Origin: Candidatus Hydrogenedens sp.
GTDB taxonomy: Bacteria > Hydrogenedentota > Hydrogenedentia > Hydrogenedentales > Hydrogenedentaceae
Direction: 5' to 3'
NCBI GenBank assembly: GCA_049968235.1
Contig: JBMFRC010000001.1
Location: forward strand, 256,001 to 320,000
DNA length: 64,000 bases
Shown here piece by piece: positions 1 to 64,000 of the stretch; position 1 is the first letter of the stretch; each line of letters starts with the position of its first letter. The notes beneath the pieces were generated by a model, which saw nothing but the letters and a program-made list of their open reading frames with translations, was not told the DNA's origin and did no database searches. A program made the position numbers and the translations under genes.

Positions 1-237
1 AAGGCATTTGTAAAAAAGGTATGTGAAGGGTATAAACTTCCTTATTTTACTTTAAGCCCCAGTTTTACAGTGTGCCCACAGGATGGATACATTCATGGCG
101 AATTTCCATCATGTCCCAAATGTGGAAAAGAAACAGAGGTTTATTCGCGTGTTGTGGGTTACTTGCGACCTATAAGTCAATGGAATGAAGGGAAACGGGC
201 AGAATTTGAACTGCGAGTAAGATATAAAATTGATTAA
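1..237 (+). CDS. nrdD: Anaerobic ribonucleoside-triphosphate reductase NrdD, C-terminal fragment (5' end outside window)
   Basis: Frame 1 translates to ...CPKCGKETEVYSRVVGYLRPI... with stop at 235-237. The Zn-ribbon CxxC...CxxC and the glycyl-radical RVxGY motif are typical of class III RNR C-termini. The activase gene follows directly. Confidence 0.6.
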   Translation, partial: KAFVKKVCEGYKLPYFTLSPSFTVCPQDGYIHGEFPSCPKCGKETEVYSRVVGYLRPISQWNEGKRAEFELRVRYKID

Positions 238-275
238 GACCCTTAATTGTTAACCTGATGTAGAATATTAACCTT

Positions 276-887
276 ATGAAAATTGGTGGTTTTCAGCCAT
301 TTTCCTTATCCGATTTTCCCAATTGTGTATCTGCAATTGTTTTTACTCAAGGTTGTAATTTCCGTTGCCCTTTTTGTCATAACCCATCATTAGTACTGCC
401 TGAGTTATTCTTACCGCCTATTCCTGAAGAAACGCTGATTGCATTTTTAAATGAACGAAAAGGAAAGTTAGATGGAGTTGTAATTACAGGTGGAGAACCC
501 ACAATACAATCAGATTTGATGAAGTTCGTGAGTGAAATTAAGGGATTGGGTTATAAAGTAAAACTTGATACAAACGGTTCAAATCCCCAACTGATAGAGG
601 AATTAATTCACAATAATCTCATTGACTATTTCGCTATGGACATTAAAGCACCGTGGCACAAATATACAGATTTAACAGGAGTAGATGCTAATATCGATTT
701 GATAAAGAAAACTATGATGATATTATTACATAGTTCTATCCCTTGTGATTTTCGTTTAACCTATGCAAAACCTTTGTTGAACGAAAACGATATTCAAGAA
801 GTGCAATCCTACCTCCCCCAAAATTGCTCTTTAATCATTCAAAATTTTATCAAGGAAAGAGCATTAAATCCCACTATTTTTGAGTAA
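276..887 (+). CDS. nrdG: Anaerobic ribonucleotide reductase activating protein (radical SAM)
   Basis: 203-aa ORF. The N-terminal FTQGCNFRCPFCHN motif is the CxxxCxxC radical-SAM cluster motif of NrdG-type activases. It lies immediately downstream of the nrdD 3' end. Confidence 0.75.
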   Translation: MKIGGFQPFSLSDFPNCVSAIVFTQGCNFRCPFCHNPSLVLPELFLPPIPEETLIAFLNERKGKLDGVVITGGEPTIQSDLMKFVSEIKGLGYKVKLDTNGSNPQLIEELIHNNLIDYFAMDIKAPWHKYTDLTGVDANIDLIKKTMMILLHSSIPCDFRLTYAKPLLNENDIQEVQSYLPQNCSLIIQNFIKERALNPTIFE

Positions 888-950
888 AAGTTCTTTCATG
901 GATTCCTTGCTTTTTCCCCTCGTTTCTCCCATCCATTGCATCCTTTTTCG

Positions 951-1919
951 TTAGGCAATCCAATCTTTGCGGAAAAACTCAAACATTTTATCTGTAAACC
1001 CGGGATAAACCTCATGGGCAAAATCGGGGTATATAACTGCTTCTTTTTTCGACTTTATTTTGTTAAATGCAGAAAACTGTGTGGAAGGTGGACAAATCTG
1101 GTCCATTAGTCCAATTGCCATGAGGACTTCTCCCTGAATACGTTCTGCTAAAAATTGACAATCAATATATCCCAACTTTGTGAAGATTTCATTTTCTCTT
1201 TCATGTCTTGGGTCGAATAGACGAAAGTAGGTTCGAAGTTCCTCATAGGCTTCTAAAGCAAGGTCCATTTCCCAGACCCGTTTATAATCACACAAGAACG
1301 GACACATAGGTGCCAACTTTTTTATCTGCGGATGAAGCCCTGCACATGCCAGAGTTAATGCACCACCCTGTGACATTCCATATGCACCAAGGCGTTGCTC
1401 ATCTACCTCTTCAAAACCACTAACAATATTTACTAATTGCACTGTGTCCAGAAAAATATGCCGGTAAAGCAAATTATCAGGCTCATCATCCAGACCACGG
1501 ATAATATGCCCTTTCAATGTATTTCCGACAACACTACCCGTTTCTGTAGATTTTCCTCCCTGTCCGCGAACATCCATGGCACACACACAGAAGCCTTCTC
1601 CCACAAAACCTAATTTTTCATACCAATCACCTGAGTTTCCACCGTAACCGTGAAATCGAAACAAGGTAGGACAGGGCTTATTCCTTTTTCTGGGTCTAAG
1701 GTATTGAGCATGTATTCTTGCACCACGGACACCTGTAAAATACAAATCAAAACAATCCGCAACCTCACTTTGAAATGGAGATGGAATTCGCTTCACCTTC
1801 GGGTCAATAGACTCTAATTCCAATAATGCCTTTCTCCAATATTCATCAAAATCAGCAGGTCTTGGATTTCTACCCTGATATTTCCACAATTCCTCTAAAG
1901 GAAGTTCAAATACAAGCAT
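951..1919 (-). CDS. CE7-family acetyl xylan esterase / cephalosporin-C deacetylase
   Basis: ORF 951..1967 contains a GMSQGG nucleophile elbow and a His near the C-terminus. The likely start is the internal Met (MLVFELPLEELWKYQG, at 1919), which matches typical CE7 N-termini and avoids overlap with the neighbouring gene. Confidence 0.65.
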   Translation of the reverse strand: MLVFELPLEELWKYQGRNPRPADFDEYWRKALLELESIDPKVKRIPSPFQSEVADCFDLYFTGVRGARIHAQYLRPRKRNKPCPTLFRFHGYGGNSGDWYEKLGFVGEGFCVCAMDVRGQGGKSTETGSVVGNTLKGHIIRGLDDEPDNLLYRHIFLDTVQLVNIVSGFEEVDEQRLGAYGMSQGGALTLACAGLHPQIKKLAPMCPFLCDYKRVWEMDLALEAYEELRTYFRLFDPRHERENEIFTKLGYIDCQFLAERIQGEVLMAIGLMDQICPPSTQFSAFNKIKSKKEAVIYPDFAHEVYPGFTDKMFEFFRKDWIA

Positions 1920-1944
1920 ACAACAACTCCTTCTATTATCTTTG

Positions 1945-2535
1945 TCATGTTCCGGATAAATGGTCAATAAGTATTTTTATGCCAATTATAAACAATAATA
2001 TTGCACCGATAATTTCCATGCTTTTGCCAAATTTCTTACCGACATAACTGCCTAATTGCATTCCTATCAATGTCAAAAATCCTGCGGTAATACCTATCCA
2101 GAATGAAGGAAACCATATTGAGACACCTATAAAAGCAAAACTTAATCCGACAGCATACGCATCAATACTGGTTGCTATAGATAGCATAACTAATGATAAA
2201 CCTCGTGTTGGGTCATTCTTTTTTGGCTCTGTGGCTATTTGTTTTTCCTCCTCTTTAATATCCGATATGGATTGATATACAATTTTCCCACCAATCGCCC
2301 AGAGAATAAAAAAGGCTATCCAGTGGTCATAAGCCAGAAACCATTGTCCCACAAGATTCCCTGTATACCATCCCAGTACAGGCATCAATGCCTGAAATAA
2401 GCCAAAATGAAAAGACAAACGAAAGGTTTGTCGCGGTTGCACATTTTTTAGCAGAGCACTGATACTAATGGACACTGCAAACGCATCCATTGCAAGAGCC
2501 ACAGCAATTCCTGCAAGGACATATGGGTCTAACAT
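1945..2535 (-). CDS. mntP: Manganese efflux pump MntP family
   Basis: 196-aa polytopic membrane protein with duplicated DAFAVS / DAYAVG motifs characteristic of the MntP (DUF204) family. Confidence 0.65.
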   Translation of the reverse strand: MLDPYVLAGIAVALAMDAFAVSISISALLKNVQPRQTFRLSFHFGLFQALMPVLGWYTGNLVGQWFLAYDHWIAFFILWAIGGKIVYQSISDIKEEEKQIATEPKKNDPTRGLSLVMLSIATSIDAYAVGLSFAFIGVSIWFPSFWIGITAGFLTLIGMQLGSYVGKKFGKSMEIIGAILLFIIGIKILIDHLSGT

Positions 2536-2762
2536 TTACTTTTCTCTTCATAGAAAGATTTTTATTACATTAACAGAATGGCAATAATAATAACCTATTT
2601 ATAATCCTATCTGACAAGTCCACCATATCCGATGGGGTAGAGAAGTCCAGACGATTTTGAGAAGTCAGACCTGCCTAATCCCTTATCTTTAAGTTTGTTT
2701 TTAGATAAAAGATAAAATACAATAGAGGTATATAAATAATAATAACTGAAAAGGAATATTTT

Positions 2763-4346
2763 ATGACACAGGAGAACAAACATCAACACCATTCCTGCTG
2801 TGGCTGTATTCACGATTTAGGGAAACTCAATATGGCACGGAGAACCTTCCTCGCTGCAGTAGGAGGAACAACCATAGGTGCGAGTGCTATCTTATCTACA
2901 AATGCAGACACGGCTTTAGCAAATGCTTCATCGGAATATTTGAGCAAGCCCATTCCTTCTGCGAAAAAGAAACCTCTGGTTGTTCAGCCCGTCTTTACAT
3001 ACCATTTATACAAACGACAGGAACAGGCAAGTTGGCGTCCCTGGGGTGGTTTCCATACACAAGAAGATGTTCAGAAAGAATGTAAACAAATAGAAAAAGA
3101 ACTATCAGAAATGAAACAAAAAGCAGAATTCCCGCTGGAAATTCTACCTCTGTTGGCGGTCTCTTCCCCTTCTGAAGAGAAACAAGCACGAGAAGCCAAT
3201 GCGGATGTAACACTTATTTACGGAGCCACAGGTGAGATAGCACCTATTTTTAGTGATAACAAGCAACATATCGTTTTTGTTCGTCATCGGTCCGGACCTG
3301 CCTATCTTTGGTATGAAATTGTCAGTCCTCGATTTTTAAGAAAAACAGTAGATGAGTTATGCGAACCGCGTCTTACTCCACAGGATGTCGTTGTTGACGA
3401 ATATGATGATATTTTATGGCGGTTGCGTTCTCTATATGCATTAAAAAATACAGTCGGTAGTAAAATTGTTTGTATCGGTGGTCCTTCAGGTTGGGGTATG
3501 GGTGGTCAAAAAGCGCCGGAACGGACAAAAGAAAAGTTTAAGATGGAACTGATTGATTATCCCTATTCGGAATTAGATAAGCGGATAAATTCTGCTCTCA
3601 ATGATAACAAACTTCGAGAGCAAGCAAAAATATGGACGAAACAATATTTAAATCTACCCAGGACCTCAATGGAAACAGAGATACCTTTCCTCGAAAATGC
3701 ATTTATACTTACAGAAATATTTGAACAAATTATGAATGAGTTTGATGCTCCTGCCATTACAGTTAACGAATGTATGACAACCATTATACCCAAAGCAAAG
3801 ACAACAGCATGTATGACATTAAGTTTGATTAATGACCGCGGTGCTATGGCATTTTGCGAATCCGATTTCGCAGTAATTCCTTCCGGTGTCCTGTTACATT
3901 ATCTTAGTTCAAAACCGGTCTTCCTTCAAGACCCAACCTATCCTCATCATGGGGTTGTAACCATTGCACACTGCACCGCTCCGCGTAAGATGGATGGGAC
4001 AAATCTTGAACCGGTACACATTTTGACCCATTACGAATCCGATTATGGTGCAGCGCCGAAAGTAGATATGCGAATTGGGGAGACCGTTACTGTGATTGAC
4101 CCCGATTTCGAGTTCAAAAAGTGGATTGGCTTTCGTGGAAAAGTTCAAGCAAATCCATTCCTTGATATCTGCAGGTCTCAAACAGATATTGAAATTGAAG
4201 GAGATTGCAATCGCCTGGCAAATGATATGGTCGGTTTCCACTGGATGATGTGCTATGGCGATTATCTAAAAGAGACAGGATATGCACTTCGTAAATTAGG
4301 CATCGGTTGGTATAACCTCACACACGACCGCACATTAGAAGCATAA
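2763..4346 (+). CDS. Hypothetical exported protein with twin-arginine (Tat) signal
   Basis: 527-aa ORF. N-terminus HQHHSCCGCIHD is followed by a Tat motif RRTFLAAVGG and an AxA cleavage region (ALANA). I do not recognise the mature domain. Confidence 0.4.
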   Translation: MTQENKHQHHSCCGCIHDLGKLNMARRTFLAAVGGTTIGASAILSTNADTALANASSEYLSKPIPSAKKKPLVVQPVFTYHLYKRQEQASWRPWGGFHTQEDVQKECKQIEKELSEMKQKAEFPLEILPLLAVSSPSEEKQAREANADVTLIYGATGEIAPIFSDNKQHIVFVRHRSGPAYLWYEIVSPRFLRKTVDELCEPRLTPQDVVVDEYDDILWRLRSLYALKNTVGSKIVCIGGPSGWGMGGQKAPERTKEKFKMELIDYPYSELDKRINSALNDNKLREQAKIWTKQYLNLPRTSMETEIPFLENAFILTEIFEQIMNEFDAPAITVNECMTTIIPKAKTTACMTLSLINDRGAMAFCESDFAVIPSGVLLHYLSSKPVFLQDPTYPHHGVVTIAHCTAPRKMDGTNLEPVHILTHYESDYGAAPKVDMRIGETVTVIDPDFEFKKWIGFRGKVQANPFLDICRSQTDIEIEGDCNRLANDMVGFHWMMCYGDYLKETGYALRKLGIGWYNLTHDRTLEA

Positions 4347-4726
4347 ATAAACAACAAAAATAACTCGGTAAATTCATCAAATATTAACATATTCTTAGTG
4401 TTCTCTGGACAACATTACCATTTTGCACAGAGAACAGAAAGGTGGGGAAATCGTAACGATTCGCATAATGCCTGTAAACAATGAGAATATTTCATCGTGA
4501 TATTGAATTAGTTTCTCCTTTCCCGCCTGTTCCTTTTTATTGGTAAGCAACCGAATCAGGGGGTAAATACATTTGAGGCATAGTAAGGTGTAGAGTAGTT
4601 ATAATATAGTAATAAAAAGATACTTTGATACTTTCGTTATTCAATTATTTATTTGATGCGTTGTATATAAAATAAAGACACGAATATTGAATAGAATAAG
4701 TGGTTTGAAAATAAGGAAAAGTTGTT

Positions 4727-7474
4727 GTGATATTTAAATTAATCGAATGGGTTTTTGGTTCCAGTAAAGAACGAGCCGTTCGCAAATTGTTGCCTTTTCT
4801 GGATGCAGTTCGTGAAGAGGAATCACGCATTGTTAAAATGTCCAATGCGGAACTGCGTTTACAGACGGCAATATTGAAAGAAAAATTATCTCAGGGAGCA
4901 ACTTTAGATGATGTCCTTCCTCATGCTTTTGCAGTAGTTCGTGAAACAGCAAAACGTGTTGTCGGACTCCGACCTTTTGATGTCCAGATAATAGGCGGTA
5001 TTGTCCTTCATCAAGGGGGCATCGCAGAAATGGTCACCGGCGAAGGGAAAACATTAGTAGCCACAATGCCTGTATATTTGAATGCATTGACAGGAGAAGG
5101 GGTGCATGTTGTAACGGTAAATGATTATTTAGCACGGCGTGATGCAGAATGGATGGGACCTATATATCAGTTTTTAGGTTTAAGTGTAGGACTTATACAG
5201 CATGACATGGATTTATATGAACGGCAGGTAGGGTACCGTGCTGATATTACTTATGGGACAAATAATGAATTTGGGTTTGACTATCTCCGCGATAATATGG
5301 CTGTGCGTAAAGATATGCAGGTTCAACGCGGATTAAATTATGCCATCGTTGACGAAGTCGACTCTATACTCATTGATGAAGCACGGACACCTCTTATCAT
5401 CTCCGGTCGTCCTGAACGGAGTTCCGATATTTATGTTAAAGTAGATGAAGTAGTTCGACGACTTCGTAAGGGGGAACATTATGAAGTAGATGAGAAACAA
5501 CGCTATGTGCTTATAACAGATGAGGGAATGGAACAAGCAGAACGACTTTTAGGTGTAGATGATTTATTCACAGATACAAATATCGGTATTGTCCATATTC
5601 TTGAACAGTCTATACGAGCCCATAATTTATACCATAGGGATAAAGATTATATCGTTCGTGATGGAGAGGTGCTTATTGTAGATGAGTTTACCGGTCGTGC
5701 TTTAGAAGGACGTCGCTATTCTGACGGACTTCATCAAGCCATAGAAGCCAAGGAGCGTGTGCCTATACGGTTTGAATCACAGACCATTGCTACTATTACC
5801 TATCAAAACTATTTCCGAATGTATAAAAAATTGGCTGGTATGACAGGAACCGCCATAACAGAGGCTCTGGAATTTAGTAAAATATACGGGCTTGAAGTAA
5901 CTCAAATCCCTACGAACTTACCCTTAATCCGTGAAGACTTAAACGATCTTATTTTTGCAACAGAAGATGGTAAATTTCATTATGTTGTAAAAGAAATTAA
6001 AAAAATCCATGAAACAGGTCGTCCTATTCTGGTAGGTACGGTCAGCATTGAGAAGTCCGAAAAGTTAGCCCAATTATTAGAGAATATAGGTATTGATGAT
6101 TACCAGGTATTAAATGCAAAACACCATGAACGTGAAGCAGTAATTATTGCCAACGCAGGGAAAAAATCCGCCATTACAATCGCTACAAATATGGCAGGTC
6201 GTGGAACAGATATTAAATTAGCAGAAGGAGTTCGTGAATTAGGTGGATTATATATTATTGGAACAGAACGACATGAAGCACGACGTATTGATAACCAATT
6301 ACGAGGTCGTGCTGGCAGACAGGGAGACCCGGGAACCACTCGATTTTATGTAAGTCTTGAAGATGAAGTAGCACGACTCTTTGGTGGAGACCGTGTTAAA
6401 AGACTGCTGGATATGTTCGGTAGTAATAGTGAAATGGATGAACAACCCTTAAGCCAGCGTATGGTCTCACGCTCCATTGAACGAGCACAAAGGCAGGTAG
6501 AAGAATACAACTACGAGATTCGAAAGCACTTGCTTGAATACGACGAGGTTATGGATAAACAAAGAAAATATATCTATTCCATGAGGCAAGAAGTTCTGGA
6601 AGATAAAGATGTAACAGAACGTTTACAAGAAATGATTCAAAACATCATTTCCGATGCAATTGACCAGTTTGCACCTGAAGACCATCTTCCGGAAGAGTGG
6701 GACATGGAAGGTCTACAAAAACAATTGAAAAAAATATTCAATACTGATTTCAATTTAAGTGGCGATAATGAAGAAGAGCCGATTTCTTTGCGTGAAAGTA
6801 TTTTTAAACAGGTGTTAAGAGAATATGAACGACGACACACCTTGCTTGAAGAAGAACTCCAAAAGCAATATGAGCAACAAACAAAAGAAGGTCACTCTCT
6901 ACCGCCCGTAAACTTTAAAAAGTTAGCCCGAAAACGCATTCACGATTTAGAACTCATGGTACTATTGCGGGCAGTAGATGAAAAGTGGATTGAACATTTA
7001 TATGAAATGGATTATCTACGAGAATCGGTGCGACTTCGTGCTTATGGGCAGAGAGACCCCTTATTGGAATACAAACAGGAAGCATTTGAACTGTTCCAGA
7101 ATTTAATACAGTCCATCGAATTAAATGTCATTCAATCGCTATTCCGTATTACAGACCCGGAATACCGCAAAAAGCGAAGTATTCCTTCTCGCTCTACAGG
7201 GGGAACTATAGAGGATGACCCCTTTGCTCATTTACAACGGTATAGTTACATTGCGGCGGATAAAGAAGCCGACCGCAGTTTCTCTGCTTTTGATACAAGA
7301 AGATTTGCCCTCGGAGGACAATCTGTTTCAGGAGGTGGAACAACAGAAGAAGCAGAAGAAGAAAAACCTAAACGTGTGCCTATTCGCGTAGGACCTAAAG
7401 TAGGACCCAATGACCCCTGCCCCTGCGGAAGTGGAAAGAAATATAAGAAATGCTGCGGAAAACAACTCGTATAA
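4727..7474 (+). CDS. secA: Preprotein translocase ATPase SecA
   Basis: 915 aa with GTG start and an AAGGAAAA ribosome-binding site upstream. DEAD-like motor motifs (MVTGEGKT, DEVDSILIDEARTPLIISG), HWD/HSD regions and a C-terminal zinc-binding tail CPCGSGKKYKKCCG are present. Confidence 0.9.
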   Translation: MIFKLIEWVFGSSKERAVRKLLPFLDAVREEESRIVKMSNAELRLQTAILKEKLSQGATLDDVLPHAFAVVRETAKRVVGLRPFDVQIIGGIVLHQGGIAEMVTGEGKTLVATMPVYLNALTGEGVHVVTVNDYLARRDAEWMGPIYQFLGLSVGLIQHDMDLYERQVGYRADITYGTNNEFGFDYLRDNMAVRKDMQVQRGLNYAIVDEVDSILIDEARTPLIISGRPERSSDIYVKVDEVVRRLRKGEHYEVDEKQRYVLITDEGMEQAERLLGVDDLFTDTNIGIVHILEQSIRAHNLYHRDKDYIVRDGEVLIVDEFTGRALEGRRYSDGLHQAIEAKERVPIRFESQTIATITYQNYFRMYKKLAGMTGTAITEALEFSKIYGLEVTQIPTNLPLIREDLNDLIFATEDGKFHYVVKEIKKIHETGRPILVGTVSIEKSEKLAQLLENIGIDDYQVLNAKHHEREAVIIANAGKKSAITIATNMAGRGTDIKLAEGVRELGGLYIIGTERHEARRIDNQLRGRAGRQGDPGTTRFYVSLEDEVARLFGGDRVKRLLDMFGSNSEMDEQPLSQRMVSRSIERAQRQVEEYNYEIRKHLLEYDEVMDKQRKYIYSMRQEVLEDKDVTERLQEMIQNIISDAIDQFAPEDHLPEEWDMEGLQKQLKKIFNTDFNLSGDNEEEPISLRESIFKQVLREYERRHTLLEEELQKQYEQQTKEGHSLPPVNFKKLARKRIHDLELMVLLRAVDEKWIEHLYEMDYLRESVRLRAYGQRDPLLEYKQEAFELFQNLIQSIELNVIQSLFRITDPEYRKKRSIPSRSTGGTIEDDPFAHLQRYSYIAADKEADRSFSAFDTRRFALGGQSVSGGGTTEEAEEEKPKRVPIRVGPKVGPNDPCPCGSGKKYKKCCGKQLV

Positions 7475-8940
7475 TCACTTTGCTTTCTATTGTTCTTTTT
7501 TGGGTCATTATGATGACCTTATTGTTTATCCGGGAAGGATATTTTACGAAATCCACATGGAGTTTTCCCGAAACACGATGGGAACAATATAAAGATTGGC
7601 GGGTAGGTGTATATACAAACAATGATAAAAAAGTAGGATATATACAGATTACAACCAATCCCGAACCGATGAGTCCTTTCGGACCTGCATTTAAAATGAC
7701 TATTACATTCCGATTGGATACAGTCATTTTCTCATTTCCTGTAAATTTATCTATTCGAGGCTTTGCATGGTTTAGTCAGAAGAAAGGACTGGAAAATTTT
7801 CAATTATCACTCCGTTCCGACAAGAGCGATATTAAAATATCTGGTGAATATGATGGATATCAATTAAAAGGAGATGTAATAACAGGAAAAGAAACCGTTC
7901 CTTATACATTACCTGTTGGCAGAAACTTTTTACTTACTGCAGGTCCTGCTTTACCCCTGATGGATACCCCTATTTTAGAACCCGGACAGAGTATTACAGT
8001 AGATGTGTTCGACCCACTTTCCAGATCCGTGCAGAAATCAATTATCACTTCGCAGAGCAAAGAGACCCTACAAATTGCAGGAGAAACTATTGATACTTAT
8101 CGGATGACAGTAACCTTAAATGGGCTCACATCAACGGTATGGGTTACTCCCGACCAGGAAATTGTCCAGGTAACAACTCCTTTCGGATTAAAACTCAAGA
8201 AAATAAGTCTTACGGAAACAACAGCACATATTCCGGATAGCGAAAAAGGAGATATAATCAGTGCAACAGCCATAAAACCTAAAGGTATAAAGCCTTTTCG
8301 CGGAGCAAAACAAATGTGGGTAAAGATTGATGGATTAACGAATATCAATCAACCTCCGGTATCCACATACCAGGTAAGAACATCTCAAGGATACTTTATC
8401 AATCCTCCTGCAGAACCTAAATCCATTCCACTAACAGAAAGAATCATGCGGACAATCCCGGAGAATACGCTTATAGGGGATGCTTTAATCCAGTCGGAAC
8501 ATCCCAAAATCCAGAAAATAGCAAAAGAAATTGTTGGAACAGAGCAAGACCTCTGGAAACAGAGTCAGAAAATTTATGATTGGGTTTTTAAAAATATTGA
8601 AAAGAAAATATCCCCGAATATCCCTTCTGCTCTAACTGTCCTCGAAACTCGTCAGGGGGATTGTAATGAACATTCAGTCCTTTTCACCGCACTTGCCCGT
8701 GCAGTTGGAATACCCACAAGAATATGTATCGGATTGGTATGGAGTGAAGAATTACAAGCCTTTGGTTATCATGCATGGGTGGAAGTATTCATCGGAGAAT
8801 GGACACCGATAGACCCCACATTAGGGCAACCTATCGCAGATGCTACACATATTGCACTGATTTATGGAAATATTGAACAATGGTTCCGCCTCACTTCCTA
8901 TGTGAACCAGATACAACTCGAAATAGTAAATGTGGAGTAA
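7450..8940 (+). CDS. Transglutaminase-like domain membrane protein
   Basis: An N-terminal TM helix is followed by a C-terminal transglutaminase-core-like Cys/His/Asp region (RQGDCNEHSVLF...GYHAWVEV...DPT). The start is uncertain because the ORF overlaps the secA 3' end by 25 nt. Confidence 0.55.
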   Translation: MLRKTTRIITLLSIVLFWVIMMTLLFIREGYFTKSTWSFPETRWEQYKDWRVGVYTNNDKKVGYIQITTNPEPMSPFGPAFKMTITFRLDTVIFSFPVNLSIRGFAWFSQKKGLENFQLSLRSDKSDIKISGEYDGYQLKGDVITGKETVPYTLPVGRNFLLTAGPALPLMDTPILEPGQSITVDVFDPLSRSVQKSIITSQSKETLQIAGETIDTYRMTVTLNGLTSTVWVTPDQEIVQVTTPFGLKLKKISLTETTAHIPDSEKGDIISATAIKPKGIKPFRGAKQMWVKIDGLTNINQPPVSTYQVRTSQGYFINPPAEPKSIPLTERIMRTIPENTLIGDALIQSEHPKIQKIAKEIVGTEQDLWKQSQKIYDWVFKNIEKKISPNIPSALTVLETRQGDCNEHSVLFTALARAVGIPTRICIGLVWSEELQAFGYHAWVEVFIGEWTPIDPTLGQPIADATHIALIYGNIEQWFRLTSYVNQIQLEIVNVE

Positions 8941-9034
8941 CACCTTTCCTTATAGAAAATCGGTCCGATTATTTATCCACTTTATACCATCGTATAACAG
9001 TCGTAAAAAAGTATCTACTTTATTCAAAACAAAC

Positions 9035-10039
9035 TTATAAATACTCTGCAATCTGAACAGCGTTATATGCAGCACCTTTAAGGAGATTATCTGCAACAAT
9101 CCACATATCCAGAGCACTGGGATGAGAAATGTCTTCACGAATCCTGCCTACAAAGGTTTCCCATCGCCCTACCGCTATTGTAGCCAGAGGATATACTTGC
9201 TTTGCAGGGTCATCCATCAGTATGACACCCGGCGCATTGGCAAGTAATTCACGTGCCTTTTCAACAGTTACCTTCTTTTCTGTCTGTATATTTACAGATT
9301 CACTATGGCTATTAATTACGGGTACACGAACTGTGGTAGCAGTAACCTGAATAGTTGGGTCCCCCATAATTTTCTTAGTCTCATTCACCATCTTCATTTC
9401 TTCATTGGTATAACCATTTGCTTCAAAAGCATCTTTCTGGGGAATCTGAGGGATACAATTAAATAAAATCTGATGAGGAAATACCTTCACTTCCAGAGGC
9501 TTCCCTTCTACATACGCCTGCATCTGGTTTAGTAATTCCTGCACCGCATTCTGCCCTGCCCCTGAAACCGCTTGATAAGTGGATACCACGACTCGTTGTA
9601 TTCTGGCAAAGTCATGAATAGGTTTTAGTGCAACTACCATTTGAATCGTAGAGCAATTCGGATTTGCAATAATCCCTTTATGATTTTTTATCTCATGAGC
9701 ATTGACTTCAGGCACCACTAACGGGACTTCTGGGTCCATTCGCCATGCACTGGAATTGTCAACGACAACACATCCACTCTTCACCGCAATGGGAGCAAAC
9801 TTCTTGCTCGTACTACCACCTGCACTAAAAAGGGCTATTTCAATCCCTTTGAATGAATTCTCATCCAGAACCTCAACAGAAATTTCCTCTCCCTTATATG
9901 CTAATTTTCTGCCTCGAGAACGCTCTGAAGCAAGAAATTTTATCGACTTAACAGGAAAATTTCTACTTTCCAAAGTCTCTATCATTTTTCTGCCAACTAA
10001 ACCAGTAGCACCTACTACAGCAACTACTTTCGGGTTCAT
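9035..10039 (-). CDS. asd: Aspartate-semialdehyde dehydrogenase
   Basis: N-terminal NAD-binding VAVVGATGLVGR motif, catalytic Cys region and typical Asd length. An alternative start two codons upstream at 10045 is possible. Confidence 0.85.
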   Translation of the reverse strand: MNPKVVAVVGATGLVGRKMIETLESRNFPVKSIKFLASERSRGRKLAYKGEEISVEVLDENSFKGIEIALFSAGGSTSKKFAPIAVKSGCVVVDNSSAWRMDPEVPLVVPEVNAHEIKNHKGIIANPNCSTIQMVVALKPIHDFARIQRVVVSTYQAVSGAGQNAVQELLNQMQAYVEGKPLEVKVFPHQILFNCIPQIPQKDAFEANGYTNEEMKMVNETKKIMGDPTIQVTATTVRVPVINSHSESVNIQTEKKVTVEKARELLANAPGVILMDDPAKQVYPLATIAVGRWETFVGRIREDISHPSALDMWIVADNLLKGAAYNAVQIAEYL

Positions 10040-10109
10040 ATGCACTACTCTTCATTTATATGGTATTTTGATTATTTATTATGAACAAAGAACTACTTTT
10101 TTATAAATA

Positions 10110-10424
10110 CTATTCAAGGAATGAATCTAACGCAGAGGCAAGAACCGCTTTCTGTGTTAAACCAACAAACCTTTTAACTTCATTTCCATCTTTTATAATC
10201 ACAAGTGTAGGAATACTCGAAACGCCAAATTGTTCTGCCAGGCTAAATTCTTCATCTACATTCACTTTTCCAATCTTCGCTTTGCCTGCATACTCCCTGG
10301 ATAATTCATCAATTATAGGACTCATCATTCGGCATGGTCCACACCACTCCGCCCAAAAATCTACAAGACTCACACCACTCGATGTTTCTGATAAAAAATT
10401 ATCTTTAGTAAATGTCATCGCCAT
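10110..10424 (-). CDS. trxA: Thioredoxin
   Basis: 104 aa with a WCGPC active site and the thioredoxin fold pattern. Confidence 0.85.
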   Translation of the reverse strand: MAMTFTKDNFLSETSSGVSLVDFWAEWCGPCRMMSPIIDELSREYAGKAKIGKVNVDEEFSLAEQFGVSSIPTLVIIKDGNEVKRFVGLTQKAVLASALDSFLE

Positions 10425-11053
10425 ATGAGACTCCTTAAAAATATACTTTTCAAATAATAAAAATCATAATTCCATATACATAAAACTATATTATTATATA
10501 ATTTGTTCCATGCATTTTTCAAACTTTAAAATTCATCTCTGATTTTCTTACCGACCATTAAATAAAAATCGTTTGATAACTATTAATTCTCTTTTCCAGA
10601 TATTCCGTTTATAATATTTACATACATTCTTTCCAAAAGATTTTTTTCCGTTGTGAATACGCAATTTATTCTATTTGTAAAATTATTTAATTATTCCAGA
10701 TAATTAATTTTCTATCCTCTCACATTCCTCAACATCTAAACATCAATTTTACAATATTTACATAAAAAATTCATTTCCCATCCAAGCACATGCAGGAGTG
10801 TGATATACCAATGTAAAACATTTTTATAACTCACTCTATAATATTTATATTTTTATAATGGGAATATAATGCCTGTATCATTACGGATAAAACATTAATC
10901 TTCTATGCTCATTTTACCTTACTCACTATATATCCTTTCTATTCTATTCCGCTATACCCTTTTAAGAAAAAATCAAATAATCATTTATAAATACTAAAAT
11001 TCGTAGATAAAAAAAGATTTAAAAAAAAAATAGATATTATATGTAAAATTAGC

Positions 11054-11082
11054 TTGACATATATTGCATTTAGTGTTATAAT
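11054..11082 (+). promoter_or_regulatory. Consensus sigma70-type promoter (TTGACA-17-TATAAT) upstream of the DUF1559 gene
   Basis: TTGACA at 11054-11059, a 17-nt spacer, then TATAAT at 11077-11082. A GAAAGGAGGTGA sequence lies downstream and a second SD-like AGAGGAGA sits 7 nt before the ATG at 11173. Confidence 0.5.
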
Positions 11083-11172
11083 ATAATTAGATAAGAGACA
11101 GAAAGGAGGTGAATATATAGAATAATAAAAAAAAAAACAAAATTAATTTTCTTTCATAAGAGGAGACCTTAT

Positions 11173-12207
11173 ATGAAAAAAACAGGATTTACTTTAATTG
11201 AATTGCTTGTCGTCATAGCAATCATAGGTATTCTTGCGGCGATATTATTGCCCGCATTAGCACGTGCTCGTGAGGCGGCACGCAGGTCCAGTTGTCAGAA
11301 TAACCTCAAACAATGGGGATTGGTCTTTAAGATGTATTCAAATGAATCGAAGGGTGAACGTTTCCCACCATTAGAATTAGAAGTAGCACAGCGAGAGGAT
11401 AATGGACAATGGAATTTATTTATTGCAGCAGGTCCGAAAGTAAAGGCTATTTATCCTGAATATCTAACAGACCCATCCATTGCTATTTGTCCATCCGATT
11501 CTCAAGACACAGTTAACGATACATTAAAGGGCGCTAGTTTCCCATCATTAGGGATTACGCCAAACGATTTTCATTTTGGTTTCTATCTCGGTGGAGGGAC
11601 CGGGGTTAATGTGATTGATGCCAGTTATGCCTATTTCGGCTGGGTATTCGACCGCATGGGAGATAGAGCCGAAGATTTAGTCCCCATAAATTCACTTCCA
11701 ACCGAAGTGCAAATGTTTGTAAATCTCATCGGAAATGTAAATTTAACAGGGGACCAACTCGTTCCTGCACAACTTCCGCTTGCTATTGCTCAAATGGCTC
11801 TTAACCATCCAAAGGGTATAGCAGCGTTACAAGCAGCAAATTCACATTCAGCCCCAAGCCCGGATCAAATTGCAGATTTAAATAATGGGGTGGATGGTGA
11901 TGTTTCTGGCAATTTACTTGCAGGCTACGGTAATGGTGGTTCAAATACTGTCTATCGTCTTCGTGAAGGTATTGAACGGTTCATGATTACTGATATTAAT
12001 AATCCTTCAGCAACAGCCCAAGCACAGAGCAGTATTTTTATCATGCTTGACCAATTAGGAACTGGTGGAACAACTGTTCTTTTCAATCACATTCCCGGTG
12101 GATGCAATGTGTTGTATTTAGATGGACATGTCGAATTTATTCGCTACCCGACAAAACAACCCATAAATCAAGGGGTTGCAAATATTATGGCTCTCTTCTC
12201 TGCATAG
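11173..12207 (+). CDS. Prepilin-type N-terminal cleavage/methylation domain protein, DUF1559 / H-X9-DG family (type IV pilin-like)
   Basis: N-terminus [29 protein letters not shown] is the class III signal/pilin motif. The C-terminal [13 protein letters not shown] matches the H-X9-DG signature. This family is abundant in Planctomycetes/Verrucomicrobia-like genomes. Confidence 0.75.
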
Positions 12208-12230
12208 TAAAAATTCTATCTCTTAATCTC

Positions 12231-12272
12231 ATACCCTGACCTATTCCAGGATAGGTCAGGGTATCTTTTTCT
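12231..12272 (+). terminator. Rho-independent terminator after the DUF1559 gene
   Basis: Perfect 14-bp stem (ATACCCTGACCTAT / ATAGGTCAGGGTAT) with a 6-nt loop, followed by CTTTTTCT. Confidence 0.65.
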
Positions 12273-12374
12273 CACCGCATTTATTTTCTATCTCCTGTTA
12301 AAAATCTATATATCCATGTGAAATATATCTTAAAAAATATTCGTTATTATTATTGTAAAAGAAAGGATTAAAAT

Positions 12375-12965
12375 ATGAAACATATAACAAAATCTTTTCT
12401 GATGTTCGCCATATCTATTTTTTCTGTTTCATCTGTTTGGAGTGCAAATATAGATACCTACAACATTGATACGGTGCATTCTTCTGTATGGTTTCGTATA
12501 CTGCATTTAAATGTTAGTCCTACGTATGGTGCTTTTGGAGACATTTCCGGGACAATTCAATTTAATACAGAACATATAGATAAATCTTCTATTGAAGTTA
12601 TTATTAAAACCGCCAGTGTAAACACACTTAATGATAAACGCGACGAACATCTTCGTAGTGCAGATTTTTTCAATGTTGAACAGTTCCCCGAAGCAAAATT
12701 TAAAAGCACTTCCTGGGAACGGATTGATGTTAATCGCTACCGCATTAAGGGAATATTGACTCTCCTTGGTGTGGATAAACCTATTGAATTTGAGGCACGA
12801 TTAGTTGGCGAAGGAAAAGGAAGAAATAATGAAGACCGTCTTGGTTTTGAAGCCGTTTTTACAATTAAAAGAAGCGATTTTGGAATGGTGAAATATTTAC
12901 CTTCCCAAATTGGTGATGAAGTATCTATCACTGTGGGTATTGAAGCGGAAAAAGTATCGAAATAA
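12375..12965 (+). CDS. YceI-like periplasmic polyisoprenoid-binding protein
   Basis: Signal peptide followed by a YceI-family beta-barrel pattern (VHSSVWFRILHL...TASVNT...LRSADFF...). Confidence 0.7.
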   Translation: MKHITKSFLMFAISIFSVSSVWSANIDTYNIDTVHSSVWFRILHLNVSPTYGAFGDISGTIQFNTEHIDKSSIEVIIKTASVNTLNDKRDEHLRSADFFNVEQFPEAKFKSTSWERIDVNRYRIKGILTLLGVDKPIEFEARLVGEGKGRNNEDRLGFEAVFTIKRSDFGMVKYLPSQIGDEVSITVGIEAEKVSK

Positions 12966-12975
12966 GAACATCAAT

Positions 12976-13512
12976 CTATAAAAGTTTTTTTTCTTTTAAT
13001 CGATAGAACATAGCTTGCAGGGCAATGTAGGTCTTGCTATCTTCAAAGTGAAATGTCCTTAGTTTCTCTTCAACCTCGTAAATAGGGATTTTTACAATCT
13101 CAATGTTTTCATCCTCGTCCGGTTTCGTGCCAACAAATTCTAAATCAGTAGCAAAGTAATAATGGATAATTTCCGAACAATAACCCACAGAAGAATAAGC
13201 CGAGCCTAAATATTCAAAGACACCAGCCCGATAACCTGTTTCTTCTTCCAGTTCTTTCTTGGCTCGTTCCATCGGATTATCGTTTCCTTCCATCTTACCT
13301 GCAGGTGCCTCCAAAATGTATTTTCCGATTGCAATTCGAAATTGTCTTACAAGAACAACTTGCTCTTTATCCAGAACAGCAATGCAAACACCTCCGGGAT
13401 GTTCTACCACCTCGCGAAATGCGGTTTTACCATCTTCTAGTGAAACATTGCCCGTTCGGAGATTTACAATTTTCCCTTCGTAAATCAGTGATGCCTCTTT
13501 CCATCGTTCCAT
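12976..13512 (-). CDS. NUDIX hydrolase (ADP-ribose pyrophosphatase-like)
   Basis: The Nudix box is recognisable as GKMEGNDNPMERAKKELEEETGY, with conservative substitutions. Confidence 0.6.
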   Translation of the reverse strand: MERWKEASLIYEGKIVNLRTGNVSLEDGKTAFREVVEHPGGVCIAVLDKEQVVLVRQFRIAIGKYILEAPAGKMEGNDNPMERAKKELEEETGYRAGVFEYLGSAYSSVGYCSEIIHYYFATDLEFVGTKPDEDENIEIVKIPIYEVEEKLRTFHFEDSKTYIALQAMFYRLKEKKLL

Positions 13513-13513
13513 C

Positions 13514-14284
13514 TTAAAAACTATCGCCTCCGCCTATTAATCGTCCTAACATACCCAATCCTTTTCCTCCTCCTCCCACATTTGTCTCTTCACGATTCCT
13601 ACGCGATGCAGAAATAATCCGGTCCGCAAGACGCGAAAAAGGCAAGGTCTGAAGATATATTTTTCCCGGTCCCTGCAATGTAGCAAGAAACAATCCTTCA
13701 CCTCCGAACAGAACATTCTTAAAACCGGACATAAATTGAATATCATATTTCACGGTAGATGCAAAGCCTGCAATACAGCCTGTGTCCACACGGAGTGTTT
13801 CTCCTGCGGATAACTCCCGCTCTAAAACGGTCCCCCCAATATGCACAAAAACGAAACCGTCTCCTGTTAATTTCTGCAATATAAATCCTTCTCCACCAAA
13901 CAAACCTATACCTATTTTCTTTACCAGTGTCGGTGCTATTTCTACTCCACCTGCTGCACACAAAAAAGCGTCTTTCTGGCAGATGAATGTCCCATTAAAC
14001 ATCTTTAAATCAATGGGTATAATCTTCCCCGGATACGGAGCTGAGAAAATTACATTTGCCCTTTCACTCCCTTTATTATAAAAATTCGTAATAAAAAAGG
14101 ATTCGTCTGTTAGCATCCGTTTCAGCCCTTTCATAAGTCCACCTGCACTTGTCTGCATTTCAATACCATTATCCATCGAGAGCATAGCCCCTGCTTCAGC
14201 AAACACCGATTCTCCCGGGTCGAGGGTTATTTGCACTGCTTGCATATCATCACCGTAAATTTGATAATCAATCTTATCTGCCAT
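13514..14284 (-). CDS. AIM24 / TIGR00266 family protein
   Basis: 256 aa. GEGLFLATLQGPGKIYLQTLP and a C-terminal Gly-rich tail match the bacterial AIM24-domain family pattern. Confidence 0.6.
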   Translation of the reverse strand: MADKIDYQIYGDDMQAVQITLDPGESVFAEAGAMLSMDNGIEMQTSAGGLMKGLKRMLTDESFFITNFYNKGSERANVIFSAPYPGKIIPIDLKMFNGTFICQKDAFLCAAGGVEIAPTLVKKIGIGLFGGEGFILQKLTGDGFVFVHIGGTVLERELSAGETLRVDTGCIAGFASTVKYDIQFMSGFKNVLFGGEGLFLATLQGPGKIYLQTLPFSRLADRIISASRRNREETNVGGGGKGLGMLGRLIGGGDSF

Positions 14285-14402
14285 TGTTCTTTTCCTTTTT
14301 TAAGGTTTGTTAAAAAGAGACCTCAAAAACCAAGCATGCCCAGTAGCAGTATAACATATTTCCTGTATTTAGCAGATAGTTATCAATACGGCGTGATTCA
14401 AT

Positions 14403-14431
14403 TTGAATAGTGAAAATATTTTCACTATAAT
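14403..14431 (+). promoter_or_regulatory. Near-consensus sigma70 promoter (TTGAAT-17-TATAAT) whose spacer is an 18-bp perfect palindrome (candidate operator)
   Basis: TTGAAT at 14403-14408 and TATAAT at 14426-14431. The palindrome AGTGAAAATATTTTCACT at 14409-14426 fills the spacer. SD AGGAGA at 14447-14452 is followed by the ATG at 14459. Confidence 0.55.
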
Positions 14432-14458
14432 ATAAAAATATAGTTTAGGAGATAAATT

Positions 14459-17191
14459 ATGGATACTATTCAAACTTTACGCAAATCAGGCTTTCCGGAA
14501 GCACTACTTAAAGAGTATCAAAATTTCTGTTATGAACTCCTTCCTTTACAAAGGGAAGCCATTGAGAACAGAACTTTATTTTCGGAACCGCATCTGCTTA
14601 TCCATGCACCGACCAGTGCAGGCAAAACTTTTCTGGCGGAATTGGCTATGGTTCATACTTACCTTCAACGCGGGAAATCGGTATATCTTGTTCCTTTGCG
14701 TGTGCAGGCAGAAGAAATTTTTCGAACATTGCGAGAGCGATACAAACGACATGGTATACACATTTTGATTTCTACAAGCGATTACCGTCATCATGACCCA
14801 TGGCTGGAACAGGGGCGATTTCATATTGCGGTTGTAGTTTATGAAAAAATGTTTCAGTTAATTGCCCGTCAACCTTCAGTACTCAACAAAATAGGGTTAA
14901 TGGTATTCGATGATATTGATTTAATCTTTGACCCTGAACGGGGCTTAACAGCCGATTTTCTTTTAACACGATGTCTCGGCTCCTCTGTCCGATGTATGGC
15001 GTTGTCTGCCTGCCTTCCCAAACCTGCCATGATGGCAGAATGGATGAAGGCGAAACTTATCCAGTCCGGGACACGACCTGTTCCTTTGAAAAAAGGAGTA
15101 ATGTATAACGGGATTTTTTACTATTCGGATGAAACAGGGCAAGTAAAGGAAGAATACCTATTCGACACATCTCTATTTTCTGAACTCCCTTATTTACAGG
15201 GGGTTAAAGAATTTGTTCATAGAGGTGAAACCTGTCTTATTTTTATGAAAACGCGAAACGAGGTTCGTTCATTTGCATGGGAATTATCTGAATCTTTGAA
15301 CCTTCCTCCGGCGGAACAGGCAAGTGAACAAATTAAATCGCTGGAACCTACCCGAGCCCGTGATGCCCTATTACATGCTTTTCAACACGGTATCGGCTTC
15401 CATTATAGCGATTTACTACCGGAAGAACGGCAGATTGTGGAAAATGCCTTTCGCAAAGGAGAAATCCGTGTTTTAGTCGCAACCAGCACTTTAGCCAAAG
15501 GGTTAAACCTTCCCGTGCAAAATGTCTTTATTTCGCATGAAAAATGGTATTACACAGACAGGCAGGGAAACGGTGGAAACATGCCCCTTTCATCTTCGGA
15601 ATATGAAAATATGGCAGGCAGAGCCGGCAGATATGGATACACGGACCAGCCCGCACGGGCTATACTTGTCGCCAATAGTGAAGAGGAAAAAGACTTGTTA
15701 TTGTCCACGTATATTCTAAAATCCTCTCCTCCCACTTTCTTATCGGATGAATTTTCGCCTGTACATTTGCCCATGCTCAGCGTTATCGCTTCTTACGAAA
15801 CGGTTACAATGGAACACATTGTAGAATTCTTCCAGTCTTGCTGGCGGGTTAGAGAACAACTACTTTTTAATAACAACCAGAACACCTATTCCGTATGTGC
15901 AAATGATTTTATGGATTCATACATTCGCAGAGGCTTCTGTATAAAGAAAAGTTTACACCGATTTGGACTGACCCCACGGGGACAGATAGTCGCTACAAAA
16001 GGTGTTTCCCCGGAAACTATAGAACAATTGGAACAATGGTTGAACTTGATACGTGGACGGGAACGAGATGAATTGGATGCTCTATTTATTTCATCGATCA
16101 CTCCCGATGCATGGTTACCTCAATTTGAACTGTCCATAAACGAGTTCCATTCTCAGATATATATGGAACGGTTAAAAGAATATCCCCTGAAAACCCCGTG
16201 GGATGTTATGACTCCTTTACAAAAGTTTCAACAAGGCTTAGCGGAACCGAATATTCACGAGGTTAAAGGATTAAAAATAGCGTTCGTTCTGCGAGAATGG
16301 ATGAATGGAAAGTTGCTCTCAGAAATAGAAGAAGAATTTTATGTTTCAGCGGGGCAGGTCGTCCAGGCGGGAGTGCGTATTGCATGGATTTTGGAGGTAC
16401 TTGCTCAATTGGCAGAAATGATGAATATTAATAACGTCGATGATTTTCGAAGATTATCGGAGCAGGTGCGATGGGGCATACCTGCTGAAGGTTTGTCCCT
16501 TGCCCGAACCTATGAAGGTTCACTCTCACGCTCACAGATGCTCTCCTTATACGCAAATGGCATATATACTATAGAACAAATTGCCAAAATACCCCCAGGT
16601 GAGTTATTAAAATATATTCCTGAGGATAAAATCAATATAATAAAACAACTGTCCCAGAAAATACGCACAAAAAACTTTAAGTTCCCATCGCTTTCCCATT
16701 CATTCGCCAGAACAAACAAAAACCATCTGGAAAAAACTCGTTGGACACAGACACACCCGATACAGACTTCGAAGGACATTCCTTATCACTCTACACCTAA
16801 AGATATTATTACACAGCAGGAAGAATCTCCTTCTACGGCAGAAAATCATACGCAAGAAGGACAAAAGAATATCCTGTTAGTCCTTGATATGAAACGTCCC
16901 GGTGAAGTCTGGTTAGAAGGGAAAAAGATTCGTCTACCTGAAAAACAATACCGACTGCTTTATCTTCTTTCCCGAAATGCTGGCTGTTGTGTCTCTTATG
17001 ATGAGGTCTATAAGGAATTATGGAATGACATTATCGTTGAAGATGCACAGATGGCTTTTCAAAAATGTATGCTTTTACAGAAATTATGTGAAGTGTCCCC
17101 CTTATGGAAAGAACGGCTACGCACCATTCCAAAACGCGGGTTTATTTTAGACTTACCGCCGGAAAAGGTTCTCCTTAAATCTACCAGATAG
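14459..17191 (+). CDS. Hel308/Ski2-like superfamily-2 helicase homolog fused to a C-terminal OmpR/PhoB-type winged-helix DNA-binding domain
   Basis: Motif I APTSAGKT; motif II region reads VFDDIDLIFDPERG (DDID where Hel308 has DEIH); motif III LSACLPK (SAC instead of SAT); RPVPL; motif VI MAGRAGR. An HhH-like segment is present. The C-terminus (RLPEKQYRLLYLLSRNAGCCVSYDEVYKELW...RLRTIPKRGFILD) matches the trans_reg_C (OmpR) pattern. Confidence 0.65.
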   Translation: MDTIQTLRKSGFPEALLKEYQNFCYELLPLQREAIENRTLFSEPHLLIHAPTSAGKTFLAELAMVHTYLQRGKSVYLVPLRVQAEEIFRTLRERYKRHGIHILISTSDYRHHDPWLEQGRFHIAVVVYEKMFQLIARQPSVLNKIGLMVFDDIDLIFDPERGLTADFLLTRCLGSSVRCMALSACLPKPAMMAEWMKAKLIQSGTRPVPLKKGVMYNGIFYYSDETGQVKEEYLFDTSLFSELPYLQGVKEFVHRGETCLIFMKTRNEVRSFAWELSESLNLPPAEQASEQIKSLEPTRARDALLHAFQHGIGFHYSDLLPEERQIVENAFRKGEIRVLVATSTLAKGLNLPVQNVFISHEKWYYTDRQGNGGNMPLSSSEYENMAGRAGRYGYTDQPARAILVANSEEEKDLLLSTYILKSSPPTFLSDEFSPVHLPMLSVIASYETVTMEHIVEFFQSCWRVREQLLFNNNQNTYSVCANDFMDSYIRRGFCIKKSLHRFGLTPRGQIVATKGVSPETIEQLEQWLNLIRGRERDELDALFISSITPDAWLPQFELSINEFHSQIYMERLKEYPLKTPWDVMTPLQKFQQGLAEPNIHEVKGLKIAFVLREWMNGKLLSEIEEEFYVSAGQVVQAGVRIAWILEVLAQLAEMMNINNVDDFRRLSEQVRWGIPAEGLSLARTYEGSLSRSQMLSLYANGIYTIEQIAKIPPGELLKYIPEDKINIIKQLSQKIRTKNFKFPSLSHSFARTNKNHLEKTRWTQTHPIQTSKDIPYHSTPKDIITQQEESPSTAENHTQEGQKNILLVLDMKRPGEVWLEGKKIRLPEKQYRLLYLLSRNAGCCVSYDEVYKELWNDIIVEDAQMAFQKCMLLQKLCEVSPLWKERLRTIPKRGFILDLPPEKVLLKSTR

Positions 17192-17234
17192 GTCTGACAG
17201 GTCTGATGAGTCATACCCATCAGACCCAGCGTAC

Positions 17235-17267
17235 AAAAAAAGCGGGACACCTTCTCAGGTGTCCCGC
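17235..17267 (-). terminator. Intrinsic terminator between convergent genes (best orientation for the minus-strand giant gene)
   Basis: 11-bp GC-rich stem GCGGGACACCT / AGGTGTCCCGC (17242-17252 and 17257-17267) with loop TCTC. An A7 run on the plus strand gives a U7 tail on the minus transcript. A second 9-bp hairpin lies at 17200-17226. Confidence 0.55.
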
Positions 17268-17300
17268 TCAAATAATCACTTCAAGCGTTCACGCAACGAT

Positions 17301-20300
17301 TTAGCGTTGCCGTCTCCGCAGTGTGAATACACCTGCCAGTGCACTCAACGCACTAACTAGTGCTATACTCACGGCACCTGCAACAGGTATGCCACTGCCT
17401 TTCGTCAATGTTGCAACACTGCTATATATGACATCCGTCAGGTCATCACTTATCACACAGCGATATTGACCTACATCTTCCTCATTAAACGGCGTGAATA
17501 CAAGTGTATTCGATGTAGCACCGCTGATGTTACCGCCATTGGTCAGGTTCACCCACGCTTTACCACCTTCGCCATCAGATTTCTGCCACTGATAATGCAG
17601 TGTGCCGATACCACCTTGAGCGGTCACACTCATGGAGAAGTTATCGCCCGGTACCACTTCCGCATTGGATATATCACCGGTTATGGAGATATGATTGGCG
17701 ATACGGACACGAGCCTGACTTGACACATGCGTATTTACAAGGTCCGTAATTTCTACCTGATACATATAGGTACCCGGTGTTAATGTGGCTGGGTCAACTG
17801 TCAGGATAAATGTATTTTCTCCAAATTCAACAGAGCCACTATCTACCACAGACCCATTGCGTTTCCACTCATAGGTGTCATAACCGGGGATAAATATACC
17901 ACCGCTGATTGTTGCTCTCAGATCAAATGCTGAGGAATCTACATACGCATCCGCATTCTGCGGTTGCGCTACATACTGCAGGTATTCACCAACATACACG
18001 GTCCGTTCGACCGGTGTGCCCGTGTGTCCGCTATAATCTTTCGGTGTGTAGGTAATCACATACATGCCCGAAGTATTTACATCCACCGTGCCTACAATTT
18101 CTGTCAGAACAGTTACACCGCCCCAGCATGGGTCATCTGCGGTGTATCCCGGTTCAACCCACGGTGTTCCTAATTTCCACGGTAGCGGGTTAGCACCTTG
18201 CAATGTTACTACCGGCAAATCATTGTCCACGACTTCCACTGTGCGATAGACAATGGTTGTCTGCGGATTTTCTGGGTCATGGTCGATTACTTTGTATTCA
18301 ATCTGATATGTGCCGGGTTCGGCAATATTCAGTGTGCTGGTCACAATTACTTCTTCTGTCAAATCACCATCTTCAGGGTCTTGCGCCACATAACCCGGTT
18401 CGACATATTCTTCTTTACAATCAATGCTCATCGGATTATCGCCTAACAGCGTTATCTCCGGTGGCTGGTTCACAATAATCTTCACGACACGGGTCTTTTG
18501 TTCGGCTACATTACCATTGAGGTCTGTATAATCATAGGTTACAACATATTCACCTGCATCAGATGGCAATAATGGGCAATTGCTCGGCACGGCATCTCCA
18601 CCTACGACTGCTTCACCGGTACCATCGCAATTATCTGTCCAGAATGCACCTTCTTCAACATAACAATCAATATTTGCCACTAACAGGACATACGACGCAC
18701 CACGCAATTGGATTTCCGGTGGTGTTACATCGCGCACCGTTACTTGTGCCGTTGCAGATGCCTGATTGCCGTTTACATCATAGGCTGTCAGATTTACTGT
18801 CTGCGGGGTTAACCGGTCAGCACAGGTAAATGTCGTCCGGTCTAATTCAAGATGGTCAATACTGCAATTATCTGTTGTGCCATTATCTACATCTGCCGGG
18901 ACAATAGTTGCCTGATTGGTCTCATCGAGGTCAACCGTAATATTCTTTGTTACCACAGTAGGTGGTAAATTATCCTCAACCATTACGGTCGCCAGACAGG
19001 TATTCTGCAAGTTCGCTCCATCCGTCACTGTCAACAACACCTGATTCTGTCCAATATTGGCACAGGTATATGTTGTTGGCGGAATGCTTAAGCTCAATGG
19101 ACCGCAGTTATCTGTGCTACCACCATCCAATTCGCTTGCAGTAAGTGTGTATTGTCCTGAAGAATTCAGATAGACTGTAATATTCGCACATACCGCTGTA
19201 GGATTGGTTACATCATTTACCGTTATCGTAGCATCGCATGTGCCCTGAGAGCCTGCATAGTCTATCACCGTTACTGTCCTCTGTGTGCTCGGTCTATCAC
19301 CACAGGTGAGGTTTACATTTTCCTGACCACTTACCACTATTTTCCAGATGCCACCGGGCACTGTGCTATTTGCGATGTCCAGTAACGAATTTGCAGGTAT
19401 GATCTGATTACCAGTCTCGTCTAAATCAACGGATATATTCTTGCAAACCAGGTTCATCGGTTGTTTCACCAATTCATACGCACCGCGGTCAGACGCAGAA
19501 TCTTGCGGTCTCGACACACCCTGGATATCGTAGTTCGGACTCGTTAGTGTCGAAGCATCAACGAACGGCGAAGCATTCGTCAATTTGAATGTCGGAGGTG
19601 GGAACACGTTATTGAACAGTGGGTCAACCGTCTGTGATGTATCACTTTCGAGTATCTGTAAGCCCGCACAAGACGGATTCGAAGCAGGGCAGAAGGTCTC
19701 TATGCAACCTGGTACATTCTGCCAGAAGATACTGCTATGAACCTGACCCGAACCCGTCGTATTATAGTTAAATATAGCTGAACTGGTTAAGCCATATAGG
19801 CCACCTGTTGTATTATCAACCGTATTACCTACAAATGTACTGAATTTAATTGTCGGGTCTGCCATATTGTTGAATATAGCACCACCACCACGCATCGGAT
19901 TACCCGCACTATCCAATAACCGATTCGCTCTATTATTGTAGAACACGCAGTTGATTATCGTAGCATTAGCGGAACTACCGCCATAAGATTCATTAGAAAT
20001 CGCACCACCAGATACTGCCGCAATATTGTCATAGAATGTGCAGTTCGCAATTACCGGTTGTGATATCCAGTTATACAAACCCGCACCACGCCATGTATGA
20101 TAATCGCCGGCAACACCGCTGGCACGACCACCACGGATATCAAAGCCATCTATACGAACATTTACGGCAGGTTGTGTTGAACTACCTACAACAATAACAT
20201 GATACGCAGGAGAACCGCCACGCGATACGGAACCATCGATAATTGTTACTACATTCCGCACTGCACGTTTCGCACGAATATCCTCTTGCATGCCCCAGTA

Positions 20301-22769
20301 GCCTTCAAACCCACCATATATCTGAACATTACTTTCTAAAATCAGGGAACCATCTACATTTGCAGGCCCGCCCCATGGAATTGTTCTCAATTCATTATAC
20401 ACATATCCACCGCCATTTGGACCGCCCGCGACCCAGACTTCACCCGCTCCGTCTGCTGCAGCCGCATCTATTCCTTCTTGAATCGTCGCAAATGCAGTCT
20501 CCCAGGTCAAACCATTCGCAACACCGCCCGGTCTCGGTGCCATCTTATCTACACGATATACTGAACCCGTAGGCAAACCGACACCTAAATATACTTCCGA
20601 AGTATATACAAATGAGCCATAAGTTGCTGAGGAAATCTTGCACCGATACCAGCCCGTATCCGTCGGCTGAGCATTGGTTATCGGTAATGACACGGGTCCC
20701 GGACCGGGGATAACTGGACCAATGGCAACTCTGCCTTTCTCCCACTGGAACCGTAAATCTGCACCACCACCCGGTGATATATCGCCATCGCAGGTGAACA
20801 CATGACTATCGCCAATATCAATCATTGCACCTGACGGCTGTAAGGTTACGACTGGCGTGGGCGTGTTTACCTGAACACCCGCCGTACCAGTCGTTATAGA
20901 GTTACCAAATGTAACTGAGGTAATAACACATCGATACAAGCCTGCATCATTTGACGTCGCGGAACTCACATTATAGACATTATTACTATCACCATCAGAT
21001 ACATTCTCCCAGTTACTTCCGCTGAATGTTCTATCTATCTGCCATTGATAACTTAATGTCCCGCTATTTTGCGTCGCATTGCAGGTAATTGAAAATGGAT
21101 TCAACGCGGTAATTGGTGGAGTTGGGTTTACTGTCGGCTGTTGTGTTATGGTAATTGGCGGAGCCTGAACCACCACTTCTACCGTATTGGAATACATAGA
21201 AGCCTTAGTATACGGGTCCGCAATCAGGCAACGGAAGTACCTGGAGCCAATCCAGTCCACCGGATCGATTACCAATACACGCACATTTCCGCCACTCACC
21301 GGCGTAGTCACATTATCCGGGGTGCTACCATAATACCATTGATAATTGAACCGTGGCGTAGAAGGCGGTAAATTATTCGGTGTCCAGATAGTGCCATCAC
21401 CGTTATCCACTGCCACGCTTAATGTCCAGCTATCCTGACCCCAGGTCAACGGCGGACTGGTGCGACCAACTGGCTGGGTCTCCAACCATAATGTGCTCGG
21501 GAAGATGTTTTCACGCAATGCCCATTCCGCTACACCCTGGGCTATAGTCGCATAAACATTGTTCGAATTGAATGTATCAGAATAAGTCAAAAAGTTCGTC
21601 CTGCCATCACCGTTCAAATTACCCGTTGATGGAGCCACCGCTAAATAACTCGTCTGTGGCTGGAACTGGCTCGCCACAACATTGTTATTCGCAAAGTTTC
21701 TAATTGAATTACATACATCACCCTCCAATATGGTCACATGAAGGTCAATAGTACCAATAGGTGAATTCACAGGAACCGTGAAGTCCACCGTCGACGTATT
21801 CCCCCACGGATTGCACACAGTCTTTGACTCCGGCTCCGGTGCATATAATTCAGGATTAGCACCTATAACTATATTCTCAGGAGGAATAGAAGTTAACATT
21901 TTAACAAACTTAGGGTCTTCCATCCCTTTCGTCATATTGCGGATAATATCATCTAACAAATCATTAATAATAATTTGTATCATCTTTCCATACCAGGAAT
22001 ACCAATAATCCATAGCCTTCTGGTCGCCTAAGGTCATATATGCAGCAGTAAAATTAATTAGTGCATCATCCAATCTCGGGTCCGCATCCTCTGCTAAGGG
22101 ACCACCTTTCTCATTTTTCAAAAAAGAAGGCACATCAAAACTTACATCCTGAGATATTAAACATCCCAAACCCGCTTTTAATGTTAGCGTCATTGTTGTA
22201 TTTGTAGTTAAATTTACAGTTTTATCATTGCCACAGCCTGCTATATCTGCACGAAGCCGAACTTGTTGTATGGTAAGTTCTGTATTGCGTGCACGCGTGA
22301 TGTTATTCTGGAAAGCAGTGCGGATAGCATTAACGGTTCCAGAGGGTAAGTTTGTGTTTCTGTTCGGGTCGAGCACCGCATCAAGCAATGCAAAATACCG
22401 CGAATCCACTAACTTAAAACCAGTGCCCTTTGGCGTATAGGACCAAGCACCACTTGGACCAATATTCGTAGTTCCGTGGTCGCTCCTACCATCTGAACCA
22501 TCCCAATACGGACCATCCTGTCCCGTCACCTGACGCCAGTACGCGCTGTTAGCACCAGCACAGTCCTGCGTCCATTGCGGACACAAGCCTAACGACACAA
22601 GCATGTCGTCTATGATATTGTCCATTTCACTTGCCATTTGTTCTAAACTGTTCCAATACTCCGTCCCGTTGTAATACATATACGGGTGCGCCTGTGCCGG
22701 CATGCTTACAAACATAAAAACAAATAACGCCAGCACACACAAGGTTGGGATAAATAATTTTTTACTCAC
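17301..22769 (-). CDS. Giant secreted surface protein (1822 aa) with Ig-like repeats, Pmp-like parallel beta-helix repeats and a C-terminal hydrophobic anchor
   Basis: GTG start with SD GAGAAGGG, then signal peptide MSKKLFIPTLCVLALFVFMFVSMPAQA. Multiple Ig-like repeats (..YRCVISDD.., ..WYRCKISS..). The central region has GGAI/GGGAI and FxxN motifs (FYDN, FYNN, FVGN, FWQN) typical of chlamydial Pmp-type beta-helix repeats. HYR-like NITVDLDETxxxxI repeats are present. The C-terminus is GSGIPVAGAVSIALVSALSALAGVFTLRRRQR. Confidence 0.7.
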   Translation of the reverse strand: MSKKLFIPTLCVLALFVFMFVSMPAQAHPYMYYNGTEYWNSLEQMASEMDNIIDDMLVSLGLCPQWTQDCAGANSAYWRQVTGQDGPYWDGSDGRSDHGTTNIGPSGAWSYTPKGTGFKLVDSRYFALLDAVLDPNRNTNLPSGTVNAIRTAFQNNITRARNTELTIQQVRLRADIAGCGNDKTVNLTTNTTMTLTLKAGLGCLISQDVSFDVPSFLKNEKGGPLAEDADPRLDDALINFTAAYMTLGDQKAMDYWYSWYGKMIQIIINDLLDDIIRNMTKGMEDPKFVKMLTSIPPENIVIGANPELYAPEPESKTVCNPWGNTSTVDFTVPVNSPIGTIDLHVTILEGDVCNSIRNFANNNVVASQFQPQTSYLAVAPSTGNLNGDGRTNFLTYSDTFNSNNVYATIAQGVAEWALRENIFPSTLWLETQPVGRTSPPLTWGQDSWTLSVAVDNGDGTIWTPNNLPPSTPRFNYQWYYGSTPDNVTTPVSGGNVRVLVIDPVDWIGSRYFRCLIADPYTKASMYSNTVEVVVQAPPITITQQPTVNPTPPITALNPFSITCNATQNSGTLSYQWQIDRTFSGSNWENVSDGDSNNVYNVSSATSNDAGLYRCVITSVTFGNSITTGTAGVQVNTPTPVVTLQPSGAMIDIGDSHVFTCDGDISPGGGADLRFQWEKGRVAIGPVIPGPGPVSLPITNAQPTDTGWYRCKISSATYGSFVYTSEVYLGVGLPTGSVYRVDKMAPRPGGVANGLTWETAFATIQEGIDAAAADGAGEVWVAGGPNGGGYVYNELRTIPWGGPANVDGSLILESNVQIYGGFEGYWGMQEDIRAKRAVRNVVTIIDGSVSRGGSPAYHVIVVGSSTQPAVNVRIDGFDIRGGRASGVAGDYHTWRGAGLYNWISQPVIANCTFYDNIAAVSGGAISNESYGGSSANATIINCVFYNNRANRLLDSAGNPMRGGGAIFNNMADPTIKFSTFVGNTVDNTTGGLYGLTSSAIFNYNTTGSGQVHSSIFWQNVPGCIETFCPASNPSCAGLQILESDTSQTVDPLFNNVFPPPTFKLTNASPFVDASTLTSPNYDIQGVSRPQDSASDRGAYELVKQPMNLVCKNISVDLDETGNQIIPANSLLDIANSTVPGGIWKIVVSGQENVNLTCGDRPSTQRTVTVIDYAGSQGTCDATITVNDVTNPTAVCANITVYLNSSGQYTLTASELDGGSTDNCGPLSLSIPPTTYTCANIGQNQVLLTVTDGANLQNTCLATVMVEDNLPPTVVTKNITVDLDETNQATIVPADVDNGTTDNCSIDHLELDRTTFTCADRLTPQTVNLTAYDVNGNQASATAQVTVRDVTPPEIQLRGASYVLLVANIDCYVEEGAFWTDNCDGTGEAVVGGDAVPSNCPLLPSDAGEYVVTYDYTDLNGNVAEQKTRVVKIIVNQPPEITLLGDNPMSIDCKEEYVEPGYVAQDPEDGDLTEEVIVTSTLNIAEPGTYQIEYKVIDHDPENPQTTIVYRTVEVVDNDLPVVTLQGANPLPWKLGTPWVEPGYTADDPCWGGVTVLTEIVGTVDVNTSGMYVITYTPKDYSGHTGTPVERTVYVGEYLQYVAQPQNADAYVDSSAFDLRATISGGIFIPGYDTYEWKRNGSVVDSGSVEFGENTFILTVDPATLTPGTYMYQVEITDLVNTHVSSQARVRIANHISITGDISNAEVVPGDNFSMSVTAQGGIGTLHYQWQKSDGEGGKAWVNLTNGGNISGATSNTLVFTPFNEEDVGQYRCVISDDLTDVIYSSVATLTKGSGIPVAGAVSIALVSALSALAGVFTLRRRQR

Positions 22770-23608
22770 GGCTTGAACCCTTCTCGTTAAAGGTTAAAAA
22801 TTATTAAATTATTATTAAAATCTAAAACATAATCAAGATGCGATAAATTACATCTTAATTGCAATTGCAACATTGAAAAATAATATGTTTTTGATACGAA
22901 GAAAGTCAAATATCGTTAACCTTTTTTTTATTCGTTTCGTTAATATTCAATTTAACTGCAGCCTCATCATATATATTGTTGTATATATACACTTCATTAT
23001 AACATCATATTATAATATACACTAAAAAAAGGAAAAAGTCAAGTCTAAAATATATTTTTTTTGGTTTTTAGCATATCCATTTTTCTAATTTATTGCATAA
23101 CAAGAATATATTAAAAGACCGATTATTCTATCCCTTAAATTAATATCTCCATGTCCTCCGTGGAGAAAAAAACATAATCAACCACAGTAACCACAGAGAA
23201 ATCATTACTCACTGCTCAACAATGCATAAAATAGTAAAGACGGAAGTTACTACTCTCCCCAGTTTGACTTATACCATCCCATCTACTCATCTACATTCCA
23301 ATTTCTTCCACAGGATTATCTCTTGCATCACTCTCAATCATTTCTCTTATCATGTCGGTTTCTGTTATGACTCTGCATAATTTAAAAACTCACCTGCTTT
23401 ACCTCTTTCATCATATTGCACATTTATCTTTCTCCTTACCGGGTAATTCACCTATTCCTTTTGTATAATATATACATTCTTCGTTTCATTTTTTTCTTTT
23501 TACTCTTCCTGTATATAATCTTTCATATACTATTTATTTTATCGTATATTTTTTTACTCAGAGGGTTTATATAATAATTTAAACCAATGAAGAAAGAGGC
23601 ATTTGAAC

Positions 23609-25672
23609 ATGCAAAGGATAAATCCATCTGAATACATAATTACACCGGGACGTCCGTATCCGTTTGGTGCTATTGTTTCAAATGATGGTGTTCGATTCAC
23701 TATTTTTTCAAGGCATGCAAAGCGAGTATGGCTGGCTCTATTTGAAGATGTTGAGGACAAACATCCTGTGTGGGAATTTGAATTTGACCCGAAACGGCAT
23801 CGAATTGGAGATGTCTGGTCTGTTTTTATCAGAGGAATCCCTACGGAAGGCACTTTATATATGTATCGGATGGATGGACCCTATGACCCGCGTTCTGGGC
23901 ATCGTTTTAACCCTTCGATTTATTTGCTTGACCCTTATGGTAAAGCGTTTATTGGGGATGTTGATAAAGGGACCATGAAGACGGTAGTTGTTCCAGATGA
24001 GATGGATTGGGAACCGGAACGACCTTCTCATCTTCCCATGAATGAATTGATAATTTACGAGACGCATGTTCGTGGTTTTACAATAAATTCTCCTGAAGTA
24101 AAAAAGCCCGGTACATATCGGGGGCTTGTAGAAAAAATCCCCTATTTAAAGGAACTGGGCGTGAATGCGGTTGAATTATTGCCCATTCAAGAATTTGGAG
24201 AGCGACGGATTGGTAGATGTAGCCTGATTACAATGGAGGAATTGATTAATTATTGGGGATATAGCAATATTGGTTTTTTTGCACCGACACATTGTTATGC
24301 GGTAAATCCTATCCGATATGAACACCTATCGGAATTTCGTCGTATGGTAGAAGCCTTACATCGTTCTGGGATAGAGATTATTCTTGATGTTGTTTTTAAT
24401 CATACATCGGAAGGGAATGAATTGGGACCTACCCTTTCTTTTCGCGGCATAGATAATACTATCTATTACTTTTTAGACAAAGATGGTCGTTATCTGAATT
24501 ATTCTGGTTGTGGTAATACATTAAATTGTGACCATCCGATTGTCAGGGATTTCATTCTGGATTGCCTTCGTTATTGGGTAGCGGTAATGCATATTGATGG
24601 TTTTCGTTTCGACCTCGCATCTATATTGGGCAGGGATGAGGAAGGGAATGTTCACCCGGATGCCCCGTTGATTGAGCGAATCGCAGAGGACCCGGTTCTA
24701 CGCCATGTAAAACTGATAGCGGAGGCATGGGATGCAAGTGGTGCTTATCATGTAGGCTCCTTTGGAGGATTACGATGGGCGGAATGGAACGGTAAATATC
24801 GTGACGATGTGCGTAGATACTGGAGAAATGACCCCGGCATGCTTCCTACTTTCGCAACGCGCATTGCAGGTAGTTCCGACTTATACCAATGGGGTGGTCG
24901 TTCACCTTCGCATAGTATAAACCTGATTACCTGTCATGATGGTTTTACTCTTCACGACCTGGTTACCTATTCTTGCAAACATAATGAAGCCAACGGAGAA
25001 AATAATCGGGATGGAATGGATGAAAATTTTAGTTGCAATTACGGTATCGAAGGGGAAACAGATGACCCCGAAATAAATAAAATCCGAACACAGATGAAGA
25101 AGAATTTTTTGGCAACATTATTTATTTCCTTAGGTGTTCCGATGCTTCTGGGCGGAGATGAGTTTGGTAGAACGCAAAATGGGAATAATAATGCCTATTG
25201 TCAGGATAATAAAATATCCTGGTATGACTGGGATTTATTCCAGAAAAATTACGATTTGTTCCGCTTCTGTAAAGGAATGATTCAGTTCCGAAAAGAAAAT
25301 CCGGTTTTACAGCGGGCAACCTTTTTCGACGGCATTCCTAAATATGGACAGCAGAAATGGGCTGATATTACATGGTTTAATGCGGAAGGAAATACGGTAA
25401 ATTGGGATGGGGAAGATTCTGTCTTTGGTTGTCGAATTGATTCAGAGGTTAATAATGGCTATGCCTTGTTCTTTATCTTTAATAACACACCTTATGAACG
25501 CTCATTTTTAGTAACAGCAGAACCATGGCGTATCCGTGTGAACACCGCAGAACCTTCACCCCGGGATTATTATGAACGGCACCAAACCCGCATACTTACA
25601 GAACGGATAATTACTGTTCGTCCTCGTTCTATGATTATTCTCGAATCAAAAAGTACCTCTTCAAATCAATAA
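23609..25672 (+). CDS. glgX: Glycogen debranching enzyme GlgX (GH13 isoamylase-type)
   Basis: N-terminal CBM48-like region, GH13 catalytic signatures (DVVFNHT, GFRFDLA, EAWD, LITCHDGFTL) and typical length. ATG at 23609 with SD AAGAAAGAGG upstream; the ORF track starts at the TTG at 23603. Confidence 0.85.
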   Translation: MQRINPSEYIITPGRPYPFGAIVSNDGVRFTIFSRHAKRVWLALFEDVEDKHPVWEFEFDPKRHRIGDVWSVFIRGIPTEGTLYMYRMDGPYDPRSGHRFNPSIYLLDPYGKAFIGDVDKGTMKTVVVPDEMDWEPERPSHLPMNELIIYETHVRGFTINSPEVKKPGTYRGLVEKIPYLKELGVNAVELLPIQEFGERRIGRCSLITMEELINYWGYSNIGFFAPTHCYAVNPIRYEHLSEFRRMVEALHRSGIEIILDVVFNHTSEGNELGPTLSFRGIDNTIYYFLDKDGRYLNYSGCGNTLNCDHPIVRDFILDCLRYWVAVMHIDGFRFDLASILGRDEEGNVHPDAPLIERIAEDPVLRHVKLIAEAWDASGAYHVGSFGGLRWAEWNGKYRDDVRRYWRNDPGMLPTFATRIAGSSDLYQWGGRSPSHSINLITCHDGFTLHDLVTYSCKHNEANGENNRDGMDENFSCNYGIEGETDDPEINKIRTQMKKNFLATLFISLGVPMLLGGDEFGRTQNGNNNAYCQDNKISWYDWDLFQKNYDLFRFCKGMIQFRKENPVLQRATFFDGIPKYGQQKWADITWFNAEGNTVNWDGEDSVFGCRIDSEVNNGYALFFIFNNTPYERSFLVTAEPWRIRVNTAEPSPRDYYERHQTRILTERIITVRPRSMIILESKSTSSNQ

Positions 25673-25743
25673 CATTTACACAATTCTTCTCATGGAATAA
25701 TTAGCATTGTTCGCCGGAATTAAAGATAAAATGTAGAGGTAAT

Positions 25744-26595
25744 TTATTTCTTATGCTTTTTAACTTGTTTTTTACGGATGGTATCCATTCTTCTTGTTTT
25801 AATAATTTGTATCGCAATAATTCCTGAAATAAATATTAGAACAAAAATCAAAACAAGGATAATCTTTATCCCTTTCGCATTAGAAGAGGTCGTTTCTTCA
25901 ATAGGCGGTGAAGCAGGGGAACTATGGTTTGAATCTGAGGAAGTGTTATTGCCCGGAAAAAGAATTTCTCCGGGAAGGACATTACAATTGACAGCGTTCC
26001 CTTCCGGGTCTGCAAGAACAGTATTAGAAAGTTTGACAAGTTGCCTGCCCGCAAGCGTGCTGTCTTCTATTGTAATGCTAACAAAAAGGATAGTTCCTTC
26101 GGGTATAGATTGTTGATTAAGTCCTGCTATGATAGTTCGGTAGGTCTGATTTTTGATCTGGTTATAAGATACCATTTTGTTAGATTTCTTTGCAGATTCC
26201 GCCACGGACATGTTTGTAATTTTTGTCCCTGCGGGAATAATAATATCGAATTGTATGCCCGAAATGCGTTCAGAGGGTTCTATTTTCAGGTCAATAGGCA
26301 AGAGAATATCCCTCTGTCCCTGCTCACACTTGACTTTTAGTGGACATAATGTTGCGGGATAGGCAAAAAGGGGAAATATAAAACCCGTCAAAAGAAGGAT
26401 AAGTATCTTAGAAAATAGACTATTTTGTTTCCTTTTATCTATTTCTTTCTTAAATAGAATTTCTGTTCCTTTATCACAGCAGATACAGTGGTCAGGGTTA
26501 TTAATAATGTGATAGTTATGGATACGAAAATTAGTAATGAATAGTCTGTTGGTAATATATTTTCTTTTGCAATATTTGTCTCTATCGTTGTACAT
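25744..26595 (-). CDS. Cohesin-like domain protein with N-terminal TM/signal anchor and C-terminal TM anchor
   Basis: Cohesin-like segment ISGIQFDIIIPAGTKI...YRTIIAGLNQQSIPEGTILFVSITI, a Ser-rich linker, then a C-terminal TM helix with KK-rich tail. The start is uncertain because the ORF overlaps the upstream gene by 157 nt. Confidence 0.5.
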   Translation of the reverse strand: MYNDRDKYCKRKYITNRLFITNFRIHNYHIINNPDHCICCDKGTEILFKKEIDKRKQNSLFSKILILLLTGFIFPLFAYPATLCPLKVKCEQGQRDILLPIDLKIEPSERISGIQFDIIIPAGTKITNMSVAESAKKSNKMVSYNQIKNQTYRTIIAGLNQQSIPEGTILFVSITIEDSTLAGRQLVKLSNTVLADPEGNAVNCNVLPGEILFPGNNTSSDSNHSSPASPPIEETTSSNAKGIKIILVLIFVLIFISGIIAIQIIKTRRMDTIRKKQVKKHKK

Positions 26596-27743
26596 TCGTT
26601 GCTCCTTCCCCTGGTTGGAGATATATTGGATATATTTAGAGCAAAATAAGGATTTTGTAAGGTTTTGTTTGTATCATCAAGGGAAACTATGCGTATATCT
26701 GAATTATTTTCGGTAGTAGCGTTCATAGTAGGCAATGAAGATTTCTCCACAGTTTTTGTGAACGGAGATGGATGCGTCCCAGCAGTCCTACCTATAGGAG
26801 TTGGATTCAAATTTTCATTTTGAGGAACTTTGTTCTCAGTAATCAGGATAGTTCTATCATCAGGTATATATTGCTTTGCCCAAAAGTTACTTTTTTCGGG
26901 AATAGGCATAAGTTTCGGTGCATTCACATTATGTTTTTTATTTTCTACTTTCCTGCTATGTAAGAATGTATCTTCATTGTGGATATAGGGATTGCTTATG
27001 TTCGTTACAAAACCTGAAGAAGAGGTTGATGAGGATGCTTTTGTAGATGATGATTGAGAATATATGGGTCGGGTTTCCGTATTTGCTACTCTTTGGATAA
27101 CGGGTTTTACCTCTGTATTCATATCAGTAATATTTGTGTTTACATCGGATTGATTGTCTATTTGATGGTTCATTTCTGTTCCGGTAGAAGTGGTGGAATT
27201 ATTTGTATCGGAAGGAGGGATTTCTTCTGCAGGATTGTTATCTGTTGAAGTTTCTGAACCTTGACTACTGTTAACAGTTGCGGATACAGGTTGTGCCTGT
27301 GGAGAGGAAAGTTTTACCTGTAAGATATTAAATCCTGGTCCATTTGTCCCCTCTGACAGAGCATTAAACTGCACTGTGAATAATTCTCCACTGGGAATTG
27401 GATGGTTATTCAATCCGATGATAAGAACTCGCAAAAGACCATACATTTTCGCAACTTGTAATTGTTTACTACTTGCCCATAAAGTGTCTCCCGGGAATGC
27501 AGATACAAATTCCCAATTCTGGGCATCATATCCACATTCCAATTGGATTCCACTTACTTCTTCTTCAGGCAAGACTGATAAAAATACATGAACAACGACC
27601 ATCGTTTCTCTTTGTTCCAGACTTGTGTCTAACATTGCAGGGAAAGATGAAATGTGTAAAAGCAAACATACTGCAAAGGGCAAAAAGAAACTCTTTTGCC
27701 TCATTTTAATAGATGATGTATATTTTCGCAATATGTTGCCCAC
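26439..27743 (-). CDS. Cohesin-like domain protein with long S/T/N-rich linker and C-terminal TM anchor
   Basis: Signal peptide (MRQKSFFLPFAVCLLLHISSFPA), cohesin-like segment VSGIQLECGYDAQNWEFVSAFPGD...LLRVLIIGLNNHPIPSGELFTVQFNA, about 250 aa of low-complexity S/T/N linker, then a C-terminal TM helix and KK tail. Confidence 0.5.
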   Translation of the reverse strand: MGNILRKYTSSIKMRQKSFFLPFAVCLLLHISSFPAMLDTSLEQRETMVVVHVFLSVLPEEEVSGIQLECGYDAQNWEFVSAFPGDTLWASSKQLQVAKMYGLLRVLIIGLNNHPIPSGELFTVQFNALSEGTNGPGFNILQVKLSSPQAQPVSATVNSSQGSETSTDNNPAEEIPPSDTNNSTTSTGTEMNHQIDNQSDVNTNITDMNTEVKPVIQRVANTETRPIYSQSSSTKASSSTSSSGFVTNISNPYIHNEDTFLHSRKVENKKHNVNAPKLMPIPEKSNFWAKQYIPDDRTILITENKVPQNENLNPTPIGRTAGTHPSPFTKTVEKSSLPTMNATTENNSDIRIVSLDDTNKTLQNPYFALNISNISPTRGRSNECTTIETNIAKENILPTDYSLLIFVSITITLLITLTTVSAVIKEQKFYLRKK

Positions 27744-27753
27744 AATATTTTCC

Positions 27754-28542
27754 CTATGTTGGACCTAAGGCAAACCCATCCTCCGTGCCAACTTCAGGAT
27801 GATAGGAACCATAGTTAAAAATTTGTATAAGTCGTAAGATTTCATATAACTGAATTTTCCAATCAGGACTTCCATAATAATCGCTATTGTGTGGAGAACA
27901 AGTTTGATTCTTACTCGTTACGCTGTATCCATCCTCCGTATCACACGAACAGTAGTATTCTTTAGAATTGTAGAATTGGATTACACGCAATAATTCGGTT
28001 AATGAAATAATCCAATCACGATTCGAGTCTGCACTGTGAAAAACACTCCTTTGAACGGTCAAATTCCCATTGATTAGAGAGACGGGAACAGAAGTTCCGA
28101 TAGGACTGGATAATATCGCACGACTTAATGAAACATCATAAATCCCCGCGGGAGTAGATGCACATACCTGTAAGGTTATCTGAGCAATACTCCCGCTGGG
28201 GATAATATTCTGGTTAAGTCCTGCAATGATAACTCGAGCCTGACCAGGAGTTACAATATTGTATTGCACCTGTTTTTGAGCCGAATTAGATGACGCACCT
28301 GCAATCACTGTTATTAGTTCACAGATATCAGGATTGTAGAGAATATCAAACTGGATAGCACTTACAGATTCACTACTGGACACGGTAAGCATTGCATTTA
28401 ACACAATTTGAGTTCCACTGTCCGCATACCCGCTTTCAATAGATAATTCTGCGGGATATGCGGAAGAGAAATACGAAAAATATCCGGATATAAATGCCAT
28501 CACAATAATCCTGATACTTCTGTAACTATCCAGTTTTCGCAT
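27754..28542 (-). CDS. Cohesin-like domain protein with C-terminal duplicated dockerin-like repeats (adaptor-like)
   Basis: Signal peptide, then cohesin-like VSAIQFDILYNPDICELITVIAG...ARVIIAGLNQNIIPSGSIAQITLQV, which resembles the CDFVYSYDPNVLEIIEIEPG / ITKDGVFATIV pattern of clostridial cohesins. The C-terminus has two repeats, DSNRDWIISLTELLRVIQFYN and GSPDWKIQLYEILRLIQIFN. Confidence 0.5.
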   Translation of the reverse strand: MRKLDSYRSIRIIVMAFISGYFSYFSSAYPAELSIESGYADSGTQIVLNAMLTVSSSESVSAIQFDILYNPDICELITVIAGASSNSAQKQVQYNIVTPGQARVIIAGLNQNIIPSGSIAQITLQVCASTPAGIYDVSLSRAILSSPIGTSVPVSLINGNLTVQRSVFHSADSNRDWIISLTELLRVIQFYNSKEYYCSCDTEDGYSVTSKNQTCSPHNSDYYGSPDWKIQLYEILRLIQIFNYGSYHPEVGTEDGFALGPT

Positions 28543-28545
28543 AAG

Positions 28546-29844
28546 TTATTCTTTGTTTTGATTTTCTGCGTAATCCAGTATTCCATTTCCATTTGCGTCA
28601 ATGTCCTGTTCATTAGGGATGCCATCTCCATCCCAATCCTGTTCAGTGCGGTTATCGGGGTCTAAATAATTAGGGATACTATCTCCATCACTATCTTCAA
28701 TAAAATCAGGGATACCGTTGTTGTTCAAGTCAAATTTGCAATGGTTCCCATTACAAATCTGATTTTCGATAAAATCCGGTATATGATTTCGGTTTGTATC
28801 TGTAACTTCGGGTATTTGCAAACTATCCAGCCATGCCATAATTTGCTGTTGGAGTTCAGTCTGGAACTGATTCATAATAAGGTTCGTGATGGACTCCGGT
28901 CCCGGTACTCCTAACTGGATAAGTGAATTTTTAATCATTTGTTGAAAGCATTGAATCAGAGGTAAAACCATCTCCGGATAGCCATCTATCTCAATCCGAT
29001 TTAATGAAGGGGTAAGAAGAGTATCCTTATGGGGTTGGATACATGTCCCTAAACTCTGGAGTAGCGTGTTTATTAAATTTTCATTAAATCCAAGTGTTTG
29101 TAAATAGGGAATTGACAGAAGTTGGGTTTTAATCTCGTTAATGAGTTGTTCATAAATATCCGGAATTTGATTACCATTTTCATCCATATCTGGCAGAGGC
29201 TCGGCAATTCTCCCCAATAAGTTCCTTAAATCGGGAATTGGGATATTGGATTGCTGTAAATTCAGATTGTTCAACTGTAAAGGCTTACCCGTGGATAATT
29301 GTAATAACGGGATAGCTAATGAATTTAAGGGACCTATCGGAGCAAGGATAGGAAAAGATTGTAAGCCATTTCCCGAATTGCTTATCATTCCAAAAGCCCA
29401 TGTGGTCCCAACAGGAAGAAGCATCTGGAATATCCCATCCGGAGATATTTCTGAAGTTATTATCCTGCCATCTTCTGAAAGGGCTACAAATAATGGAGAT
29501 GTTCCCTGTTGTTCATTGCCGAATGTAGAGGCTATTTGTCCTTCCAGAGGTTGGACCAATCCACCAGTTCCTAACACAGAATTTATCAGTGTTTGAATAT
29601 CAAGAACATCCACCATGTCATTCTGGTTAACATCTGCCATAGGAACAGGGGCATTGATTCCGATAGCGATATTAATTCCGTTCTGGACATCCAGAATATC
29701 AATTACTCCATCTTTATTAACATCGCCCGGTATAGCGTCAATTGCTCCCCATGATATAAATGGGAAAAGCAATAGGGCAAAGATTATAAATCTCTGGAGT
29801 AAATATATTTTCCCGCTTTGGGTTGTTTTTAACTTGTTATTCAT
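28546..29844 (-). CDS. Secreted dockerin-domain protein with C-terminal thrombospondin type-3-like Ca-binding repeats
   Basis: Signal peptide, then two canonical dockerin repeats (GDVNKDGVIDILDVQNGINIAIG and ADVNQNDMVDVLDIQTLINSVLG). The C-terminus has Asp/Asn-rich TSP3-like repeats (DTNRNHIPDF..., DLNNNGIPDFIEDSDGDSIPNYLDPDN..., DWDGDGIPNEQDIDANGNGILDY). Confidence 0.55.
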   Translation of the reverse strand: MNNKLKTTQSGKIYLLQRFIIFALLLFPFISWGAIDAIPGDVNKDGVIDILDVQNGINIAIGINAPVPMADVNQNDMVDVLDIQTLINSVLGTGGLVQPLEGQIASTFGNEQQGTSPLFVALSEDGRIITSEISPDGIFQMLLPVGTTWAFGMISNSGNGLQSFPILAPIGPLNSLAIPLLQLSTGKPLQLNNLNLQQSNIPIPDLRNLLGRIAEPLPDMDENGNQIPDIYEQLINEIKTQLLSIPYLQTLGFNENLINTLLQSLGTCIQPHKDTLLTPSLNRIEIDGYPEMVLPLIQCFQQMIKNSLIQLGVPGPESITNLIMNQFQTELQQQIMAWLDSLQIPEVTDTNRNHIPDFIENQICNGNHCKFDLNNNGIPDFIEDSDGDSIPNYLDPDNRTEQDWDGDGIPNEQDIDANGNGILDYAENQNKE

Positions 29845-29925
29845 ATCGAAAATCCTTCTAAAAAATATTATTTACTAATTTTATGAAACTTTATAGATAA
29901 TAAGAGAGAAATGACAAGATATGTG

Positions 29926-30417
29926 TTAGCAAACGGGAGGGGCATGACAGAGAAAGCCTGTTAGAAAGTAAGGTTCTGTTTTAAGTCTGCGACCTCTATC
30001 CTCCGGGATAGGGGACAAACGAGTGGCTTTGTACTCTGTTTCTTTGACAAAACCTGAATAAGGCTTGAAAATGTTACCTTTGCAAAAATTGGATATTGAT
30101 TGGCTATTAACTTGAACAAAAGCGACAGGAACCTGTGACCTCTTTCCCTGCCATTTCTTTTCCAACCGATTAAATAAAATCTGTAAATCTATAACATCAA
30201 TCTTATTGTCTCCATTCTGGTCTCCTATAGAAGCAAGAGAATTTCTCTGGAGTAGGGAATGCTGAAGTAAATTCAGGTCCAGAATGTCAATTTTCCCATC
30301 AAGATTTAAATCACCCGTTTTGTAATCACAAACATTTTGATTGGATAAACAAAAGGCGAACAACACCCCGCAGGAAAGAAGTAAATAAAATATTTTCTTG
30401 CCAATTAAAAACATCAT
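29926..30417 (-). CDS. Small secreted dockerin-domain protein
   Basis: Signal peptide, then two dockerin repeats (GDLNLDGKIDILDLNLLQHSLLQ and GDQNGDNKIDVIDLQILFNRLEK), followed by an approximately 80-aa C-terminal region of unknown function. Confidence 0.5.
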   Translation of the reverse strand: MMFLIGKKIFYLLLSCGVLFAFCLSNQNVCDYKTGDLNLDGKIDILDLNLLQHSLLQRNSLASIGDQNGDNKIDVIDLQILFNRLEKKWQGKRSQVPVAFVQVNSQSISNFCKGNIFKPYSGFVKETEYKATRLSPIPEDRGRRLKTEPYFLTGFLCHAPPVC

Positions 30418-30437
30418 TTGAGTCTTTTTATATTTGA

Positions 30438-30483
30438 CATATCACTAATTTTCTTATTTACATATCACTAATTTTCTTATTTA
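30438..30483. repeat. Perfect 23-bp tandem direct repeat (x2) in the leader of the dockerin/cohesin cluster
   Basis: CATATCACTAATTTTCTTATTTA occurs at 30438-30460 and again at 30461-30483. It lies between a candidate minus-strand promoter (TATAAT as the reverse complement of 30484-30489; TTCAAA as the reverse complement of 30507-30512) and the start codon at 30417. Confidence 0.7.
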
Positions 30484-30667
30484 ATTATACACTATTTAAA
30501 TAACATTTTGAAATTTTTTTGTAACATTTTTCGTTCATATTAGTAAAATAATAGAGAATAGGTTCTTTGAAAATTGAATATTAAGGTAATGAAGCAAGAG
30601 TTTTTAATATCCCTTCCTTACCTCTCTCCTTATAAATAAATCTTCCCTTAAACTCTCTTCATATCCT

Positions 30668-30750
30668 GGGCGTCATCGTTTCCCTTCCACAATCGCCAAG
30701 TAGAATTACATGCAAAAAATGCATACTCATTAAATTACATGATGACGCCC
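30668..30750. repeat. 10-bp perfect inverted repeat (GGGCGTCATC / GATGACGCCC) enclosing direct repeats and a small palindrome
   Basis: Arms at 30668-30677 and 30741-30750. The enclosed segment has AATTACATG twice (30706-30714 and 30733-30741) and ATGCAAAAAATGCAT. Confidence 0.6.
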
Positions 30751-31066
30751 TTCCTTTTTCAACTTTCGAAACATTCCATTCGCCAACATCAATGTTTTAT
30801 ATTTCTACGGTGTCATTTATACTAATACTATATTAAACCTTTTAGGTTTCGTATTCGTATTTGTATCATTACATCAAAAGATAAAAATGTATTTTTTGTG
30901 TCATGTAGGGGGTAAATCATCATTCGCCTAAAAAAATATAATATTGGCATGAACCTGTTTTAAAAGATTAGGGAAATAAATGGTAACATTGAATCACATG
31001 GATGAATAATAACCCGTAACTTTTCCATAGTAGGGATAAAGTATTGGGGTTTATCGATTGTATTCT

Positions 31067-32794
31067 TTATTTATCTGTTTGTGGGGTATAACGGAAAGGA
31101 ATAATTGTAAATGCCATGTCGGATTGAGGAAGTAAATCCGCAAAGAAAATACCGTGTGCTTCTTTTATCAGTAATCGTCGTCCACATACATGACACATAT
31201 ATTCGGAGCCTGGTTCAATATCCTCTGCAATCTTGATATGGGTACTACAGAATGGGCAAGCAAGACTGCGACTATCTCGTTTGTGGTAATCTTGAAGTAG
31301 CGAATGAATTTTTCCCATGTTATATGCTTCTATCAGGGCATCTACCATTTCAGGGTCTAATTGGCTACTCTTTGCGGATATAATTTTTTCGATAGCAATT
31401 TCCGGGTCTAACCCTTTTCGGTAAGGACGATTGCTGGTCATGGCATCCAGCGTATCTGCAACCGCTATTAATCGTCCTTCAGGTGGAATTTCTTTACTCT
31501 TCAACCCATAAGGGTAGCCTTTCCCATCGTATCGTTCATGGTGATATAGACAGTAAGGAATAATCGGCTGGAATAATGCAATGTCTCTCAGTAAATCGGC
31601 TCCTCGTAGGGGATGTATTTTCATTTTTTCAAATTCTTCATCAGTCAATTGCCCTGGTTTTCTCAGGATAGCATCATCTACTGCAATTTTACCGACATCA
31701 TGTAGCACACCTCCCATATATACTTCTTCTATTTTTTCTTCGGACCAACCTAATACTTTCGCTATCTCTATAGCGAAATTTGTTACCCGCCATGTGTGTC
31801 CTATTGTGTAATGGTCTCGCAATTCTACTGCATTAGCAATAGTTGTCAATGTGTCTTTATAACTTTGCTTTATCATTTCGATATATTGTGCGTTACGAAG
31901 GGCTATTGATGCGGGTCCTGCTATAGCCACCAGCATCTCAAGGTCTTCTTGACTGAAAGCACGAGAGGTCCCTCGCGTATCTACATAAATTACACCTAAA
32001 CATTGATTCTGATATACAAGAGGAACACACATAGCGGAAGCAATACGATGTCGAATAATACTGCCTGAAATGTTTTTAAATCGGCTATCTTCTCCTGCGT
32101 TTTGAGTAATTAAAGCCTCTTTCTTCTCAAAAGCACGATTCACAATGGTAGCACTGATTGAAAATTCTTCCACTGCTGTTTTTGTATGGATAAATTCAGG
32201 GACAAGCCGTTTTTTTCGTTTATCCCATAATAAAATGGCTCCATTGTGAGCGGGTAGATGAGAAAAAATCTGTTCTATAATTTTTGAAAATAAGCTCTTT
32301 AAATTATTCTCACTGACGATTATTTGATTTGCGTTATAAACAGCCCGTAAACGATTTTGTATGGACTTTATTTGTTCCTGGGCGACTTTTCCCTGAGGGA
32401 CTTGAAAAAGTGTTTCATGGATGAGACTTAAATCTGCACTTTCAGTGTCTTCATCTAAGGTCGCATCAAAACGCACAGGAGATTTTTCTACATCAGAAGA
32501 AGTTTCTATAACTTCATAGCGAATTAATTGTGTTCCCACACGAAAAACATCTCCCGGTTTAAGCAGATACTCTGTTATTTTTTGATTTCCTACATAAGTT
32601 CCATTAACACTATTTAAATCTTTTAGTAAAGGGCCATCCTCCGTAGGCTCTACTACCGCATGCTTTCTTGACACTTTTGGGTCATCAAGAGTAATAACAT
32701 TTTCCTGTCCTCTACCGATGGTTAAAACCTCATCCGCAGGGAAGGAAACACCTTTTTTTGTTCCCGTTAGGACTACAATATTTGCATCTTTCAT
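31067..32794 (-). CDS. FHA-GAF-HD-GYP c-di-GMP phosphodiesterase with C-terminal zinc-ribbon
   Basis: N-terminal FHA (GRGQENVITLDDPKVSRKHAVV...NGTYVGNQKI), a central GAF-like region, an HD-GYP domain (HD...HHERYDGKGYPYGL) and a C-terminal CPFC...CHVCG motif. Confidence 0.75.
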   Translation of the reverse strand: MKDANIVVLTGTKKGVSFPADEVLTIGRGQENVITLDDPKVSRKHAVVEPTEDGPLLKDLNSVNGTYVGNQKITEYLLKPGDVFRVGTQLIRYEVIETSSDVEKSPVRFDATLDEDTESADLSLIHETLFQVPQGKVAQEQIKSIQNRLRAVYNANQIIVSENNLKSLFSKIIEQIFSHLPAHNGAILLWDKRKKRLVPEFIHTKTAVEEFSISATIVNRAFEKKEALITQNAGEDSRFKNISGSIIRHRIASAMCVPLVYQNQCLGVIYVDTRGTSRAFSQEDLEMLVAIAGPASIALRNAQYIEMIKQSYKDTLTTIANAVELRDHYTIGHTWRVTNFAIEIAKVLGWSEEKIEEVYMGGVLHDVGKIAVDDAILRKPGQLTDEEFEKMKIHPLRGADLLRDIALFQPIIPYCLYHHERYDGKGYPYGLKSKEIPPEGRLIAVADTLDAMTSNRPYRKGLDPEIAIEKIISAKSSQLDPEMVDALIEAYNMGKIHSLLQDYHKRDSRSLACPFCSTHIKIAEDIEPGSEYMCHVCGRRLLIKEAHGIFFADLLPQSDMAFTIIPFRYTPQTDK

Positions 32795-32970
32795 AAACTA
32801 TCTTTCCTTACATTCAATATCATTTTACCTTATAACTCAGGTAAAAAGGAAAGAATTTATTTTGTTTTCTACATAATTTTGTAGAAATAGTAACAACAAA
32901 TATAGAAAAAAAAATTCAAATTTTGGGAAGAAAAATTATAAAATAACTCGTCTTTAGTTTATAAAAAAAA

Positions 32971-33047
32971 TGGCGCGCCCGGCGGGATTTGAACCCACGG
33001 CCCCTTGCTCCGGAGGCAAGTGCTCTATCCAACTGAGCTACAGGCGC
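32971..33047 (-). tRNA. tRNA-Arg (anticodon CCG)
   Basis: The reverse complement reads GCGCCTGTAGCTCAGTTGGATAGAGCACTTGCCTCCGGAGCAAGGGGCCGTGGGTTCAAATCCCGCCGGGCGCGCCA. It has a 7-bp acceptor stem, GTTCAAATCC T-loop, anticodon loop CTCCGGA and an encoded CCA. Confidence 0.85.
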
Positions 33048-33123
33048 GTTGACAACGGTACTCCTATTAATAAGAATATCACATTTGCAGAATCTAATTC
33101 TAAAAAAGGATAGATTTGAGGAA

Positions 33124-34350
33124 CTAATCTTTGTTCCCAAATTCATATTTTATGCCTGCAGATAAACAATGTTCCCAGGGTTCAATATCCCTCTTTTGAT
33201 GTTCACTGTCATATTCATTGGAAAGGGTAAGTTCTACACTCATGTTTTTAGAAACGGGGGTTGATAAATTTGTCAAAGAATTAATACGGTAATAGTCAAT
33301 GCGTTCCAAACTGGGCTCAAATGTTAGGTCATGAGAAAGTTCAGAACTCATAATTTTCCGTGTATATTTACTTCCAATTTTCAAACTCGTGAAATCATTG
33401 GTTGTATTTTCTGCATTTAATGGATTTAAAACTTTTATACTTCCACCAAGAATTCCGCCTAAGTTTGCAATATCTGCTGGATTTTGAATTAATCTTTGAG
33501 AAGAAGTAATTATCTGATTTAGCCCATCCTGAATTTGTTCCTGCTTAACTTCACTTTTCTGAAATGGGACATAGGGGAGCCATTCTTCATGGGTTAACAT
33601 GAGAGCTCCTTCCATAGACCAGGTCTGACGCGGTTGGGATATAATCTCATAACCTGTTCCTCCTCCAATCTGTCCCCTCAATCCTAATTTTCTACCTTCA
33701 TCTCGTTCTGCACCCATATCTGTGTAAATATACCACTTTTCTTCTGGATAGTATTGGTAGCGAAATTTTCCGTCATATCTCCGTGTATTAATTGCATTTT
33801 CAACCTCGCCATAAGCCCCTGATAATTTCATTTCTATGAGGTCCTTTTTCCTTTTCCCGGATACGGTTATACTGCTTTCAAAATTTGTGGTATCTGTTGT
33901 TCCCTTTTGAAGTGATGCAAGGACTTTACCACTTCCCGACCATTTTCTCTTATCTTTTTGTTCTTGCGTTTCTTGTGTTGCTGAATTTTCGGGTACAGGT
34001 GTGATTTTTTGTATATTTTCCCAGGGAATAGACTGTTTCTTTCCTTTTTCTATAATAAACAGCATATCACTTGTAAAATTCATTTTACCCTGAATTACTT
34101 CTCCATTCAGGAGAGATACTTCCCAGGGACCCTCTTGCTCAATTTTCTTTATATCTACTCGCTTTATATTAATAGTTCCCAGAATATCATTATTTAATGT
34201 TAAATGGTCATTTGTTATCTTAAGGATTTGCCCAGTAAGGGTATCACCATTTGTTAATTCAATATGGTCTGAGTAACCAAATGAAACTTTTAATATAGAA
34301 AAAAGCATAATAATAAAAAATATAAATAAACTATGTTTTTTTGATTTCAT
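33124..34350 (-). CDS. DUF481-like putative outer-membrane beta-barrel protein (YdiY-like)
   Basis: Signal peptide, then N-terminal repeats of LTNGDTLTGQI / LLNGEVIQGKM type followed by a long beta-strand-rich region, which matches the DUF481 family architecture. Confidence 0.45.
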   Translation of the reverse strand: MKSKKHSLFIFFIIMLFSILKVSFGYSDHIELTNGDTLTGQILKITNDHLTLNNDILGTINIKRVDIKKIEQEGPWEVSLLNGEVIQGKMNFTSDMLFIIEKGKKQSIPWENIQKITPVPENSATQETQEQKDKRKWSGSGKVLASLQKGTTDTTNFESSITVSGKRKKDLIEMKLSGAYGEVENAINTRRYDGKFRYQYYPEEKWYIYTDMGAERDEGRKLGLRGQIGGGTGYEIISQPRQTWSMEGALMLTHEEWLPYVPFQKSEVKQEQIQDGLNQIITSSQRLIQNPADIANLGGILGGSIKVLNPLNAENTTNDFTSLKIGSKYTRKIMSSELSHDLTFEPSLERIDYYRINSLTNLSTPVSKNMSVELTLSNEYDSEHQKRDIEPWEHCLSAGIKYEFGNKD

Positions 34351-34552
34351 ATATTAATCCCTAAAAAGTATAATCATTTACAATATCGTAATTATTAGAC
34401 GAATGAAGAGGATTTATGTATTCAATTTTATGTGGTAAAATTTAATATTTAAATGTAATAATAGAAACGCAGAAAAAATATAATAGAAAACAATTATGAA
34501 TGTATGATATAAAATTATGATATATTCTTGAATTTCTCTTTGAGGATTTTTT

Positions 34553-35668
34553 ATGCAAATGTTATATGACACATGGCTTTTATGGTCTATCACTTTTTTA
34601 TTTCTTGCTTTACTTGTAGTTTCTTTTATCATTGGTATTTATAAGAAGAAGAAAGAAGAAAAAAAACGCATTTTAAGAGACTGGGAACGGGTCCGCTATA
34701 TTTTGAAGGAGAAGGAATTAAATGAGAAGGAAATAAAACTTTTAGAAGAAATCATACATAAATATGATGCACAAAATCCGCTGGGAGTGACAACTTTTCG
34801 TCAGCATTTTGTCCGCTGTGTATATAAATATATAATAAATGCACGAAAATATCTCGACTTTGAGGAATTGGATGAAGTCGGGGAGATACTTCGTGAAATT
34901 AGTATTCGTTTAGGACACGATTATATTCCTTATGGACAACGTATATACACCACCGTAGAACTTTATCAGAATCAACCATTATGGATGTCGCCTCAGGGAG
35001 AAAATCCATCTTTATGGAGAAAAGGGAATGTTGTTGATATAAATGGTGCTTTTTTTCGAGTTGCTCCATATACACCGCAGGATAGGCTTCCTATAAATTT
35101 AGGGCAATATATATCATTCAAGATGTGGCGGGAAGATGATGCACGGTATCAATTCTCTACTGTGTTACGAAAGATAGAATTAGACCCTGAAGTATATGTA
35201 TTTGACCATGCTTTTTCTTTAGAACGTTTCCAGTCTCGTGCCTATTTTCGTGTTCGATTGGACAAACCTATAGAGGCAGATGTTGTTACGATAGACAAAA
35301 AATATGATTTAAATCAGATTAGTGCGGAAGATGTCTCCTGTAAAATTATTTTCTCAACACGGGCTCGTATTGTTAATCTAAGTGCTGGAGGTTCTGCTAT
35401 ACTGATTGATAGAGATATTGAAGAAGGATTATTTCTTAGAATACTTCTTGATATGGAAGATGATAAGGAACCAAAGTTTATTACTTTGTATATGCGTATT
35501 ATTAATAAAGTAAATGTGGCATTGGGAAGATATATATATCGTGGAGCCTTCATGGGATTAACAGATGAAAATCGTGACCGTCTCGCTAAATATGTATTCC
35601 GCCAACAACCTCCTGTATCCTCTGCACTTCGTGAACAACAGAAAAAAGATGAAGAGAAGAAAATATAA
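34553..35668 (+). CDS. PilZ-domain (c-di-GMP-binding) membrane-anchored protein
   Basis: N-terminal TM helix and coiled-coil. The C-terminal region has PilZ signatures RAYFR (RxxxR) and NLSAGGSAIL (D/NxSxxG). Confidence 0.6.
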   Translation: MQMLYDTWLLWSITFLFLALLVVSFIIGIYKKKKEEKKRILRDWERVRYILKEKELNEKEIKLLEEIIHKYDAQNPLGVTTFRQHFVRCVYKYIINARKYLDFEELDEVGEILREISIRLGHDYIPYGQRIYTTVELYQNQPLWMSPQGENPSLWRKGNVVDINGAFFRVAPYTPQDRLPINLGQYISFKMWREDDARYQFSTVLRKIELDPEVYVFDHAFSLERFQSRAYFRVRLDKPIEADVVTIDKKYDLNQISAEDVSCKIIFSTRARIVNLSAGGSAILIDRDIEEGLFLRILLDMEDDKEPKFITLYMRIINKVNVALGRYIYRGAFMGLTDENRDRLAKYVFRQQPPVSSALREQQKKDEEKKI

Positions 35669-35695
35669 AGTAATACAAGGAAGGCATATTCAGGA

Positions 35696-36445
35696 ATGCA
35701 ATGGGAGCGCATAAAAAACAATCAAAGTAAAATAATTCCTTTGTCCGGAATTTATATTTTTGTTCATACTGCAACATTTTTTGTATATGAACTTTTGTCA
35801 TTAAATTTAGAACTTTCATCGGGGAATTTTCCGAATGATATCTTATTATCCCTTGTAGATGTCGTTAGAGAACTGGTGCTTTGTGCCATTTTAGGTGGGT
35901 TACAATCTATCGTTTTTGCCCGGCTTGGTGTAATCTTAGAATTTCCTATCTGGCGTTGTAAAGATGATAAAGAAGCACTAAGTCGTTTCTTCCTGCTCTG
36001 GTTTGGAATTAATGCAGGACTAATAACCATCAATCGTGTAGCCAATATATTAGCAGAAAAAGGAATTTCAGACCTTGCTTTTTTATTGGGAGGAGTAGGA
36101 CTTATTGCAAATATTATTTATTTACCCCTTACTGTTTGCTGGATGTATTCTGGCGAAAAACTCTCTGAGGATGACTCTTTTCTTCGTGTGTTTCGTCCTA
36201 TCACACGACAATGGGGAGAAACATTAGGAATGTGGGCGATTCTCAGCATTTCCCTTTTTGTTGCTCTGTTTATATTAGGACTGCCCCTATTCCAGGAATC
36301 CTCCATTTTTACAGTTGTCATAAAAACAATTATAATTATACCTCTGGCAGGAATAGACATTTTTGTATTTTGCTGGACATGGCTGTTATGTATTCAGTGT
36401 AGAATTCAAGGATTGGATGAGGATGTATCATTAGATGATTTTTAA
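35696..36445 (+). CDS. Hypothetical polytopic membrane protein
   Basis: 249 aa with about 6 predicted hydrophobic helices and no recognisable motif. It lies between the PilZ gene and the sugar-nucleotidyltransferase gene. Confidence 0.35.
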   Translation: MQWERIKNNQSKIIPLSGIYIFVHTATFFVYELLSLNLELSSGNFPNDILLSLVDVVRELVLCAILGGLQSIVFARLGVILEFPIWRCKDDKEALSRFFLLWFGINAGLITINRVANILAEKGISDLAFLLGGVGLIANIIYLPLTVCWMYSGEKLSEDDSFLRVFRPITRQWGETLGMWAILSISLFVALFILGLPLFQESSIFTVVIKTIIIIPLAGIDIFVFCWTWLLCIQCRIQGLDEDVSLDDF

Positions 36446-36474
36446 CAGTACTAGAAAAGGACTAAGTTATATCC

Positions 36475-37686
36475 ATGAAAGCCATTATTCTTTGTGCGGG
36501 TAAAAGTACACGGACTTATCCGCTTACTGTAACCCGTCCAAAACCACTGCTCCCTCTATTAAATCGACCCATTATTGAATTTCAATTGGAAGGACTTTAT
36601 TCTTTTGTTGACGCGTTTATTCTTGTTGTTGGGTATCGTCAGGAAATGATACAGCAACAATTGGGTGATAACTGGAAAGGAAAAAAGATTACTTATGTTA
36701 TTCAGGAAGAACAGCGAGGAACTGGACACGCTGTATTGATGTGTGAAAAAGAAGTTCAGGGTCCGTTTATCGCGATGAATGGTGATGACCTTTTTGACCC
36801 GAATGACCTAAAAAATCTTGCCCGGCAAAGCAGGCCTTCTGCATTAGTAAAAGAAGTTTCCAATCCCAAAGATTACGGAATATATGAATTGGAGAGCAAC
36901 AATAAAGTAAAAAAACTCGTAGAAAAACCGAAGGTTATATTTTCTAACATTGCAAATATTGGTGCCTATCTATTTACACAGGACATTTTTCCTATCCTGC
37001 ATAGAACACCTTTATCTGAACGCGGAGAAATTGAAATTACTTCTGCAATACAAATAATGGCAGAACAAAAGGGATTCTGGGTAGTTCCCGCGGAGGGATA
37101 CTGGCTACCTATTGGCTACCCATGGGACTTACTTCGGGCAAACGCGTTTCTGTTAGATGGTATGAAAGACGCTACGGTCCTGGGAACAGTCATGTCCGGA
37201 GCATGGATTGAAGGAAATGTTTTTATTGACGAAGGCACAATTGTCCGTCCAGGTAGTTTTATTGAAGGTCCTGCTTACATTGGGAAAAACTGCACAATAG
37301 GACCTAACTGCTGGATAAGACCTTATACGACTATCGGGGATAACTGCCGTGTCGGTCAGGCTTCTGAAATAAAAAATTCTATTTTATTTAACCATGCTTA
37401 CGCACCTCATCAAAACTATGTAGGTGATAGCATTTTAGGTGAAGGAGTCAATCTGGGATGTGGAACGGTAACTGCAAATGTTCGACATGATGGACAAGCT
37501 CCTAAATCCGTTGTAAATGGTGTCCTGATTGAAACAGGATTAAAAAAGTTAGGGGCTGTCTTAGGCGATAATGTCCACACAGGAATCTTAACCGCAATTT
37601 ATCCCGGTCGTAAAATGTGGCCCGGCACATTTACCCGACCTGCAGAGGTAGTTGAACGAGACATCATCGGTGAAGAAAATGGCTGA
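36475..37686 (+). CDS. Sugar-phosphate nucleotidyltransferase with C-terminal left-handed beta-helix (hexapeptide) domain
   Basis: N-terminal ILCAGKSTRTYPLTVTRPKPLLPL (NTP_transferase G-x-G-T-R motif). The C-terminus has hexapeptide repeats (IGKNCTIGPNCWI.., IGDNCRVG..). Confidence 0.65.
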   Translation: MKAIILCAGKSTRTYPLTVTRPKPLLPLLNRPIIEFQLEGLYSFVDAFILVVGYRQEMIQQQLGDNWKGKKITYVIQEEQRGTGHAVLMCEKEVQGPFIAMNGDDLFDPNDLKNLARQSRPSALVKEVSNPKDYGIYELESNNKVKKLVEKPKVIFSNIANIGAYLFTQDIFPILHRTPLSERGEIEITSAIQIMAEQKGFWVVPAEGYWLPIGYPWDLLRANAFLLDGMKDATVLGTVMSGAWIEGNVFIDEGTIVRPGSFIEGPAYIGKNCTIGPNCWIRPYTTIGDNCRVGQASEIKNSILFNHAYAPHQNYVGDSILGEGVNLGCGTVTANVRHDGQAPKSVVNGVLIETGLKKLGAVLGDNVHTGILTAIYPGRKMWPGTFTRPAEVVERDIIGEENG

Positions 37687-38782
37687 TAATGAGCAAAAAA
37701 AGATGAAAATAGTATTTTTTGGAAATGCCACTGAAAAAAATGCTGCAATCCGGTATCGCGTGCAAAAATTTGCAGATATGTTTGAGGTGGAAGGATATCC
37801 GTGTATTGTTTGTTTACCTTCTTCTGTGGATTTCTACTTAAAATATTTTGAGAACCAACCAAAGTACAAGAAGGCAATTTATTGGCTTTGTGTATGGCTT
37901 CGTCGCTGGTTTCAACTACGACACATTTTTAATGCGGATGTAATATTTTTAAGAGGTCCTATATTTAAATACGGACCACCAATCTTTGAATATATAATTC
38001 ACTTGTTTAATAAAAATATGGTCTTTGATATTGATGACGCTGTCTGGGAAAAACCGGCTTTCGTAAAAAATTATTCTCTTCGTTTTATTGATTTTGACTG
38101 GGCTAAGAAAATGTGTAAAATCTGTGCGGGCGCAGTCGTCGGCAATCGTTATCTGGAAGAACATGTGAAACAATGGGGAGCAAAGAAAATTGCTATTGTT
38201 CCGACATGTATTGATATAGAGAAACACCAGCAGAAAAAAGAATACCCAAAACATAACAATCCAGTAATTATAGGTTGGACAGGAACTCATACCAATTTAG
38301 GTTACCTGGACATACTCAAAGAACCATTAAAGGAATTATCTAAAAAATATCCGATACAACTGTTTATTGCTTCTAATGGTTTGAATTACAATATGGAAGG
38401 AGTAAATGTCGTATTTGAAAATTGGAAACTCGAAAAGGAATTTGAATACTTGCAAAGGCCTGATATTGGTTTGATGCCACTTATTGACACACCACGAGCA
38501 CGAGGAAAATGTGCTTTTAAGGCATTAGAATACATGGGTGTTGGGACGCCGGTTGTCATTTCACCTGTTGGTATGAATGCGGAGGTGATAGAAAATGGTG
38601 TTCATGGTTTCCTGGCACAGACTCCTGAAGAGTGGTATGATCGATTAGAAAGATTAATAACGAACCCGGATTTACGAGAGCAAATGGGACGGAAAGCACG
38701 GCAACGCATTGTAGATTTATATTCATTTGAAGCGAACTATCCCCAACTGAAAGAATTCCTATTGGATATTGCAAAAGGATAA
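37679..38782 (+). CDS. Glycosyltransferase family 1 (GT-B, GT4-like)
   Basis: C-terminal E-x7-E-like region EYMGVGTPVVISPVGMNAEVIENGVHGFL. The start is placed at ATGGCTGA, which overlaps the upstream stop by 8 nt (MADNEQ...); the ORF track starts at 37652. Confidence 0.65.
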   Translation: MADNEQKKMKIVFFGNATEKNAAIRYRVQKFADMFEVEGYPCIVCLPSSVDFYLKYFENQPKYKKAIYWLCVWLRRWFQLRHIFNADVIFLRGPIFKYGPPIFEYIIHLFNKNMVFDIDDAVWEKPAFVKNYSLRFIDFDWAKKMCKICAGAVVGNRYLEEHVKQWGAKKIAIVPTCIDIEKHQQKKEYPKHNNPVIIGWTGTHTNLGYLDILKEPLKELSKKYPIQLFIASNGLNYNMEGVNVVFENWKLEKEFEYLQRPDIGLMPLIDTPRARGKCAFKALEYMGVGTPVVISPVGMNAEVIENGVHGFLAQTPEEWYDRLERLITNPDLREQMGRKARQRIVDLYSFEANYPQLKEFLLDIAKG

Positions 38783-38787
38783 ATCAA

Positions 38788-40101
38788 ATGAAAGAAACAA
38801 ATAATCCAGATGTGGCTCTGGCGTGGGAGTGGATAGAAGAACTGGATGCATGGTTGGGAAAAAATGGATTGTGTGGTTATGACCGTTTCAATGTAAAAGA
38901 CCATCCTTTATGTCGCTCCTTACAAACGATGCCTTTGCTTCGCAAATTGAGTCCCGGATATTCTGAATTATTTCCAAAATTTACACGATGGCTTTTACGT
39001 GTAAAAAAAACAGAGAATCCTAAAGCCCATGCGTTAATGGCAACCGGACATTTGCGATTGCTTTCAATTGAACCTGAAAAGGAACATTTAGAAAGGGCAG
39101 AAAGACATCTACTATGGCTCCGTTCTCAGAGGGTACCGGGTCTTGATGGCTGGGCTTGGGGATATCCTTTCGCTTACACAGGCAAAGGGGTTCATGTCCC
39201 TGCGAATACCCCCGTTAGCGTTGTTACTGCTATTGCAGGTCAAGCATTTTTATCCGCATATCAGATGACGCAGGAAGAACAATATCTCTCTGCCATACTT
39301 GAAATTGCAGAATTTTTTATTAAGGAACTCCCTCACTGGAAACTGAAAAACGGGGGACTGTGCTTCGGTTATGCTCTTAAAGGAGACCCACGAAAAGTTC
39401 ATAATGCAAATCTACTTGTAGCAGAATATCTTTATCATGTCTCCCATATCACAGGTGAGAAAAAATACCAAGAAATAGCAGAGCCTGCATTAGAGTTTTC
39501 TCTCAACGCACAAAACGAAAATGGCTCATGGTATTATGGATACTGGGAAGAGGACGACCCCTCTGAAAAAGAATTACATAAAATTATAGATAACCATCAT
39601 ACAGGGTTTGTTTTAAGGTCTTTATACGGAATTTACAAGTTAGAACCCAATGAAGTGCTTAAAGAAAAAATACTGAAAGGTTTCCAATATTATGCTACTT
39701 TATTTGAAGAATGCGGACAACCCTATTTTGCAGAAAACAAGAAATGGCCTGTGGATATACATGCGTGTGCAGAGGGAATTTTATGTCCCTCAATTTTAGC
39801 GGAAGTTATCCCTGCGGCACATGTTCTTGCAGTGTTCGTTCTACGCTGGGCATGGTTCCACATGCGAAACTTAAAAACGGGGGAACTCTATTATCGGCGT
39901 TACCCGTTCTTTATCTCTAAAATCACCTTTCCGAGGTGGGGTGTGGCGTTGATGTTCCGGGCTATCGCAGAATATCTTTCCCGCTTCTATGAAGTCAAAG
40001 AACGGGTAGAGAGATTAAAAATGCAAGCCATACGATGGATAGAACCCATTCCTAACATAGGAAATACATCAAATAGTAATACAATAGAAGAAACAAAATA
40101 A
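38788..40101 (+). CDS. Hypothetical protein in glycan cluster (possibly alpha/alpha-barrel enzyme)
   Basis: 437 aa with no signal peptide. Trp/aromatic-rich repeats suggest an (alpha/alpha)6-type fold, but no motif is securely recognised. Confidence 0.3.
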   Translation: MKETNNPDVALAWEWIEELDAWLGKNGLCGYDRFNVKDHPLCRSLQTMPLLRKLSPGYSELFPKFTRWLLRVKKTENPKAHALMATGHLRLLSIEPEKEHLERAERHLLWLRSQRVPGLDGWAWGYPFAYTGKGVHVPANTPVSVVTAIAGQAFLSAYQMTQEEQYLSAILEIAEFFIKELPHWKLKNGGLCFGYALKGDPRKVHNANLLVAEYLYHVSHITGEKKYQEIAEPALEFSLNAQNENGSWYYGYWEEDDPSEKELHKIIDNHHTGFVLRSLYGIYKLEPNEVLKEKILKGFQYYATLFEECGQPYFAENKKWPVDIHACAEGILCPSILAEVIPAAHVLAVFVLRWAWFHMRNLKTGELYYRRYPFFISKITFPRWGVALMFRAIAEYLSRFYEVKERVERLKMQAIRWIEPIPNIGNTSNSNTIEETK

Positions 40102-40102
40102 T

Positions 40103-42244
40103 TTGGAGATTTTCATGCTTCAGGGAATTATTAAAAAAGGTAAAGCATTGACTGTTAATGTTCCTGCTCCACAGGTAGGTAAAGGGATGTCGCTTATAAA
40201 AGTTATTTTTAGTTGCATTTCAGCAGTAACAGAATTGAGCGGACTTGCCCGTAGTAAAAAGCCATTAATTCAACGGGCATGGGAACAACCCGATAAGGTA
40301 AAAAAAGTGATGGATATATTGCGGGATGAAGGTTTTACAGTCGTCTATGCAAAGGTTAAGAATAAATTAGAATCCGGTACACCTATCGGTTATTCGGTTA
40401 GTGGTATTGTTATAGCAGTTGGTGAAGAGATTAGCCGATTTCAACCGGGAGATAAAGTTTCTGCATCAGGTGTAGGATATGCTCATCACGCAGAGTTCGT
40501 TTCTGTTCCAGAAAATCTTGTAGTTAAGTTTCCGGAGGAAGTATCTTTTGAAGAGGCATCTACTGTGGCATTGGGGGGAATTGCTATACAGAGTATACGA
40601 CGGGCAAACCTTCAACTGGGTGAATTTGTTGTGGTTTTTGGGCAGGAATTTTAGGCTTGCTAACAACACAAGTGCTCATCGCTTCGGGAATAAGAACAGC
40701 AGTAATTGATATTGACTCACATCGTTTAGACATTGCTAAAGAATTAGGTACGGAATTGGTTATTAATCCGCATGATGAAAATCCTATCGATAAAGTAATT
40801 AACTGGAGTGATGGCTATGGAGCCGATGCAGTTATTTTCACGGCGTCCACACAGCAAAACAAACCTCTTTCTCAATGTTTCCGTATGACTCGAAAGAAAG
40901 GAAAGGTTGTTTTGGTAGGTGTGTCGGGTCTTGAAATTAAACGCGAGGATATTTATTCCAAAGAATTGGATTTTCTTATTTCCACATCTTATGGACCCGG
41001 CAGATACGATACACAATATGAAGAAAAAGGGGTTGATTACCCGTATGCCTATGTTCGCTGGACAGAAAACAGGAACATGAAAGAATACTTGAGGTTAATC
41101 CACAGTAAGCATATAAAACTTGATAGATTAATAGAAAAAACATACCCCATTGAACAAATTGCAGATGCGTTTGATTGCCTATCTTCACAAACACCGCGTC
41201 CGTTAATTGTGCTTCTCCAATATGACACACCTGAGACAGAACCATTCCTTGCGGATATATCACAACAACTAATTCATGTGAATACGAACTATACACGAAA
41301 ATCTGTTATTAATGTTGCAATTATCGGCACAGGGGGATTTGCAACAAACATGCATTTGCCAAACCTTGCAAGGCTTAAAGATAAATATTCCATTTATGCC
41401 ACTATGAACCGTTCCGCACAACAGGCAAAATTCGTAGCAGAACAATATCAAGCCAAATACACCACGACCAACCTGGATGAAATATTGAGTGATAAACAGG
41501 TGGACCTCGTTTTTATAACCACAAGACATGATTCCCATGCGGAATATTGTTTGAAAGCATTACATGCAGGGAAACATGTTTTTGTGGAAAAACCTTTAGC
41601 CACATCTCAGGAAGAGTTGAATAAGATAAAAGATTTCTACACACAGGGGAGTGAACTTAAACCCATATTACTCGTCGGCTTTAACCGTCGGTTCAGTAGA
41701 TACCTTACAGAAAAAAAAACATACAGACAGGCGAATTAACCCTTTACTTATTCATTATCGAATGAATGCAGGACTTTTACCTTCGGACCATTGGGTTTTT
41801 GAAACAGGGGGTCGGATTATTGGCGAAGCATGTCATATTATAGACACCGTTTCCTTTCTCACAAAAAGCCCCCTGGAAACTATATCCGTAGAATCTCTAA
41901 CACCAACGACAGACCGATATAGACCTACGGATAACAAAATTGTGCTATTAAAATATAAGGACGGCTCTGTTGCTTGTTTTGAGTATTTCTCTGTAGGAAG
42001 TACAGAATTTGCTAAAGAATATATGGAGGTTCATTTTGACGGGAAAACCCTTGTAATGGACGATTATAAATCTCTAAAAGGTTATGGTCTGAAAATCAAT
42101 GAAATACAAACTCGAACCAGCCAGAAAGGCTACTTTGAAGAAATTCTGGCTCTTTATGATTCCATAACGGGTAAAAACCCAGATTTGCCTATCCCACTCC
42201 CCGAATTGTTCCAGACTACAGAAGCAACATTTATAATAAAGTAA
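40103..42244 (+). pseudogene. Bi-domain oxidoreductase (zinc-type alcohol dehydrogenase-like N-domain + Gfo/Idh/MocA domain) interrupted by two frameshifts
   Basis: Three consecutive ORFs (40103-40654, 40657-41739, 41651-42244) read as one protein if one G is added in GGG at 40640-40642 and one base is changed in the A9 run at 41711-41719. The first correction restores the Rossmann motif VVVFGAGILGLLT; the second bridges the Gfo/Idh/MocA N-terminal (VAIIGTGGFATNMHLPNL...EKPLA) and C-terminal parts. Confidence 0.55.
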
Positions 42245-42313
42245 AACTGCATTTTATTCTAATTGCTAACTTAATAACTCCATTCTACATTTCAATTCTA
42301 TAACCATAAATGT

Positions 42314-43921
42314 TTAATCTTTAGTGGGTTTCTCTACTTTGTAAATAGAATTCCATAATAACGAATGATGTTTCCATAAAGTATCTTTAGAACTATACAC
42401 AGGGACACCATTTTCAATCCGAAACAATTCGGGATTTAACAATACAGGATTTACAGATATTTTCGTAAGCACAATATCGGAAAGTATGTATTGAGAACCA
42501 ACAGAACTCGATAAATCAAATTTAAATATTCGTGAAAAGAAAGTATCTTTATAAATATGTCGATATTGGAAAGAATTTGATACGACAATATAATCGATAT
42601 CATATTGTTTAATAAATTCCTCTTCATTTTGTTCTTTTAGCAAACATGGGAAAATTTCCCCTCCCACAATACCGTCCACACTTATTAATTGGGCATTCGT
42701 ATTGAACTGAAACTGTATTTCATAAATTAATATTTTGCTTTTTTCATGGATACCCAATCTCCGAATTTCCTCTGCAAAATCATTTCCTAAGATACGGTCA
42801 AAACTGTACTTATAGTTTTCGGGTTTATTTAATTGCAAATGTTGATATATAGCAAATACAAACAGGGGCAACATAATAATAATTGCTATCTTTGAATATT
42901 TTGAAAAATGTCTTCCTATCTCCATTGCAATCCATGGAAACAATACAGGGACCAATGTTAGCAAATATCTGTTTGAGTAAAGCATAGGAGGAAAAAGAAG
43001 GTAAATAAATACCAGAAGTACACTACTAAAAAACATAATATTTTGTATTTTATCATTGGAAATAAGTTTAAAAATGTCTAGAAAGACCAGAAGAATAAAT
43101 AGAGGTAACACAAAAAGTAACGCGGGAGAAAACCGATATAAATCACCAATGGAAATTACTATTTTCTCTACATAGGAAATATCTTTATTTTCTAATGAAC
43201 GGATAAAACGCCCTAAAATAGAAGAAGGTGAAAGGATACCTGTCATCACGAATAAATATCCATAAACGACTACCGGGCTTGATAAACCTAAAATAAGATA
43301 TTTCCCAAATATTTTTCTATTCTCTGAAATTAATAAAAGTGCAGTAACAAAAAGCAGAAAATATTCTGGACGAACAAGAATAGAACATCCTGCGAAAAAG
43401 ATACCTGCTTTGTTCCATTTTATTTTCAATAAGAATAATGCAAATGTGGGGATAAAAATTATTAATGCAGTTTCGTATAATTGTGTAGAAGATATAAAGA
43501 GAGAATAAACAAACATATAGGAAAGAATTAAGAATAAAACAATAAATATTTTTTCCTTTTTTTGCATCGGGAATTGCTCATTGCCAATGCATATATAGAC
43601 ATTCAGGAGTACTCCTCCAAGGATAAAAATCTTATTTACATAAGTAGCAAATACCAGCCATTTTTCAAACCCCAAAAAATAATAAGGAATGGAATTTAAC
43701 ATGACCCAGAGAGGAGAGGTCGCTCCATGCTTTACTTCATAACCAAAGACAAAAGGTTTGGGGAAAAAATCACGAATAAAAGTAAAATATATAGAAGCAT
43801 CGCCATGAATTCGTGTTTTGTGAAGATAAAGAATAAAAAGAAGAAAGATAACAGGAAGAGTTAGCGATATACAATATATGACTTTTCCCTTTTGAAAATG
43901 TTGCGGATATAAATGATACAT
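42314..43921 (-). CDS. Polytopic membrane protein, putative GT-C-fold glycosyltransferase
   Basis: 535 aa. About 11 hydrophobic helices occupy the N-terminal two-thirds, followed by a soluble C-terminal domain of roughly 160 aa. The architecture resembles ArnT/PMT-like GT-C enzymes, but no secure motif is seen. Confidence 0.35.
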   Translation of the reverse strand: MYHLYPQHFQKGKVIYCISLTLPVIFLLFILYLHKTRIHGDASIYFTFIRDFFPKPFVFGYEVKHGATSPLWVMLNSIPYYFLGFEKWLVFATYVNKIFILGGVLLNVYICIGNEQFPMQKKEKIFIVLFLILSYMFVYSLFISSTQLYETALIIFIPTFALFLLKIKWNKAGIFFAGCSILVRPEYFLLFVTALLLISENRKIFGKYLILGLSSPVVVYGYLFVMTGILSPSSILGRFIRSLENKDISYVEKIVISIGDLYRFSPALLFVLPLFILLVFLDIFKLISNDKIQNIMFFSSVLLVFIYLLFPPMLYSNRYLLTLVPVLFPWIAMEIGRHFSKYSKIAIIIMLPLFVFAIYQHLQLNKPENYKYSFDRILGNDFAEEIRRLGIHEKSKILIYEIQFQFNTNAQLISVDGIVGGEIFPCLLKEQNEEEFIKQYDIDYIVVSNSFQYRHIYKDTFFSRIFKFDLSSSVGSQYILSDIVLTKISVNPVLLNPELFRIENGVPVYSSKDTLWKHHSLLWNSIYKVEKPTKD

Positions 43922-43939
43922 ACGAACTCCGAGTAAGCA

Positions 43940-45499
43940 CTATTCCGGGAATACACCAATGGGGACAGATATCGATTGGTTAATTATCGCCTGTATATCG
44001 CTTGCTCCCAAGCCATTACCATCAACATCTATATCTTTATCAATTGGTGTAATGCCCAAAATGACCTCTACTGCAAGGTCTACATCTTCATCGTTTACTT
44101 TACCATCCGAATTAATGTCACCATCACTCAGGGGAATGTCGCGACGGGTTGCCCATCCATCAACAACCTCAATTCCATTTACACGGTAAGGAATATATCC
44201 TGGTGCTGTAAAAGCAAGGTTGTATGTCCCGGGCAATAATAGCCGATGATAATTTCCTACACGCGGATGACTGAAAACAGGTTGCGTGTTGCCCTGCACT
44301 AAAACCTTTGTCCAGACAGGGTCTCCTGTATTGCGGTCATATACCAATCCACGAATTCCACGTAAAACGCACTCTAAATACGATAACATGGATTCACGGT
44401 TATTATTCCATAATGTCGGTATCCATGACCCAGCCGGGAATTTTGTGTTAAATAATTCTATCGTCATTTCAATACATCCCGTAAATCGATAATTCCAATC
44501 TTGCATTCCACCTGTAACGACATACCACTCCGCACCATTTGTTATTCCGCCGGGAAATTGAGAATTAGTGTACATGGGTGTGTTATGCATAGCATATTGC
44601 GTGGCTATCCACTTCATTAGTGCATCATCCGGTGTCGGTGCCTCAACACCACTGGGACCTCCATCATTGTCATATGGATAATTTACAACCATTGCACCTG
44701 TATGAAAATTTGCAGATAAACTAAAATTGTGTTCTAATGACCAACGCATAATATGCTGAATCTCGGGCTGCCTCGTTTCAATAGATATATTACCTCCATC
44801 ATAATAGAATGTATTGAAATCAGTAGGATAATTGGGAAAAGAACGGTTTAAATCTACGCCATTAGCATTAAACCGTGATACCGCTTCGCGTCCATCCGGA
44901 TTCATCAAAGGCACAATCCATATAGAAACCTCATCAACAACATTTTTAATCCTTGTATCTGTGGAATAGTTTTGCAGGAGATACTCCGCAAAAAACAGAC
45001 ATAACTCTGTCCCGATGGGTTCATCCCCATGTATTGTAGCAATATACTTAAACTCAGGCTCATCTTCTTCTATATCCGGATTATCCGTAATGTGAAGTGC
45101 CCACAATTCTCGTCTCTGCACAGATTGCCCCAATGACATTAAACGGGTAAGAGTCGGATATGTATCGGTAAGGTTTTGTAAAAATTGTGTTAATTCTGCG
45201 TAGTTGTGATACCCTGTAGGTGTTTTCTCTAAGTAAGGCGATGGGTCTGTCCCTATCACTTGTGGTTCAAAACCTTCATTTTGCAATTTTTTCAATGCAT
45301 ACTTCGGAATATAAACACGAGCATAATTCCCATCATACGAATCAACAGAATACCCTTGTTGCTCAAGATAATCAATGTCTGATAGGCTCTTAATTTTTAC
45401 CTGCACGATATACCATATGGGTAAGGATGCTTTCTGCGCAAAAACTTCAATATCGGAGAGAACAACAAATAACAATAGAATTAATACTAATTTTTTCAC
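43940..45499 (-). CDS. M14-family zinc carboxypeptidase with C-terminal dockerin domain
   Basis: Signal peptide, then an M14 zinc motif HGDEPIG...E and downstream His. The C-terminus carries two dockerin repeats (GDINSDGKVNDEDVDLAVEVILG and IDVDGNGLGASDIQAIINQSI). Confidence 0.7.
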   Translation of the reverse strand: MKKLVLILLLFVVLSDIEVFAQKASLPIWYIVQVKIKSLSDIDYLEQQGYSVDSYDGNYARVYIPKYALKKLQNEGFEPQVIGTDPSPYLEKTPTGYHNYAELTQFLQNLTDTYPTLTRLMSLGQSVQRRELWALHITDNPDIEEDEPEFKYIATIHGDEPIGTELCLFFAEYLLQNYSTDTRIKNVVDEVSIWIVPLMNPDGREAVSRFNANGVDLNRSFPNYPTDFNTFYYDGGNISIETRQPEIQHIMRWSLEHNFSLSANFHTGAMVVNYPYDNDGGPSGVEAPTPDDALMKWIATQYAMHNTPMYTNSQFPGGITNGAEWYVVTGGMQDWNYRFTGCIEMTIELFNTKFPAGSWIPTLWNNNRESMLSYLECVLRGIRGLVYDRNTGDPVWTKVLVQGNTQPVFSHPRVGNYHRLLLPGTYNLAFTAPGYIPYRVNGIEVVDGWATRRDIPLSDGDINSDGKVNDEDVDLAVEVILGITPIDKDIDVDGNGLGASDIQAIINQSISVPIGVFPE

Positions 45500-45922
45500 T
45501 TTTACATTAAGACCTTATGTCTACAGATTTCGATATAACCATTATAAAACTTTAAGTGATTGTTAACAACCTATCTATAAAAGAACTAAACATACATTGT
45601 TATTGATGCTAATACTAACAAATGGTACCTATAAATAAATCATATTATGCAAACAATATCATATTATATAATATTTGGGAAGGATAAGGGAGAAAAAATT
45701 GAAACAGAAAAATGAGGGAAGAGGTATATATTTTACGGAATCAATTGGTTAATTACCCGGTAAGGAAGAATTAAAATCAAAAAATCAACACGGTATAATA
45801 AAAAGGATGGAGCATAGAAGTTCTTAGATTATGTAGTGTTCAATCAGAAGTGGAAACGGCAGAGGGAAGTTTTGAATATCTAATAGTAATTTTCAAGGGT
45901 TTCTTTTTAGATATTTTTCAAT

Positions 45923-45951
45923 TTGTTTAAAAGATGTTTTTTTGCTATAAT
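45923..45951 (+). promoter_or_regulatory. Candidate promoter with extended -10 (TGcTATAAT) for the rpsF operon
   Basis: TTGTTT at 45923-45928, a 17-nt spacer, TGC then TATAAT at 45946-45951. SD GAGGAG lies about 9 nt before the rpsF ATG. Confidence 0.4.
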
Positions 45952-46006
45952 AAGAGTTTCTAAACGCCAGTAATATAAAAACCCAAACCGTAATGAGGAG
46001 TAAAAT

Positions 46007-46435
46007 ATGTCATTACGAACTTACGAAGCGCTGTTTATCGTCAGTCCGGAAGTGGAAGACGATAACATCCAGGCAATAGCCCGCGAGACCGAGAATCTGG
46101 TCATAAAGAGCGGAGGGGTTATTGTGCGCTCCGAAGTATGGGGTCGGCGGAGATTGGCTTATAAAGTCAAAAATTTTTTGGAGGGTATCTATATCCTGAT
46201 ACGTTTCCAATCCTCCCCCAACTTCATTGCGCGACTGGAAAATTATTTCCGCCTCAGTGAACAAATTATTCGCTACATCGTCGTTTATTTCGATGAAAAA
46301 ACGCTCCGATTGGAAGCAGAGCAGGCACAGCGCCGGCAGGAATTAGAATCCGGATACGAACAACAATCCGATAAAGATGAAAATCTTGCCCCCATTCCTA
46401 CAAGTGTTGCAGAGGAAGAGGAGGATGAGGAATAA
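46007..46435 (+). CDS. rpsF: 30S ribosomal protein S6
   Basis: N-terminus RTYEALFIVSPEV, a conserved core and an acidic C-terminal tail (EEEEDEE). Confidence 0.85.
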   Translation: MSLRTYEALFIVSPEVEDDNIQAIARETENLVIKSGGVIVRSEVWGRRRLAYKVKNFLEGIYILIRFQSSPNFIARLENYFRLSEQIIRYIVVYFDEKTLRLEAEQAQRRQELESGYEQQSDKDENLAPIPTSVAEEEEDEE

Positions 46436-46459
46436 ACTTTAACATAGGAACAGGTAATT

Positions 46460-46969
46460 ATGTCGGATATTCGCGTTCCTGATTTAAACATTGTTCTAAT
46501 TGCCGGTAGACTTATAGGAGACCCGGAAACCCGTGCCACTCCCACTGGGAGAACAGTTACAAAATTTACTATAGCAAATAACCGCCGTTTCAAAGGTAAA
46601 GATGGAGAAGTCAGAGAGGAAAGCCTCTTTATTTCTATCGTATCCTGGGATAGTATGGCGGATTACGCCTATAAGTATCTCCGTAAAGGGGGACCGGTTC
46701 TCGTCGAAGGTCGATTGCGGATGGATAAATGGAATGACCCAACAACCAACCAGCGCAGGTCGCGGTTCGAGATTGTAGCACGAAGTATTCAACAGCTTGA
46801 TTGGGGGACAGGTTCGTCAGGGAAAGCAGGACAGGGAAGTATTCCTCCAAATGAAAAGGCAGTTCCCAATATGAACAATTACCCTAATCAGGATAAAGGA
46901 ACTTTCTATCCAGAGGAAAATTACCCGGACGATAGTTACCCTATGCCGGAAGATGATGTCCCGTTCTAA
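46460..46969 (+). CDS. ssb: Single-stranded DNA-binding protein
   Basis: OB-fold motifs (NIVLIAGRLIGDPETRATPTG...) and a C-terminal acidic tail ending DDVPF. It lies between rpsF and rpsR. Confidence 0.85.
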   Translation: MSDIRVPDLNIVLIAGRLIGDPETRATPTGRTVTKFTIANNRRFKGKDGEVREESLFISIVSWDSMADYAYKYLRKGGPVLVEGRLRMDKWNDPTTNQRRSRFEIVARSIQQLDWGTGSSGKAGQGSIPPNEKAVPNMNNYPNQDKGTFYPEENYPDDSYPMPEDDVPF

Positions 46970-47057
46970 TTCCATTTCAAGAAAATCGTTTATTATTACC
47001 AACCTATAGAAACAATTAAAATTTTAACCCATATTTTAACAAAAGGAATAATGTCTT

Positions 47058-47339
47058 ATGGCACACATTTCTGCAAAAGCAAAATCAAAAATTCGGATGA
47101 AACGATTAAAGAGAAGAAAGAAGAAGAGAGTTTTCCGGAAGAAAACGAGCAGGTTAACCATAGAACGAATAGTATATATCGATTATAAGGATACGAATTT
47201 GTTACGGCATTACATAACCGAACGTGGTAAAATCATACCCCGTCGGATTACGGGTACCACAGCAAAACAACAGCATATGCTTACAAGGGCAATTAAATTA
47301 GCCCGTCAGATTGCATTGCTTCCTTTCGTAGCGGAATAG
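47058..47339 (+). CDS. rpsR: 30S ribosomal protein S18
   Basis: Conserved [27 protein letters not shown]...[10 protein letters not shown]. Confidence 0.85.
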
Positions 47340-47357
47340 CCCATATTTAATTCGTAA

Positions 47358-48365
47358 TTGTTTCTTATGTCCAATGTGTTAACGAAAATATTGTTTTTAA
47401 TTTTGACCACTGCCTATTTAACAGGGGAAGGATTATTTCTGTTACTTCCCCTTGTTACAATTGTAGTTATTGGCCTGACAATAGCAAGAAATTCGTGGTT
47501 ACGTACAGCCCTTCTTTGTTTAGCCCTCATTCCGGGGTTTGTATTAGGGGCAATTATGGAATCACTACCATTAAGCACTGAAAATCTTCTAATGTGGACT
47601 GCTACCTTTCTGGCAGGTATTTTATTACCCATTTTCATAGGGTATGCATTAAGAAAATACTCGTGGTCACGCTGTCTCCTTCTAATAACCTCGCTTCTGT
47701 TCATTTGCGGAATAGCCTTTACCATGTATTTCTGGAATGATTTACGCAAAGATATAACAATCTCTATTAATGCCCGGATTGCAGAAATAAAGGAACTGGG
47801 CAAAGAACAGGCCCCTGAGAATTCAGAAGAAATCAACAAGAACTTGATTGAAGGGTTGAAATATCTCGATTATCATTGGGAAGATTTTCACATTGGGCTA
47901 TTATTTGGACAAAGTTTAATAACAGCCCTAATCATTATGGGCTGGATGATTGCACGGCTAAAAAATATGCCCACAGAAGATGGCATTCATTACTGGGAGA
48001 ACTCACAGTTAGGAACTTTTTATCAAGTTCGCCCCCCGGATTACCTGGTATGGCTGGCTATTTTAACAGCAATTATCTTGATATATGACCAGCATTATAA
48101 CGCAGGCGAGTGGCTTCGTATCATCTCGAGAAATACTGCTATTATTCTCAGTTTTATTTACTGGCTCAACGGATTGAGTATACTCACTTTGCTTATCTAT
48201 TTATCTCATTGGAACATTATGTTAACACTGGGAATTTTTCTTCTTGCGTTGGGCATGTGGACTTTTCCCCTCCTTGCGATTATTGGTTTTTTCGATACAT
48301 GGTGGGAATTTCGAAATATGCTTTTACGGTATAACAATTGGGCACGCTCGAAAACAAACGTTTAG
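47358..48365 (+). CDS. DUF2232 (YybS-like) membrane protein
   Basis: 335-aa polytopic membrane protein between rpsR and rplI, which is the position occupied by yybS in Firmicutes-type operons. Confidence 0.5.
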   Translation: MFLMSNVLTKILFLILTTAYLTGEGLFLLLPLVTIVVIGLTIARNSWLRTALLCLALIPGFVLGAIMESLPLSTENLLMWTATFLAGILLPIFIGYALRKYSWSRCLLLITSLLFICGIAFTMYFWNDLRKDITISINARIAEIKELGKEQAPENSEEINKNLIEGLKYLDYHWEDFHIGLLFGQSLITALIIMGWMIARLKNMPTEDGIHYWENSQLGTFYQVRPPDYLVWLAILTAIILIYDQHYNAGEWLRIISRNTAIILSFIYWLNGLSILTLLIYLSHWNIMLTLGIFLLALGMWTFPLLAIIGFFDTWWEFRNMLLRYNNWARSKTNV

Positions 48366-48425
48366 ACTCGAAATAAGAACAAAGATAAAAATATAATTAA
48401 ACAAGAAAGGTCAGGAGAATAAACG

Positions 48426-48902
48426 ATGAAAGTGATTCTATGCAAAGACATCGAAAAATTAGGTAAGGTCGGAGAAACTGTTGAGGTTTCTGACGGTTAC
48501 GCACGCAATTTTCTGATTGCCCGTAAACTTGCGGTATCCGTCCAATCTGCTTCCGCTGCGGAAATTCGTCATCACCTTGAAATTATTCAACGACGTGAAG
48601 CCAAACGAAAAGCAGAAATGGAATCGGTAGCCAGGCAACTCAATACAATCACTATTGAATTTAAAATGCGTGCTAGCGATGAAGAAAAATTATTTGGTTC
48701 GGTAACTTCCGCTATGATAGCAGAGGAACTGCAAAAGATGGATTTTGACATTGACCGCAAACAAGTTCTTCTGGAAGAGCCTATTAAGACTCTGGGCATC
48801 TTTTCAGTCCCTGTAAAATTAGGAAGTGGAGTAACTGCGGAAGTGAAAGTATGGGTCAGTCAACTTACTGATGAAAATAATCCGGTAAATTCAGATAATT
48901 AA
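48426..48902 (+). CDS. rplI: 50S ribosomal protein L9
   Basis: N-terminus MKVILCKDIEKLGKVGETVEVSDGYARNFL with typical L9 length. Confidence 0.85.
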   Translation: MKVILCKDIEKLGKVGETVEVSDGYARNFLIARKLAVSVQSASAAEIRHHLEIIQRREAKRKAEMESVARQLNTITIEFKMRASDEEKLFGSVTSAMIAEELQKMDFDIDRKQVLLEEPIKTLGIFSVPVKLGSGVTAEVKVWVSQLTDENNPVNSDN

Positions 48903-48905
48903 TCT

Positions 48906-50354
48906 ATGGCAGATTCCCGCACGAAAGATAAGTCGAAAAGGAAATCATCTATTACGTTTTTTGACCGCGAACCGCCACAATCTATTGAATCGGAACGCGC
49001 TGTTTTAGGGGCTGTTTTTCTGGACCCGGATACATTTCCCAAAGTTCTTGAGATTTTTAATTATAACACCGACAATATCTTTTATTATGGACCGCACCAG
49101 ACTATCTTTGAAGCCATGTATGATATTTATCATACAACACAAAGCAAACCCGACCTTCAGGCAGTTGCCGGCAATCTTGAAACAAAAAAATTACTGGCAG
49201 ATGTAGGAGGTATTTCTTATCTAACAGAGTTATCCAGTTCCGTACCGACCTCCGCAAATATAACCTATTATGCGAATATTGTTATAGAAAATGCATTAAA
49301 ACGGAAACTAATTGAGATATGTGGTGATGTTATTAGCAAGACTTACGACGGACAGACACCATTTAAAGAACTTGCGGATGAAGCAGAAAGTAGCCTTTTT
49401 ACGGTTGCAATGCAAAGAAGGACAAATCCCATTTATAAATTAGGGGAATTCGCTGCATCTTTTGTTTCAGACATGGAAGAAAGAGTAGGAAGGAAAGAAA
49501 CGTTAACCGGAGTTCCCACAAACTTTCCTGAATTGGATGATAAACTGTGCGGACTTCAGTATTCCGAAATGATTGTTCTTGCAGCACGACCTTCTGTTGG
49601 AAAAACCGCTTTCGCCCTTAATATTGCTCGTAATGTGGCTAAAAGGGGGATAGGTGTGCTTATTTTTAGTTTGGAAATGTCCAAAGAATTGCTTCTTCAA
49701 AGACTTATTTGTATGGAAGGACAAATTGATGGACAAAAAATGAGAAATGCTTTTGCTGTCCAAAAAATTATGGCAGATATAGTGGAAGCCACCGGGCGAA
49801 TATGTAATCTTCCTATTTTTATTGACGATACTCCCAGCATTAATGTTATAGAACTTCGTTCAAAAGCACGAAAGCATCTATATTCAAATCCGGAAGTACA
49901 ATTAATTATTATTGACTATCTCCAATTAATGAATGTTCACCGACGTGGTGAAAATCGACAGGTAGAAATCGCAGAAATATCACGACAGATTAAAGGTCTG
50001 GCACGCGAGTTAAAAGTCCCCATTCTTACATTGTGTCAATTAAGTCGCGAGGCAGAAAAAGAATCTTCCGAGCCAAAACTTTCTCATTTGCGAGAGTCAG
50101 GAGCCATTGAACAGGATGCCGATGTTGTTCTTATGTTATATCAAGATAAAAAAGAAGAGAAAAGCAAAGATACATCTAGAGAGGAAGCTCCGGTAAGTGT
50201 ACACTTAAAGATAGCCAAACAAAGAAATGGCCCCACAGGGATTATTGATTTCTTTTTCCATCGTAGATATCAATCCTTCTTAGAGGTAGGTCATTTTATA
50301 GGAGAAGAACCTTCTTCTAAAACAAGCGAGGATGATGAGGAATCCCCCATTTAA
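48906..50354 (+). CDS. dnaB: Replicative DNA helicase DnaB
   Basis: N-terminal domain (ESERAVLGAVFLDP), Walker A ARPSVGKTAF, Walker B LIIIDYLQLM and RecA-like C-terminal motifs. Confidence 0.9.
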   Translation: MADSRTKDKSKRKSSITFFDREPPQSIESERAVLGAVFLDPDTFPKVLEIFNYNTDNIFYYGPHQTIFEAMYDIYHTTQSKPDLQAVAGNLETKKLLADVGGISYLTELSSSVPTSANITYYANIVIENALKRKLIEICGDVISKTYDGQTPFKELADEAESSLFTVAMQRRTNPIYKLGEFAASFVSDMEERVGRKETLTGVPTNFPELDDKLCGLQYSEMIVLAARPSVGKTAFALNIARNVAKRGIGVLIFSLEMSKELLLQRLICMEGQIDGQKMRNAFAVQKIMADIVEATGRICNLPIFIDDTPSINVIELRSKARKHLYSNPEVQLIIIDYLQLMNVHRRGENRQVEIAEISRQIKGLARELKVPILTLCQLSREAEKESSEPKLSHLRESGAIEQDADVVLMLYQDKKEEKSKDTSREEAPVSVHLKIAKQRNGPTGIIDFFFHRRYQSFLEVGHFIGEEPSSKTSEDDEESPI

Positions 50355-50387
50355 AATAAAAAATAAGTAAAGGTAAAGGAGAAAAAT

Positions 50388-51257
50388 ATGTTCAAAGGTT
50401 CATGGGTTGCTTTGGTAACACCTTTCAAAGAAAATTATGAAGTTGATTTTGATGCGTATGGAAGATTGATAGATTTTCATATTGAACAGGGGACGCATGG
50501 TTTGGTCCCATGTGGTTGCACAGGTGAAGCGGCGACACTCTCTCACGAGGAACAAAAGGAATGTATTCGTTTTGTTGTGGAACGCGTTGCGGGTAGGCTC
50601 CCTATCATCGCTGGAACAGGCTCTAATAATACTATGGAAGCATTAGACCTTACCCGTTGTGCAAAAGAACTTGGTTGTGAAGGTGCTTTATTAATAACCC
50701 CTTACTATAATAAACCAACACAAGCAGGCTTGATAGCTCATTACAAAAAAATCGCAGAAGAAGTAGATATTCCTATCGTTCTTTATAATGTTCCCAGTAG
50801 AACCGGTATTAAATTAGAACCGGATACAATTGCAGAACTAAACAAATTCCCAAATATTGTTTGTATTAAAGAAGCCTGCGGTAGCGTTGACCAGGTATCC
50901 CAGATTCGTTCCCTTTGCGATATAACGGTATTGTCAGGTGATGATAGTTTAACCTTACCCATGATGTCCATCGGTGCTACAGGTGTTATATCCGTTGCTG
51001 CAAATATTGCTCCTGCGGATATTGCTTGTATGTGTACTCTGGCTCTGGAAGGAAATTATGCAGAAGCACAGAAAATCCATTATCGGCTTATGCCTCTTTT
51101 CAAAGCCTTGTTCTATGAAACCAATCCAATGCCTGTAAAGGCAGGTTTGGCACGTATGGGCATGATTAAGAATATCTTGCGTCTCCCTCTGGTCCCAATG
51201 AGTGAACCTCAATTCAAACGATTAGAACAAGTTCTTCAGAAATTGAATTTCATCTAA
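50388..51257 (+). CDS. dapA: 4-hydroxy-tetrahydrodipicolinate synthase
   Basis: DapA motifs ALVTPF, GTTGE, catalytic-Lys region (IVCIKEA) and YNVPSRTG. Confidence 0.85.
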   Translation: MFKGSWVALVTPFKENYEVDFDAYGRLIDFHIEQGTHGLVPCGCTGEAATLSHEEQKECIRFVVERVAGRLPIIAGTGSNNTMEALDLTRCAKELGCEGALLITPYYNKPTQAGLIAHYKKIAEEVDIPIVLYNVPSRTGIKLEPDTIAELNKFPNIVCIKEACGSVDQVSQIRSLCDITVLSGDDSLTLPMMSIGATGVISVAANIAPADIACMCTLALEGNYAEAQKIHYRLMPLFKALFYETNPMPVKAGLARMGMIKNILRLPLVPMSEPQFKRLEQVLQKLNFI

Positions 51258-51365
51258 TTTATTACCGGTTCAAAGATTTTTATTTTACTCTAAAATAGTT
51301 CGTATCATTACATGCAGATAGTAGTTTTCTCCTCAAAAGTGTAAAGAAGGTCATGAGGAAGGGCA

Positions 51366-52964
51366 TCAGGATTTCCGTTGATACAGAGTAATACTCAACC
51401 CCCAATAAGAAACGACTTCTGTTCTTTGCCAGTTCTCTTCAAGATATTTTCGGAGAGGTTCGGTATGAGGCTTATATTCAAATGTTAATCCATGCGTTTC
51501 AAGAAACCATAACCGTTGATACTTTTTTGTTGCCTGTGCTATGGGGACAGGCAACACTCCATGATAAGCAAGTAACGTGGGATTTCCAAAAGTATCGATG
51601 TGAACCTGAACGTCAATGGCACTCATGCCTACTCTACATTGAGGGTATCCTCCCAAATAGTGTCTCATCGAAGGAGCCATAAAATGACTGGGATAAATTA
51701 TAATGTCCCCTTCCTGATAATGATTACGAATCCAATTTGCAGAACTACGGAAATCCACTTTATCATACACACCCAAACGATGCATCTCGTTAGGGTGCAG
51801 TTTCAAGTGATAGTAATCGTTAATGCAGATAGCCGTGAGTAAACCGAACACAATTAAAATCAGAAATCGCGTTGGATAAAATTTTATTCCGTGGATACCT
51901 TGTGCAACTGCAAATAAAGATACAACCCCTGAAAAGATAAATAGCCGATGTTCATAAAACGAGAAATGGCGTGTTCCCCAGATGAATACATTGGCAAATA
52001 TAGGCAACAGACTCATCAAAAATACATAAAGACCATTTTCAGGTTGTCTTCGATAGCACCATAGTCCCCATATAAAAAGGAGTATGGATAGAACAAATAA
52101 AGACCAATAAACACTGCTATTGGAAGTATAGCCTGCAAAGAAGTTTTTCCATGTTATTAATCCGGTCTTTATCGTCGGATTGGGATACCATACATAACGA
52201 ATATTCGATACTATCTCGTGAAAATACCATGCAAGATATAATGCCGGTAGAACTAATATTCCCGCTATAAAATTCGTCCAGAACCACTTGCGAAACAAAT
52301 CTCGCCTGCCTAAGCCCATTAGTATTAAAAGGAATATATTCGTTAGAAAAATCGACCAGACACTAAAATAGTGAGAATACATTAGCAGAACAAAACTGCC
52401 TCCTAATCCCAACCAGTTTTCCCACCGATTATTGGATAAAATGCGGAGTAGAAATAATAAACTTAAAAGATTTAATAGAACATAAAAGGAATAGATACGC
52501 AATTCTTGAGCATAATAAATCTGAAAAGGGGAAATGACAAAAAGGAGTGTGGCGACAAGAATTGTGAAAGGTCTGTCCAACATCCGTTTTGCCACCTGAT
52601 AAAAAACTATAATAGATAAAATGCTCCAGAAACAGGGCAACAATCGCCATGCAAAATCATCCCAGATAGAATACTGTTCCCAGAAACGGATACTGTTCAA
52701 TATCCTACCCCATAAAAAGGTTAGTAATGGATTTATCGGCGGTTCATTATTGAACAAAGGGGAGAGAAATGACCCTTTCCAATCTACCAGTTTACTTAAC
52801 TCTATGGAAGCACATTCATCATACCAGAGACTTAACGAACCCAGATGAAACAATCGGAGTAGAATTCCTGCAGGTAGCAAAACTCCCCAGAAAAGATACT
52901 CCATAATCCTCTTTTTAAACTTTTCAAGTTGTTCTTGCTTCTTTTCCTCTTCAGTTTGAACCAT
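51366..52964 (-). CDS. GT-C-fold membrane glycosyltransferase (GT39/GT83-like, ArnT/PMT family)
   Basis: 532 aa with many TM helices. The first periplasmic loop has LWYDE (a DE-motif typical of PMT/ArnT-like GT-C enzymes). Confidence 0.45.
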   Translation of the reverse strand: MVQTEEEKKQEQLEKFKKRIMEYLFWGVLLPAGILLRLFHLGSLSLWYDECASIELSKLVDWKGSFLSPLFNNEPPINPLLTFLWGRILNSIRFWEQYSIWDDFAWRLLPCFWSILSIIVFYQVAKRMLDRPFTILVATLLFVISPFQIYYAQELRIYSFYVLLNLLSLLFLLRILSNNRWENWLGLGGSFVLLMYSHYFSVWSIFLTNIFLLILMGLGRRDLFRKWFWTNFIAGILVLPALYLAWYFHEIVSNIRYVWYPNPTIKTGLITWKNFFAGYTSNSSVYWSLFVLSILLFIWGLWCYRRQPENGLYVFLMSLLPIFANVFIWGTRHFSFYEHRLFIFSGVVSLFAVAQGIHGIKFYPTRFLILIVFGLLTAICINDYYHLKLHPNEMHRLGVYDKVDFRSSANWIRNHYQEGDIIIYPSHFMAPSMRHYLGGYPQCRVGMSAIDVQVHIDTFGNPTLLAYHGVLPVPIAQATKKYQRLWFLETHGLTFEYKPHTEPLRKYLEENWQRTEVVSYWGLSITLYQRKS

Positions 52965-53069
52965 ATCCTTTTACTCTAAGGGGAATTTGTTCCATTGTTC
53001 TTATTCTATTATTAGGTATAATTTACCTGTAAGAATATCCGAAAATCAAAATAATAAAGTTTATAATCT

Positions 53070-53948
53070 ATGTCCACAAACTTACCACAAATAAAACCAT
53101 GTCCCTGCTACATAGGGGTTTCGGGTTGGGCATATAAAGATTGGAAAAAGACCGTATATTCAGAGAATCAAACCCTGAATATCCATCCCATACGATACCT
53201 TGCTCAATGGATAAATTGTATAGAAGTAAATGTTACCCACTACCAGCCCATACCTGCAATACGAGTACAATCCTGGGTAGAACAGGTTATTGATAATCCC
53301 TCCTTTTTATTTACAGTTAAAATCTGGAAACGGTTTACACACGAGGATAAAAGAAATATAGATATCGAAGATGTAAAACTTTTTATAAACTCTATTGAAC
53401 CTATTGTGGAAACGAACAAATTAGGTTGCTTACTTATTCAGTTTCCTCAGCGATTTCATCGCACACCAGAAAATAGAAGATATCTTACAGAATTAACCAA
53501 TATTTTTACTCCTTTACCTCTATGTATCGAATTTCGGCATAAATCCTGGTTGCATATTCAAACCTTAGAATCGTTCCGTGAAAGAGGGCTTGCCTTTTGC
53601 AATATTGACCAACCCTTGCCAGACCCGAATTGCCTACCTCCTACGGAAGAAGTTACCGCAGATTTCGCATATATACGATTCCATGGGAGAAATATAAAAA
53701 ATTGGTTTTCGGGAAAATCCAATCGCGATGAAAGATATAACTATCTTTACTCCGAATCGGAATTAGAACCATGGGTGGAAAGTATCCAGAGAATGCGTAA
53801 CAAGGCACAACGCATTTTTGTATTAATGAATAATCATTTTGCGGGCAAAGCCCTGATTAATGCGATACAACTCCGAAAAAAACTTGGATATTCTGTGGAC
53901 ACTCCACTTCCCTATGAACTTCAGCGAGTTATAACCGAACATAAATAA
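53070..53948 (+). CDS. DUF72 family protein
   Basis: N-terminal IGVSGWAYKDW and a conserved FRH region match the DUF72/UPF0759 family. Confidence 0.7.
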   Translation: MSTNLPQIKPCPCYIGVSGWAYKDWKKTVYSENQTLNIHPIRYLAQWINCIEVNVTHYQPIPAIRVQSWVEQVIDNPSFLFTVKIWKRFTHEDKRNIDIEDVKLFINSIEPIVETNKLGCLLIQFPQRFHRTPENRRYLTELTNIFTPLPLCIEFRHKSWLHIQTLESFRERGLAFCNIDQPLPDPNCLPPTEEVTADFAYIRFHGRNIKNWFSGKSNRDERYNYLYSESELEPWVESIQRMRNKAQRIFVLMNNHFAGKALINAIQLRKKLGYSVDTPLPYELQRVITEHK

Positions 53949-54086
53949 TGAATCTTTCGAACACATCCTACTTTTTTCGTGAGATACCCCTTTTATCTAA
54001 AAGTAAATCGTTGGAAATTATATAAATTATGAATAAAGACGGTACCTATTTTTGTTTTTGATATAATAAAATAGTAAAGGATTGAT

Positions 54087-56189
54087 ATGATTGAAAGCAG
54101 GTCGTCTTTTATACCTATAGAGATAGAACGACAATTTCTTTCTTTAGTGCAACTCCTGCATAGCAACGGGATTGGTGCAGAAGGTATTGTCCAGGTCCGG
54201 AAAGCGTTTGAATTAGCGGTATGGGCACATCAAGGGCAGGAACGTGCCTCCGGAGAGCCTTATATCACTCACCCCATAGAAGTAGCCCGATTGTTAGCAG
54301 AAATCAAACTTGACTCCATGACCATTATGGCGGGGCTCCTGCACGATGTTATAGAGGATAAACAAGTGTCACGAGAACTTCTTGAAAAAGAAGTGGGGAA
54401 AGTAGTCCTCCAGATTGTTGAAGGGGTTACCAAAGTATCCAAACAACAAATGAAGGCAACTGTTAAAGAAAATGAGGATACGCGAAAATTAGAAACCCTG
54501 CGAAAACTCTTTCTAATCGCTGTAAAAGATGTCCGTGCCTTACTGGTAAAATTGGCAGACCGTCTCCATAATATGAGAACAATCAAATACCTACCGCGGG
54601 AATCTCAAGAACGAATTTCTCGTGAAACGTTAAATATATATGCACCCATAGCCCACCGTTTAGGAATTTATCGATGGAAAATGGAATTAGAAGACCTTGC
54701 TTTTAAAGTTCTACTACCCACCGAATACAAGTGTCTGGCTTCCCGTATTGCAAGGAAAAAAGATGAACGAGAAAATGAAATCAAGAACATCATTACTTAT
54801 CTGGAGAACGAACTGAAAAATATTGGTATCCCGGCACGGATTTTAGGGAGACCCAAACATTTGTATAGTATTTACCTGAAAATGCAAAGGCAACAAATCC
54901 CTCTCGAACGAATTATGGACCTGTATGCAATACGGATTGTTGTCAATACCATCGAAGAATGTTACCGTGTGCTGGATATAGCACATCGACTGGGGAATCT
55001 TATTCCGGAGCGGTTCCGTGATAATATTCGCAAACCGAGAAGTAATGGCTATCGTTCTTTGCATACTACTGTTTTTATACCTAAAAAATATCCTCTGGAA
55101 ATTCAAATTCGAACCGAAGAAATGGACCAGGAAGCGGAATTTGGAATTGCAGCTCACTGGTTCTATAAAGAAGGTGGTGGAATAGATGATTCGCTTATGC
55201 AGAAGCGGATTGAATGGCTTCGTTCTATGGTTTCAGAACTATCTGCTCCAGGCGGTTCTTCATTCACAGCACAGGATATTCAGGATGACCTGAAAATATC
55301 CGAAATTTATATATATACGCCCAAAGGGGATGTCTTCGAATTACCTTCAAATGCCACTGTGCTGGACTTCGCATATACAATTCACACCGAAATTGGTCAC
55401 CATTGCATCGGAGCCCGTGTAAATGATAAGTATGTTCCGATAACAACCCAACTTAATACAGGTGACCGTGTTGAAATCTTGACCTCGCCGAAACAGGAAC
55501 CTCATCTGGATTGGTTAAAAATTATCACTATCGGGAAAGCACGAAATAAGATTCGGCATCACCTCCGGGAAAAGGGTATTCTACCGAAAGAGGAAGAAAC
55601 GGAAATGCCCTCTCGAAAAGAGGAGAAAAACGACGAGCGTGCAGGAAATGTCCAGACAAACAATTCCTCTCTCCCTTACCTTTCCGCATTAACAAAAATA
55701 GAATATGTTGGAGATAATAAGGAATTTGAAAAAGAACGGTATCTAAGTATACGTATCGATGGACAAAAGAATATTACTGTCCATTTTAGTCGATGCTGCA
55801 ATCCTCTTCCCGGTGATGATGTGGTTGGTTATTCTACATTAAAAGGAACCATTACAGTTCACAAAAAGGACTGCAAAATATTTAACAGTGCCTATCGTGA
55901 CCCTTCACGAATACATAAAGCTCGATGGGAAATTGATAACATTACTCACATTACTGTGCAGGTACTGGCTCGCCCATCCTCTACCGTTATTCAGGAATTA
56001 ACTTCATTACTCATAGAGAATAAAGTTCCGGTTATCTCTGCTCACTACAATTTCTTGCGGAAAGGTTTGATTAAATTTGAGTTTACACAGAAATCCATTT
56101 TTTCAGGAAATCCAAAATCTTTCGATTTGCTCATGCGTTCCATCCGTTCTATTGAAGGTGTGTTAGAAGTTCATCGCAAAACAAAATAA
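54087..56189 (+). CDS. rel: Bifunctional (p)ppGpp synthetase/hydrolase (RelA/SpoT homolog)
   Basis: HD hydrolase motifs (HPIEVA, HDVIED), synthetase domain (YRSLHTTV, GIAAHWFYKEG), TGS and C-terminal ACT-like regions. Confidence 0.85.
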   Translation: MIESRSSFIPIEIERQFLSLVQLLHSNGIGAEGIVQVRKAFELAVWAHQGQERASGEPYITHPIEVARLLAEIKLDSMTIMAGLLHDVIEDKQVSRELLEKEVGKVVLQIVEGVTKVSKQQMKATVKENEDTRKLETLRKLFLIAVKDVRALLVKLADRLHNMRTIKYLPRESQERISRETLNIYAPIAHRLGIYRWKMELEDLAFKVLLPTEYKCLASRIARKKDERENEIKNIITYLENELKNIGIPARILGRPKHLYSIYLKMQRQQIPLERIMDLYAIRIVVNTIEECYRVLDIAHRLGNLIPERFRDNIRKPRSNGYRSLHTTVFIPKKYPLEIQIRTEEMDQEAEFGIAAHWFYKEGGGIDDSLMQKRIEWLRSMVSELSAPGGSSFTAQDIQDDLKISEIYIYTPKGDVFELPSNATVLDFAYTIHTEIGHHCIGARVNDKYVPITTQLNTGDRVEILTSPKQEPHLDWLKIITIGKARNKIRHHLREKGILPKEEETEMPSRKEEKNDERAGNVQTNNSSLPYLSALTKIEYVGDNKEFEKERYLSIRIDGQKNITVHFSRCCNPLPGDDVVGYSTLKGTITVHKKDCKIFNSAYRDPSRIHKARWEIDNITHITVQVLARPSSTVIQELTSLLIENKVPVISAHYNFLRKGLIKFEFTQKSIFSGNPKSFDLLMRSIRSIEGVLEVHRKTK

Positions 56190-56337
56190 AATTCCTGAAA
56201 GAATATCCTCTTTCTCTTCTGAATGGTAGTTCCGGCATTCAGGTAATACTCCACTCTCCACCTATATTTCTTTTTCCTGCACCTTCTCTTGTATATACTA
56301 TCCCTGATAGAAATTACGACCTTATGTATACAAGCAA

Positions 56338-56946
56338 CTAAGAAATAATTCCCTGTTGAGTAAGGTAAATAAGTAAAAAGTTGATGGCTTGTTCTACGGT
56401 ACACTGTCCCGTATCTATTATAATTTCCGGATTTTCGGGTTCTTCATACGGGGCGGATATCCCTGTAAACTCCGGAATCTCACCCTTTTTAGCTTTTTTA
56501 TAAAGACCTTTAGGGTCTCGCTGTTCACATATATCAATATCACATTTAACATAAACTTCGATAAAATTTTTTGGATTTAGTTTGCGAGCCTTTTCGCGAT
56601 CACTACGATAGGGAGAAATAAAGGCTGTCATCACAATAAGCCCTGCATCCGCAAATAATTTTGCTACCTCACCAATACGACGAATATTCTCCTCTCTGTC
56701 CTGAGGTGAAAACCCCAAATCTTTATTTAATCCATGTCGTATATTATCACCATCTAAAACATAAGTTTTGCATCCTTTCTCAAATAAGGCATTTTCAAGA
56801 GCATGAGCAAGGGTTGATTTTCCCGATGCAGAAAGCCCTGTAAACCATATTACTGCTCCCTGATGTCCATTTGCCCGTTCACGGTCTTCCCGTTTAATAT
56901 CGCCTTGATGCCATGTAATATTGGTTGCCTTTATAATTTCTTCCAC
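56338..56946 (-). CDS. cysC: Adenylyl-sulfate kinase
   Basis: P-loop GLSASGKST, substrate motifs [17 protein letters not shown] and FISPYR. Confidence 0.85.
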
Positions 56947-57029
56947 AATACCTTTCCTTAATTTTTAATGTTGCGTGAACAATTATTAATAATCAGTTTT
57001 CTTTTTACAAAAGACCTGTTTGATATAGA

Positions 57030-58562
57030 TTATCTAGTTTCCTGGGGTAGAAAATACTTCTTGATAAGGTCTAAATCTATATTGGGATACACAGGATATT
57101 GTTGTAATAATTCCAATACTCTTGCCTTTTGCTTTTTCTGGATAGAAGCGTCTAATACAAAATTCTTCCTGGAAGGTTTTCCTGCATTGGGTCCTTCACT
57201 TAGAATTTCTGGTTTTGTTTCATCTAAAACATCTTTAATAATTGATGCTATTTCTTTCATTTCTACTCCACCCATGCCCAGAGTGGTTACCGCGGGAGTT
57301 CCCAATCGGAGTCCACTTGTAATTAAAGGTCCATTAGGGTCAAAGGGCAAGGAATTGAAATTAAGTGTAATACCACATGCTCGTAATGCCCCTGCGGCTT
57401 GTCTGCCCGTTAAACCGTGACTTTCCTGAACATTTAACAACATCAAATGATTATCTGTTCCTCCTGTTGCAACTACCAATCCTTCACTTTTCAGAGATTC
57501 CGCCAGCATCTGTGCATTACGAACAATCTGCCTCGCATAATCACAAAATTCAGGGCGGTTTGCTTCTGTAAAAGCAACTGCTTTGGCAGAAAGAACATGA
57601 GGTAAAGGACCTCCTAAAACTAATGGACAACCTTTATCTACAAACTCAGCAAATTCTTTCTTGCAAAGAACAATCCCACCCCGGGGACCGCGCAGAGTTT
57701 TATGCGTGGTGGATGTAACAATATGAGCATGAGCCACCGGGTCATATTCCCCTTGAAATACTTTACCCGCTACCAGCCCTGCGAAGTGAGCCATATCTAC
57801 CATCAAAACAGCACCTACTTTATCGGCAATCTCACGAAGGCATGCAAAATTAATTTTGCGAGGATAAGCACTATAACCTGCCAGTAAAATGAGCGGTTTT
57901 ATTTCTTGAGCCATTCTCTCTATCTCGGTATAATCTAATAAACCGGTATCCCGACGAACGGTATAAGAATACGCATCGAACATTTTTCCTGAAATATTTC
58001 GACGGTAACCATGTGTAAGATGACCACCGGAATAATAATCCATTCCTAATAATCGCTGGTTACCCATCTTTTCACGAATTTTTTGCCATTGTTCTTGTGT
58101 AACTTTCGATGGGTCTTTTATATCCAGTTGTTCCAATTCCGGTGTTTCAATTTTCGCAGATAAAATTGCCCAATAAGCAACTAAATTGGCATCTGCACCA
58201 CTGTGAGGCTGGACATAGGCATGCTCTGCGTCAAATAATTTCTTCGCCTGTTCGCAAGCAATTGCTTCAATTGAATCTACATTTCCACAACCTTCGTAAA
58301 ACCGTTGATACGGTATTCCTTCTGCATATTTATCAGTCAATAGATTTGCCATTGCAAACTGCGTTGACAAAGAACAATAATTTTCACTTGCAATCAATTT
58401 TAGATAACTTCGCTGATCTATCAATTCCTGCACGATCCCTGTGGACACTTGAGGAGATACTTTGGCTACTTCTGCTAAATTACATAAGTAGCCTAAAAAT
58501 CCCGAATCCAGTTTGTCCGGCGGAGTAGAACCAATATACTCAATAATAGACGGGTGTATCAT
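57030..58562 (-). CDS. glyA: Serine hydroxymethyltransferase (with N- and C-terminal extensions)
   Basis: LIASEN, GGHLTHG and PLP-lysine region TTHKTLRGPRGG. At 510 aa it is roughly 90 aa longer than typical GlyA because of N-/C-terminal extensions and one insert. Confidence 0.85.
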   Translation of the reverse strand: MIHPSIIEYIGSTPPDKLDSGFLGYLCNLAEVAKVSPQVSTGIVQELIDQRSYLKLIASENYCSLSTQFAMANLLTDKYAEGIPYQRFYEGCGNVDSIEAIACEQAKKLFDAEHAYVQPHSGADANLVAYWAILSAKIETPELEQLDIKDPSKVTQEQWQKIREKMGNQRLLGMDYYSGGHLTHGYRRNISGKMFDAYSYTVRRDTGLLDYTEIERMAQEIKPLILLAGYSAYPRKINFACLREIADKVGAVLMVDMAHFAGLVAGKVFQGEYDPVAHAHIVTSTTHKTLRGPRGGIVLCKKEFAEFVDKGCPLVLGGPLPHVLSAKAVAFTEANRPEFCDYARQIVRNAQMLAESLKSEGLVVATGGTDNHLMLLNVQESHGLTGRQAAGALRACGITLNFNSLPFDPNGPLITSGLRLGTPAVTTLGMGGVEMKEIASIIKDVLDETKPEILSEGPNAGKPSRKNFVLDASIQKKQKARVLELLQQYPVYPNIDLDLIKKYFLPQETR

Positions 58563-58616
58563 GATCAGCTCCTTAAATAAAGAAATTATATGTTTATTGA
58601 AATAATATGTTCTATA

Positions 58617-60503
58617 TTATTCAAAATTCATGATGTAACTGTAAACTCCTTCATGGAGTTGTGATTCTACTTTCAGACCACTCCGTTCAAATACCGCCTG
58701 CATAGGTTTGTTCTCACGCAGAACTTCGGCTGTAAACCCTGCAATACCATTACGACGGGCTATATTTATCAAATGACGGAAAAGGAAAGAACCAATTCCC
58801 CGGTTTTGCCATTCATCCTGAACAACGAACGCTACCTCTGCACGGTTCGTTTTCGGATTTAAGTAATAACCACCCATTGCAACAATTTCTTCTCCATCTG
58901 GATCGGGAACTGTGGCTACAATGGATACTTCATTACGATGGTCAATATACACAAATTCCTGAACCTGTTTGCGAGGGACCCATTTCATACGGCTCATAAA
59001 ACGTTTATATAGGGATTCCTGCGATAGAGAATAAAACAGTTCACGTATACGCGGTTCATCGGTTGGGTGTATAGCACGAATTGTTACGGAAGTTCCATCA
59101 TCACAAATATAAGTAGTGCGGATGTCCCTCGGACCTATTACAATCTTATTCTTAAAGTCTGTAAGTTCAGGACGAATATATTTTGATTCGATTGCTTCCA
59201 TTAATAACTTTTCGCGGAATTTTGGATGTGCAATACTAATAAGAGCCAGAGCGCGTTCCTGAACATTTTTCCCATGTAAATAGGCAACACCATATTCGGT
59301 GACAACATAATGGACATCGCCTCGGGTCGTTACAACTCCGGCACCTTCACTCAAATGACAAACAATTCGCGATACCTCTCCATTATGTGCAGTAGATGGT
59401 AAAGCAATTATGGTTTTTCCTCCATTAGAGCGAGCCGCTCCACGATTAAAATCAACCTGCCCACCAATACCGGAGTAGAATTTAGATCCCATGGAATCGG
59501 CACATACCTGCCCTGTTAAATCTACTTCTAAAGCAACATTAATAGCCACCATCTTGTTTTGTTGCGAGATAACAAACGGGTCGTTTACATATTCTGTCGG
59601 ATAGAAAGAAAATTGGGGATTGTTATGCAAATACTCATAAAGTTTTTTGGTTCCCATAGCAAAACTTGCAACGATTTTACCGCGGTCCAATGTTTTCCGT
59701 TTCCCGGTAATAATCCCTTTTTCTATAGGCTCTATAATCGAATCGGTTAACATCTCGGTGTGTATTCCCAAATCCTTTTTATCTTCTAAGAATTGAATTA
59801 CAGCCTGGGGAATACGGCCTATCCCCAATTCCAGAGTGGCACCGTCCTCTATCAAACCTGCAATGTATTGCCCTATCTCACGGGTAACATCATCCGGCTC
59901 GGCTATGGGAAATTCAATTAGCGGTTCATCCACAGGAACGAGATAATCAATATCATGTACATGGATAAAACAATCGCCCATTGTTCTGGGCATCTGCGGA
60001 TTTACCTCTGCAATAACCAATCGTGAATTTTCCGCTGCACTTTTCACGATATCCACAGAAATTCCTAAACTGCACATACCATCTTCATCCGGAGGAGAGA
60101 CCTGAATAAGTGCTGCATCCAGGGGTAACTGTCCTGTTTTAAATAAACGAGGAATATCGGATAAAAATATGGGGGTATAACCGCCTAACCCTTCCTGAAT
60201 AATATGACGGACATTCTGAGCAATGAAAAAACTATTTACCGTAAAATGATTAATCAAGTCTTTCTGGGCGTAGGGAGCATCCCCTAAAGTTAGCAAGTGC
60301 ACAATTTCTATATCTGCCAGGTCTGCATGCCTTGCTACCAATGCATCTACTAACCGTTGAGGTTGGGCACAACCCGTCCCAATAAAAACGCGGAAACCCG
60401 GTTGAATGCGAATTACCGCTTCCTGAGAGCTTACTACCATATCGGAATATTTTTCTTCCCAATTCGGGTCAAAATTCATTTCTTTTTTGGATATATCACT
60501 CAT
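58617..60503 (-). CDS. Acetyl-CoA hydrolase/transferase-family domain fused to C-terminal GNAT acetyltransferase domain
   Basis: The N-terminal ~430 aa have CoA-transferase family patterns (GGYTPIFLSDIP..., EVDLTGQV, YSGIGGQVDFNRGA..GGKTIIALPST). The C-terminal ~170 aa carry a GNAT motif (EVAFVVQDEWQNRGIGSFLF...). The start overlaps the upstream ACD gene by 8 nt. Confidence 0.6.
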   Translation of the reverse strand: MSDISKKEMNFDPNWEEKYSDMVVSSQEAVIRIQPGFRVFIGTGCAQPQRLVDALVARHADLADIEIVHLLTLGDAPYAQKDLINHFTVNSFFIAQNVRHIIQEGLGGYTPIFLSDIPRLFKTGQLPLDAALIQVSPPDEDGMCSLGISVDIVKSAAENSRLVIAEVNPQMPRTMGDCFIHVHDIDYLVPVDEPLIEFPIAEPDDVTREIGQYIAGLIEDGATLELGIGRIPQAVIQFLEDKKDLGIHTEMLTDSIIEPIEKGIITGKRKTLDRGKIVASFAMGTKKLYEYLHNNPQFSFYPTEYVNDPFVISQQNKMVAINVALEVDLTGQVCADSMGSKFYSGIGGQVDFNRGAARSNGGKTIIALPSTAHNGEVSRIVCHLSEGAGVVTTRGDVHYVVTEYGVAYLHGKNVQERALALISIAHPKFREKLLMEAIESKYIRPELTDFKNKIVIGPRDIRTTYICDDGTSVTIRAIHPTDEPRIRELFYSLSQESLYKRFMSRMKWVPRKQVQEFVYIDHRNEVSIVATVPDPDGEEIVAMGGYYLNPKTNRAEVAFVVQDEWQNRGIGSFLFRHLINIARRNGIAGFTAEVLRENKPMQAVFERSGLKVESQLHEGVYSYIMNFE

Positions 60504-62604
60504 GGCTTGTTTTAAGACCTCCTAATATCATTCGTGCATCCGCCACTGTTGGTGGAGTTCCTACTTCGCCAACAATAAACGGGTTAATATCAATTTCATG
60601 AATACCGGGGAATTCTGTGGCTAATTGACTCATTTTTTGTAGAGCCTGGGCTATCGCATGGACATCCACCGCAGATTGTCCTCGGGTTCCTTTTAATAAT
60701 GCATAAGAACGAGTTCCCACAAGCATCTGTAAGGCTTCTTCCTCTGTTATTGGGGCAAGATAAAAACTAACATCTTTCATCACTTCTACAAAAATACCGC
60801 CCAGTCCAAACATCAACATAGGACCAAATTGTGGGTCGCGATGCATCCCTAAAATTACCTCTCGACCCTGTTTTGCCATCTTTTCCACATAAATACCCTG
60901 AATTTTTGCATTTGGCATTTTACGGATTACGCGGAGCATCATTAAGTCGAAGGCATCGCGCACTTGAGAAGGATTGGATAGGTTTAAACGAACACCTCCG
61001 ATATCAGACTTATGGATAATATCCGGTGAAACGATTTTCATAGCCACTGGATAGCCAATTCGGTCTGCAATGGTTACTGCCTCTTCATCTGTTCGAGCCA
61101 ATGCCCCTGGTGGGACATAAAAATCATACGCCTGCAAAATCTCTTTTGCATCTACTTCGTTGATAAAGGTTCTTCCTTCTCGCATCTGACGACGAATAAT
61201 CCGTTCTATTCTTCTGCGGTTTACCGGAAAACGCATCACAACCCGCGGAGGTCTACGCCTCCATGCGGAATAATCACACATTGCTTTCAATGCATATACT
61301 GCCCGTTCCGGGGACGGGTAATCCGGGAGATTTGCTAACACCAATTCATCCCGCGCCGGCATAACATCCGCTCCACCCATGAATGCTGCCAGAACAGGTT
61401 TATTCCCCCGCAAATTTTTAATAATGGCTCGGGCTGTTTCTGCAGGCTGAGTCATGGCTTGTGGAGTTAATATAACAATTACAGAATCAATTGTATCATC
61501 ATCCAAAGCCGCATTTAGAGCCATAGCATAGCGTTCCGGGTCGGCATCCCCCAATACATCGATTGGATTTGCAACACTCGCCGCAGGAGGCAACTTTTGT
61601 TTCAGTGCAGAGGATATTTCTGTTTGCAATGGTTTGACTTGTAAACCCGAGTTTTCTACAGCATCTGCTGCCATAATACCGGGACCACCTGCATTGGTTA
61701 TCACCGCAACACGATTTCCCTTAGGTAAAGGTTGCATCGCTAACGCAGAAGCGTAGTCAAATAAGGATTCGAAGGTCTCTGCTCGAATAACCCCTGATCT
61801 ACGAAATGCAGCTCCATATGCAATATCTTCCCCTGCAAGACTACCCGTATGCGATGATGCGGCTCGACTACCTGCCTGTGTCGTCCCTACTTTCAAAATA
61901 ACTACCGGTTTTATCGATGCTACTTGTTCCGCTATTTTTATAAATTCTTCTCCACGCACAATATTTTCCAGATAACACGCAATAACTCTTGTTTGTTCAT
62001 CTTCACCCAACATTTGTAACAAATCAATTTCGGATATATCCGCTTTATTCCCAATGCTAATCAACTTAGCCAGACCTACACCACGACCTACAGACCAGTC
62101 CAAAATGGCTGTGCATAAGGCCCCTGATTGCGATATTACAGAGATGGAACCTTTACGAGGCATCTGGGTGGCAAAGGAAGCATTCATATTGTTCTCTGTG
62201 TTAATAATCCCCAAACAGTTCGGACCTAACAATCTCATGTGATGTTCTTTACAATACTGGGCTATTTCCTTCTCCAATAAAGCACCTTCAGGTCCTACCT
62301 CCTTAAAACCCGCAGTAATAACGCAAACGGATTTTGCTCCTGCCTGAAATGATTCTTCCAATGCGGATTTCACCAATTTGTTGGGAACTACAATAATAGC
62401 AAAATCAATGGGAATACCTGCATCTTTAGGCGTCTTGTAACATTTTAAACCTAATACTTCATCTGCGGAAGGATTTACGGGAATTACTTTCCCAGCAAAA
62501 CCGGAGGAAATTAAATTGTTTAATATGGAATATCCTACTTTGCCCGGGGTCCTTGATGCCCCAATTATTGCAATACTTTTAGGTCTTATAAGTGTTTCAA
62601 GCAT
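60496..62604 (-). CDS. ADP-forming acetyl-CoA synthetase (fused alpha/beta NDP-forming acyl-CoA synthetase)
   Basis: N-terminal CoA-binding domain (SIAIIGASRTPGKVG), succinyl-CoA-synthetase-like ligase region with a His-containing loop, and a C-terminal ATP-grasp (GYPVAMKIVSPDIIHKSDIGGV). Confidence 0.7.
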   Translation of the reverse strand: MLETLIRPKSIAIIGASRTPGKVGYSILNNLISSGFAGKVIPVNPSADEVLGLKCYKTPKDAGIPIDFAIIVVPNKLVKSALEESFQAGAKSVCVITAGFKEVGPEGALLEKEIAQYCKEHHMRLLGPNCLGIINTENNMNASFATQMPRKGSISVISQSGALCTAILDWSVGRGVGLAKLISIGNKADISEIDLLQMLGEDEQTRVIACYLENIVRGEEFIKIAEQVASIKPVVILKVGTTQAGSRAASSHTGSLAGEDIAYGAAFRRSGVIRAETFESLFDYASALAMQPLPKGNRVAVITNAGGPGIMAADAVENSGLQVKPLQTEISSALKQKLPPAASVANPIDVLGDADPERYAMALNAALDDDTIDSVIVILTPQAMTQPAETARAIIKNLRGNKPVLAAFMGGADVMPARDELVLANLPDYPSPERAVYALKAMCDYSAWRRRPPRVVMRFPVNRRRIERIIRRQMREGRTFINEVDAKEILQAYDFYVPPGALARTDEEAVTIADRIGYPVAMKIVSPDIIHKSDIGGVRLNLSNPSQVRDAFDLMMLRVIRKMPNAKIQGIYVEKMAKQGREVILGMHRDPQFGPMLMFGLGGIFVEVMKDVSFYLAPITEEEALQMLVGTRSYALLKGTRGQSAVDVHAIAQALQKMSQLATEFPGIHEIDINPFIVGEVGTPPTVADARMILGGLKTSHE

Positions 62605-62872
62605 AAAAAATCCCTAATCTATAAAAATAATTCTTGTTATTTTGTTTGCCTTTCTGGAACAAAATTGACATTCCAATAATTTTAGAAAAATTGGAATTTT
62701 TATAATATTATATTCCTTTTCCAGACCTCATTTCCATATAACATATTGTCTTATAAAAAGTAGAAATCAAACCCATATAAAAAACTCTACATAAACTACC
62801 ACACATAAAAGACGCACAATAATTATAAGGCTTTCACTTGGGTTGAGTAACTACATAATATTCTCAGTTAAA

Positions 62873-64000
62873 TTACCCTTTCTCTCCGCGAATGATAGTA
62901 TACAGTGCGTTTACCGCATTCTTTAATTGAACCGCCTGAGCAGAAAGTTCTTCTGCTGTGGAAGCGGTTTCTTCGGAAGTTGCAGAAATATTTTGTGATA
63001 CTTGATTGATTGAGGATAGAGCCAGATTAATCTGCTCAATACCTTGTGCTTGCTCTATAGTTGTTGTTGAAATTTCAGTGATAAGGGTAACCGTTTTTTG
63101 AACGGATTCTGTAATTGTTTGTATGGCAGAGAAAACTTTTTCAGATACCTCCGCCCCTTTAGCAACATTGACTTGTGATTGCTTTAACAATTCTGCTGTT
63201 TCTTTTGCGGCAAGGGCACTACGTTGTGCCAAATTACGTACTTCCTCTGCAACTACAGCAAAACCTCGCCCGGCTTCACCTGCACGAGCCGCTTCTACTG
63301 CAGCATTAAGTGCCAGTAAATTTGTCTGAAAGGCAACCTCTTCTATCGTTTTGATAATTTTGGCTGTTTCATCAGATGATTTCTTAATCGCGGACATAGC
63401 CTGATTAAGTTCTGTTACTGCTATTGAACTCTGTTCTGTAGCATTCTGAATTTCTAATATTTTGTTTTTGGCTTCTTCTGAATTTGAGGCACTCTCCTGT
63501 ACATGAGAAGAAATTTCTTCCAGTGAAGCAGAAGTCTCTTCTAAGGAAGATACCTGATTACTTACCTGAGAAGCCATATCCTGACTACTGCTGGCTAAAT
63601 GTTCAGAAGCGCTATCTACCTGATTGGCAGATTCGTTCAATAGATTTGATAAATCCATCATATGTGAAGTCAATCGTCTTGCCATAAAGAACCAAAACAA
63701 TAATGATACTACCAGCGTTAGTACAGATAGGGTAATTACTAAAATAATCTGATTTTGGAATGCCCCTCGAATTTTAGATTCCACTTCCTGAAGTTCATCC
63801 ACATAAGCACTGCAACCGATAACCCAATCCCATGGTTCATAATACATAATCATGGCTATTTTTTTACGGGGCGTAATATCGTCTGCTTTTTTCCATGTGT
63901 AATAATGAATTGCTGTTTCTTTTCCTTTTAATGTTAATGCTTTGTTTATAATGTTCTGTATAAAATATTCTCCATTGGCATCTTTTGTTTCCCATTCATT
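62873..64000 (-). CDS. Methyl-accepting chemotaxis protein with Cache-like sensor (5' end beyond window)
   Basis: C-terminal MCP signalling domain (LALNAAVEAARAGEAGRGFAVVAEEVRNLA). The reading frame continues upstream of the annotated Met to the window edge (…YFIQNIINKALTLKGKETAIHYYTWKKADD…YYEPWDWVIG), which looks like a Cache sensor domain. A TM helix follows the Cache region. Confidence 0.7.
   Translation of the reverse strand, partial: NEWETKDANGEYFIQNIINKALTLKGKETAIHYYTWKKADDITPRKKIAMIMYYEPWDWVIGCSAYVDELQEVESKIRGAFQNQIILVITLSVLTLVVSLLFWFFMARRLTSHMMDLSNLLNESANQVDSASEHLASSSQDMASQVSNQVSSLEETSASLEEISSHVQESASNSEEAKNKILEIQNATEQSSIAVTELNQAMSAIKKSSDETAKIIKTIEEVAFQTNLLALNAAVEAARAGEAGRGFAVVAEEVRNLAQRSALAAKETAELLKQSQVNVAKGAEVSEKVFSAIQTITESVQKTVTLITEISTTTIEQAQGIEQINLALSSINQVSQNISATSEETASTAEELSAQAVQLKNAVNALYTIIRGEKG

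What the first reader, a model, noticed from the sequence alone, without database searches (positions are those of the whole stretch)
43940..45499. M14 carboxypeptidase carrying a C-terminal dockerin: candidate cargo for the cohesin system
This is a secreted zinc carboxypeptidase (HGDEPIG zinc ligands) that ends in two dockerin calcium-binding repeats (DINSDGKVNDEDVDLAVEVILG, DVDGNGLGASDIQAIINQSI). It is the only enzyme in the window carrying the tag recognised by cohesins. That implies the cohesin scaffolds 14 kb away display proteolytic rather than carbohydrate-active cargo.
Basis: partly seen in the sequence, partly recalled or inferred. Interest (0 to 1): 0.55.

Follow-up and report, generated by a model that had tools for sequence, protein, structure and literature searches.

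The report
Dockerin-tagged zinc carboxypeptidase of Hydrogenedens
A secreted protein-trimming enzyme from an uncultured sludge bacterium really does end in a diverged "dockerin" attachment tag, as it does across its phylum, but nothing yet shows that it plugs into the cohesin proteins 14 kb away, so this is a new example of a known kind of protein.

Summary
ORF 43940..45499 (minus strand, 519 aa) has five parts: a signal peptide, a small N-terminal pro-segment-like domain, an M14 catalytic domain of the N/E (CPD/CPN/CPM) type with all catalytic residues, a transthyretin-like domain, and a C-terminal dockerin.

The tail fails Pfam Dockerin_1 on its own (12.3 bits against a cutoff of 22.9). Four other tests show it is a true, diverged dockerin:
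- 79 of 92 orthologous tails hit Dockerin_1.
- An HMM built only from distant orthologues scores it at 66.5 bits (shuffles reach 9.8 at most).
- Its own phmmer hits are Dockerin_1 proteins.
- Its AlphaFold model matches only solved dockerins.

Repeat 2 has an unusual 11-residue loop that is conserved across the family.

Three single-cohesin proteins do lie 13.5 kb away. However, they sit in a conserved five-gene cassette that encodes two dockerin proteins of its own. M14–cassette linkage is not conserved in close relatives, and no cohesin was found within 10 kb of 80 orthologues. "Proteolytic rather than carbohydrate cargo" cannot be inferred from 64 kb.

The family is widespread in Hydrogenedentota, and public pipelines already annotate the architecture. 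Verdict: new member of a known kind, modest interest.

The parts
43940..45499 (-). Complete ORF, 519 aa plus stop: signal peptide, pro-like domain, M14 catalytic domain, TTR-like domain, dockerin.
   Evidence: ORF list. 100% identical to the NCBI MAG protein 'M14 family zinc carboxypeptidase [Candidatus Hydrogenedens sp.]'. AF2 full-length model: pLDDT 94.9, pTM 0.91.
45437..45499 (-). Sec-type signal peptide, residues 1-21 (MKKLVLILLLFVVLSDIEVFA|Q).
   Evidence: Read from the sequence. AF2 shows helix 2-20. No signal-peptide predictor was available, so this is an inference.
45242..45418 (-). N-terminal beta-alpha-beta-beta-alpha-beta domain, residues about 28-86; resembles an M14A pro-segment.
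   Evidence: AF2 secondary structure E29-35 H39-47 E51-55 E59-65 H68-74 E80-85. Procarboxypeptidase zymogens align over 403-418 columns, against about 310-320 for mature CPA. No Pfam hit. Conserved across the family (consensus).
44363..45214 (-). M14 catalytic domain, residues 96-379. Zinc ligands H157 (45029-45031), E160 (45020-45022), H266 (44702-44704); general base E348 (44456-44458); D277 in the S1' pocket.
   Evidence: Pfam PF00246, 222 bits. PDB duck CPD-II 1h8l E 7e-79, CPM, CPN. Invariant columns. Foldseek 2nsm/3mn8/1qmu, TMt 0.85-0.88.
44129..44359 (-). Transthyretin-like beta-sandwich (CarboxypepD_reg) domain, residues 381-457.
   Evidence: Pfam PF13620 at 26.6 bits, below the 32.3 cutoff. 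PDB 5aq0 CPD TTR domain E 1.2e-8, and contiguous alignment to CPD/CPM/CPN. AF2 beta strands 382-457.
43964..44128 (-). Diverged type I dockerin, residues 458-512. Repeat 1 has a canonical 12-residue loop, D461-D472, plus helix 470-480. Repeat 2 has an 11-residue loop, D491-D501, plus helix 499-509.
42314..43921 (-). Downstream gene starting 18 nt after the M14 stop, 535 aa, a multi-pass membrane protein and probable co-transcript. Weak match to a putative glycosyltransferase family.
   Evidence: ORF. GGAG precedes the ATG. NCBIfam NF047440 at 28.8 bits, well below its cutoff. Same arrangement in the 89% and 86% relatives but not in the 80% one.
25744..30417 (-). Context only: the five-gene cohesin/dockerin cassette. 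Members: 29926..30417 (163 aa, dockerin); 28546..29844 (432 aa, N-terminal dockerin plus TSP3-like C-terminus); 27754..28542 (262 aa, cohesin plus C-terminal EF-hand-like tag); 26439..27743 (434 aa, cohesin plus C-terminal TM); 25744..26595 (cohesin plus C-terminal TM; the true start is probably internal).
   Evidence: Pfam. BLASTP between modules. Cassette conserved in L003-L005. Custom HMM controls.

Best explanation
The gene encodes an exported zinc metallocarboxypeptidase of the N/E (M14B, CPD/CPN/CPM-like) type.

Shown by computation here:
- An intact HxxE...H zinc site and catalytic Glu.
- The N/E-type catalytic plus transthyretin-like two-domain core.
- An additional N-terminal domain that sits where the pro-segment of M14A zymogens sits.
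- A C-terminal module that is a true but diverged type I dockerin.
- An orthologous family with this architecture that is widespread in Hydrogenedentota.

Inferred:
- After Sec export, the enzyme removes C-terminal residues from peptides. These are probably Lys/Arg, because the Asp equivalent to CPD-II Asp192 is invariant (this structural role is recalled from memory).
- It may first need release from its N-terminal domain.
- Its calcium-folded dockerin holds it on a cohesin-bearing envelope protein, so that products are released next to the cell.
- The three single-cohesin proteins in the window, two of them membrane-anchored, are the only candidate receptors visible. The partner may equally be a cohesin elsewhere in the genome.
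- The shortened, poorly liganded second loop suggests an asymmetric dockerin with one good calcium site and a single binding mode.
For: - Domain identity.
- Dockerin identity.
- The M14-tail HMM also recognises the two cassette dockerins (E 3e-10 and 5e-7), so all three window dockerins are homologous modules.
- Cohesins are present in the same genome.
- Both the cassette and the M14-dockerin gene have close counterparts (80% and 86% identity) in metagenomes of the same two-sample series. The closest genome hit to the M14 gene is Ca. H. terephthalaticus.
- The 262-aa cohesin family extends to distant Hydrogenedentes.
- Family breadth: 2948 homologues at E<=1e-10, at least 569 relatives in species-representative genomes, and 60 of 86 M14 ORFs carrying the tail.
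- A dockerin-tagged M4 endopeptidase lies 5-9 kb from the M14 gene in two distant species.
- Precedent for dockerin-borne peptidases, including one 'carboxypeptidase', in R. flavefaciens FD-1 (PMC2930009).
Against: - There is no binding, localisation or activity data of any kind.
- The window's tail is below the Pfam gathering score.
- Loop 2 is one residue short in 78 of 92 family members, and its position 5 is mostly G/R/N/L, so a second calcium site is doubtful.
- Recognition positions differ from the cassette's own dockerins.
- M14-cohesin linkage is not conserved.
- The organism is probably diderm (DUF481 outer-membrane family in the window; LptD in a relative). Type I membrane cohesins may therefore face the periplasm rather than the cell surface.
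- The zymogen role of the N-terminal domain rests only on alignment lengths in a fold search.
Confidence: 0.6

Rival explanations
1. One reading: the three cohesin proteins 13.5 kb away are scaffolds whose cargo is this carboxypeptidase, so the system is dedicated to displaying proteolytic rather than carbohydrate-active enzymes.
For: - Cohesins and the M14-dockerin occur in the same 64 kb.
- No dockerin-tagged CAZyme is in the window.
- The GH3 neighbours of M14 in relatives end in PKD domains, not dockerins.
- An M4 endopeptidase with a dockerin lies near M14 in two distant species.
Against: - The cassette encodes two dockerin proteins of its own and is conserved as a unit without M14 nearby.
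- Proximity is lost in close relatives, and no cohesin was found in 1.16 Mb around 80 orthologues.
- Recognition residues differ from the cassette dockerins.
- Each 'scaffold' has only one cohesin.
- The window is a small fraction of the genome (the source contig is 421 kb), so absence of other cargo is not informative.
Confidence: 0.2
2. Orphan dockerin: the tail is a dockerin by descent but does not bind a cohesin. It serves instead as a calcium-dependent stabilising or adhesion module, or binds another envelope component, as proposed for many non-cellulosomal dockerins.
For: - The tail is conserved across a phylum-wide family, while detectable relatives of the window's cohesin are few (about 30 clusters).
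- No cohesin was found near 80 orthologues.
- Loop 2 is degenerate.
- Non-cellulosomal dockerins have been interpreted as adhesins in Omnitrophota (PMC10066038, citing Peer et al. 2009).
Against: - Cohesins do exist in this genome, and counterparts of both the cassette and the M14 gene occur in related metagenomes.
- The cohesin search was limited to word-sharing relatives, so the family's rarity may be an artefact.
- The tail keeps the full two-helix dockerin fold with high confidence.
Confidence: 0.25
3. The C-terminal repeats are not a dockerin but generic TSP3 or EF-hand calcium loops.
For: - Pfam Dockerin_1 scores only 12.3 bits for this sequence, and EF-hand_1 appears weakly.
- Calmodulins appear lower in the profile search.
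Against: - Dockerins outrank EF-hand proteins in the profile search.
- 79 of 92 orthologous tails hit Dockerin_1.
- The top 28 structural matches are all dockerins, with no TSP3 and no calmodulin.
- The tail's own phmmer hits are Dockerin_1 proteins.
Confidence: 0.03

Closest known systems
Metazoan N/E ('regulatory', M14B) carboxypeptidases: duck CPD domain II (1h8l/1qmu), human CPN (2nsm), CPM (1uwy), Drosophila CPD (3mn8)
   Same: Catalytic domain followed directly by a transthyretin-like domain. 36-39% identity. E 7e-79 by sequence, and TMt 0.85-0.88 by structure. All zinc and catalytic residues, and the Asp aligned with CPD-II Asp192, are conserved.
   Different: Bacterial. Has an extra N-terminal pro-segment-like domain, which N/E enzymes are described as lacking (from memory). 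Ends in a dockerin instead of a membrane anchor or GPI signal.
Type I dockerins of clostridial cellulosomes (e.g. Xyn10B/XynY dockerin 2ccl/1ohz, CelS 1daq/2mte, C. acetobutylicum CaDoc0917 6kg9/6kgf)
   Same: Two repeats, each a calcium loop plus helix. Repeat 1 is canonical (D-x-N-x-D-G-x-V-N-x-x-D). The model superposes at rmsd 1.6-2.5 A over 55-60 residues, TM up to 0.75.
   Different: Below the Pfam cutoff. Repeat 2 has an 11-residue loop with a non-ligand residue at position 5, conserved in 78 of 92 family members. Positions 10/11 are D-E and A-S rather than the S-T pair (the S-T pair is recalled from memory). The host is a non-cellulolytic candidate phylum, and the cargo is a peptidase.
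Dockerin-bearing peptidases of Ruminococcus flavefaciens FD-1 (PMC2930009)
   Same: Peptidases, including one annotated 'carboxypeptidase', carry dockerins and are presumed to dock onto cohesins.
   Different: Those belong to a true multi-cohesin cellulosome in a Firmicute. Here the cohesin proteins have one cohesin each, and no cellulolytic machinery is visible.
Non-cellulosomal cohesin- and dockerin-like modules (Peer et al. 2009, FEMS Microbiol Lett 291:1; cited in PMC10066038, not readable here)
   Same: Cohesins and dockerins on non-CAZyme proteins in organisms without cellulosomes.
   Different: This specific M14B-TTR-dockerin family in Hydrogenedentota is, as far as I could find, discussed nowhere in the searchable literature. 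It is only machine-annotated (JGI names for P0067/P0077).
M14A procarboxypeptidases (proCPA2 1aye, proCPB 1kwm, TAFI)
   Same: An N-terminal four-strand, two-helix domain precedes the catalytic domain. Zymogens align over about 90 more columns than mature enzymes do.
   Different: No sequence match to Pfam Propep_M14. The catalytic domain is of the N/E type, not the A/B type. An inhibitory role is not shown.

Membership tests
Peptidase family M14 (zinc carboxypeptidases) | Pfam PF00246 above the gathering score | tested here: met
   222.1 bits against a 21.6 cutoff, covering model positions 2-285 of 286.
Peptidase family M14 (zinc carboxypeptidases) | HxxE...H zinc ligands, catalytic Glu, and substrate-carboxylate-binding Arg/Asn-Arg/Tyr | tested here: met
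   H157, E160, H266, E348, R209 and N218-R219 are invariant, and Y326 is at least 90% conserved, in 100 homologues. They align to the same residues of 1h8l.
Peptidase family M14 (zinc carboxypeptidases) | Carboxypeptidase activity | not testable with these tools
   Needs an enzyme assay.
M14B / N/E subfamily (CPD, CPE, CPM, CPN) | Catalytic domain followed by a transthyretin-like beta-sandwich domain | tested here: met
   Contiguous alignment to CPD-II, CPM and CPN through residue about 440-466. 5aq0 TTR domain E 1.2e-8. Foldseek aligns 385-399 columns. Pfam PF13620 itself is sub-threshold at 26.6 against 32.3.
M14B / N/E subfamily (CPD, CPE, CPM, CPN) | No N-terminal pro-segment; enzymes made in active form (recalled from memory) | tested here: not met
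   A confidently modelled extra N-terminal domain, residues 28-86, is present and aligns with zymogen pro-segments. Whether it inhibits is unknown.
Dockerin type I (PF00404) | Pfam gathering score | tested here: not met
   12.3 bits against 22.9 for the tail alone, and not reported for the whole protein. 79 of 92 orthologous tails match at E<=0.01.
Dockerin type I (PF00404) | Significant homology to established dockerins | tested here: met
   Tail-family profile against PDB dockerins, E 6e-7 to 1e-5. Distant-orthologue HMM scores 66.5 bits against a shuffle maximum of 9.8. Single-sequence phmmer hits down to E 9e-19 are Dockerin_1 proteins.
Dockerin type I (PF00404) | Two tandem repeats, each a 12-residue EF-hand-like calcium loop plus helix | tested here: inconclusive
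   Repeat 1 is fully canonical (D461, N463, D465, N469, D472). Repeat 2 has an 11-residue loop (D491, D493, N495, D501). 78 of 92 family members share the deletion, with a variable position 5.
Dockerin type I (PF00404) | Dockerin fold | tested here: met
   AF2 pLDDT 85.5 with two helices. The top 28 Foldseek PDB hits are all dockerins, TM 0.55-0.75. This is a prediction only.
Dockerin type I (PF00404) | Calcium-dependent binding to a cohesin | not testable with these tools
   Complex modelling was not available (single-chain AF2, two jobs). Needs a binding assay.
Cellulosome-like cohesin-dockerin enzyme display system | Cohesin modules encoded in the same genome | tested here: met
   Three cohesin modules at 25744..28542.
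Cellulosome-like cohesin-dockerin enzyme display system | Scaffoldin with multiple cohesins integrating several enzymes | tested here: not met
   Each of the three proteins has one cohesin. The same holds in relative L003.
Cellulosome-like cohesin-dockerin enzyme display system | Conserved genomic or phyletic association of this dockerin protein with these cohesins | tested here: not met
   Linkage is lost in close relatives. There were 0 cohesin hits in 1.16 Mb around 80 orthologues, with positive controls working. Genome-wide co-occurrence could not be tested.

The most novel reading that the evidence does not exclude
Hydrogenedentota may use cohesin-dockerin pairing to assemble envelope-bound proteolytic complexes rather than polysaccharide-degrading ones. 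A dockerin-tagged M4 endopeptidase and this M14 exopeptidase would be co-tethered. The M14 dockerin's conserved 11-residue second loop would represent a new asymmetric dockerin subtype with a single calcium site and a single binding mode. The system might even operate in the periplasm of a diderm cell.
Probability: 0.15. Interest if true: 0.6.

Novelty: new member of a known kind. Interest (0 to 1): 0.3.

Why it matters
Cohesin-dockerin pairing is best known from cellulosomes, and its role in non-cellulolytic, uncultured phyla is largely unexplored. This gene belongs to a large, conserved Hydrogenedentota family in which an animal-type (N/E) carboxypeptidase core carries a dockerin. That makes it a convenient test case. 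The tail and three candidate cohesin modules are defined here and could be expressed and assayed directly. If binding is found, it would document enzyme tethering for peptide scavenging in a sludge and sediment phylum known only from genomes, and would add an atypical dockerin variant to the toolbox. If not, it adds to the evidence that many dockerins are orphans. In either case the protein is already machine-annotated in public databases, and dockerin-bearing peptidases are known, so the finding is incremental.

Tried and rejected
- Pfam and NCBIfam on the whole protein gave no dockerin call. The tail alone was sub-threshold, so I turned to family, profile, structure and exhaustive phmmer evidence.
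- The search for homologous proteins with the 65-aa tail returned nothing, because the word index found no candidates. It was replaced by the exhaustive representative search. Most of those hits were multi-repeat dockerin proteins, so it did not give a cargo census for this genus.
- I tested whether the GH3 genes that sit upstream of M14 in relatives carry dockerins. They end in PKD domains instead. GH3 is absent from the window.
- The promoter and terminator scan around the gene found no more sites than chance. The co-transcription inference rests only on the 18-nt gap and a GGAG.
- Literature: Peer et al. 2009 is not held. No paper combines Hydrogenedentes with peptidases and extracellular, or CPD with Asp192. 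The papers with Hydrogenedentes and dockerin mention them only separately.
- I considered whether the C-terminal tag of the 262-aa cohesin protein is a dockerin. There is no PDB relative, and hhalign against the M14 dockerin profile gives only 18.6% probability. It is left unexplained.
- The TSP3/EF-hand reading of the tail was rejected.
Full report
**1. The observation**

Pfam gives Peptidase_M14 at 222 bits over residues 104-369. It also gives a sub-threshold CarboxypepD_reg hit (26.6 against 32.3 bits) over residues 382-457. The quoted HGDEPIG is residues 157-163.

In an alignment of 100 homologues, H157, E160 and H266 (zinc ligands), E348 (general base), R209, N218-R219 and D277 are invariant, and Y326 is at least 90% conserved. 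These residues align to the corresponding residues of duck carboxypeptidase D domain II. The N-terminus reads as a Sec signal peptide, by inspection.

The protein is 100% identical to an NCBI record from a Candidatus Hydrogenedens MAG, on a 421-kb contig.

**2. Is the tail a dockerin?**

Dockerin_1 is not reported for the whole protein at E<=1. The tail alone scores 12.3 bits against a cutoff of 22.9, although it spans model positions 2-53 of 57.

Four independent lines show it is nevertheless a true, diverged dockerin:

- **Orthology.** The tail is conserved in the whole orthologous family. 79 of 92 orthologous tails hit Dockerin_1 at E<=0.01, the best at 4.5e-14.
- **A non-circular HMM.** A model built only from the 71 tails that are less than 50% identical to the window's tail scores it at 66.5 bits. 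2000 shuffles gave 0.1 +/- 2.1, with a maximum of 9.8. A profile of the tails ranks solved type I dockerins (4fl4, 2ccl, 1ohz, 1daq) above calmodulin EF-hands.
- **Direct search.** phmmer with the window's own 64-residue tail against 1.84 billion representative proteins gives 77 hits, down to E 9e-19. All ten that I checked are Dockerin_1 proteins at 24-343 bits.
- **Structure.** The AF2 model of the tail (pLDDT 85.5) is a two-helix module. Its 28 best Foldseek PDB matches are all dockerins, with rmsd 1.6-2.5 A over 55-60 residues for the best. None is a TSP3 or calmodulin structure.

One real peculiarity emerged. Repeat 1 is a textbook 12-residue loop (D461, N463, D465, N469, D472). Repeat 2 has an 11-residue loop (D491-V-D-G-N-G-L-G-A-S-D501). 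78 of 92 family members share this one-residue deletion, and position 5 of that loop is mostly G, R, N or L. A minority of M14 orthologues keep two canonical loops, as do the dockerins of M4 peptidases in the same genomes.

**3. The rest of the protein**

By sequence and by predicted structure, the core is an N/E-type (M14B) carboxypeptidase:

- Duck CPD-II scores E 7e-79, followed by CPM and CPN.
- The full-length AF2 model has pLDDT 94.9 and pTM 0.91.
- It superposes on CPN, CPD and CPM over 385-399 columns at TMt 0.82-0.88, which includes the transthyretin-like domain.

D277 aligns with CPD-II Asp192. From memory, that residue lines the S1' pocket of enzymes specific for basic residues. A preference for C-terminal Lys/Arg is therefore an inference.

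Unexpectedly for this subfamily, residues 28-86 form a confident beta-alpha-beta-beta-alpha-beta domain. Procarboxypeptidase zymogens align over 403-418 columns, against about 310-320 for mature CPA. The domain therefore sits where an M14A pro-segment sits. Whether it inhibits the enzyme is unknown.

**4. The cohesin side**

The window contains a five-gene minus-strand cassette at 25744..30417:

| Coordinates | Size | Content | Score |
|---|---|---|---|
| 29926..30417 | 163 aa | dockerin | 37.7 bits |
| 28546..29844 | 432 aa | N-terminal dockerin, TSP3-like C-terminus | 24.2 bits |
| 27754..28542 | 262 aa | cohesin | 44.8 bits |
| 26439..27743 | 434 aa | cohesin, C-terminal transmembrane helix | 26.3 bits |
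| 25744..26595 | about 200-283 aa | cohesin, C-terminal transmembrane helix | BLASTP 8e-21 to the 262-aa protein |

The 'three cohesin-like modules' are therefore real. However, each protein has a single cohesin, and the cassette brings its own two dockerin proteins.

An HMM census of all ORFs in the window finds exactly three dockerin-bearing ORFs: these two and the M14 gene. The M14 protein is the only recognisable enzyme with a dockerin in the window, but not the only dockerin protein. At the usual recognition positions 10/11 the cassette dockerins carry I-L, V-I or V-L, while the M14 repeat 1 carries D-E. This suggests different specificity, but it is only suggestive.

**5. Is the proximity meaningful?**

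The cassette is conserved as a unit, followed by the CBM48/alpha-amylase gene. It appears this way on contigs from one JGI metagenome (3300001095) and two sequencing-run assemblies, at 80% cohesin identity. There its other flank holds histidine and tryptophan biosynthesis genes, with no M14 gene within 10 kb. On the 236-kb JGI contig it lies more than 80 kb from either end. The M14 orthologue at 86% identity, from the sister sample 3300001096, is on a different 117-kb contig.

In the 89% and 80% relatives, the M14 neighbourhood shares the glycan-biosynthesis genes seen in the window up to the DUF481 gene. What follows is different and is not the cassette. The locus from the 86% relative ends at the DUF481 gene.

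I then scanned species-representative genomes. This found at least 569 relatives. The best 80 are almost all Hydrogenedentota, and the closest is Ca. H. terephthalaticus at 86%. In the 1.16 Mb flanking those 80 loci, a cohesin HMM that recovers every known control found nothing, while 60 of 86 M14 ORFs carry the dockerin tail.

A distant orthologue (38%) of the 262-aa cohesin protein stands alone, without the cassette. Linkage is therefore a local accident of this genome. Cohesin-dockerin partners need not be linked, so this does not exclude binding, but it removes proximity as evidence.

A GH3 gene sits directly upstream of M14 in 9 of 57 informative loci. That includes all five close relatives with enough upstream sequence. 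It is absent from the window, where rpsF and ssb lie upstream instead.

**6.

In two distant Hydrogenedentota species (L055, L066), a 1299-aa thermolysin-like M4 endopeptidase lies 5-9 kb from the M14 gene. It has a C-terminal Dockerin_1 at 42 bits. Dockerin-tagged peptidases are therefore not unique to this gene in the phylum.

This is not unprecedented either. R. flavefaciens FD-1 has 16 dockerin-bearing peptidase-type modules, including one annotated 'carboxypeptidase' (PMC2930009). Non-cellulosomal dockerins are a recognised phenomenon (Peer et al. 2009, cited in PMC10066038).

**7. Most likely mechanism**

This is an exported N/E-type zinc carboxypeptidase, possibly made as a pro-form, that trims C-terminal (probably basic) residues from peptides. 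It is retained at the envelope through its dockerin by a cohesin-bearing protein. The window's three cohesin proteins are candidates, but the receptor could be encoded elsewhere.

The organism is probably diderm: a DUF481 outer-membrane family protein is in the window, and LptD is in a relative. Two of the cohesin proteins are type I membrane proteins. The complex could therefore face the periplasm rather than the outside. This is an inference.

- Shown here: domain identities, conservation and genomic context.
- Inferred: specificity, zymogen behaviour, calcium binding, and any cohesin partner.

**8. Novelty and score**

Orthologues are already machine-annotated as 'Zinc carboxypeptidase/Carboxypeptidase regulatory-like domain/Dockerin type I domain'. 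Dockerin-peptidase fusions are known. I found no paper discussing this family.

I file it as a new member of a known kind. It has two modest twists: an N/E core with a pro-like domain, and a conserved shortened second dockerin loop. Interest is 0.3.

Noticed in passing
window 27754..28050 (-), residues about 165-262 of the 262-aa cohesin protein; also L008:1-271: There is a C-terminal two-repeat module (consensus HSADxNxDxxISLxELLRVIQFFN..C..TEDGY, twice, with invariant Cys, Glu and Arg). It recurs at the extreme C-terminus of more than 80 unrelated proteins in several phyla, including FGE-sulfatase, Kelch, trypsin-like, esterase and CarboxypepD_reg proteins. It has no Pfam or NCBIfam family and no PDB relative, and only a weak profile resemblance to dockerins. 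It looks like an unannotated, widespread tag, and on a cohesin protein it could make that protein an adaptor.
   Followed up: partly
L055:954-4850 (-) and L066:175-4071 (-): In two distant Hydrogenedentota species, a 1299-aa thermolysin-like M4 peptidase lies 5-9 kb from the M14-dockerin gene. It has FTP propeptide, Ig/TIG domains and a canonical C-terminal Dockerin_1 at 42 bits.
   Followed up: partly
L001, L002, L007, L010-L014, L021, L034, L049, L051, L066 (directly upstream of the M14 gene): A GH3 glycosidase gene of about 670-690 aa, ending in a PKD domain, lies directly upstream of the M14 gene on the same strand in close relatives and in several distant ones (9 of 57 informative loci). 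The window lacks it and has rpsF/ssb there instead, so a rearrangement breakpoint lies just upstream of 45499.
   Followed up: partly
window 40103..42244 (+): The ADH_zinc_N/GFO_IDH_MocA oxidoreductase is a single 710-aa gene in relatives. In the window it is split over three reading frames, with shifts near 40640 and 41700. This is either a pseudogene or assembly frameshifts.
   Followed up: yes
window 25744..26595 (-): The mechanical ORF of the third cohesin protein overlaps the upstream gene by about 150 nt. The orthologue called in L003 is only 196 aa. The true start is probably internal, just before the hydrophobic SKILILLLTGFIFPLFA segment.
   Followed up: partly
window 17301..22769 (-): There is a giant 1822-aa protein with multiple Ig-like and bacterial surface Ig-like domains just beyond the alpha-amylase/CBM48 gene that flanks the cohesin cassette. 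One relative (L004) has a 1661-aa gene in the same position.
   Followed up: no
window 31067..40101: Between the cassette and the M14 gene lies what looks like a c-di-GMP-linked glycan-biosynthesis cluster. It includes an FHA-GAF-HD regulator, a DUF481 outer-membrane protein, a PilZ protein, a sugar nucleotidyltransferase and a GT1 glycosyltransferase. The 535-aa membrane protein downstream of M14 weakly matches a putative glycosyltransferase family.
   Followed up: no
window 11173..12207 (+): There is an N-terminal-methylation (pseudopilin-type) protein with a DUF1559 domain, a family typical of Planctomycetota-like genomes. A similar gene sits near the cohesin cassette in relative L003 and next to the lone cohesin gene in L008.
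   Followed up: no

What the first reader, a model, noticed from the sequence alone, without database searches (positions are those of the whole stretch)
58617..62604. Translationally coupled ADP-forming acetyl-CoA synthetase and a CoA-transferase::GNAT fusion
A 702-aa fused alpha/beta NDP-forming acyl-CoA synthetase overlaps by 8 nt (ATGAGTGA) with a 628-aa protein. That protein's N-terminal ~430 aa look like the acetyl-CoA hydrolase/transferase family (4-hydroxybutyrate CoA-transferase-like, YSGIGGQVDF signature) and its C-terminus is a GNAT acetyltransferase. Known protein lysine acetyltransferases of the Pat type fuse an NDP-forming acyl-CoA-synthetase-like domain to GNAT. Here the synthetase is a separate gene and the GNAT is fused to a CoA-transferase module instead, an arrangement I do not recognise. 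It may couple acyl-CoA supply or exchange directly to protein or small-molecule acylation.
Basis: partly seen in the sequence, partly recalled or inferred. Interest (0 to 1): 0.55.

Follow-up and report, generated by a model that had tools for sequence, protein, structure and literature searches.

The report
Pat-like acetyltransferase fused to CoA-transferase
Two tightly coupled genes encode an ATP-making acetyl-CoA enzyme and a protein that joins a CoA-transferase to a Pat-type protein acetyltransferase; the pair is common across several bacterial phyla, has not been studied, and is probably a new way of wiring protein acetylation to acetate and fatty-acid metabolism.

Summary
Both ORFs, the 8-nt ATGAGTGA overlap and all domain calls are correct. 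The catalytic residues of all three CoA-handling units are intact and invariant: ACD His252, CoA-transferase Glu250/GGQ, and GNAT Glu556 with its P-loop.

The arrangement is not rare. The exact protein is deposited as "GNAT family N-acetyltransferase" from Candidatus Hydrogenedens. Full-length relatives at 55-96% identity occur in Hydrogenedentota, Planctomycetota, Verrucomicrobiota, Actinomycetota and others. In 77 of 78 testable loci the ACD gene lies directly upstream, usually overlapping, and the two genes co-diverge (r = 0.90-0.96).

The GNAT domain belongs to the Pat clade of protein lysine acetyltransferases. About 25 related loci add a class-I HDAC-type deacetylase and 12 add an AMP-forming Acs. 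The nearest characterised CoA-transferase, Thermus TtCoAT, is itself the main target of a GNAT and a metal-dependent deacetylase. More divergent fusions have lost the CoA-transferase catalytic residues but keep the GNAT, as Pat did with its dead ACD-like domain.

Best reading: a new architectural variant of Pat-type acetyltransferases, set in an ACD/CoA-transferase module at the acetate and acyl-CoA node. I found no published description, and the substrates are inferred, not shown.

The parts
62707..62736 (-). Promoter-like site (TGGAAA-18-TATAAT, 10 of 12) in the 268-nt AT-rich gap upstream of the ACD gene
   Evidence: Consensus scan, and sequence. Weak evidence only: 25 promoter-like sites were found against 19.6 expected in shuffles.
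60496..62604 (-). Single-chain (alpha-beta fused) ADP-forming acyl-CoA synthetase (ACD), 702 aa, predicted to be catalytically active
   Evidence: Pfam and NCBIfam; TIGR02717 scores 575.6 bits against a cut-off of 567.15. The best solved relative is 8wzu, an ADP-forming 4-hydroxybutyrate-CoA ligase, at 570 bits over the full length.
61849..61851 (-). Codon for ACD His252, the phospho-histidine of the swinging loop (ASSHTGS)
   Evidence: It aligns with H254 of ckcACD1 alpha, where PatZ has a gap. It is invariant in 63 of 63 module ACDs. Codon verified.
60496..60503 (-). 8-nt overlap ATGAGTGA between the ACD stop and the fusion start (translational coupling)
   Evidence: Related loci show overlaps of 4 nt (18 loci), 8 nt (11) and 11 nt (4), or gaps mostly under 25 nt.
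58617..60503 (-). CoA-transferase::GNAT fusion protein, 628 aa
59184..60464 (-). CoA-transferase domain (residues 14-440) of the AcetylCoA_hydro/4-hydroxybutyrate CoA-transferase family
   Evidence: Pfam. It scores 494 bits against 9vag (T. thermophilus TtCoAT) and 394-431 bits against other 4-hydroxybutyrate CoA-transferases. AF2 pLDDT is mostly 80-97.
59754..59756 (-). Codon for Glu250 (GIHTEM), the catalytic glutamate of the CoA-transferase
   Evidence: It aligns with the HTEM/HSEM motif of solved 4-hydroxybutyrate CoA-transferases. It is invariant in 78 of 78 sequences. Codon verified. Identifying this Glu as the CoA-thioester nucleophile rests on established knowledge of the family.
59457..59465 (-). 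Codons for Gly347-Gly348-Gln349, the oxyanion motif within YSGIGGQVDF
   Evidence: Invariant in 78 of 78 sequences; verified.
59094..59183 (-). Variable interdomain linker (residues 441-470)
   Evidence: Only 7% of its columns are at least 95% conserved. AF2 pLDDT is about 28 for residues 448-462.
58620..59093 (-). Pat-type GNAT acetyltransferase domain (residues 471-628)
   Evidence: Its best solved relatives are all protein lysine acetyltransferases: SlPatA GNAT 4nxy/4u5y (69 bits), MtPat 4ava (61), PatZ 9it0 (54), MsPat 4orf (46) and Sulfolobus Pat 3f8k (31). The best NCBIfam match is mycobacterial Pat NF058543, at 85.6 bits against a cut-off of 460.
58836..58838 (-). Codon for Glu556 (NRAEVAF), the GNAT general base
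   Evidence: It aligns with MtPat E235 and PatZ E809 (roles from PMC12184503). It is invariant in 78 of 78 sequences. Verified.
58791..58808 (-). Codons for Gln566-Gly571 (QNRGIG), the motif-A P-loop that binds acetyl-CoA pyrophosphate
   Evidence: Q566 and G571 are invariant; G569 is conserved in 81% of sequences. Verified.
57030..58562 (-). Serine hydroxymethyltransferase, 54 nt downstream on the same strand. It may be co-transcribed in Hydrogenedens only and is not part of the conserved module.
   Evidence: Pfam. No terminator-like site lies between the genes. This gene order is conserved only in loci L001-L006.

Best explanation
The two genes form a conserved, co-inherited and translationally coupled module at the acetate/acyl-CoA node.

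Gene 1 is a catalytically competent ADP-forming acyl-CoA synthetase (acetyl-CoA + ADP + Pi <-> acetate + ATP + CoA).

Gene 2 joins two domains through a flexible linker of about 30 residues:
- a catalytically competent short-chain-acid:acetyl-CoA CoA-transferase, whose closest characterised relative is Thermus TtCoAT;
- a Pat-clade GNAT protein lysine acetyltransferase.

Proposed working:
1. ACD and the CoA-transferase share acetate and acetyl-CoA as common intermediates. ACD charges acetate at the cost of one ATP->ADP, and the transferase passes CoA on to other short-chain acids. Run in reverse, the pair harvests ATP from acyl-CoAs.
2. The tethered GNAT reads the same acetyl-CoA pool and acetylates lysines on acyl-CoA-forming enzymes. 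The most probable target is the active-site lysine of AMP-forming Acs, which would prevent an ACD/Acs futile cycle. The module's own proteins are a possible further target.
3. Where present, a class-I HDAC-type deacetylase acts as the eraser.

The CoA-transferase domain occupies the place that the dead ACD-like domain holds in Pat, as an acyl-CoA-binding partner domain of the GNAT. In this clade it is still an enzyme.

Shown here: domain identities, catalytic-residue conservation, gene linkage, co-divergence and neighbourhood. Inferred: all enzyme activities, the protein substrates and the regulatory logic.
For: 1. All three catalytic centres are intact and invariant. ACD His252 aligns with ckcACD1 H254, which PatZ lacks. 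CoA-transferase Glu250 and GGQ are invariant in 78 of 78 sequences. GNAT Glu556 aligns with PatZ E809 and MtPat E235 and is invariant in 78 of 78, along with the P-loop and Arg501.
2. All nine best-scoring solved matches of the GNAT domain are Pat-type protein lysine acetyltransferases, ahead of a phosphinothricin-acetyltransferase-like protein.
3. ACD lies directly upstream on the same strand in 77 of 78 testable loci across at least six phyla, mostly overlapping by 4-11 nt. Pairwise identities of ACD against the CoAT and GNAT parts correlate at r = 0.90 and 0.955.
4. In 25 of 80 loci a Hist_deacetyl gene lies within about 4 kb, directly downstream in about 20 of them. Its closest solved relatives are class-I HDACs (Clr6, Rpd3, HDAC1/2/8). 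In 12 loci an AMP-forming Acs lies within 5 kb. A representative Acs passes TIGR02188, and all 9 complete copies carry PKTRSGKIMRR, the acetylation-site motif. This parallels acsA-acuABC.
5. TtCoAT is the best solved match (494 bits). It is a short-chain-acid:acetyl-CoA transferase and the major KAT-dependent acetylated protein in Thermus, written by a GNAT and erased by a metal-dependent deacetylase (10.1101/2025.10.31.685773).
6. In 11 of 32 divergent CoAT-GNAT representatives Glu250 is lost, yet all 32 keep the GNAT Glu or Asp and Arg501 (confirmed pairwise for P0227 and P0140). This mirrors Pat's dead ACD-like domain and marks the GNAT as the constant function.
Against: - The 64-kb window has no Acs or deacetylase (tblastn), and the rest of the genome could not be searched.
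- Acs is near the module in only 12 of 80 loci, and the deacetylase is mostly confined to the Planctomycetota clade.
- Lys5, the acetylation site of TtCoAT, aligns with Asp21 here. In Thermus the effect of acetylation works through an accessory protein that is not seen here.
- AF2 gives no confident interdomain packing: pTM is 0.65 and the linker pLDDT is about 28.
- The NCBIfam Pat model scores far below its cut-off (85.6 against 460).
- No biochemical data exist for any member, and a GNAT's substrate cannot be read from its sequence.
Confidence: 0.5

Rival explanations
1. Self-regulating enzyme, with the writer fused to its own substrate. The GNAT domain mainly acetylates the CoA-transferase domain of the same or a neighbouring subunit, or the ACD partner. 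Flux through the ACD/CoA-transferase pair would then be throttled by its own product, acetyl-CoA.
For: The closest characterised CoA-transferase, TtCoAT, is the dominant KAT substrate in Thermus and has a metal-dependent deacetylase as its eraser. A deacetylase of the same broad type abuts the module in about 20 loci. ACD is present in 77 of 78 loci but Acs in only 12 of 80. P0140, whose CoA-transferase is dead, still keeps an abutting ACD.
Against: TtCoAT Lys5 is not conserved and aligns with Asp21. The authors report that this site is limited to Thermus. In Thermus, acetylation changes nothing without the NAD+-sensing accessory protein, which is absent here. I found no report of ACD acetylation. 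No invariant N-terminal lysine was found.
Confidence: 0.2
2. Supply of the acyl donor in cis. The CoA-transferase makes a non-acetyl acyl-CoA (propionyl-, butyryl-, 4-hydroxybutyryl- or lactyl-CoA) from acetyl-CoA supplied by ACD. It hands this to the tethered GNAT, which installs that acyl group on lysines.
For: All catalytic residues of ACD and the CoA-transferase are intact in the ACD-linked clade. The three activities form a chemically consistent relay. TtCoAT accepts various short-chain acids with acetyl-CoA as donor. A CoA-transferase feeding a GNAT for lysine lactylation has been reported in E. coli (PMC9636275, listed; the details are from my own knowledge and I did not read them here).
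Against: Divergent fusions lacking Glu250 and the oxyanion loop keep an intact GNAT, so GNAT function does not need transferase catalysis. AF2 predicts the linker as flexible, with no channel-like packing. CoA thioesters are freely diffusible, and known Pat enzymes take their donor from the pool.
Confidence: 0.15
3. Small-molecule N-acyltransferase. The GNAT domain acylates a metabolite amine such as an amino acid or polyamine, and the module is a biosynthetic or detoxifying pathway.
For: GNATs are very diverse, and sequence alone cannot fix the acceptor. Weak NCBIfam matches to small-molecule acetyltransferases include ArsN1 (21 bits) and PRK10140 (18.5 bits), both far below their cut-offs. 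The Hist_deacetyl family also contains acetylpolyamine amidohydrolases (own knowledge).
Against: All strong GNAT matches are Pat-type protein acetyltransferases, with the same catalytic Glu and the conserved R-F/Y motif. The deacetylase neighbour is closest to class-I HDACs, not to the polyamine-deacetylase type. An Acs with the acetylation-site lysine motif lies nearby. No biosynthetic genes are conserved around the module.
Confidence: 0.07
4. No functional coupling. These would be three independent CoA-dependent activities that are merely co-expressed, with the fusion a neutral accident.
For: There is no direct evidence of physical or kinetic coupling. AF2 shows two independently folded domains.
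Against: The fusion and its ACD linkage persist over 55-96% identity and at least six phyla, with conserved overlapping junctions and tight co-divergence. The same GNAT clade is fused repeatedly to acyl-CoA enzymes: the CoA-transferase, and ACD in both domain orders.
Confidence: 0.05

Closest known systems
Pat/PatZ (type I bacterial GNAT lysine acetyltransferase; E. coli, S. enterica; PDB 9IT0)
   Same: The GNAT belongs to the same clade, with the catalytic Glu (E809 equivalent to E556), the P-loop and the upstream R-F/Y motif. The ACD-type protein (CoA-binding, ligase-CoA and ATP-grasp domains, in the same order) aligns over residues 2-679 at 346 bits. In both systems an acyl-CoA-binding module precedes the GNAT.
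   Different: In Pat the ACD-like part is fused to the GNAT and is dead: the phospho-His loop is missing, with H254 replaced by L245. Here the ACD is a separate gene that keeps His252. A catalytically intact CoA-transferase of about 430 residues sits between it and the GNAT.
SlPatA (type II) and MtPat/MsPat (type III)
   Same: These have the closest solved GNAT domains (69 and 61 bits). Like them, this protein follows the principle of a GNAT plus one metabolite-binding partner domain on a single chain (PMC8556138).
   Different: Their partner domains are a dead ACD-like domain (type II) or a cAMP-, NADP+- or ACT-type ligand-binding domain (type III). No CoA-transferase partner has been described.
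Thermus thermophilus TtCoAT (TT_C1083) / KAT TT_C1711 / KDAC TT_C0104 (bioRxiv 10.1101/2025.10.31.685773)
   Same: The CoA-transferase is the best solved match to the window's domain (494 bits, aligned over residues 19-439). The cast is the same: a short-chain-acid:acetyl-CoA transferase, a GNAT writer and a metal-dependent deacetylase.
   Different: In Thermus these are separate, unlinked genes. The effect of acetylation runs through an NAD+-sensing alanine-dehydrogenase-like protein. The acetylated Lys5 is not conserved here. No ACD partner is reported. I could not determine whether TT_C1711 belongs to the same GNAT clade.
Bacillus subtilis acsA-acuABC (AcuA GNAT, AcuC class-I-type deacetylase, AcsA)
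   Same: In 12-25 related loci, mainly Planctomycetota, a writer, an HDAC-type eraser and an AMP-forming Acs sit in one neighbourhood.
   Different: AcuA is a GNAT-only protein from a different subfamily. That system has no ACD or CoA-transferase. The window itself has no Acs or deacetylase.
ADP-forming acyl-CoA synthetases (ckcACD1 4XYL; Nitrosopumilus 4-hydroxybutyrate-CoA ligase 8WZU)
   Same: The full domain set is present, with the phospho-His and the alpha-beta order seen in 8WZU. TIGR02717 scores above its cut-off.
   Different: This ACD is always translationally coupled to a CoA-transferase::GNAT gene. Its substrate is not assignable, since the 4-hydroxybutyrate-CoA ligase model scores 679 bits against a cut-off of 1300.

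Membership tests
Pat-type GNAT protein lysine acetyltransferases | GNAT fold with the motif-A P-loop Q/R-x-x-G-x-G/A | tested here: met
   Acetyltransf_1/3/4 score above their cut-offs. The QNRGIG motif is at 566-571, with Q566 and G571 invariant.
Pat-type GNAT protein lysine acetyltransferases | Catalytic glutamate equivalent to PatZ E809, MtPat E235 and SlPatA E123 | tested here: met
   Glu556 aligns with E809 and E235 and is invariant in 78 of 78 sequences. The roles of these residues come from PMC12184503.
Pat-type GNAT protein lysine acetyltransferases | Closest sequence relatives are established Pat enzymes and not other GNAT subfamilies | tested here: met
   The top nine PDB matches are SlPatA, MtPat, PatZ, MsPat and SsoPat. 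The best NCBIfam GNAT hit is the Pat model NF058543, but it scores below its full-length cut-off.
Pat-type GNAT protein lysine acetyltransferases (types I/II specifically) | An NDP-forming acyl-CoA synthetase-like regulatory domain on the same polypeptide, catalytically dead | tested here: not met
   The partner domain on the chain is a CoA-transferase. The ACD is a separate gene and keeps its catalytic His. The protein therefore fits none of the five published types.
Pat-type GNAT protein lysine acetyltransferases | Demonstrated acetyl-CoA-dependent acetylation of a protein lysine such as the Acs active-site Lys | not testable with these tools
   This needs biochemistry. The only support is indirect: Acs with the PKTRSGKIMRR motif and an HDAC-type gene sit next to the module in related loci.
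Family I CoA-transferases of the AcetylCoA_hydro / 4-hydroxybutyrate CoA-transferase type | Both the AcetylCoA_hydro and AcetylCoA_hyd_C domains | tested here: met
   They score 98 and 231 bits, above cut-offs of 24 and 23.7. Solved members match at 394-494 bits.
Family I CoA-transferases of the AcetylCoA_hydro / 4-hydroxybutyrate CoA-transferase type | Catalytic glutamate (H-T/S-E-M) and the G-x-G-G oxyanion motif | tested here: met
   Glu250 and G347-G348-Q349 align with the same motifs in 9vag, 3eh7 and 2oas and are invariant in 78 of 78 sequences. Their catalytic role is established knowledge of the family.
Butyryl-CoA:acetate CoA-transferase (TIGR03948 equivalog) | Score above the curated equivalog cut-off | tested here: not met
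   The score is 320 bits against a cut-off of 674.8, so substrate specificity cannot be assigned.
ADP-forming acetyl-CoA synthetase (ACD) | CoA-binding, ligase-CoA and ATP-grasp subdomains together with the phospho-histidine loop | tested here: met
   Pfam. TIGR02717 scores 575.6 against a cut-off of 567.15. His252 aligns with ckcACD1 H254 and is invariant, as are GPNCLG, SQSGA and HKSD.
acsA-acuABC-like writer/eraser/Acs neighbourhood | A deacetylase and an AMP-forming Acs encoded next to the acetyltransferase | tested here: not met
   Neither is in the 64-kb window (tblastn). The feature is met in related loci: HDAC-type in 25 of 80 and Acs in 12 of 80.

The most novel reading that the evidence does not exclude
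ACD and the CoA-transferase::GNAT protein assemble into one complex that acts as a 'live' split version of Pat. It would be an acetyltransferase whose two regulatory modules are still working enzymes, so lysine acylation is gated by actual flux through the acetate/short-chain acyl-CoA node and may use acyl groups made on the spot. Pat's dead ACD-like domain, and the orphan fusions with a dead CoA-transferase domain, would then be degenerate descendants of such a machine.
Probability: 0.2. Interest if true: 0.75.

Novelty: new variant of a known kind. Interest (0 to 1): 0.55.

Why it matters
Reversible lysine acetylation of acyl-CoA synthetases by Pat-type enzymes is the textbook case of metabolic control by acetylation in bacteria. 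The role and origin of Pat's large dead ACD-like domain are still debated.

This module would add a sixth domain architecture to the five recognised types. It is common in poorly studied phyla: Hydrogenedentota, Planctomycetota, Verrucomicrobiota and deep Actinomycetota. Here the partner domains are still intact enzymes. It also gives genomic support to the very recent finding that CoA-transferases are themselves hubs of acetylation control.

The module offers a compact two-gene system that can be expressed to test how acetyl-CoA sensing, ATP-conserving acetate metabolism and protein acetylation are wired together. It also flags thousands of database entries labelled only 'GNAT family N-acetyltransferase' that deserve a better name.

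Tried and rejected
- **Literature.** Six searches for a description of the fusion found nothing specific. A search for TT_C1711 returned only the Thermus preprint, so I could not place that writer in the same GNAT clade.
- **Unfused 'split' version of the module.** I looked for a stand-alone GNAT next to a CoA-transferase or ACD. P0147, P0180 and P0143 are stand-alone GNATs in unrelated contexts. P0192 is a frameshift-fragmented fusion. Cluster names gave no taxonomy.
- **'GNAT only' representatives.** I first treated these as evidence that stand-alone forms are abundant, then rejected that. Many are fragments of fusions from contigs of about 1-2 kb.
- **Co-degeneration of ACD and CoA-transferase.** I considered and dropped this. 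Only the L087 ACD has altered invariant motifs, and the L098 ACD is intact.
- **Pat ancestry.** The PatZ N-domain scores a median of 342 bits against module ACDs. Against PDB ACDs it scores 301 bits, or 317-328 bits when split archaeal subunits are summed. The margin is too small and the comparison set too narrow to conclude anything.
- **AF2 of the fusion.** It gave no usable interdomain geometry (pTM 0.65). No fold search was run because both folds are obvious from sequence.
- **SHMT as part of the module.** Rejected, because this gene order is conserved only within Hydrogenedens.
- **Promoter and terminator scan.** Uninformative beyond one promoter-like site upstream of ACD.

Full report
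**Observation**

The window carries two same-strand ORFs at exactly the stated coordinates: 60496..62604(-), 702 aa, and 58617..60503(-), 628 aa. The upstream gene ends ...CAT GAG TGA and the downstream gene starts at the ATG inside it. That gives the 8-nt overlap ATGAGTGA, with a GGAGG 14 nt upstream of the ATG.

Pfam reads the 702-aa protein as CoA_binding_2, Succ_CoA_lig, Ligase_CoA_2 and ATP-grasp_5. It reads the 628-aa protein as AcetylCoA_hydro, AcetylCoA_hyd_C and a GNAT domain. All of these score above the gathering cut-offs. NCBIfam agrees. The ACD passes the acetate-CoA ligase alpha model, 575.6 bits against 567.15. The transferase part resembles butyryl-CoA:acetate CoA-transferase but falls below the equivalog cut-off. 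The best model for the GNAT part is the mycobacterial Pat model, also below its cut-off.

**Source and abundance**

The exact 628-aa protein is deposited as MGC8737240.1, 'GNAT family N-acetyltransferase [Candidatus Hydrogenedens sp.]'. The closest species-representative locus is Ca. Hydrogenedens terephthalaticus, at 96% identity.

The fusion is abundant. The best 120 clusters were all about 606-670 aa, 63-91% identical, with the same Pfam set. A scan of one genome per species returned 133 confirmed loci, of which 80 were kept. They come from Hydrogenedentota, Verrucomicrobiota, Actinomycetota (Gaiellales, Thermoleophilia), Planctomycetota (Pirellulales, Phycisphaerae, Sedimentisphaerales), Bdellovibrionota, Eisenbacteria and Bradymonadales. 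Some MAG taxon labels are doubtful.

**The pair is a unit**

In 77 of the 78 loci with enough upstream sequence, an ACD orthologue lies immediately upstream on the same strand. The exception is L056, which has a DNA methyltransferase there. By a start-codon heuristic, the junctions are:
- a 4-nt overlap in 18 loci, 8 nt in 11 and 11 nt in 4;
- gaps of 1-24 nt in most of the rest.

Pairwise identities of ACD correlate with those of the CoA-transferase part (r = 0.90) and the GNAT part (r = 0.955) over 63 sequences. The two genes are therefore inherited together.

**Catalytic competence**

- *ACD.* His252 aligns with the phospho-histidine H254 of ckcACD1. PatZ has a gap there, and the PatZ structure paper states that H254 is replaced by L245, which abolishes ACD activity (PMC12184503). 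His252 and the motifs GPNCLG, SQSGA, TNAGGPG and HKSD are invariant or nearly so in 63 module ACDs.
- *CoA-transferase.* Glu250 (GIHTEM) and G347-G348-Q349 align with the same motifs in solved 4-hydroxybutyrate CoA-transferases. They are invariant in 78 sequences.
- *GNAT.* Glu556 aligns with PatZ E809 and MtPat E235 and is invariant. Q566, G571 and Arg501 are also invariant.

**What kind of GNAT this is**

Searched alone, the GNAT region's best solved relatives are SlPatA (4nxy/4u5y), MtPat, PatZ, MsPat and Sulfolobus Pat. All of these are protein lysine acetyltransferases. The next match is far weaker.

An exhaustive search of the GNAT region against 1.84 billion representatives gave 13,132 hits at E <= 1e-3. 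The best 150 break down as follows:

| Architecture | Count |
|---|---|
| Full-length CoAT+GNAT | 29 |
| N-truncated CoAT+GNAT fragments | 34 |
| ACD+GNAT, in both domain orders | 3 |
| GNAT only | 84 |

One of the full-length group is a Fer4+CoAT+GNAT protein of 960 aa. Several of the 'GNAT only' entries are fragments. This GNAT clade is thus fused repeatedly to acyl-CoA-handling modules.

**Neighbourhood**

Beyond the two genes, nothing is universally conserved. Three lineage-specific neighbours are informative:
- A 376-aa Hist_deacetyl protein is present in 25 loci. It lies directly downstream in about 20 of them, directly upstream of the ACD in two, and within about 4 kb in three. Most of these loci are from Planctomycetota. 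Its nearest solved relatives are class-I HDACs.
- An AMP-forming Acs lies within 5 kb in 12 loci. A representative passes the AcsA equivalog cut-off, and all 9 complete copies carry PKTRSGKIMRR.
- An MFS transporter lies between the deacetylase and Acs genes in several of these loci.

This layout resembles the acsA-acuABC arrangement. The window itself has none of these genes. Its surroundings are chromosomal housekeeping genes.

**Literature**

Two sources recognise five architectural types of bacterial GNAT lysine acetyltransferases, and none has a CoA-transferase domain (PMC8556138; PMC12184503). I found no paper describing this fusion.

The closest solved CoA-transferase, 9VAG, comes from a 2025 preprint (10.1101/2025.10.31.685773). 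It reports the following about T. thermophilus TtCoAT:
- it transfers CoA from acetyl-CoA to various short-chain acids;
- it is needed for growth on butyrate;
- it is the major KAT-dependent acetylated protein in the cell;
- it is acetylated by the stand-alone GNAT TT_C1711 and deacetylated by a metal-dependent KDAC;

That is the same cast as here, but unfused. Its main site, Lys5, aligns with Asp21 in the window protein, so the specific mechanism does not transfer.

**Degenerate relatives**

Of 32 divergent representatives with the CoAT+GNAT architecture, 11 lack Glu250 and many lack the GG motif. All 32 keep the GNAT Glu or Asp, the P-loop glycine and Arg501. Pairwise alignments confirm this for two of them:
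- P0227 has HTQM in place of HTEM and ASM in place of GGQ.
- P0140 has E250 replaced by Ala and the oxyanion loop deleted.

Context look-ups show that P0140 and P0139 still have an abutting ACD. Six more divergent dead-transferase fusions (P0216, P0238, P0211, P0227, P0203, P0185) have none.

The GNAT is therefore the constant part of these proteins. The CoA-transferase domain can decay into a non-catalytic partner domain, as the ACD-like domain did in Pat. The ACD linkage marks the clade that includes the window.

**Structure**

AF2 on a 32-sequence alignment gave mean pLDDT 76.8 and pTM 0.65. The linker is very uncertain, with pLDDT about 28 for residues 448-462. The model shows two folded domains on a tether, with no predicted fixed packing or channel.

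**Interpretation**

The best-supported reading (confidence about 0.5) is a new architectural variant of the Pat family. A Pat-clade lysine acetyltransferase is tethered to an active short-chain-acid:acetyl-CoA CoA-transferase. That protein is translationally coupled to an active ADP-forming acyl-CoA synthetase.

ACD and the transferase share acetate and acetyl-CoA. Together they could activate short-chain acids at one ATP->ADP each, or harvest ATP from acyl-CoAs in the reverse direction. The GNAT would read the same acetyl-CoA pool and acetylate acyl-CoA-forming enzymes. AMP-forming Acs is the most likely target, since that would avoid a futile cycle with ACD.

The rivals are:
- self-acetylation of the module, confidence 0.2, supported by the Thermus precedent;
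- supply of non-acetyl donors in cis, 0.15, weakened by the dead-transferase relatives and the flexible linker;
- small-molecule acylation, 0.07;
- no functional coupling, 0.05.

All enzyme activities and substrates are inferred, and none is shown.

**Relation to Pat**

Full-length PatZ aligns with the window ACD over residues 2-679 at 346 bits. The PatZ N-domain scores slightly higher against module ACDs than against solved free ACDs: a median of 342 bits against 301 to 328. This is consistent with descent of Pat from such a module but does not establish it.

**Verdict**

The arrangement is common in databases but generically annotated, and I could find no study of it. I rate it a new variant of a known kind, with interest 0.55.

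Noticed in passing
window 57030-58562 (-): The serine hydroxymethyltransferase is 510 aa, about 90 residues longer than usual, and Pfam matches it in two stretches. It sits 54 nt downstream of the fusion with its own AAGGAG, and no terminator-like site lies between them. This gene order is conserved only in the Hydrogenedens-like loci L001-L006.
   Followed up: partly
window 62873-63853 (-): This ORF for a methyl-accepting chemotaxis protein begins with only the last 25 or so residues of a Cache sensor domain. The gene may be truncated, frameshifted or given the wrong start.
   Followed up: no
L091 6001-8883 (protein P0227): A 960-aa relative carries an N-terminal 4Fe-4S dicluster region, then a CoA-transferase domain with its catalytic residues replaced (HTQM, ASM), then an intact Pat-type GNAT. 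It has no ACD neighbour. It may be a redox-sensing acetyltransferase.
   Followed up: partly
L087 3883-7836 (protein P0140 and its ACD): In this lineage the CoA-transferase domain is dead (E250 replaced by Ala, oxyanion loop deleted) but the ACD still abuts it. That ACD keeps the phospho-His but has GPKSLG and TVSGAL in place of the otherwise invariant GPNCLG and SQSGAL.
   Followed up: partly
L020, L062, L065 (between ACD and fusion): These three loci have repeat-rich spacers of 130-203 nt between the two genes instead of the usual overlap. One example is TTTAGGATTTAGGATTTAG in L062. They may be small inserted elements.
   Followed up: no
L003, L006, L008, L009, L052: These MAGs are labelled 'uncultured Nitrospirales' but carry module genes 74-91% identical to the Hydrogenedens genes, and in L003 and L006 also the Hydrogenedens-specific SHMT neighbour. 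The taxon labels look wrong.
   Followed up: no
window 17301-22769 (-): This ORF encodes an 1822-aa protein with Ig-like and bacterial surface Ig-like repeats. It lies in the most GC-rich part of the window (0.46-0.47 against about 0.39).
   Followed up: no
L082 1-1661: A stand-alone GNAT of the same clade (P0180, 38% identical) overlaps the stop codon of a sensor histidine kinase gene. This hints at another pairing for this clade.
   Followed up: partly
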